Positions 1 through 26,508 of a DNA stretch of 26,508 nt are shown here, piece by piece (positions within the stretch are counted from its first letter, which is position 1; every line of letters starts with the position of its first letter). Below the pieces are notes generated by a model. The model saw only the letters and a list, made by a program, of their open reading frames with translations. It did not search any database and was not told the origin of the DNA. Source of the DNA: a bacterium (GTDB lineage: Bacteria; Fidelibacterota; Marinisomatia; Marinisomatales; UBA1611); assembly GCA_038127595.1 (NCBI GenBank), contig JAYPIC010000007.1:22113-48620 (forward strand). Reading direction: 5' to 3'. Made by a program: the position numbers and the translations under genes.

Positions 1-2
1 TC

Positions 3-587
3 GTAATTGTAATCTCTAACCCTCTTGACGCAATGGTATATGCCTTCCACAAAGTATCCGGGTTTGCTAAAAATAAAGTAGTAGGAATGGCTGGTGCGCT
101 GGATTCTGGAAGATTCCGAGCATTCTTAGCAATGGAAACTGGATTATCAGTACAAGATGTAAGTTGTATGGTGCTAGGAGGCCATGGCGATAGCATGGTC
201 CCAATAACTAGATTAGCTACGATAGGCGGCGTACCAGTAACAGATCTTATTAGCTCTGAAAGGCTAAGAGAAATTGAAGACCGTACTAGATTTGCAGGAG
301 GAGAACTTGTAAAATTGTTTGGAAATGGTTCAGCTTTTTACGCACCTGCGCAATGCGCAATTGAAATGGCTGAAGCATATCTAAAAGATAAAAAACGCGT
401 AATTCCAAGCGCTGCGTTATGTGAAGGTGAATTTGGTATAGATGGTTATTTTATTGGCGTACCTACTGTTATAGGTGCAAGCGGCATAGAAAAAATTATC
501 GAGTTTAGCCTTACAGATGAAGAAAAATCTGGATTAGATAACACTTTGGATGCAGTAAAAAAGACTGTCAAGGAGACTAAGTTATAA
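3..587 (+). CDS. mdh: Malate dehydrogenase (LDH-like MDH), 5'-truncated by the window edge
   Basis: The frame is open from base 3 (VIVISNPLDAM...). Motifs SNPLDAM, GMAGALDSGRF, LGGHGDSMVP and GSAFYAPA are typical of LDH-like MDHs. The ATG at 33 is internal. Confidence 0.93.
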   Translation, partial: VIVISNPLDAMVYAFHKVSGFAKNKVVGMAGALDSGRFRAFLAMETGLSVQDVSCMVLGGHGDSMVPITRLATIGGVPVTDLISSERLREIEDRTRFAGGELVKLFGNGSAFYAPAQCAIEMAEAYLKDKKRVIPSAALCEGEFGIDGYFIGVPTVIGASGIEKIIEFSLTDEEKSGLDNTLDAVKKTVKETKL

Positions 588-633
588 TATTTTTACCTAA
601 TTAATCCTAAAATGAAATAACAGTATTTATTAA

Positions 634-1872
634 ATGCAATTATTTCTCAGTTTATTACTTTTAATTAGTTCTAGCTTATTTTCTCAAGAATTATTCGTTC
701 AAGAGGAAGAAAAAAACCTTTATAGATCAGCTGTTGAATATAGCTTTGATGAGGTACTTGATAACGGGTCTTATACATTCCTCTTTGAACAAATAAATGG
801 AATGATAAATATTATTGGGCATGCAGGTTCTGGAACTCACCTAATTATTGATAATAGAGTTCATGCTTTTAGTAATAAAAATGCTATTTCAATCTTAAAA
901 AATAGTCAAATAAATGTATACCATGATAAAATTGAAAAAGTCATACGAATTAAGAAAATGTCTGAGAGATACGACCATAAAATCATTGGGAAAATTGATC
1001 TACACCTTCCTTTCAATACTAACCTAAGAGGTACGATTAAAAATAGTGACTTAACTATTTCGAAGGTTAAAGGCACTATAGCAATAAATACAGAAAGTAC
1101 AGATTCTGATTTAAATAATTTAAATGGGAATATCAATATAACTACAAGAGGTGGAAATATTAGTGCAACAAAATTATCTGGTGAGATGGAGTTAAGCGTT
1201 GTAAGCGGCGACATAAATATTTTTGATTGCGATGCAAATTCAATGCTTACCATGGATAATGGGAATATTTTTATCAATGGGTTAAAAGGAAATCTATTAT
1301 CAAACACAACTTTGGGAGAGACACTAGTTTCAAACTATGAAGGAGAAAGCAGTGTTTTTAATATTAATGTAGGGAACCTAAAAATCAACAAATCCAAATC
1401 AAATATAAACGCAACAATTGATATTGGAAGTGTAAATATTAATAATATTCAAGGAGCTACAACTATATTTACAGGTAAAGGTGAAATTAATTTAAATAAT
1501 ATAATTGGTGATGTTAATTGTAATACAAATTTTGGTAATGTTAATGGCATTAATCTTTTTGGTAAAATAAACGCTAATTCTGAATTAGGTGATATAGAAA
1601 TAAATAAAGGATATAATTCATTTTTGAAAGATCACTCTGTAAACATTGCAACAAAACGAGGTTCAATCTCTGTACGCTTACCTTCCGATTTACCATACGC
1701 TATTAAATCTCAGTGTCATAACCTTGAAACTAGAAATGCAATTAGCTCTGAAATTCCGCTAGATGAAGAGTTTTTATCAGCCAAAGTAGTAGCTCAAGGA
1801 AAAATAAAAGAAGGAACTATAAGTTGTAATCTTTCATCTAATTATGGTCCGATATCAATTTTTACAAATTAA
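634..1872 (+). CDS. Exported DUF4097-family beta-strand repeat (putative adhesin/beta-solenoid) protein
   Basis: Signal peptide (…SSSLFS|Q) followed by many ~19-aa repeats of the type GNINITTRGGNISA, GDVNCNTNFGNVNG and GKINANSELGDIEI. Ends in LSSNYGPISI. Confidence 0.75.
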   Translation: MQLFLSLLLLISSSLFSQELFVQEEEKNLYRSAVEYSFDEVLDNGSYTFLFEQINGMINIIGHAGSGTHLIIDNRVHAFSNKNAISILKNSQINVYHDKIEKVIRIKKMSERYDHKIIGKIDLHLPFNTNLRGTIKNSDLTISKVKGTIAINTESTDSDLNNLNGNINITTRGGNISATKLSGEMELSVVSGDINIFDCDANSMLTMDNGNIFINGLKGNLLSNTTLGETLVSNYEGESSVFNINVGNLKINKSKSNINATIDIGSVNINNIQGATTIFTGKGEINLNNIIGDVNCNTNFGNVNGINLFGKINANSELGDIEINKGYNSFLKDHSVNIATKRGSISVRLPSDLPYAIKSQCHNLETRNAISSEIPLDEEFLSAKVVAQGKIKEGTISCNLSSNYGPISIFTN

Positions 1873-2742
1873 ATGCTGAACCGTTCTATAATCTTGATCT
1901 ATCTTTTATGCTCTTCTCCAATTTCGAAAGCTGAAGAAATTAAAAATTTTGATTTTCAATATAATTTAAAAAAATACGATGCATTTCGTGTTTACCTTGA
2001 TTGTAAGATTGGAAATCTAAGAGTTGAACCGAGCAATAATCGATATTATATCAATGGAGATGTTTCTTACAATTCTCTGATGTCTAAACCAGATCTAAAA
2101 CTATCTGATAAAAATAATGTGGCTAAACTAGACTTTAAAATAGAAACTGAAGATATAGGCATTAATTCCAACTCATTAAATAGTTTGATAGATAAAGGTA
2201 GTAATAATTATGTAATTAATTTTTTAATGCCAAAAAAAATATCCACAGATTTAAATTTTAATTTTGGTGCAGGGCAAGTTGATCTCGATTTTTCTGGATT
2301 AAGGATTACGAGCCTGATAATGGATTGTGGTTTAAGTGACGTTAATTTAATTTGTGATAAATCAAACATAGTGCATTGTGAGAGTGTAAATATTTCTACT
2401 GGTGTATCAGATTTTAATAGCACCACATTAGGAAACTTTAATTCTCCAAAATATTATTTTAATGTTGGCGTTGGTTCAGCTCAAATTGATATGTCTGGCT
2501 CTGTAAATAAGGATACAAAAGTAAAAATTGATGTTACTCTTGGTTCTTTGGAATTAAAACTTCCCGAAAATACAAATATTGAACTAATGATAGATCAAAA
2601 CCTACTTAGCTCTGTTAACATACGTGATCTTGTATCGCTTGGGGAGGGGGAATATAAAAGTAAAGAAGCTCAGAAAAGATGGGCAACAATGGAGCTCGAA
2701 ATTTCCATAGGTATAGGTTCAGCAGATATCTATTTAAAATAA
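1873..2742 (+). CDS. Exported toast-rack/LiaF (DUF2154)-like beta-solenoid envelope protein
   Basis: Signal peptide; repeats FGAGQVDLDFSG, VGVGSAQIDMSG, VTLGSLELKLP and IGIGSADI. Abuts the upstream gene (TAA-ATG). Confidence 0.6.
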   Translation: MLNRSIILIYLLCSSPISKAEEIKNFDFQYNLKKYDAFRVYLDCKIGNLRVEPSNNRYYINGDVSYNSLMSKPDLKLSDKNNVAKLDFKIETEDIGINSNSLNSLIDKGSNNYVINFLMPKKISTDLNFNFGAGQVDLDFSGLRITSLIMDCGLSDVNLICDKSNIVHCESVNISTGVSDFNSTTLGNFNSPKYYFNVGVGSAQIDMSGSVNKDTKVKIDVTLGSLELKLPENTNIELMIDQNLLSSVNIRDLVSLGEGEYKSKEAQKRWATMELEISIGIGSADIYLK

Positions 2743-2751
2743 ATTAAAAAA

Positions 2752-3681
2752 TTATTTTTTTGCCTTATTGATCTGATCAATATTTCGTTTTAGTCCAGAT
2801 AATTTTGTGCGTTTTGCAGAAGATTTTTTAAACGTCTTGGAAAAATCTAATTGATCTATATCAATCCAGTTCTGATCTGTTTTGTTTAAAATTTCTGCTC
2901 TTGGCCGAAAGTATTCCTCTTTGGATATTTCCGCAAATGAAATATTCCATGGACAGACTTCTTGGCAAATGTCACAACCATAAATCCAACCATCTAAATC
3001 ATCATAACCATCTAAAAAATCACCACGGTGCTCAATAGTTAAATAACTAATACATTTATTAGCATCTAACTCATACTCAACTAAAGCTTTCGTAGGGCAT
3101 GCGTCAATGCAAGCAGTACAACTACCACATAGATCTTGTTCAAAAGGAGCATCATACTCTAAATCTAAATCAATAATTATCTCGCCCAAAAACAGCCAAC
3201 TCCCATAATCTGTACTTATAAGATTTGTATGTTTACCCTGCCAACCTAAACCAGCTCTTTGGGCCCATACTTTTTCCATAACTGGTGCTGTATCCACGCA
3301 AACAAGACCTTTCACACCTGGGTTAGATTCTTTAATAAATTTTAATAATTCAAATAATTTTGATTTTATAATTGAATGATAATCATCACCCCATGCGTAA
3401 TTACTAAATTTAAAATTACTATCTAAATCGGATTGATCTTTTCCAACATAATAATTCATTCCTAATGATATCACTGATTTCGCCTCAGAAAAATAATTAA
3501 AAATATTACCCCTTTCAGATTTTCTTTTTTCAATCCATTCCATGGTTGCATGTTTATTATTATTAAGCCATTGGTTAAGCTGTTCTTTTTCCTTCTTTGT
3601 TTGGGAAGCTTTAGCAATTCCGACTTTATGGAACCCCAGGTCTATGGCTTTTTTTTTAATATCCTCAGAATTGATGATCAT
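2752..3681 (-). CDS. queG: tRNA epoxyqueuosine(34) reductase QueG
   Basis: YAWGDDYH, VDTAPVMEK, AGLGWQGKH, GSWLFLGE, the two Fe-S motifs CGSCTACIDACPT and GCDICQEVCPWN, and CISYLTIE. Confidence 0.96.
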   Translation of the reverse strand: MIINSEDIKKKAIDLGFHKVGIAKASQTKKEKEQLNQWLNNNKHATMEWIEKRKSERGNIFNYFSEAKSVISLGMNYYVGKDQSDLDSNFKFSNYAWGDDYHSIIKSKLFELLKFIKESNPGVKGLVCVDTAPVMEKVWAQRAGLGWQGKHTNLISTDYGSWLFLGEIIIDLDLEYDAPFEQDLCGSCTACIDACPTKALVEYELDANKCISYLTIEHRGDFLDGYDDLDGWIYGCDICQEVCPWNISFAEISKEEYFRPRAEILNKTDQNWIDIDQLDFSKTFKKSSAKRTKLSGLKRNIDQINKAKK

Positions 3682-3697
3682 TTATCATTTTAATAAT

Positions 3698-4381
3698 TTA
3701 ATAATATAAAAAACCTAAATATGCTTTTATAGATATTCTACTGTATGTGTTTGAAATTTTAAAAGATTTTGAGCCATCTTGTTTTTGATAATTCAGCTCG
3801 TCACTGTAGTTCTCATACCCTAAAATAACACCTCCGATAACTCCCTGATTTAGCTGCTTTGAGACATTACAATTTATTTCATATCCATCGTTTTCCACAT
3901 ATATGTAAAAAAGCATATCCAAATTTGGACTACTTAACATTTCTATTCCTGGTTTAAACCATGACTCATATGTAATATCATTTTCTTGAAAATAAGCGTA
4001 AAAAGAAAAACCATTAATATCAATGCCTGTAAAATACTCTGGAGTGGTTTGAACCTCATTTGAAAAAGTAATATTTGACCCCAGCCCTAAATCATATGAT
4101 ATAGTTTTAGAAATAGCCCTGTTTAATCCAAAAGATACATTTGATACTATATCTGTATTTGAATAGTAGTCTATTTGACCAGCCCACATGTTATTATATA
4201 GCCCAAGTTTATTTTGTAAGTTGAGGAATACTTCAGCATCAAGACCATCATCTGCTAAATTTAAAAATCCACCTGAATAATACTCTGCACTAGGCGCATA
4301 TATATTTTCTACATTTGATTGGGATTTAATTATCGATGCAAATAAAAAAAACATATAAAAAATCCTCATGAATGGATGCAT
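3698..4381 (-). CDS. Putative small outer-membrane beta-barrel, distantly TorF/TIGR02001-like
   Basis: Signal peptide, amphipathic strands and an aromatic C-terminus (YLGFLYY). GLYNNMWAGQIDY and ISYDLGL resemble TorF-family segments. An alternative start exists at 4369. Confidence 0.45.
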   Translation of the reverse strand: MHPFMRIFYMFFLFASIIKSQSNVENIYAPSAEYYSGGFLNLADDGLDAEVFLNLQNKLGLYNNMWAGQIDYYSNTDIVSNVSFGLNRAISKTISYDLGLGSNITFSNEVQTTPEYFTGIDINGFSFYAYFQENDITYESWFKPGIEMLSSPNLDMLFYIYVENDGYEINCNVSKQLNQGVIGGVILGYENYSDELNYQKQDGSKSFKISNTYSRISIKAYLGFLYY

Positions 4382-4385
4382 AATT

Positions 4386-4931
4386 TTATTTACTTTCCTG
4401 ATAAATTTTTTGGTACCATAAAATTCCTATAATTGTTTTTACATCTGTTATTTTGTTTGACCACACTAAATCTAAAGCATGTTCTAAAGAAGTAGGCATC
4501 AATTCAAGAAACTCATCAGAATCTCTATTAATATTTGTTTGTACCAGATCAGTCGCTAAATAAAGACTCATATTCTCATTAGCAAAACCAATTGCGGGAT
4601 GAATCATTGCAATAAAGTTTAAATTTTTTGTTTTAAAGCCAATTTCCTCTTCCAGCTCTCTTATTGCACATTGATCAGGCGTCTCTCCCTTATCTATTTT
4701 GCCCGCAGGTAGTTCAATAAACTCGGAGCCCATGGCATATCTGAATTGTCTAATCAATGCAATCTTCCCGCTTGGAAGAATTGGGACAATAACTACGGCT
4801 CCAGGATGATTTATCCATTCCCGGGTACTGTTTTTCCCATTTGGAAGCACAACATTATCTTTTTTTACATCTAAAAAATTTCCTTTATAAACCGTTTGAG
4901 AGCTAATTTTTTTTTCTACAAGCTTAGACAT
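4386..4931 (-). CDS. nudF: Nudix hydrolase, ADP-ribose pyrophosphatase (NudF-like)
   Basis: Nudix box GKIDKGETPDQCAIRELEEEIG, plus the ADPRase-type context REWINHPGAV, RQFRY, ELPAG, DSDEFLE and ITDVKT. Confidence 0.85.
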   Translation of the reverse strand: MSKLVEKKISSQTVYKGNFLDVKKDNVVLPNGKNSTREWINHPGAVVIVPILPSGKIALIRQFRYAMGSEFIELPAGKIDKGETPDQCAIRELEEEIGFKTKNLNFIAMIHPAIGFANENMSLYLATDLVQTNINRDSDEFLELMPTSLEHALDLVWSNKITDVKTIIGILWYQKIYQESK

Positions 4932-4975
4932 TATTTCAGAGACTAACTTTTTAAGTCATCCAGTATAATTTTAGC

Positions 4976-5713
4976 CTATTTTATCCACTCCCAATCTGAA
5001 GCAAAATTATCGGCTGATGGAATTCTATTAATTACAGTTTCTAATAACTTAATTGCCTCGACCCTGTTTTTATCTTTATCTAAAGCTTGAGCGTAGTAAA
5101 CAATTTGAGCTATTTCAGACTCTCCTGTCGCTTGTGCAAGTTCAAGATACTTTAAAGCATCATTATTGTTTGGCCAAGATAAAATAAATGGTATGTAAGG
5201 AGCTTTGTAATGGACTGCTCCTAATAAAAAATATCCTGCTCCATTTTCATAGTATGGATCAATCTCAATGATTTTTTTAGAATGGTATCTCATTTGATCT
5301 GCAACTCCTTCTCTGGCCGCTGCAAAAACTCCATATTCCTCAGCCCAGCTACCAAGATTAACTAAGTACCAATATCGATATTCTACGGAATTAGGAAATT
5401 TTTCAACCATACTTAATCCAAGATCCTTGCCTTTTTTAAGAAGATCTTTTTTTACTTTTTTATCTTTAACTACAAATTTTGATTTAAAATAATAGGATTT
5501 TAAAAGATATAATGAGGCCTCGTATTTGTCATCTTTTTTATCTAAAGCTTTTTCAAAATGACCAATTGCACTTGAAATTGGCCCAGGCTTAGCTTGGTCT
5601 TCAACGCACCCGAGGTGTCTTTGATTATACTCGGATATGCCTTTTTCAAGATATGATTGGCAATAGATTATAGGAACTAAAAAAAAGGAGGAAAGAAATA
5701 TTTTAAGAAACAT
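4976..5713 (-). CDS. Exported TPR-like helical protein (TatT/RMD-like); C-terminus possibly shortened by a TAG
   Basis: Signal peptide; helical repeats YWYLVNLGSW, IEIDPYYENGAGYFLLGAVHYKAP and ALKYLELA. The frame continues past the TAG as AKIILDDLKS. Confidence 0.6.
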   Translation of the reverse strand: MFLKIFLSSFFLVPIIYCQSYLEKGISEYNQRHLGCVEDQAKPGPISSAIGHFEKALDKKDDKYEASLYLLKSYYFKSKFVVKDKKVKKDLLKKGKDLGLSMVEKFPNSVEYRYWYLVNLGSWAEEYGVFAAAREGVADQMRYHSKKIIEIDPYYENGAGYFLLGAVHYKAPYIPFILSWPNNNDALKYLELAQATGESEIAQIVYYAQALDKDKNRVEAIKLLETVINRIPSADNFASDWEWIK

Positions 5714-5718
5714 TAAGA

Positions 5719-6495
5719 TTAAAAATATTCAATGTAAATAATTTTTATTTCTCTTTTAAAATAATCTACTTTATCCTCATCAAAAAGCAAGTTATTAAAA
5801 TTCAATTCTAAATGAAGATGCTCTACAAAAGTCCACCTAAGAGCAGCATTGAGGTAGCCACCCCTGCTAATTGCTAAAGTCTCAGTAGTCATATTATTTT
5901 CATTTAAAGCTGCATTATATTCCATTAACACTGAAAACTCTGGATTCAATTCAATATCCATTCCAAAAAATAAATTCGGATCTTCATCACCATCATCTGT
6001 CTCTGTAAAGTTATAACTAACTCCACTATGCAAACCCAAATTGCCTAAACTAGTTTTCCAATTCTTACTTGCACTGAGGTAAAAACCATATGCTTTCATG
6101 TCATAACGGTTCAAAGAATCACCCTGATTAAAATTACCGAAACCTTGTGTATTTAGACCTATAGCAACACCTGGTGAAGTAATAGATTCATCTATTAGCA
6201 TATATTTTAAATTGGCCTCAGGTCTAGGGTACCATCGCAAGCTATCATCCCCTATTAAATTTGGCGAACCATAAGAAAGACCAAATTGAAACCGATCTGT
6301 AATTCCTGCTCTTAAACCAAGTATCATACCACCACCATCTTGAATACGCATTCCAAGCGAAAAACTCCCTCTCATTAAAGTTGCTGCAGTTGGAACAGTA
6401 ATTAAATCAGTAGGTGGTGGATAATTCTGCCCAGTTGGATATGTTTGTCCAAATGTTATACTACAAATAGATAATAAAATTATTAATCGTTTCAA
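5719..6495 (-). CDS. YjbH-domain-like outer-membrane beta-barrel protein
   Basis: Signal peptide; N-terminal LITVPTAATLMRG motif typical of YjbH-like barrels; amphipathic strands; terminal Phe (IYIEYF). Confidence 0.6.
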   Translation of the reverse strand: MKRLIILLSICSITFGQTYPTGQNYPPPTDLITVPTAATLMRGSFSLGMRIQDGGGMILGLRAGITDRFQFGLSYGSPNLIGDDSLRWYPRPEANLKYMLIDESITSPGVAIGLNTQGFGNFNQGDSLNRYDMKAYGFYLSASKNWKTSLGNLGLHSGVSYNFTETDDGDEDPNLFFGMDIELNPEFSVLMEYNAALNENNMTTETLAISRGGYLNAALRWTFVEHLHLELNFNNLLFDEDKVDYFKREIKIIYIEYF

Positions 6496-7463
6496 TAGCT
6501 TTTCCTAAACTCTATAGCTTCTGGATAAATTACATCTCCCATGCGGGAGGTCAAAGAGCGTACATTGCTAAATGGTACAGTTAATAGCCCATCATTATCA
6601 TTTAACCTAAATTGAATTCCATTCTGGTTTGTCCCTACAAAATCAATATCCAATGACTGTCCGGTTTTCAAAACAAGTTGATCAAAATTTGTATGGGGAA
6701 TTATTGGATTATTTGATGAGATGATTCTTTTATCTTCGATTTCTTTTTTTATTATGTCATATTCATCTAAAATGTTTCCAGTCCTAGGAGGTGGGGTACG
6801 ATATAACTGATCTGCAGGGACCATATCTAACGCTACCTCTGAAATAAGTTCGTTATCTTTACCATACTCCCATATCTGTGTCACATTAGACATCAAATCA
6901 AACTTATATTTAAATTTTCTAATTATTTTTCCGGAAGGAAGTGCTCTCCATCTTTCTTCAGATAAAAAATTTAAATAATCATAATCTAGTTCGATCTTGC
7001 CATATTTTTTACCATCAATAGTCTCAAAAATAATCTGAGTTACCTGCTCACCTCGTGGAATAATAAAAGTCGAGCGCTGGTCATTAAAATTAATATATTC
7101 ATCTTTAATAAAATTTGATTTTTGAAATTCAATGCTCCAAGGTTCATCATTGCTAAATACAATTAATTTTAAAAATTTACCCTCACTATTTACTTCACCT
7201 TTTCTCACTAAAACTTTATCATCATTGTATTCCATAATTTCCCTCTTTGTGAGAGAACCATTCGACATATAATGTTCAAGTTTTACAGGGAGATTATAAT
7301 CATTAAAATAAGCTGTAAGATGATCGAATCCACGCCTACTAGTAGATTTCATCGGAACATTAGCAATAAAATCCTTTTCATTAGCATAATAACGAATGTA
7401 GGAGATATCATCAGATAAGATGATTTGATAAAGGATAATAGTTAAAAGAATGAAAAATTTCAT
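6492..7463 (-). CDS. Exported hypothetical protein with YD/MORN-like beta-hairpin repeats and a small C-terminal beta domain
   Basis: Likely start is MKFFILL at 7463, overlapping the upstream stop as ATGA. Hydrophobic signal; repeats such as YFNDYNLPVKLEHY, EYNDDKVLVRK and EYGKDNELISE. Confidence 0.6.
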   Translation of the reverse strand: MKFFILLTIILYQIILSDDISYIRYYANEKDFIANVPMKSTSRRGFDHLTAYFNDYNLPVKLEHYMSNGSLTKREIMEYNDDKVLVRKGEVNSEGKFLKLIVFSNDEPWSIEFQKSNFIKDEYINFNDQRSTFIIPRGEQVTQIIFETIDGKKYGKIELDYDYLNFLSEERWRALPSGKIIRKFKYKFDLMSNVTQIWEYGKDNELISEVALDMVPADQLYRTPPPRTGNILDEYDIIKKEIEDKRIISSNNPIIPHTNFDQLVLKTGQSLDIDFVGTNQNGIQFRLNDNDGLLTVPFSNVRSLTSRMGDVIYPEAIEFRKSY

Positions 7464-8350
7464 GGTACAAATCTCCAAACCACCGGACGATGATCAGAAA
7501 TTATTTCATCATAGCCTGCAAGATAATCACCTAATCTTATAGTTTGAACATCTCCTCCCTCATATTCCTCAAACAGATCACTTGATATCATAATGTGATC
7601 AATAAAACTACCGCTACCATAGCCAGGAAAAGAGTCATATACATTTGAACTAGAATGTGCCATATCATAAGTAACATACTTAAAATTATCTTGATCCTCC
7701 AAAAATATATTAAATGAATTCTGATTATAATTATCTGAAATGTCATCATTCCAATCGCCAACTACAATATGATTCAAGATTCCAGATTCAATGGAGCTTT
7801 TTAAGTAATCATATAAAATCTGTGCAGAAGAAACTCTTCTAGCATATCCATTATCGCAGCATTTCATATGCATGTTAATTAGAGTAAAATCGAGTGAATT
7901 TTCTCCTATGTATGTCATTTCTACTCTTAATGGTGGTCTATATGCAAATTCATACATGTTTTCGGTGAACAGACTAGACTTACTCCTAATGACAAAGTCA
8001 TTTTTTTTATATAGTAATGCTAGGTTTAAATAATCTGTATCATCGGAAATAACGTAATCATAATCAATCAATCTATCTGTAAGCTCTTGAAAAGAATTTC
8101 TATTTGATATTTCCTGAAGGCAATATACATCTGCATTTAGGCTAGTAATCACATTGTAAACTGAATCTATAGTTCGAGAACCTAATTTTGGAAAATTTTC
8201 TATATTCCATGTAACAATCTCAATACCATTAGCTAAGTTAAGGTCGGGTAAAAAACCAGTTGAATTATTAGTATTATTTTCCTCTTGTTTTACTGGACTA
8301 GCACAAGAAATAAAAATATAAAAAAATAAAAAATATAGTCTATATATCAT
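7460..8350 (-). CDS. Endonuclease/exonuclease/phosphatase (EEP, DNase I-like) lipoprotein
   Basis: Lipobox-like FISC. Complete EEP motif set: IVTWNIENF, LQEI, NMHMK, VGDWND, IDHIMIS, SDHRPV. Confidence 0.88.
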   Translation of the reverse strand: MIYRLYFLFFYIFISCASPVKQEENNTNNSTGFLPDLNLANGIEIVTWNIENFPKLGSRTIDSVYNVITSLNADVYCLQEISNRNSFQELTDRLIDYDYVISDDTDYLNLALLYKKNDFVIRSKSSLFTENMYEFAYRPPLRVEMTYIGENSLDFTLINMHMKCCDNGYARRVSSAQILYDYLKSSIESGILNHIVVGDWNDDISDNYNQNSFNIFLEDQDNFKYVTYDMAHSSSNVYDSFPGYGSGSFIDHIMISSDLFEEYEGGDVQTIRLGDYLAGYDEIISDHRPVVWRFVP

Positions 8351-10248
8351 TTCTCTAATGGCAAGGAAAGAAGAATGGGTCGATGATCTGATATTAAACT
8401 TTCATATTGTGACCAACCGCCAATCCACTCATCAATATTAACAGATCTTATGACCCCGAGTTTTTCATAAATATCAAAATATCCACTGCTAATCATTATG
8501 TGGTCAAGAAAGCTCGGCCATGTTGGATATGATTGTTGTTTAGGATCATTAACTATTTTTTCGGTTACAAATAAAAAATTCTCTTTGTCATTAATAAAAG
8601 AACTAAAAGATTGGTAGATCCCAGAATCTTGTATTTCGTCATTCCAGTCGCCAATTACAACAATGTTTTTATCACCAATATTCATCTTATTACTTAAAAA
8701 ACCATGTAACTGCTTCATTGACTGTTGCCTTCTATACAAGCCATCACCACAACATTTTAAATGCATGTTCACAATACATATCTTTTCCTTTACAGATCCA
8801 CAATGATATAAAAAATCAACGACCAAAGGTGGCCTGCCTGCAAAAAAATAATCATCCATTGCAAATGGCTCATCCTGGCCCAAAACGGTAAACATATTCT
8901 TCTTAAATATTATTGCTTGTTCTAAAAAAGATGAGTGTTTACTTAGAATAAAATCATACTGTGGAAGCCAAGACATCATTTTAGCAAAATCTCCAATTTT
9001 TATTACCTCCTGCACACCAATGATATCTACATCAAGATCAGCAATGATTTCAGCTACAGCTTGCATAGTTGAATCACCTTTCAGCGGGAACCTTTCCATG
9101 TTCCATGTCATAATATCGAGCGTACTTTCCTTCCCAAGCGCAGGAATATCTAAGAAACTATACTTTGACTTAATATTAGAACCACAATCAACCTCTCCAA
9201 TATCAGCTATTTGCTTAGAATAATCTGATTCCTCTAAACTTGGTAAACCATCTATCCAATTTTTTATTGAATCCTGAATGACCTTATCTGGCCAAATATC
9301 ATCTGTAAATAAATTAACCATCATTCCCCGCTCCGTTGGGAAAGAATAATTTTCAATAACCTTATTTTGATTATCTATGTGAAGCACTAAATGACCTATC
9401 CCAGTTAGGTTCCCATAGTTTTGTAAAACAATTGTATGATTTGTTGGATCAACCCAAGGCGTATCATAACCTTTACTCACACCTCCAGTAATAATCACAT
9501 CAACTTCATCTGTAAAATGAGCTAATTCAATAGCATTACGAATAGGTCGTTCTACCCCTCGATCAATATCTTTAATAAAATCATCATACTCATCTGCCCT
9601 GTCATATGGTATTCCCAAATGCGACAAGACAAAAATTAAATCTACCTCACTACGAATTTTCTCTATCTGAGTGTTCAATGTTTTCATTAAATCTGAAACA
9701 GCAACTCCCTCATAATATTCTGGCAACAAACCCTCAGAAATAAATGGGGTTATAAGCCCTATCAATCCTATTTTTACTCCATTTGCATTAATTATCTTGT
9801 AATCTTCAATCCCATCAACGCCTTCAAGATTTGATGCAAGAAATGGGAAATTAGCCTCAGACGCTAATTTAGATAAGTTATTAACACCTTGATCAAAGTC
9901 TCTTACTCCAGGAACTAATGCGTCATATGCCATCCAGTTCATCCATTTTATAATATTTGAGCCGCCATCATATGTACCAAGCTGTGAACCCTGGAAAATA
10001 TTCCCAGCATCTGTTAGCATTACAAAGTCTTCTTTTAATTTTGCTTCCTTTCTTATTTTAGAAGCATAGGTAAATGCACCAGCTCCACCAGCTAAAATTG
10101 GAGAGAATTCAGGATTTATAAATCGTGCAGGAACTTCATGTATGGCTCCATGAATATTGTTTGTAAAAAGAAGATGAAGTTTGAAAGAATTAGAAAATAA
10201 TAAATTGACAAAAATAACGTTTAAAAATAGTATAGTTATTTTTTTCAT
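8347..10248 (-). CDS. Exported fusion: degenerate 5'-nucleotidase-type metallophosphoesterase domain plus intact EEP (DNase I-like) domain
   Basis: The N-domain follows the UshA/CpdB motif order (FTNNIHG, DAGNIFQG, PGVRDFDQG, FPFLASN, KIGLIG, LSHLG, ITGGVSK). The C-domain has TWNMERF, VQEV, NMHLK, IGDWND, LDHIMIS and SDHRPI. Confidence 0.85.
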   Translation of the reverse strand: MKKITILFLNVIFVNLLFSNSFKLHLLFTNNIHGAIHEVPARFINPEFSPILAGGAGAFTYASKIRKEAKLKEDFVMLTDAGNIFQGSQLGTYDGGSNIIKWMNWMAYDALVPGVRDFDQGVNNLSKLASEANFPFLASNLEGVDGIEDYKIINANGVKIGLIGLITPFISEGLLPEYYEGVAVSDLMKTLNTQIEKIRSEVDLIFVLSHLGIPYDRADEYDDFIKDIDRGVERPIRNAIELAHFTDEVDVIITGGVSKGYDTPWVDPTNHTIVLQNYGNLTGIGHLVLHIDNQNKVIENYSFPTERGMMVNLFTDDIWPDKVIQDSIKNWIDGLPSLEESDYSKQIADIGEVDCGSNIKSKYSFLDIPALGKESTLDIMTWNMERFPLKGDSTMQAVAEIIADLDVDIIGVQEVIKIGDFAKMMSWLPQYDFILSKHSSFLEQAIIFKKNMFTVLGQDEPFAMDDYFFAGRPPLVVDFLYHCGSVKEKICIVNMHLKCCGDGLYRRQQSMKQLHGFLSNKMNIGDKNIVVIGDWNDEIQDSGIYQSFSSFINDKENFLFVTEKIVNDPKQQSYPTWPSFLDHIMISSGYFDIYEKLGVIRSVNIDEWIGGWSQYESLISDHRPILLSLPLEK

Positions 10249-10267
10249 TTATCTTTGATCAAACAGT

Positions 10268-11581
10268 TTAATTAAACGAATACTTAACAGTGGCCTTTAT
10301 TACAGTACTTGACTCATCAACCCTATCAAGAAATGAATTTTCTTCAGCAGCAGTTTGGAATAGATCCTGATATCTATAGTCATTTGCTCCAAAAATAGCT
10401 GAAACATCAACACTTAAATTGTCAAATACAAAACCAGATCCTATTGAAAACTTTGTGATTTCAAACTCTTCTCCAAGTGGTGATTCACTAAATAGGAAAC
10501 CAAACCTTAATGGCGTTTTGCCTAGTATAATATGCTCCACTCCTAGAGAAAACCCAAATGTAGGTTGATAATTAAAAACAGCCGTATCTATTTTACTATG
10601 TGATACTTCGTATGTATCATATTTATCCCAGTCTTTTAGTACAAACCCACCGTGAATATATGTCTCAGTAGGATTGTTAACTTGCAAAGAAAAACCAATG
10701 CTCATTTCACTGGGGAGGTTAACAGAGTAAAACGATGCGCTATCGCTTATTGCGAAATTAGGTAGCTGAGTTTTTTCATCAAGTACTGGCATCAAGCCAT
10801 CAGATGAAAATTTCATTTCTAATTTAGGTTTAAAATTGAACCCTATTGATATGTTCTCTTTTATATCGTAGGTAGATCCAAAAGTAATTCGATTTGTACC
10901 CTTCACAGATAAATCCAATAAACGAATGTTAGTAGTATCACTCGCCAACGCCTCATCTTGGTTAAAAACGTTAACGCCTTTTATATACGATATGTCATCC
11001 TCATAAAAATTTTCAAAAATAAGACCTACTTTTGCCTTATCGCCAATGCTTGTAGATAAACCTAATTCAAAAGAACGTATTGCACCCTCTACATTTACAA
11101 CATGATAACCAGCAACAGGATCTCTATTATATACACCAGGACCTAGACTTGCTCTAACTTCCTCATTATAGTCGTATCTAAAATCCCAAAATAAGCCATC
11201 TGATATAGATACCAAAAAGGGCATTTTATACTTTTGATTTAGATCTGCAGAAAAAGACCATGCATAGGATGTAAATGCAGGTCTATTCAACGCATATACA
11301 TTCTGAGTAACAACATCATCAAACATATCAATGACTGGAAAACTCCTCCGTTCAGCATATGAATTTCTAATAACATTAATTTCAAGATTATAATTTTGAG
11401 CAGCATCTTTGAAAATATTATCAGAAAATGGACCTGAGAAAATTACCCCTTTTGCTAAATCAGCAGCGTTGGGAATAAAATAATTATTAGGTATCAAAGG
11501 AGAAAAATATTGTTGCCCAGAACACATTGTTATCAAGACAAAAAATAAATATTTAGTTATAAGTTTATATTTAAAAAGCAT
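10268..11581 (-). CDS. OmpP1/FadL-like outer-membrane beta-barrel
   Basis: Signal peptide; C-terminal strands FSLGVEH…PLRFGFLFSESP…FSIGSGFVFDNLSVDVSA as in FadL-type barrels; ends VKYSFN. Confidence 0.6.
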   Translation of the reverse strand: MLFKYKLITKYLFFVLITMCSGQQYFSPLIPNNYFIPNAADLAKGVIFSGPFSDNIFKDAAQNYNLEINVIRNSYAERRSFPVIDMFDDVVTQNVYALNRPAFTSYAWSFSADLNQKYKMPFLVSISDGLFWDFRYDYNEEVRASLGPGVYNRDPVAGYHVVNVEGAIRSFELGLSTSIGDKAKVGLIFENFYEDDISYIKGVNVFNQDEALASDTTNIRLLDLSVKGTNRITFGSTYDIKENISIGFNFKPKLEMKFSSDGLMPVLDEKTQLPNFAISDSASFYSVNLPSEMSIGFSLQVNNPTETYIHGGFVLKDWDKYDTYEVSHSKIDTAVFNYQPTFGFSLGVEHIILGKTPLRFGFLFSESPLGEEFEITKFSIGSGFVFDNLSVDVSAIFGANDYRYQDLFQTAAEENSFLDRVDESSTVIKATVKYSFN

Positions 11582-14039
11582 AATCTATCTGTAATCTAAT
11601 ATCGTTTGTAAAATTTTCTCCGCTAACAGTTTTCCAACTTAATTTTTGGTCAGGAAACTGTCCAGTAGGATCGCTTGGTTCAAAAATATAATTCGTCACT
11701 GGGATAGAGCTATCTACGGTCCATTTTAATCTTATAGCCCAACGATCACTAATGCGGGAAAATAAAGATAGCCAATAACGAACAGCATCTGTATTACTAT
11801 CAAAAACTCTAAAATCAGTATCTTCAAAGTTCCAAATAAAACCATTGTAAAATATCACCTGCCCCATCACCTTCATTCGATTATTAAAATTATGAGTAAC
11901 TTTAAAACCAATTGCTTCACTTCCTGTACCAGCGCTACCAACTAAAGATGACTCTTCTCCGCTAGAAGCTAAATCATTGGTTAATCTTCTGCGGTTTGAA
12001 AAGTCTACCCATGATCTAATCCACATGAGCTCAATTTGATCAAAACCTGATAAACGAATTTGGGATCTAATAATTGTTTCCTGGGAATAATAAGCTGAGG
12101 GATCTAGAACATTCATTGAACCTCTCTTCTGCCATTTATGCCTTATACTAAACCGTAAATTAAACACTGGTCTATATTGAGCTCGCATTACAGTCCTAAA
12201 ATATTTTGCCTGATCAGCTACTCTTGTCCAAGTATCAAAGTCTCCTGATAAAACCAGAGCACGATGCGGTTGATATCGACTATTTAAATAAATTCCTTTT
12301 TCAGATTGAGGCTGTGCTTGACCTGTGTATAAAAATCCGTAAATGGGATCCTCTAAATAAAAAGTGTCTTCGAAAATACTGCCCTTGTACCTAGAATAGT
12401 TCGAAAAAGATCGTTGATACGGATTATCGAAAGCCAGATCATAATCTCTGTATACAACTAAAAAACTAAGGTTATTAAATTGAGTATACCCGCTAAAAAC
12501 AAAGGCTTTAGGGTCAGATGTGTCAATTTTCATATCACCATTCTTATCTAAAATACCATACTCGCCTTGGAGAGCAATATTCTGAATTACTGTAGAAAAA
12601 TCCATTCCAAATACTCTGCGAAAAGACTTTGCTTTTTTCCATATAGATGACTCTCCATAATTAGAATACATCGCCGCTATTTCTGTATCTGCAGTATTGC
12701 CAATAGAGGTTAAAAACCTGCCTTCATTAGCATCTGCAATAACAGTGGTTGCGATATCTGGTCTGATTGGTTTGTCATATAAACTTTCATATGCTGATAG
12801 CCCAACAAACGTACCATAAAATGGAATCAATCTAAGACTACCACCATATGTTACTTCATCCAGAGTTTCAAGCATCGGCATTAAAAGAGAGTCAGCTCCG
12901 AAGCCACTGTTAGTCCTCGGGTATAATGTTATCATTGATGCAACAGAACTATCAGCGATATTTAAAATAGCGTCTCTTTTATTTTTCGATACAAACCCCA
13001 TTAAATCTAATTTTTTATTCCCTGCCTGAAATGCAATACCTTTCAAAGCGTACTGACGAGTTCTAGAAATATCGGGAAAGACTCCATGTACTCTTCTACT
13101 CCAACTATACCCAGATCTTCTAGGCGAAAAAAAGTCAGTATTCTCAAAAATTATTCCTTGCCCTATAGTAGCAGAGAAATTTCCTAAGATTACTCTATCT
13201 AACTTCACTCCACCAATGTTAAAGTCTCTATAAGTTAAAGACCATTTTGAATTTGGAATTTCCAAATCTCCAACTTTAAAATCATATACTTTCTCACCTA
13301 GTTGTCTGTGAGTAGCTAGTGACAGCTTCCAATGTTTGCCAAAAGTGGCAACCATTTTATGATGCAAGTCTCCCGGATGATCACTTATCTGATCTACTAA
13401 GCCCACTTCATCATCAAATGAAGTAGTTGAAGGCAAAGTTTTGTAGGTAGTATTATACCAAAAATGAAATGAGTCAGTTGTATCAGATTCATCATAAGTA
13501 AAAAAATCAACCATATTCCTGTAGCCCCAATAACTAAGTCCAATAGCTCCCCTTAATGCCCTTGGATAAGTTATTTTACTCTCATCAATCCTTTTCATGA
13601 CTGCTACAGCATCAACCGGGCTAACATTCTGTAAAGCCATTAAGTCATTCCATGTCGCTGTGTTAATATTTTTTGGCTCAGCCAATCTATCTAACCAAAC
13701 CTCTACCAGACCCTCATTCGCTCCTTCTTCCGATGTCCAATTCTCAACTTTTCTGTATCGATCACTTATTCTGGAGACTTTACTGCCCGAATTCTTGATG
13801 GCTCGCATACTAATTAATGGCTTTAACGCGTCAATGTCTTTTGCGTCAAAGCTTTGAATTTTTTTAAGATCGTATATACTATTTAATGGTCCTTGAAACA
13901 TAATGAAATCATATAAATCAGAAACCTTATCTTGAGATAAAGGGAGTGATTTAAGCTCTTCATAATCTGCTGAATTGATATAAATCTTTTGTCCAAAAGC
14001 ACAAGAAATAAAAAATAAAATACAGAAAAAGAATTTCAT
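11571..14039 (-). CDS. Outer-membrane beta-barrel with two N-terminal ComEA-type helix-hairpin-helix (HHH_3) domains
   Basis: HhH domains KIYINSADYEELKSLP…QGPLNSIYDLKKI and PKNINTATWNDLMALQNVS. The barrel contains VILGNFSATIGQGIIF and ends RLQIDYAF. Confidence 0.8.
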   Translation of the reverse strand: MKFFFCILFFISCAFGQKIYINSADYEELKSLPLSQDKVSDLYDFIMFQGPLNSIYDLKKIQSFDAKDIDALKPLISMRAIKNSGSKVSRISDRYRKVENWTSEEGANEGLVEVWLDRLAEPKNINTATWNDLMALQNVSPVDAVAVMKRIDESKITYPRALRGAIGLSYWGYRNMVDFFTYDESDTTDSFHFWYNTTYKTLPSTTSFDDEVGLVDQISDHPGDLHHKMVATFGKHWKLSLATHRQLGEKVYDFKVGDLEIPNSKWSLTYRDFNIGGVKLDRVILGNFSATIGQGIIFENTDFFSPRRSGYSWSRRVHGVFPDISRTRQYALKGIAFQAGNKKLDLMGFVSKNKRDAILNIADSSVASMITLYPRTNSGFGADSLLMPMLETLDEVTYGGSLRLIPFYGTFVGLSAYESLYDKPIRPDIATTVIADANEGRFLTSIGNTADTEIAAMYSNYGESSIWKKAKSFRRVFGMDFSTVIQNIALQGEYGILDKNGDMKIDTSDPKAFVFSGYTQFNNLSFLVVYRDYDLAFDNPYQRSFSNYSRYKGSIFEDTFYLEDPIYGFLYTGQAQPQSEKGIYLNSRYQPHRALVLSGDFDTWTRVADQAKYFRTVMRAQYRPVFNLRFSIRHKWQKRGSMNVLDPSAYYSQETIIRSQIRLSGFDQIELMWIRSWVDFSNRRRLTNDLASSGEESSLVGSAGTGSEAIGFKVTHNFNNRMKVMGQVIFYNGFIWNFEDTDFRVFDSNTDAVRYWLSLFSRISDRWAIRLKWTVDSSIPVTNYIFEPSDPTGQFPDQKLSWKTVSGENFTNDIRLQIDYAF

Positions 14040-14935
14040 TAGCGATTCAACTCAAAAGATATCTGATGAGATGATGGCATAACAGGATGAGTGATAAACC
14101 CATAGGAAACATTTACGTTTTTGAAGTGAAACTCAAAGCCAGATGAAAAACGATTTGGACTAGTTTGCATGCCAGACCGCAAAATAACCATTTTGCTAAT
14201 CTCATAAGAAAATCCACTACTGAAATTAGTTGAATGACCAACACTCTTATTTAATGCGACTGTAGTCCAAACCAAGTCATAAGGTGAATATGCCAATCCA
14301 ATTTGCGCCCTTTGAGGAAGTCTAGTAGCATTATTTGCATTCCCCAATGTGGGACTATTTATATTAAATGCCTTAGCACCTGCACGAATTCGGTCTCCCA
14401 ATGAGCCAAGAAAACTTATATCTAATCCAAATGTATTTAAAGCTCCCAAACTAATTCCATCAGAACCGTCTCCAGATGGTCCAGCTGAATTACCATATTC
14501 TATAGAGTAACTTTTTATTCCATATCCTATAGAAAAAGAACTTATCCCATCAGTACGAAGAGCTATCCCCTGATGTAAACCAATAGCAGTCTCCGTCACA
14601 AGCTCATTACCACTATAATTTACTGATGAATTTTCAACTGATATTCCTAAAGATCCATATTTTGGATTTTTGAATTGAACTCCAAATAGCGAATGATTTA
14701 TAAAACTTTGACTAAAATGGGATTGTGAACTCGCTACTAATGTTAGACCCTTTTGATTTACCATTCCTGCAGGGTTTACAAAAGCAGACCAAGACGTCTC
14801 TGGAAGAGCAATATCACTATTTGCCATAGAAAGTGAAGCAGCTCCATAATGTAATTGTTCAGATGTAACTTGAGAAAAAAGTTCACTATTTAACAATGAT
14901 AGAAAAGTAAATACATGTATAAAAATTTGTCTCAT
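14039..14935 (-). CDS. PorV/PorP-like (FadL-superfamily) outer-membrane barrel
   Basis: Likely start is MRQIFIH at 14935, 1 nt after the upstream TAG. N-terminal GAASLSMA…AFVNPAG motif; C-terminal SHQISFEL; TAATG coupling to the HhH barrel gene. Confidence 0.7.
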   Translation of the reverse strand: MRQIFIHVFTFLSLLNSELFSQVTSEQLHYGAASLSMANSDIALPETSWSAFVNPAGMVNQKGLTLVASSQSHFSQSFINHSLFGVQFKNPKYGSLGISVENSSVNYSGNELVTETAIGLHQGIALRTDGISSFSIGYGIKSYSIEYGNSAGPSGDGSDGISLGALNTFGLDISFLGSLGDRIRAGAKAFNINSPTLGNANNATRLPQRAQIGLAYSPYDLVWTTVALNKSVGHSTNFSSGFSYEISKMVILRSGMQTSPNRFSSGFEFHFKNVNVSYGFITHPVMPSSHQISFELNR

Positions 14936-14936
14936 A

Positions 14937-16934
14937 CTAATTCTCAAAAGTTGCAATTACTACAGGTGCAATTTTCTGGTAGCTTTTTCCTGTAGAAGAA
15001 TCAGTTATATCTAAATGCATTATGTACGTACCACCAGGCACCAATCTATTTAAGTAATCTCTACCATTCCATGTAGCTTCCTTATAAAATGATATACCTC
15101 TGTATTCATCATAAAGAGTAGTAATTAATCGGCCAGCAATATCAAACACTCTTAGTTTAATTCTTGCATCAGATGGAAAACTATAAGAGTACTTTATTAC
15201 TTCACCCAATTGCGGAACAAATGGGTGAGGAGAAACAGAAAGAGATGCTGTAAAATTTCCTGTTTGTCCTTCTAATTTTTCTACAATGTCGGAAGCATAT
15301 GCAGGTTGTATTTGGCTTGCTCCACTATATTCTCCTCCTATGCCTGAGACTTCAATGATCTGGCCCACTTGAAGTAAAGAATCAAGGCTAAGATTTATCA
15401 ACTCATTACCGCTATCAAAAAGAATGTTCGTCGAATTCCAAATCCTCATCGTGGTCACTTCACCAGAGGCATCTTGAATGCTAATATTTGCTCCTGTATT
15501 TGTGCCAAAAGGATCGGAACGAGAAATGATCTTCCCCCATATTTTTACAAAAGTATAATTATATTGAAGGGAATTAAACTCACTAACCGTCATTTCCTCA
15601 ACAGGCACTTGAGCGTTACGTTTTAAAATATCAATATTAGAATATATTAATTCTGGCTTACCATCAAACTCATCTACTTCAGCTGTAACTAGTACTGAAT
15701 CCCCTCTAGTAAAGGATGTATCCAATTCAGAACTATACAAAATAATTCCTTTACCTGATTCATCCTGTAAAAAAGCTTCAGTAAAATTTGTTCTTAATCT
15801 TCCCGCAGGAACAGTTACTACTCCATCGATCTCAATAATCTGCCCTACATAAGAATCAAGGTCTGCCAATAGGTTTGCAATGTTTAAATCCTCGGGTGGC
15901 TCCAAAATATTAACAGAGACTTTACTTGTCGAGTCTTTTAAACCATTAATATCTTCAGCAACAACAGAATAGATTAAATTACCAGATGTTTCAAAAGGGC
16001 CGATTTGAACCTGATATGTAGTTGCATTATCTTCATTTTGAGACATCGAAACTGAACTAAATATATTTAAATATTCATATTTCAACACTACTGAAGACAA
16101 CCCATCATCGTCAGATACTGACACCTGAAAATTTAATACGTCACTTGTAGTTGGCGAAATTGGGGTTATACTAAGGTCAGTAATTTCAGGTTTTGATGAT
16201 AATAAACTAGTAACACTCCACGTGTCTGAGAATGGCTCACTAGTTTCATTGTGCCCAGTTATTCCATTGCCACCAACTTGTGTTTCGAGGCCTTCATTTA
16301 AAGTTTCTGTGCGAACTAACTTTTGACCTGTTTCGTGAGGAACAATAAACGACTGGTCTGCTACTGGAGTATCTGGCTGATATCCATCAATGGCTGATTT
16401 ATCAATCGCAACAGATATGTTTACAGTATCACCCCATAATAAATAATCTACATCCTTAACAGTTGGAGAAGAGCCATCCCAAAAGAACAAGATCAATGAC
16501 TCACTTGTATTAGATAATTTAGGAGCTCCAGAGTTCCCTTTAGTAGAGACACCATCAATTGCATCAAGAAAATCATTGTCTAAAGAGAGGTCAGGAGATT
16601 GACCATAAGTACTTATATATTTATCATTGCTCCTCAAAGAAATACTAATGGACGCACCTGCTTCTAAAATAAAATCAGATGGAAACCTGCCAATGAAATC
16701 TGATCCAGAACTACTCGAAAAATTTTCTCCAGTTGGAAGATTATAATAATATCTATTAGAAGAGGCATCCGTAGCATCAGTCAAATAGTAATTAGAAAGA
16801 TCAATTGCTTCATCTGTTGGATTAGAAATCCTAACATACTCACCATCAGACGGTGTGAGCACCACCTCTGTGAAAATAATATGATCTGCTTGACCAATTA
16901 AAATGGTAGTGAATAAAATTAATATTTTAATCAT
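14937..16934 (-). CDS. Secreted lamin-tail-domain + Ig-like + tandem OB-fold protein with FlgD-Ig/T9SS-like C-terminal domain
   Basis: LTD (IIFTEV…GEYVRISNPTDEAIDLSNYYLTD); YhcR-like OB fold (IEIDGVVT…FLQDESGKGI…RGDSVLVTAEVDEF); CTD (SPHPFVP…VFDIAGRLI…WNGRD…GTYIMHL). Confidence 0.8.
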   Translation of the reverse strand: MIKILILFTTILIGQADHIIFTEVVLTPSDGEYVRISNPTDEAIDLSNYYLTDATDASSNRYYYNLPTGENFSSSSGSDFIGRFPSDFILEAGASISISLRSNDKYISTYGQSPDLSLDNDFLDAIDGVSTKGNSGAPKLSNTSESLILFFWDGSSPTVKDVDYLLWGDTVNISVAIDKSAIDGYQPDTPVADQSFIVPHETGQKLVRTETLNEGLETQVGGNGITGHNETSEPFSDTWSVTSLLSSKPEITDLSITPISPTTSDVLNFQVSVSDDDGLSSVVLKYEYLNIFSSVSMSQNEDNATTYQVQIGPFETSGNLIYSVVAEDINGLKDSTSKVSVNILEPPEDLNIANLLADLDSYVGQIIEIDGVVTVPAGRLRTNFTEAFLQDESGKGIILYSSELDTSFTRGDSVLVTAEVDEFDGKPELIYSNIDILKRNAQVPVEEMTVSEFNSLQYNYTFVKIWGKIISRSDPFGTNTGANISIQDASGEVTTMRIWNSTNILFDSGNELINLSLDSLLQVGQIIEVSGIGGEYSGASQIQPAYASDIVEKLEGQTGNFTASLSVSPHPFVPQLGEVIKYSYSFPSDARIKLRVFDIAGRLITTLYDEYRGISFYKEATWNGRDYLNRLVPGGTYIMHLDITDSSTGKSYQKIAPVVIATFEN

Positions 16935-16973
16935 ACCACTAATATTCCAATACCAAACTATTTTTTAACATGC

Positions 16974-19900
16974 TTACTTTAAAAGCATAACCTTCTGTGT
17001 CAGCCTTTTAGAACCATTTACTAAATGGATGAAATACATTCCTGATGATGCCCCTGAAGCATCCCACTCTAGTTGATTTAAGCCCGCCATGTAGACCTTC
17101 GGTGAAAAACTTTTTACAAGCTTACCATTAATATCATATATTTCTAGTGACACTAAGGATTGCGATCCTATAGAAAACGGAATACTTGTTTTCGGATTAA
17201 AGGGGTTAGGATAAGCAGATAATAAACTAAAATCGTTTACGATTATTTCATCGTTATCTATAGCAACAGTGGATAATATATCACTGTCATAGGCTACCAG
17301 CAGCTGATATTGGTCACCAAACTGACTACCTACTCCAGTAAAACTGCCAGAAAATCCAGGTATCAAATTAGATACATTCACTTCTGTTGTGCTCCAAATC
17401 ATAACATTAGTGACATCATCAATTGTAAGGTTTATGCCATCTGTTTGATTTACTAAAGTAGTATCTGTTATTGATCCAGAAATAGATACCAAAGTACCTT
17501 CATAATTAGCAGAATTTGCTTCCGCTGCAGATATGGCCACAGCTTCAGGCAGTGTGTTATTTGTTGATAACACTCTGTATTCAAAATCGGTCATTTGGTA
17601 TGTAGTAAAATAATAACCTGCATAGCCAACTACCTCAACCTCACTCCCTCGCTCAAGATCTGTGATTTGGTCATAGTCAAATAATTGTAAGCCCCTGCCT
17701 GATTCATCTTGAACATACGCTTTTGTAAAACTTGGGTGTAAAAGCCCAGAACCGCCAATTGTTACTATACCTTTGATAGTTACAATTTGATCTGCCGTTT
17801 GATTTGTATACAAATCAGATATAGAAGTTGGTGTTGAATTTGCTATCATGCGTTCTTGAATGACCGATTGCCCTGAGGTCCCCTCACTATTTGTAGCAAC
17901 AACTTGCATTTGTAAAACGATATTACCATCTTGGGCTGGTATATTTCCTGCCCATGTGTCTCCGCCCTCTAAATAAAGTTCAGATTCATTAAGAAGCTGG
18001 CCATTTGTACCATATTTAACAACAGCACTTGTTATAGAACCAACAGGGGTTGTAACTAAAGCAGTAAACTCAATCTCTGTTGAAGAGGTAATAAATGCCG
18101 GATAAATAGAATTAAATGAAACAATTGGAGCATCGACAGATTGCGTATGCACACCTAAGTAATCCCATGTGTTTTGATCATAAACAATCCATTCTGATGA
18201 TGCCGCATCAGTTCCTGAAGAGGAAGCCCAATCAGAATTTCCTTGCTCAACTGAACCTTTTCTAACAAGGGTATGGTCTTTCGTGGCAGCCGTAACTCCA
18301 GCGACATCCCAGCCATCACCTGGGTCTGGACCTCTATCTCCAATTATATCAATAATTTGACCAGTAGATGCATTTACGATCCCAAATGCATCATCGCCAT
18401 TACTAAGATATAAAAACCCTGTGTAATCAGCTTGAGCTAAAATAGCAGCATCAGCGCTTGGGTGTGCTATCACATAAACATCGCCTGCAGATACAACTGT
18501 ACCCCCTTCGAAAGTAATGTTTTCTGGATAATCCCAAGATGTATTGTCTCCACAACCATTTGAACAACTTGCAATCACATATTGAGATAGGTCGATATCA
18601 GAGCCAGAACCATTATAAATTTCTAAATACTTATTATTCGAACTACCTTCAGCATATTCGCTGAAAAATATTTGGTTTGACACTCCCTGAGCAGTCTTAA
18701 CATATACGGTAGATGAAGATGAAGCTCCTTCATTATCAGTTACAGTCAATGTAAATGAAAGACTATCTACTACAGCTGGGGCCGTGAAAGTAACTTCAGG
18801 CTGGTTTGTTGAGCTGAGCGCAACTGTTGATCCTGCAGTTTGAGTCCAAAGAAAATCCTCTATTGTACCATCTGGATCAACACTTGATGAACCATCTAAC
18901 GTAACTAATGATTCAAACTCTACAGTTTGATTTGTTCCTGCACTTGCCACTGGGCTCATATTCTCGCCACCAGTTCCATAAGTGTGAAACCCAAGATAAT
19001 CCCAAGTCTCATTATCAAAGACTATCCACTCTGAATTATTAGCATCGGTGCCTGAGGATGCTACCCAGTCAGGGTTGCCCTCAGTTACAGTTGCTTTTCT
19101 AACTAAAGTATGATTGACCGTCGCACCCGATACGCCAGCAACATCCCATCCACTAGAACCGGGATCTCCAAGCCAATCTCCCACACAATCTATTACAGTG
19201 TAATCACTTTCAGTACCTTCGACAATACAATAACCATCATTACCATTACTTAAATAAGTATGCGTCATGTCTGCTTGAGCTAAAATAGTTCCATCTGCGC
19301 TAGGATGTGCAATCACAAAAACATCGCCGGGAGCAATTTGAGAGCCAGAATCAAATTCATTCCAATATTCATACTGACCAGGAACGTCCACAGCATTTGC
19401 CGCACTTGCAAAAGCAAAACCACTTAAATCAATTGTACTTTCAGTTGGGTTATAGATTTCCAAATACTTATTGTTGGAATTACCTTCAGCGTATTCACTA
19501 AAAAATAAATTTGTCGTTTGAGGCGTTGATGCAGGCAATGTCACGGCACTAGTATAAATATCATCTCCTCCATTACCAGATGTACCTCCAGTAGCAAGAC
19601 CTGATACAGAAAAAGTGATATCACCAACATCAGATGATGGGGCAAGCCATTCGATTATCCATTCTCCAGAAACTGTTCTAGTACTGTGTTGGACACGATT
19701 GCCATTCAATTCAGCATTTTCTGAGGCTGAACTTAGAGAAAAAGTTCCAGCATTGTCATTTCCAACTTGAGAAGCCATTTGAAAACCATAACCTCTTTCA
19801 TTAGAACCACTAACACTAACAGTTAGTGTGTAAGATTCACCTGGAATGTATCCACCGCTAGGCAAGCCTAAAACAGATGCGCTACCTCCTCCAGAATTAA

Positions 19901-20048
19901 CAGAACCATAATGACATTGAGTGCAATTGTTATAACTAGGAGCATTATTTGCAACATTACCTGATGGCCCTCCAGAGTTTGATAGAGAAATACATATTAA
20001 TGATAGATAAATGATTATAAAGTAAAAATAATGTTTTAAAGATGACAT
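16974..20048 (-). CDS. Secreted multidomain protein: Reeler-like (choice-of-anchor V) + 2 lamin-tail domains + PKD-like + Ig-like + tandem OB folds + T9SS type A sorting domain
   Basis: CTQCH…YIPGESYTLTV…GFQM Reeler-like domain; FFSEYAEGxSNNKYLEIYN occurs twice; PKD-like segment AGTNQTV…LDGSSSVDPDG…WTQTAG; OB fold YVQDESGRGL; CTD AYPNPFNP…IYDINGKLV…SSGMYF…KVMLLK. Confidence 0.85.
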   Translation of the reverse strand: MSSLKHYFYFIIIYLSLICISLSNSGGPSGNVANNAPSYNNCTQCHYGSVNSGGGSASVLGLPSGGYIPGESYTLTVSVSGSNERGYGFQMASQVGNDNAGTFSLSSASENAELNGNRVQHSTRTVSGEWIIEWLAPSSDVGDITFSVSGLATGGTSGNGGDDIYTSAVTLPASTPQTTNLFFSEYAEGNSNNKYLEIYNPTESTIDLSGFAFASAANAVDVPGQYEYWNEFDSGSQIAPGDVFVIAHPSADGTILAQADMTHTYLSNGNDGYCIVEGTESDYTVIDCVGDWLGDPGSSGWDVAGVSGATVNHTLVRKATVTEGNPDWVASSGTDANNSEWIVFDNETWDYLGFHTYGTGGENMSPVASAGTNQTVEFESLVTLDGSSSVDPDGTIEDFLWTQTAGSTVALSSTNQPEVTFTAPAVVDSLSFTLTVTDNEGASSSSTVYVKTAQGVSNQIFFSEYAEGSSNNKYLEIYNGSGSDIDLSQYVIASCSNGCGDNTSWDYPENITFEGGTVVSAGDVYVIAHPSADAAILAQADYTGFLYLSNGDDAFGIVNASTGQIIDIIGDRGPDPGDGWDVAGVTAATKDHTLVRKGSVEQGNSDWASSSGTDAASSEWIVYDQNTWDYLGVHTQSVDAPIVSFNSIYPAFITSSTEIEFTALVTTPVGSITSAVVKYGTNGQLLNESELYLEGGDTWAGNIPAQDGNIVLQMQVVATNSEGTSGQSVIQERMIANSTPTSISDLYTNQTADQIVTIKGIVTIGGSGLLHPSFTKAYVQDESGRGLQLFDYDQITDLERGSEVEVVGYAGYYFTTYQMTDFEYRVLSTNNTLPEAVAISAAEANSANYEGTLVSISGSITDTTLVNQTDGINLTIDDVTNVMIWSTTEVNVSNLIPGFSGSFTGVGSQFGDQYQLLVAYDSDILSTVAIDNDEIIVNDFSLLSAYPNPFNPKTSIPFSIGSQSLVSLEIYDINGKLVKSFSPKVYMAGLNQLEWDASGASSGMYFIHLVNGSKRLTQKVMLLK
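18141..19510 (-). repeat. Internal duplication of an ~178-aa extended lamin-tail module (copies ~18978-19510 and ~18141-18675) flanking a PKD-like domain
   Basis: Shared blocks FFSEYAEG.SNNKYLEIYN, GDV.VIAHPSAD..ILAQAD, YLSNG.D, GWDVAGV..AT..HTLVRK..V..GN.DW..SSGTDA..SEWIV.D..TWDYLG.HT. Confidence 0.9.
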
Positions 20049-20051
20049 AAT

Positions 20052-20059
20052 AACTCCGT
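20052..20059 (-). promoter_or_regulatory. Shine-Dalgarno-like ribosome-binding site for the 1024-aa cargo gene
   Basis: The minus strand reads ACGGAGTTATT-ATG, placing GGAG 5 nt upstream of the start codon at 20048. Confidence 0.55.
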
Positions 20060-20069
20060 TAATGTTGAA

Positions 20070-21050
20070 TTAAGATTCTATATACACTTCCACTTGACCA
20101 ATTTTTTTATCTCGGCAATTTTTTCTTTCTCTAGTTTTAAATTCTTTTAAATTAGAAAGTTCTTCTTTTGTTAAAAGGTCTAAGTGCTCAAGTAAAGTAA
20201 ATACCCCTGTCGGCATTGCTCTTGGACTACCATCAAGAACCTTGAGAGCTATTCCGAGATTTTTTCCATCTCGATTTTTAAGAGCTATTCCTCTAATTGA
20301 TTCACCGCCACCCTTCGTAACAGCATTGCCATTTAAAGCAGTAATGAATTTAGTATCAAAATGACCTTTACCCGCTACATTATATGGATGCGATATCATC
20401 GCATTAAAAACGCTAACTAACTCGGGATATTCATTTGTTGATAACTTTTGAAACATTTTTGCAATGGTTTCAAGCGTGAAAAAAGCCGTCGGTGCCGAAC
20501 AACCATCTACCTCCATCGGTATGTCTTTGATCTCAGAGTACTCTTGCAAAGCTGCGTAGATTGTTTTTTGAGCAATGTGATCGGGGCTTATATAATTCTT
20601 TGAATCTTTCGATAAATATTTTGCTAATGCCAACATTCCGGCATGTTTACCGCTACAATTATTATGAAATGAAGTCAACTTGCCTTCATTCTTAATTAAT
20701 TCATGCCTAGATGAAACATCTGCAGGAGCATGAATTCCACATTCATAATCTTCTACAGTACAACCTATTTTAGTTAGCATTGATTTTGCAGTTTTAACAT
20801 GAATAGCCTCTCCAAGGTGAGACGCGCACATCAACGCAATTTCACTTTCATCAAACCCTGCAGCCTTAATCGCACCTGATTTAATTGCGGCAGCTGCTTG
20901 AAATGGTTTTGCTGACGATCTTATGCACGTTAGATAATTTGGGTCTCCCGTGGAGAAAACAATATGTCCTGAATCATCAACTACGGTAGCAAAAATTACA
21001 TGTATGCTCTCAGTTAAATCGCCCCTTGTTACTCTACAAAGAATCGGCAT
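20070..21050 (-). CDS. L-asparaginase II (Rhizobium etli-type, class 3)
   Basis: RGDLTESIH, RSSAKPFQA, CASHLGE, NNCSGKHAGML, DGCSAP, KGGGE and ALKVLDG are the class 3 asparaginase motifs. Confidence 0.92.
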   Translation of the reverse strand: MPILCRVTRGDLTESIHVIFATVVDDSGHIVFSTGDPNYLTCIRSSAKPFQAAAAIKSGAIKAAGFDESEIALMCASHLGEAIHVKTAKSMLTKIGCTVEDYECGIHAPADVSSRHELIKNEGKLTSFHNNCSGKHAGMLALAKYLSKDSKNYISPDHIAQKTIYAALQEYSEIKDIPMEVDGCSAPTAFFTLETIAKMFQKLSTNEYPELVSVFNAMISHPYNVAGKGHFDTKFITALNGNAVTKGGGESIRGIALKNRDGKNLGIALKVLDGSPRAMPTGVFTLLEHLDLLTKEELSNLKEFKTRERKNCRDKKIGQVEVYIES

Positions 21051-21055
21051 ATAGA

Positions 21056-21925
21056 TTAATACACTAACCTAGATACAAACTCAAAGCGGAAACCTTTTTT
21101 TTGAAGATCGGGTATTTCTCTTTGTAGTACCGCCAAAGTTTGAGGCTTCACATGACCTATCCCAATCGCAATTCCTTTTCGCTCTGCTACATCAGCTAAT
21201 TTTAACATCTGAGTCCTTATTTTTTCTTCGTCAAGATCATTATCTAAGAAAATGTCTCTTTTATTAGTAGGCACACCATATTTTCGCATAGTGGATTCTG
21301 CTACGGAGTTTCTAGTAGTCCTGCTATCAACAAAAAATTTTTTGTTTGCCTTTATCTCATGCGCTAAAATTGTCATAATCCTTACATCGGCTGTCCCTCG
21401 TGAACCCTGATGGTTATTTAAACCTACAGCCTCAGGTAAATGAGAAAATGATTTATTAATTCTTTCTTTTATTTCGTCTTCTTGAAAATAAGACATGAGC
21501 ACATATTCCTCTTCACCATATGTTTTGCCAATATTCTCCATAGGCATGTGAACAACTATTTCATATCCAGCATCATAAGCCTTTTTTGAAAAAGACTGAC
21601 TGTAGTCATGCCCTGGAATTATTGCATAGGTTAAATTGCCAGGCAATTCAAGAAATCCATTAGAAATGTGATCGTTTCGATATCCAAAATCATCAATGAT
21701 AAGGGCTATAACACCTCGCATTGGAGAAACAATATTATCTTGAGGGTCTTCTTTGATTGGCTCTTCTTTTTCCAGGGAGTCTAATACTATCTCAATTTCG
21801 TCTTCTGGCAAGACTCCATTTTCAAGGTCTGACAGATGATCTTTCTGCTTTTTCAAAACAATGAGTAATACTACAACGAAGAGAGTTAGTACATAGATTA
21901 TTAGAGTTTTATAATCTTGCTGCAT
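21056..21925 (-). CDS. Divergent polysaccharide deacetylase family protein (YibQ-like), N-terminal membrane anchor
   Basis: IALIIDDFG, VHMPME, NNHQGS, FFVDSRT, RDIFLDND, IGIGH. Confidence 0.92.
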   Translation of the reverse strand: MQQDYKTLIIYVLTLFVVVLLIVLKKQKDHLSDLENGVLPEDEIEIVLDSLEKEEPIKEDPQDNIVSPMRGVIALIIDDFGYRNDHISNGFLELPGNLTYAIIPGHDYSQSFSKKAYDAGYEIVVHMPMENIGKTYGEEEYVLMSYFQEDEIKERINKSFSHLPEAVGLNNHQGSRGTADVRIMTILAHEIKANKKFFVDSRTTRNSVAESTMRKYGVPTNKRDIFLDNDLDEEKIRTQMLKLADVAERKGIAIGIGHVKPQTLAVLQREIPDLQKKGFRFEFVSRLVY

Positions 21926-22803
21926 TAAAGCATCCTGTAGTTAATGCTGAAAATTTTAGGTTCACCAATTTCTTGAGAGCCAAATCTTGTTGCATAGATT
22001 ACCTTAAAACGACCATATTTGAGTCCACCGCCAACAGAAAACTCTGCATCGAATTTGGTGATTGAATATCCAGCCAAAAAGTTTAATTGACCCCATTGCA
22101 TATCAGCGCCAATTTTAAATTTCATCGGCAGTTCTTTTGTGAAATATTCAGTAGTGAGGTATATATTATTTTTTAGTCTATATAGATCTACTTGTTTAGA
22201 TATGCCCGCTACGATCGAAATAGGCAACTCAGGCCTGTCTTGATAAAATTTTGACATATACCCTAGATTAAGAACTGAGACGCCTAACCCAAAATCATGG
22301 CTTAGAAGCCTGGAATAACCGATATCCATTGAAAAACCATCAGCTTTTTGGTCATATATACCCAATGATAAATAACTAAGCATCATACCAAAATTTCCAA
22401 ATTTATTACCTCTTGAAACTCCTACTCCTAATTGAAAAGCATACGCAGAAAATTTAGAAATCGGATTATCAGATGGAAAATTATCTCTAAGCTCTAGATC
22501 AGTCACATCCGCATGTCTAATGAAAAACCTGTTATTATAATTACCAGATCTTTGAATATAGTTTAATCCTGCTAGGTTTATATTACCAAACCAACTGCCT
22601 GAGTTTATATGAAACATAGGACTATCATTTCTCTGTTCAATGAGAGCGGGGTTTACACTTTCCGACCCCCCTAGTGAAGGATGCCGCCCCAATGCCATTG
22701 CACTAGCACTCTCAGGAAATAATAAAAAGTTTGTCCCTAATGAAAATGCAACTGAGCAAAAATTAAGAGCTACTATGAAAAAAGTTTTAAAAATTAAACG
22801 CAT
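21925..22803 (-). CDS. PorV/PorQ-like outer-membrane barrel
   Basis: Signal peptide; FLLFPESASAMALG…VNPA; DIGYSR…LGVSVLNLG…LPISIVAG; amphipathic C-terminal strands. Confidence 0.7.
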   Translation of the reverse strand: MRLIFKTFFIVALNFCSVAFSLGTNFLLFPESASAMALGRHPSLGGSESVNPALIEQRNDSPMFHINSGSWFGNINLAGLNYIQRSGNYNNRFFIRHADVTDLELRDNFPSDNPISKFSAYAFQLGVGVSRGNKFGNFGMMLSYLSLGIYDQKADGFSMDIGYSRLLSHDFGLGVSVLNLGYMSKFYQDRPELPISIVAGISKQVDLYRLKNNIYLTTEYFTKELPMKFKIGADMQWGQLNFLAGYSITKFDAEFSVGGGLKYGRFKVIYATRFGSQEIGEPKIFSINYRML

Positions 22804-23734
22804 AAGAAAATGTATGTGCTAATTGAGATGCCCAATCCATTGAAAATGTATAATCAATACGTGAATCGTGGTCTTTTATTAAGTCATATTCTAAACCCCA
22901 ACCAAAAGCAATACGACCATTACCTAAGCCCCCTCTAAAATAATATAAATCTTGGTAAGTATATTCGACACCTAGTCGCGGAAGCAAATTAACAAAAATA
23001 TCTTCAGATTCTTTTTTGCCTATTCTGTAGTTTGTTATAAAACCCCCATCTGCTACTACCCGTATATTTTTATAATTAAACTTCGTCCCAAACCTATATA
23101 TCGTTGGAAAATACTCACTATATATTCTGCCTTCAGCATACAAATCTCCTGAGTCCCAATTATACATTGAGTTAATGTCTTGTATCATAAGACCAAACGT
23201 GGTTGATTTTCCTGATTTAAAAAGTAAACCTACATCAAAACCGATACCACTGCCTTTGTAAGATTCATTAACGGGAAGTTGATTCTGAAGTATCTTTATA
23301 TTTACACCAAAAGAGAACCACGGTAAAATTCGTTGAGCGAAAGAGATCATCAAGGCATCTTCGCTAGTTTGCATCATTGTCGTCTTTTCACCAGCACTGT
23401 TCCTACCTTGGATGTCTGTTACCCCAGCACTAACCCATGCAATTCCTAGTCCCGCTGTAGGGGGCAAAGGCGTAGCAAAACTAAGGCCAGACAACCTCCT
23501 GTCTAAAGACATACTTGAATATGAGAGGCCTACTTGCCTATCAATCAAAAAAGATGCCCATGCAGGGTTATAAAATGTTGAGAACCCATGATCTTTCTCT
23601 GCAGTAAATGCTCCTCCCATAGCAATTGATCTTGCTGTAATACCTAGTCTCATGAAACTACCAGATAAACCGGCATAATCCTCTGCAAAAATACCTGAAA
23701 TAAGCAATGATATTACAATTAATGACTTTTTCAT
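22787..23734 (-). CDS. PorV/PorQ-like outer-membrane barrel
   Basis: Likely start is MKKSLIV at 23734 (ATGA overlap). FMRLGITARSIAMGGAFTA…FYNPA, GIGFDVGLL and terminal FSYAFNF. Confidence 0.78.
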   Translation of the reverse strand: MKKSLIVISLLISGIFAEDYAGLSGSFMRLGITARSIAMGGAFTAEKDHGFSTFYNPAWASFLIDRQVGLSYSSMSLDRRLSGLSFATPLPPTAGLGIAWVSAGVTDIQGRNSAGEKTTMMQTSEDALMISFAQRILPWFSFGVNIKILQNQLPVNESYKGSGIGFDVGLLFKSGKSTTFGLMIQDINSMYNWDSGDLYAEGRIYSEYFPTIYRFGTKFNYKNIRVVADGGFITNYRIGKKESEDIFVNLLPRLGVEYTYQDLYYFRGGLGNGRIAFGWGLEYDLIKDHDSRIDYTFSMDWASQLAHTFSYAFNF

Positions 23735-25827
23735 TTCACAACGATCAGTTTTGTCCAATTATCTCCCGGAGATTGATTACTAGAACTAGCATAATTAATT
23801 CGTATGAAGTAAACCCCATTTGCCACATGGTTCCCTAACATATCGCGCCCATCCCACTTTAATGCACCATAATATGAATTAAGATTATAATTTTTTGAAT
23901 GGACCTTCTCCATCGCAAAATTAAATATATCTATTTTTACCTCTTTATTATAAATATTACCAATGTGAAAGCGAACATATCCGTCATTATCCAGCATGTT
24001 GTGGGTCATAGGTGAAAATGGATTTGGGTAAGCATAAACCTCATTAGGGTCATGATTTGATTGATAAATTTGCCAATTATTTCCTTGAGTATCTTGAGCT
24101 AGCCCAACCCCATCTGGCGTTCCTATCCAAAGTTTTGGTATTGAATCTCTATCATCAATTTTTGCAGCATAAACAACATTAGTAAGTATCTGTCGCTGAT
24201 TAAGCATACTTTGCTCAATGGCTGGATCAAGTTTAGCCCAGTTTTCTCCATCCAAACTTTTCCAAAGACCAGAAGATGTTGAAACAAAAACTAGAGAATC
24301 TTTTGACTCAATATTGTATACTCTTTCCCCAATGAGTGCTGTTTTCCAAGAAACCCCGTCATCTCTCGAGTAACTTAATCCTTGCATTTCTCCTACTTCT
24401 CCTGTACCTACAGTAGCAGCCCAGATTGTTGTTTGCCCATTCCAATCTTGTTTCCCTAGAGCTACCACAAAATTTCCAGATATTCCGTTTGTTGGATATT
24501 TGTAATGATCCCACTCAATGCAACTTAATATTTCAAACTCATTTTCAGATATTTGTGTTATTTCTTCCACAATCCTACCTTTATTTATCCCATTTGCTGT
24601 ACCAACCCAAATTCTATCATCATATGCTAACACTGAAAATGCTTTATGATTATGGTTTCCACCATCTCCAGGGTCACGGGGATTTAGATAATAATCTTTT
24701 AGAACGGGGATTGATTCGCCTGTAATCTTCGACACAGTATCTATGTAAGCACTATCTTGGCAAGTAGATAACTGTGATTGCCAGTCCATTGGCATGGGAA
24801 CATTCTGCGGTTTCCTTAAATTAATAGACAAATCATACCTTCTAAGGCCTCCAGCCCAACTTGCTACGTATAAATATTTACCTGAAATTGACGCATCATA
24901 AGTGACATTAGCTTGAGGTACAGTAACAGGTAGCTGCCAAAAATACCCCTCCCCAAATGGCACCTCAATATCAAGCTCATTATCAACCGGTTGTGGAAGA
25001 TATTTCCACTGTACTGCTTTAGTTGCTTTTGTTATGCTTAATTTGACCGATTCATTATCTAAAAACCCTATATCAGAAATATTACTATATGTGATTGAGC
25101 CAGGAGTTATTAATAACTGAATTTGTCCGGCACTGAAATCTGAAACCGACTGTACAGTAAAACTCAGCACTTTAGAAAGATCACTGTTAGTTACTTTTAT
25201 TACTGTGTTTGTTTGCACACTATCTTTTATTGATATTTTATCCAGTTCATTTAATGGACTTATAACTAAAAAACTTCCTGAATAACCTGATCCAGGCTGA
25301 TATCCACTGTCAAAGCCAAAGTAAACTCCATTGGAGATATCGGAACCTGAACTATCCCAAGAAAAAGTAAAAGACATTATCTCACTAGGCTCTGTTTCAT
25401 ACCAATCTTTTGCCTTTGGGGTGAAAGCTAAACCAAGTCCAATTGGAGTATCATTGTCATCCCCTGCAAAAGCAACTAATAGAGTATCATTAGCGGTTGC
25501 TATTGCCGAAACTCCGCCTGCAGGTAAAACATTTGTTATTGAGCTTGGGTTGCTAAAAATATCAACAATAGAATCATTGGTAGACTGATATGTATATGAG
25601 CTCTGTCCATCATGCATTGATAAACCTCTTCCGGTACCAAACCAGGTTAGAGAATCACTCATAAGTTTAATTTCTGCAACAACGTTGCTGTTAAACCCAT
25701 CTTGAAAAAATGAAATCTCACCATCAGATGCTGATTTTAAACTAAACCTATGAGGGCTTGAGTATTGACCAAGCCCCATAGAAATAAGCAAGATATGATA
25801 AACGATTTTATTGTATGACAACTTCAT
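23731..25827 (-). CDS. PorZ-like beta-propeller protein with T9SS/FlgD-Ig C-terminal domain
   Basis: Propeller motifs TWFGTGRGLS, IWVGTANGIN, ISGNFVVAL and LWIGTPDGV; Asp-boxes SRDDGVSW and SLDGENW; CTD YAYPNPF…WDGRD…ANGVYF…KLIVVK. Confidence 0.72.
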   Translation of the reverse strand: MKLSYNKIVYHILLISMGLGQYSSPHRFSLKSASDGEISFFQDGFNSNVVAEIKLMSDSLTWFGTGRGLSMHDGQSSYTYQSTNDSIVDIFSNPSSITNVLPAGGVSAIATANDTLLVAFAGDDNDTPIGLGLAFTPKAKDWYETEPSEIMSFTFSWDSSGSDISNGVYFGFDSGYQPGSGYSGSFLVISPLNELDKISIKDSVQTNTVIKVTNSDLSKVLSFTVQSVSDFSAGQIQLLITPGSITYSNISDIGFLDNESVKLSITKATKAVQWKYLPQPVDNELDIEVPFGEGYFWQLPVTVPQANVTYDASISGKYLYVASWAGGLRRYDLSINLRKPQNVPMPMDWQSQLSTCQDSAYIDTVSKITGESIPVLKDYYLNPRDPGDGGNHNHKAFSVLAYDDRIWVGTANGINKGRIVEEITQISENEFEILSCIEWDHYKYPTNGISGNFVVALGKQDWNGQTTIWAATVGTGEVGEMQGLSYSRDDGVSWKTALIGERVYNIESKDSLVFVSTSSGLWKSLDGENWAKLDPAIEQSMLNQRQILTNVVYAAKIDDRDSIPKLWIGTPDGVGLAQDTQGNNWQIYQSNHDPNEVYAYPNPFSPMTHNMLDNDGYVRFHIGNIYNKEVKIDIFNFAMEKVHSKNYNLNSYYGALKWDGRDMLGNHVANGVYFIRINYASSSNQSPGDNWTKLIVVK

Positions 25828-26506
25828 GAGATGTGCTTAAGCTATATTCGTCATTTTTATCTTGGGCAATAAAATCCCAACGAAAAGTACCAGTTTTTGT
25901 TTGATAATTAGGGTCTGTATTTCCGCTCCCAAAAACAGGAATCTTAAAACTATATGTCCCATCACCGCTTACTTCATCACCGCTAGTTATATCAGGCAAA
26001 TAAATAACATTACTGCTCCCATCATCATAAAGATATATATAGTTACCATCATTCATCATTGAATCGCCTTCAATATGATATGAAGTAAAACCCACCCACC
26101 TTATATTATCCAAACCATCTGCATCGAAAACTGTAGCACTTACAATGTGTAGAGACAGCGTAGCACCAATGGGCCTAGTAATCAATGTATCCGCTTGAAC
26201 ATTAATTATTCTCGGAATTATGTTTCCAATTCTAAATGACGATTGCTCGTTTGCAGTTTCGCCAATATACATTGCTAAAACATTAATGTGCACGCTGCCA
26301 GAATCATCACCCAATGTATTTTTAATATTAAGAGAGTCATTTCTAACTTTCAAAGTATAGTAATCATCATTTGAAAGAATATCCCCATTTGTTCCATCAT
26401 CAAATAAAGTCAAACTATCAGGTGTATTTTCCAAACTAGTGCCAAACCACTCAACTATTACCTTATCTAAAATTCGCCCATCTAAATCTGGTTGAACTTT
26501 TGTACT
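25808..26506 (-). CDS. Choice-of-anchor X-like domain protein, 5'-truncated by the window edge
   Basis: The frame is open to the window end. Two motifs, LFDDGTNGDILSNDDYYT and LYDDG…GDEVSGDGTYS, are typical of this Asp-rich Ig-like family. Confidence 0.65.
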   Translation of the reverse strand, partial: STKVQPDLDGRILDKVIVEWFGTSLENTPDSLTLFDDGTNGDILSNDDYYTLKVRNDSLNIKNTLGDDSGSVHINVLAMYIGETANEQSSFRIGNIIPRIINVQADTLITRPIGATLSLHIVSATVFDADGLDNIRWVGFTSYHIEGDSMMNDGNYIYLYDDGSSNVIYLPDITSGDEVSGDGTYSFKIPVFGSGNTDPNYQTKTGTFRWDFIAQDKNDEYSLSTSHEVVIQ

Positions 26507-26508
26507 AA

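Follow-up and report, generated by a model that had tools for sequence, protein, structure and literature searches.

The DUF5689 family includes DdbD of the gut Bacteroidales, as reported (PMC12478041), and a protein described in DNA uptake by Riemerella (PMC8459023). For Xds, the OB domain is reported to be required for activity and the lamin-tail domain (LTD) to be dispensable (PMC6746945). In ComEA of V. cholerae, the substitution K63E is described as abolishing function (PMC3879209), and FadL-type barrels of the superphylum considered here are reported to anchor other proteins (PMC12611786). Which organisms consume dissolved or sediment DNA, and by what route such DNA passes the outer membrane (OM) outside Proteobacteria and Bacteroidales, is largely an open question.

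The window, i.e., the whole stretch of 26,508 nucleotides that was analysed (assembly GCA_038127595.1, contig JAYPIC010000007.1), carries seven minus-strand open reading frames between positions 7460 and 20048 (Table 1). The gaps between them are 39, -20, -1, -11, 19, and -4 bp. An ATG at 14935 turns the -20 into +1, and with this start the range of -11 to 39 bp given in an earlier note holds. The seven genes belong to a longer series of genes in the same orientation, from 2752 to the end of the window, with equally tight gaps, and therefore the module boundary is drawn from conservation and not from spacing; the seven-gene unit proposed earlier is real in that its order is kept across 15 families, but spacing does not delimit it. 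Promoter and terminator scans of the window did not rise above chance (96 vs. 83.9 +/- 10.1, and 10 vs. 10.6, respectively). A single RNA-library contig covers 8694-18965, which may include DNA carry-over and is not proof of a single transcript. The lack of a TonB-dependent transporter noted earlier was borne out, no TonB-dependent receptor or SusD family being found in a domain scan of the 21 window proteins; 13 TonB-dependent receptors above cut-off are encoded elsewhere in the genome and could import in trans.

Table 1. Genes of the putative nucleic acid-scavenging locus, in window coordinates.
Feature	Position	Strand	Domains and remarks
T9SS cargo 1, 1024 aa	16974..20048	-	variable N-terminal domain, two ExeM-type lamin-tail domains, PKD, tandem OB region, type A CTD
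T9SS-type cargo 2, 665 aa	14937..16934	-	lamin-tail-like domain, Ig-like spacer, tandem OB domains, FlgD-like C-terminal sorting domain
Small PorV/PorQ-like barrel, 305 aa from TTG / 298 aa from ATG at 14935	14039..14956	-	
822-aa HhH barrel, candidate pore	11571..14039	-	signal peptide, two ComEA-fold HhH domains, predicted ~24-strand barrel
FadL/BamG-type 14-strand barrel, 437 aa	10268..11581	-	predicted anchor or partner barrel
633-aa signal-peptide enzyme	8347..10248	-	degenerate UshA-like N-domain + intact EEP; no CTD
296-aa predicted lipoprotein	7460..8350	-	Cys at 16; DNase-I/ExeM-like EEP

The best explanation, to which we give about an even chance, is that the seven genes are a single conserved unit for scavenging outside nucleic acid as a nutrient, by barrel import and periplasmic cutting. 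More tentatively, and with rather less confidence, the 822-aa protein may form the channel of a nucleic-acid importer of a new class, working without TonB or pilus and having two small barrels, a T9SS-delivered OB lid and a docked hydrolase whose catalytic domain changes from nucleotidase to nuclease or back between phyla.

The large HhH barrel is present in 108/251 Marinisomatota genomes. In 40 loci of the phylum, from 15 families, a PorV-like gene always precedes it and a FadL-like gene always follows (40/40 each), a 5'-nucleotidase-family gene lies downstream in 38/40, and the CTD of cargo 2 was found in all 36 testable loci. The homologues are thus syntenic, not scattered, and the order recurs in 15 families with differing flanking genes, which is more than chance would give. 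Among the testable ones of 80 distant metagenome loci, the FadL-like gene was found in 74/74, the nucleotidase-family gene in 60/63, the PorV-like gene in 52/65 (missing from 13), and the cargo in 28/51 (missing from 23). In 40/40, 75/76, and 74/74 testable loci the gene after the large barrel is the FadL-like one, which together with the nucleotidase gene is the most constant neighbour. EEP genes were found in none of 52 testable distant loci, a full nucleotidase being in their place; the EEP enzymes noted earlier are thus present here but are not the constant part, which is the 5'-nucleotidase-family protein. Among the closest 80 of 326 relatives in a profile search of genome contigs, there was no named locus outside the phylum. 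SprA is present in 61/61 genomes of the class, whereas the barrel has a patchy distribution, which marks the module as accessory and not core T9SS.

The nucleic acid-associated domains listed previously were recovered: two LTDs in cargo 1, an LTD and a weak OB in cargo 2, HHH_3 in the barrel protein, and two EEP domains; the UshA-like metallophosphatase N-domain of the 633-aa protein had been overlooked. Cargo 1, the least constant gene of the locus, has an N-terminal domain of the choice-of-anchor V/Reeler type, an ExeM-GG match at 457-636 (E 1.5e-26) and, in the domain scan, no nuclease domain. Its tandem OB region matches DUF5689 (30.1 bits, cut-off 28.6; the whole protein scored 20.7). OB folds bind sugars too. 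Having a signal peptide and a type A CTD (42.2 bits, cut-off 23) in a genome with SprA, it stands as the T9SS cargo proposed earlier, while the same claim for the 665-aa cargo 2 lacks a Pfam CTD match. Cargo 2 weakly matches the C-terminus of PorU and an RPA OB domain (E 0.033), and a profile of its own C-terminus gives 148 bits on it vs. 48 for the next best protein of the genome. It is predicted to be the surface partner of the 305-aa PorV-like barrel, itself predicted to be a dedicated shuttle or anchor for cargo 2; this pairing is suggested by weak family matches (PorV_fam, E 9e-5, below cut-off; PorV 6h3i, E 0.14) and by gene order.

In the 633-aa enzyme, an UshA-like metallophosphatase N-domain is fused to an EEP domain at about 375-631, which replaces the C-terminal substrate domain (PF02872) present in distant relatives and not found in 9/9 genomes of the genus. 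The dimetal/catalytic motifs of 5'-nucleotidases (DxH, GD, GNH, H, HxH) are degenerate in this N-domain. GNH and HxH are intact in 48/49 full-length 5'-nucleotidase relatives, and lost in 27/27 EEP fusions and 4/4 short forms. A family-specific insert at 41-50 (P50 in 80/80, A41 in 78/80) is kept even where the motifs are lost, which argues that the dead domain is retained for a non-catalytic reason; the enzyme swap on it points to a docking interface. The lineages that lost nucleotidase activity acquired a nuclease-type EEP in the same gene. Whatever the lineage, the enzyme in this slot belongs to a family of nucleotide or nucleic-acid hydrolases. With a signal of the cleaved type and without a CTD, the 633-aa enzyme would by default reside in the periplasm. 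Relatives encode extra EEP+LTD+CTD proteins in the same locus.

The earlier claim that the EEP enzymes cut nucleic acid is kept as a putative activity, based on complete DNase-I-type motifs and best matches to nucleases. The catalytic columns N, E, H, D, N, D, and D-H are invariant in 17/17 aligned domains, an R-x-P motif is invariant too, and both window proteins carry all catalytic motifs; in one relative the residue after one Asp is altered. In the PDB, the EEP profile matched best a bacterial EEP protein (E 3e-10), followed by DNase gamma (4e-10) and DNase I (5e-8). Mannosyl-6-phosphatase (4e-7), nocturnin (2e-5), and sphingomyelinase (0.04) ranked behind these; the E-value difference between nucleases and phosphatases is modest, and the scores lie far below family cut-offs. 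The MnuA model matches 15/17 and the ExeM model 14/17 EEP members. The lipoprotein EEP gave no match in a single-sequence PDB search.

The 822-aa protein has HhH domains at about 16-80 and 123-183 (HHH_3 Pfam match at 17-76) and a barrel region at 190-822, in which about 24 strands are predicted by an alignment-based fold (pLDDT 88.6), used in place of a single-sequence fold that gave pLDDT 30. The barrel carries a predicted, conserved basic ladder: alternate positions 629, 631, 633, 635, and 639 of strand 17 are mostly K/R in an alignment of 243 sequences (effective depth about 130), as are R588, R606, R615, R623, and R658; the basic positions sit between hydrophobic ones, and the lumen has many conserved acidic residues as well. 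Compared with usher, TonB receptor, and LptD structures, the best TM was about 0.34 (Z 13-16, rmsd 4-6.5, 7-14% identity); there was no close solved relative among the structures compared, from which newness of the fold does not follow.

The HhH domain matches ComEA (8dss) with E 4e-11 and superimposes with Z 11.2 and rmsd 1.3 over 64 aligned residues. With the alignment register set by eye, the position equivalent to the ComEA K63 is K/R in 9% of the 243 sequences in domain 1 and D in 97% in domain 2; the 822-aa protein itself has K38 at this position of domain 1, with a G-h-G hairpin one residue short, and the mean net charge of domain 1 is negative. As the DNA-contact lysine is mostly lost, DNA binding by the HhH domains is doubtful judging from sequence, and the previous proposal that they bind DNA as ComEA does was not upheld. 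Domains lacking the ComEA contact pattern would not account for the driving force of import. A position of the second HhH domain at the pore mouth was considered and dropped: some TonB-receptor alignments begin at model residues 97-110, but ranges alone cannot show placement.

The 437-aa barrel matches TbuX (E 1.8e-13), FadL (5e-11), PorV (6e-8), and also TodX in profile searches, with a Toluene_X/FadL domain match below cut-off. As a BamG orthologue it scores 25 bits vs. a cut-off of 250, and no bamA/bamH annotation occurs among the window proteins. A predicted complex of this barrel with the HhH domains (15-188) and the nucleotidase N-domain had a median of 0.46, and 0.53 with the FadL chain replaced, and thus speaks neither for nor against an interaction.

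For scavenging, T9SS-delivered OB-fold proteins, as predicted, would hold DNA at the cell surface, and the PorV-like barrel would retain cargo 2. Fragments would pass through the predicted ~24-strand barrel into the periplasm without TonB and there be cut for nucleoside salvage by the nucleases (in most other lineages, by a 5'-nucleotidase). The nucleotidase-family domain may dock under the pore through its conserved insert, the HhH domains more likely serve as a dock or plug than as a ComEA-type ratchet, and the FadL-like barrel would be a partner or anchor. A salvage cluster, nupC-tdk-udk-cdd, lies elsewhere in the genome, and nucleoside phosphorylases are also encoded. DeoC was not found in 4/4 genomes of the genus, so deoxyribose as a carbon source is not supported, and the cell is not dependent on salvage because de novo purM and pyrB are present. 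An argument from auxotrophy was rejected, since the distribution of DeoC and of de novo pathways does not follow that of the locus.

Nutrition could also be served if the large barrel were an export pore or surface platform for the CTD-less enzyme, anchored by the FadL-like barrel, with DNA cut outside and small products entering through other channels. This we consider unlikely, though it is the strongest of the alternatives. Geometrically, the barrel is fitted best by FimD and PapC, two export ushers (rmsd 3.9-4.9 over 363-383 residues, Z about 13), but the match is one of barrel size only (7-11% identity). FadL-type barrels of the superphylum are described as pairing with large export or assembly barrels and holding surface proteins, as in BamG-BamH (PMC12611786) and cargo-shuttle pairs (PMC12618676). 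The constancy of the FadL-like and nucleotidase genes, the loss of the ComEA lysine, and homology to a shorter one-HhH barrel family, including Bacteroidota (hhalign probability 99.3), also fit export. On the other hand, the basic ladder would suit a polyanion better than a folded protein, SprA already serves surface export, and in relatives EEP enzymes leave the cell by means of ordinary CTDs. Even with an exporting barrel, the locus would encode an undescribed OM complex tied to nucleotide hydrolysis.

It is less probable still that the module acts on other phosphate esters (UDP-sugars, glycerophosphodiesters, cyclic nucleotides) or in the envelope, its nucleic-acid look arising from promiscuous families. 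Enzymes of the UshA family hydrolyse UDP-sugars as well, none of the members reaches a specific-family cut-off, Ugp-like ABC transporter genes adjoin several distant loci, phosphatases occur among EEP domains, and EEP genes are missing from the testable distant loci. Yet OB/DUF5689, the ComEA fold, the 5'-nucleotidase, and the DNase-I-like EEP with its invariant R-x-P all point to nucleic acids, as do the gain of a nuclease-type EEP where nucleotidase activity was lost and RecJ-like genes beside some distant loci. A role as the OM half of a natural-transformation system, like the DUF5689 protein, barrel, and HhH protein of Riemerella, is very improbable; R. anatipestifer is reported to need DUF5689 and HhH proteins for transformation (PMC8459023). 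ComEC occurs in 93/106 barrel-carrying genomes, making dual use possible there, but 13 barrel-positive genomes lack it and 96 ComEC-positive genomes lack the barrel, counts in which kin are not independent. ComEC is absent from all four well-assembled genomes of the genus (92-96% complete), including this one (95.8%), in which neither DprA nor any HHH_3 protein besides the 822-aa protein was found, and co-encoded periplasmic nucleases and nucleotidase would probably destroy incoming DNA. As the genus has the salvage cluster and no ComEC, transformation is unlikely here, and of the two purposes offered earlier nutrition is the likelier.

If the new importer class is real, abundant marine Marinimicrobia and several candidate phyla would be specialised consumers of dissolved DNA. 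The module is a concrete, testable machine, present in the sampled genomes of an abundant ocean phylum at the frequency given above and in several uncultured lineages.

No description of such a module was found in the main text of freely readable papers. ExeM/Xds/NucH (NF033680, NF033681) share the LTD, OB, and EEP domains, in ExeM/NucH joined in one chain and here split over four genes with dedicated barrels (NF033681, 30.7 bits vs. cut-off 300; NF033680, 92.7 vs. 1300). ComEA (PF12836; 8dss) has the HhH fold in common, which here is fused to a barrel with the contact lysine mostly lost, as judged against published accounts (PMC3879209, PMC11532111). The transformation genes described for Riemerella (PMC8459023) share the DUF5689 protein, while ComEC and DprA are missing from this genome. 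UshA-type 5'-nucleotidases (PF00149 + PF02872) keep the intact full-length form in nearly all relatives of that architecture; the window protein differs by the insert, the degenerate N-domain, and the C-domain swapped for EEP. In SprA-PorV, cargo-PorP/SprF, and BamA-BamG-BamH, as reported (PMC12618676, PMC12611786), a small FadL/PorV-type barrel gene likewise lies beside a cargo or large barrel, whereas the large barrel here is without a close solved relative and the partnership is putative. The ddbABCDEF system is described as likewise comprising a PUL-like cluster for DNA nutrition with a DUF5689 OB protein, an OM transporter candidate, and one signal-peptide and one lipoprotein nuclease, as at this locus, where the nucleases are putative (PMC12478041). 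Import in ddb is attributed to the TonB-dependent DdbC with a lipoprotein lid (PMC12478041), a kind of transporter missing from this locus; unlike ddb, it has T9SS cargos, a predicted ~24-strand HhH barrel, two FadL/PorV-type barrels, and a 5'-nucleotidase-family gene.

The module is real and deeply conserved. All seven co-oriented reading frames proposed in the earlier note are present on the minus strand (Table), with gaps of 39, -20 (+1 from an ATG at 14935), -1, -11, 19 and -4 bp; the claimed range of -11 to 39 bp holds with the ATG at 14935 and fails with the alternative start. Pfam and NCBIfam confirmed the domains named there and added, at the N-terminus of the 633-aa protein, a UshA-like domain, and the claimed absence of a TonB-dependent transporter was borne out among the 21 window proteins scanned. 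The genes are part of a longer co-oriented run that continues upstream with genes like PorZ, PorV and PorQ, and downstream with queG and a Nudix gene; module limits are therefore not set by spacing alone. Ten sequencing runs registered as RNA contain the region, and one contig among the four of these that were compared spans 8694-18965, although contigs cannot prove transcription or one message.

Table. Genes of the module (7460-20048, minus strand) and its surroundings, in window coordinates
Feature	Coordinates	Length (aa)	Remarks
PorQ-like, PorV-family, PorZ-like and choice-of-anchor X genes	21925-26508	292; 323; 698; 	Upstream, same orientation; PorV-family over cut-off; T9SS attachment-type genes outside Bacteroidota
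Asparaginase II and divergent polysaccharide deacetylase	20070-21925		Between module and T9SS genes, likewise in several families
Cargo 1	16974-20048	1024	
Cargo 2	14937-16934	665	
PorV-like barrel	14039-14956	305	
Large HhH barrel	11571-14039	822	
FadL-like barrel	10268-11581	437	
UshA-like/EEP protein	8347-10248	633	
Predicted EEP lipoprotein		296	
Protein of no known family and barrel (weak DUF5777)	5719-7478	328; 258	After the locus in many, not all, class relatives; possible optional members

Close homologues bear names that place the host genome in Marinisomatota (Marinimicrobia). The large barrel was matched in 108 of 251 sampled genomes of that phylum, two of the matches being weak and HhH-only, which leaves 106. 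Its distribution is patchy (13/13 genomes of one family have it, against 0/34 and 0/24 of others); SprA occurs in 61/61 genomes of the class. Gene-neighbourhood conservation, which the earlier note had proposed to examine, is evident in 20-kb regions from 40 barrel-positive phylum genomes picked to span 15 families, where the module is kept while the flanks change. There, a PorV-like gene precedes and a FadL-like gene follows the large barrel at 40/40 loci. The C-terminal domain of cargo 2 occurs at all 36 testable loci, an EEP gene at 27/38 and a nucleotidase-family gene at 38/40, one of the two exceptions having the latter inverted and upstream. Counts agree for the 80 closest GTDB loci (best 80 of 326 relatives, overlapping the first set): FadL-like 75/76, PorV-like 69/69, cargo-2 C-terminal domain 49/49, nucleotidase-family 62/65 and EEP 40/52. 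Distant relatives bear names from Krumholzibacteria, Cloacimonadota, Gemmatimonadota, Edwardsbacteria, Fermentibacteraceae, WOR-3, TA06 and Elusimicrobiota. A distant alignment recovered 120 metagenome loci, of which 80 were compared; the 42 barrels aligned are 24-30% identical to that of the window, and testable loci hold FadL-like (74/74), nucleotidase-family (60/63), PorV-like (52/65), cargo (28/51) and EEP (0/52) genes. From these counts, the constant core is the large barrel, the FadL-like barrel and the nucleotidase-family protein; the PorV-like barrel with OB cargo is its usual companion, and EEP nucleases are a Marinisomatota addition.

In L014, from a genome of the same genus, both cargo 2 and the HhH barrel are broken into two reading frames (6002-11443), by frameshift or assembly error. 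Downstream of the nucleotidase at distant loci (L166-L179, L219), a PHP/CehA-type metallohydrolase with a T9SS sorting domain (CTD) recurs with a second PorV-like barrel after it; RecJ-like genes are also repeatedly found next to these loci. Ugp-like (CUT1) ABC transporter genes flank several distant loci (L166, L178, L200) and could provide the inner-membrane step there.

The 437-aa profile matches FadL-family structures; in Bacteroidota, BamG is reported as a FadL-family barrel that binds BamA and anchors a surface lipoprotein (PMC12611786). The 305-aa protein matches PorV weakly, and T9SS cargo genes of Bacteroidota are described as often lying before their own shuttle gene (PMC12618676). 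Cargo 2 and the PorV-like barrel may form a dedicated cargo-barrel pair, since cargo 2 ends in a well-conserved domain that differs from other CTDs of the genome (its profile scores 148 bits on cargo 2 vs 48 for the next best, a gap partly by construction). The tandem OB region of cargo 1 exceeds the DUF5689 cut-off, a family reported as DdbD of the Bacteroidales DNA-utilisation (ddb) loci (PMC12478041) and as a transformation gene in Riemerella (PMC8459023). Within the genus, cargo 1 is only 55-68% identical (L012-L014) vs 70-98% for neighbouring genes, and its N-terminal domain is swapped, being choice-of-anchor V/Reeler in the window and planctomycete cytochrome c in L013. Elsewhere in the genome, a 912-aa protein (L246, G000:C30:6681-9419) joins a PorV-like barrel region to C-terminal TPR repeats, with a secretin gene on the same contig.

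EEP and metallophosphatase motifs have catalytic roles. Among 80 aligned enzyme-slot proteins, 49 are full-length 5'-nucleotidases (Metallophos and 5_nucleotid_C in six scanned with Pfam), 48 of them keeping GNH and HxH; 27 have a degenerate N-domain fused to EEP, as in the window, and four are short degenerate N-domains standing alone. The insert at 41-50 is kept in all 80 (P50 80/80, A41 78/80, N45 74/80). Because catalysis was lost in two separate architectures and the insert retained, the N-domain is most simply read as a docking module. At this locus relatives encode additional EEP proteins that also carry LTD and CTD in the chain; at L054, L068, L077 and L082, in several families, a terminal dockerin-like domain replaces the type A CTD of EEP-LTD proteins.

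The module very probably concerns outside nucleic acids or nucleotides, taking the import, export or display, and transformation readings together. AlphaFold2 (104-row alignment, pLDDT 88.6) predicts for the 822-aa protein two N-terminal helical HhH domains, then about 24 long strands (190-822, counted by eye). Conserved K/R at alternating positions of strands 14-18 are read as a lumen ladder in this model, and because the HhH domain starts directly after the signal peptide, no spare stretch would remain to carry a TonB box. The preferred reading, that outside nucleic acid would be imported through this barrel and hydrolysed in the periplasm, has about an even chance of being right. Export or display of enzymes by the barrel is rather unlikely. 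The barrel region has generic structural matches only, of which ushers are best by rmsd and length. Action on other substrates seems less probable still: OB folds also bind sugars, but the EEP profile is closest to nucleases, by a modest margin over phosphatases, and both window EEP domains carry the full catalytic set and the invariant R-x-P motif.

A part in transformation is very improbable. The first HhH domain aligns structurally with ComEA (Z 11.2, rmsd 1.3, 64 residues), in which K63 of V. cholerae is reported essential, K63E abolishing transformation (PMC3879209). In domain 1 the equivalent position is K in the window protein but K/R in only 9% of the 243 sequences compared, and in domain 2 it is D in 97% of them, so that a ComEA-like manner of working is not upheld. 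ComEC was not found in the window's genome (95.8% complete) nor in three other genus genomes at least 92% complete, and DprA and other HHH_3 proteins were not found in the former. Across 251 genomes, kin not being independent, 93 have both barrel and ComEC, 13 the barrel only, 96 ComEC only and 49 neither. DeoC was found in 0/4 genus genomes. In the window's genome, the genes for nupC and for the thymidine and uridine kinases adjoin that for cytidine deaminase in one cluster, nucleoside phosphorylases are present, and purM and pyrB are retained. Gene content thus makes nucleoside, P or N salvage likelier than carbon use or transformation, favouring the first of the two purposes, nutrition or transformation, originally suggested. 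Complete 5'-nucleotidases were found in 0/9 genus genomes. A 332-aa frame on another contig (L247, G000:C27:16502-17500), like UshA-like (seleno)proteins and below cut-off, may be a fragment of a larger gene and is one candidate for the dephosphorylating nucleotidase that is missing. Marinisomatota are listed among populations in DNA-amended sediment cultures, of loose relevance here (PMC8630151).

The large barrel is one branch of a wider family, given a homologous 714-aa one-HhH barrel and a similar 668-aa Bacteroidota cluster in the Atlas. A search of openly available article texts found no description of the module. In its workings the module would resemble ddbABCDEF without belonging to those loci, because the TonB transporter of that system is missing here and the pore candidate is unrelated.
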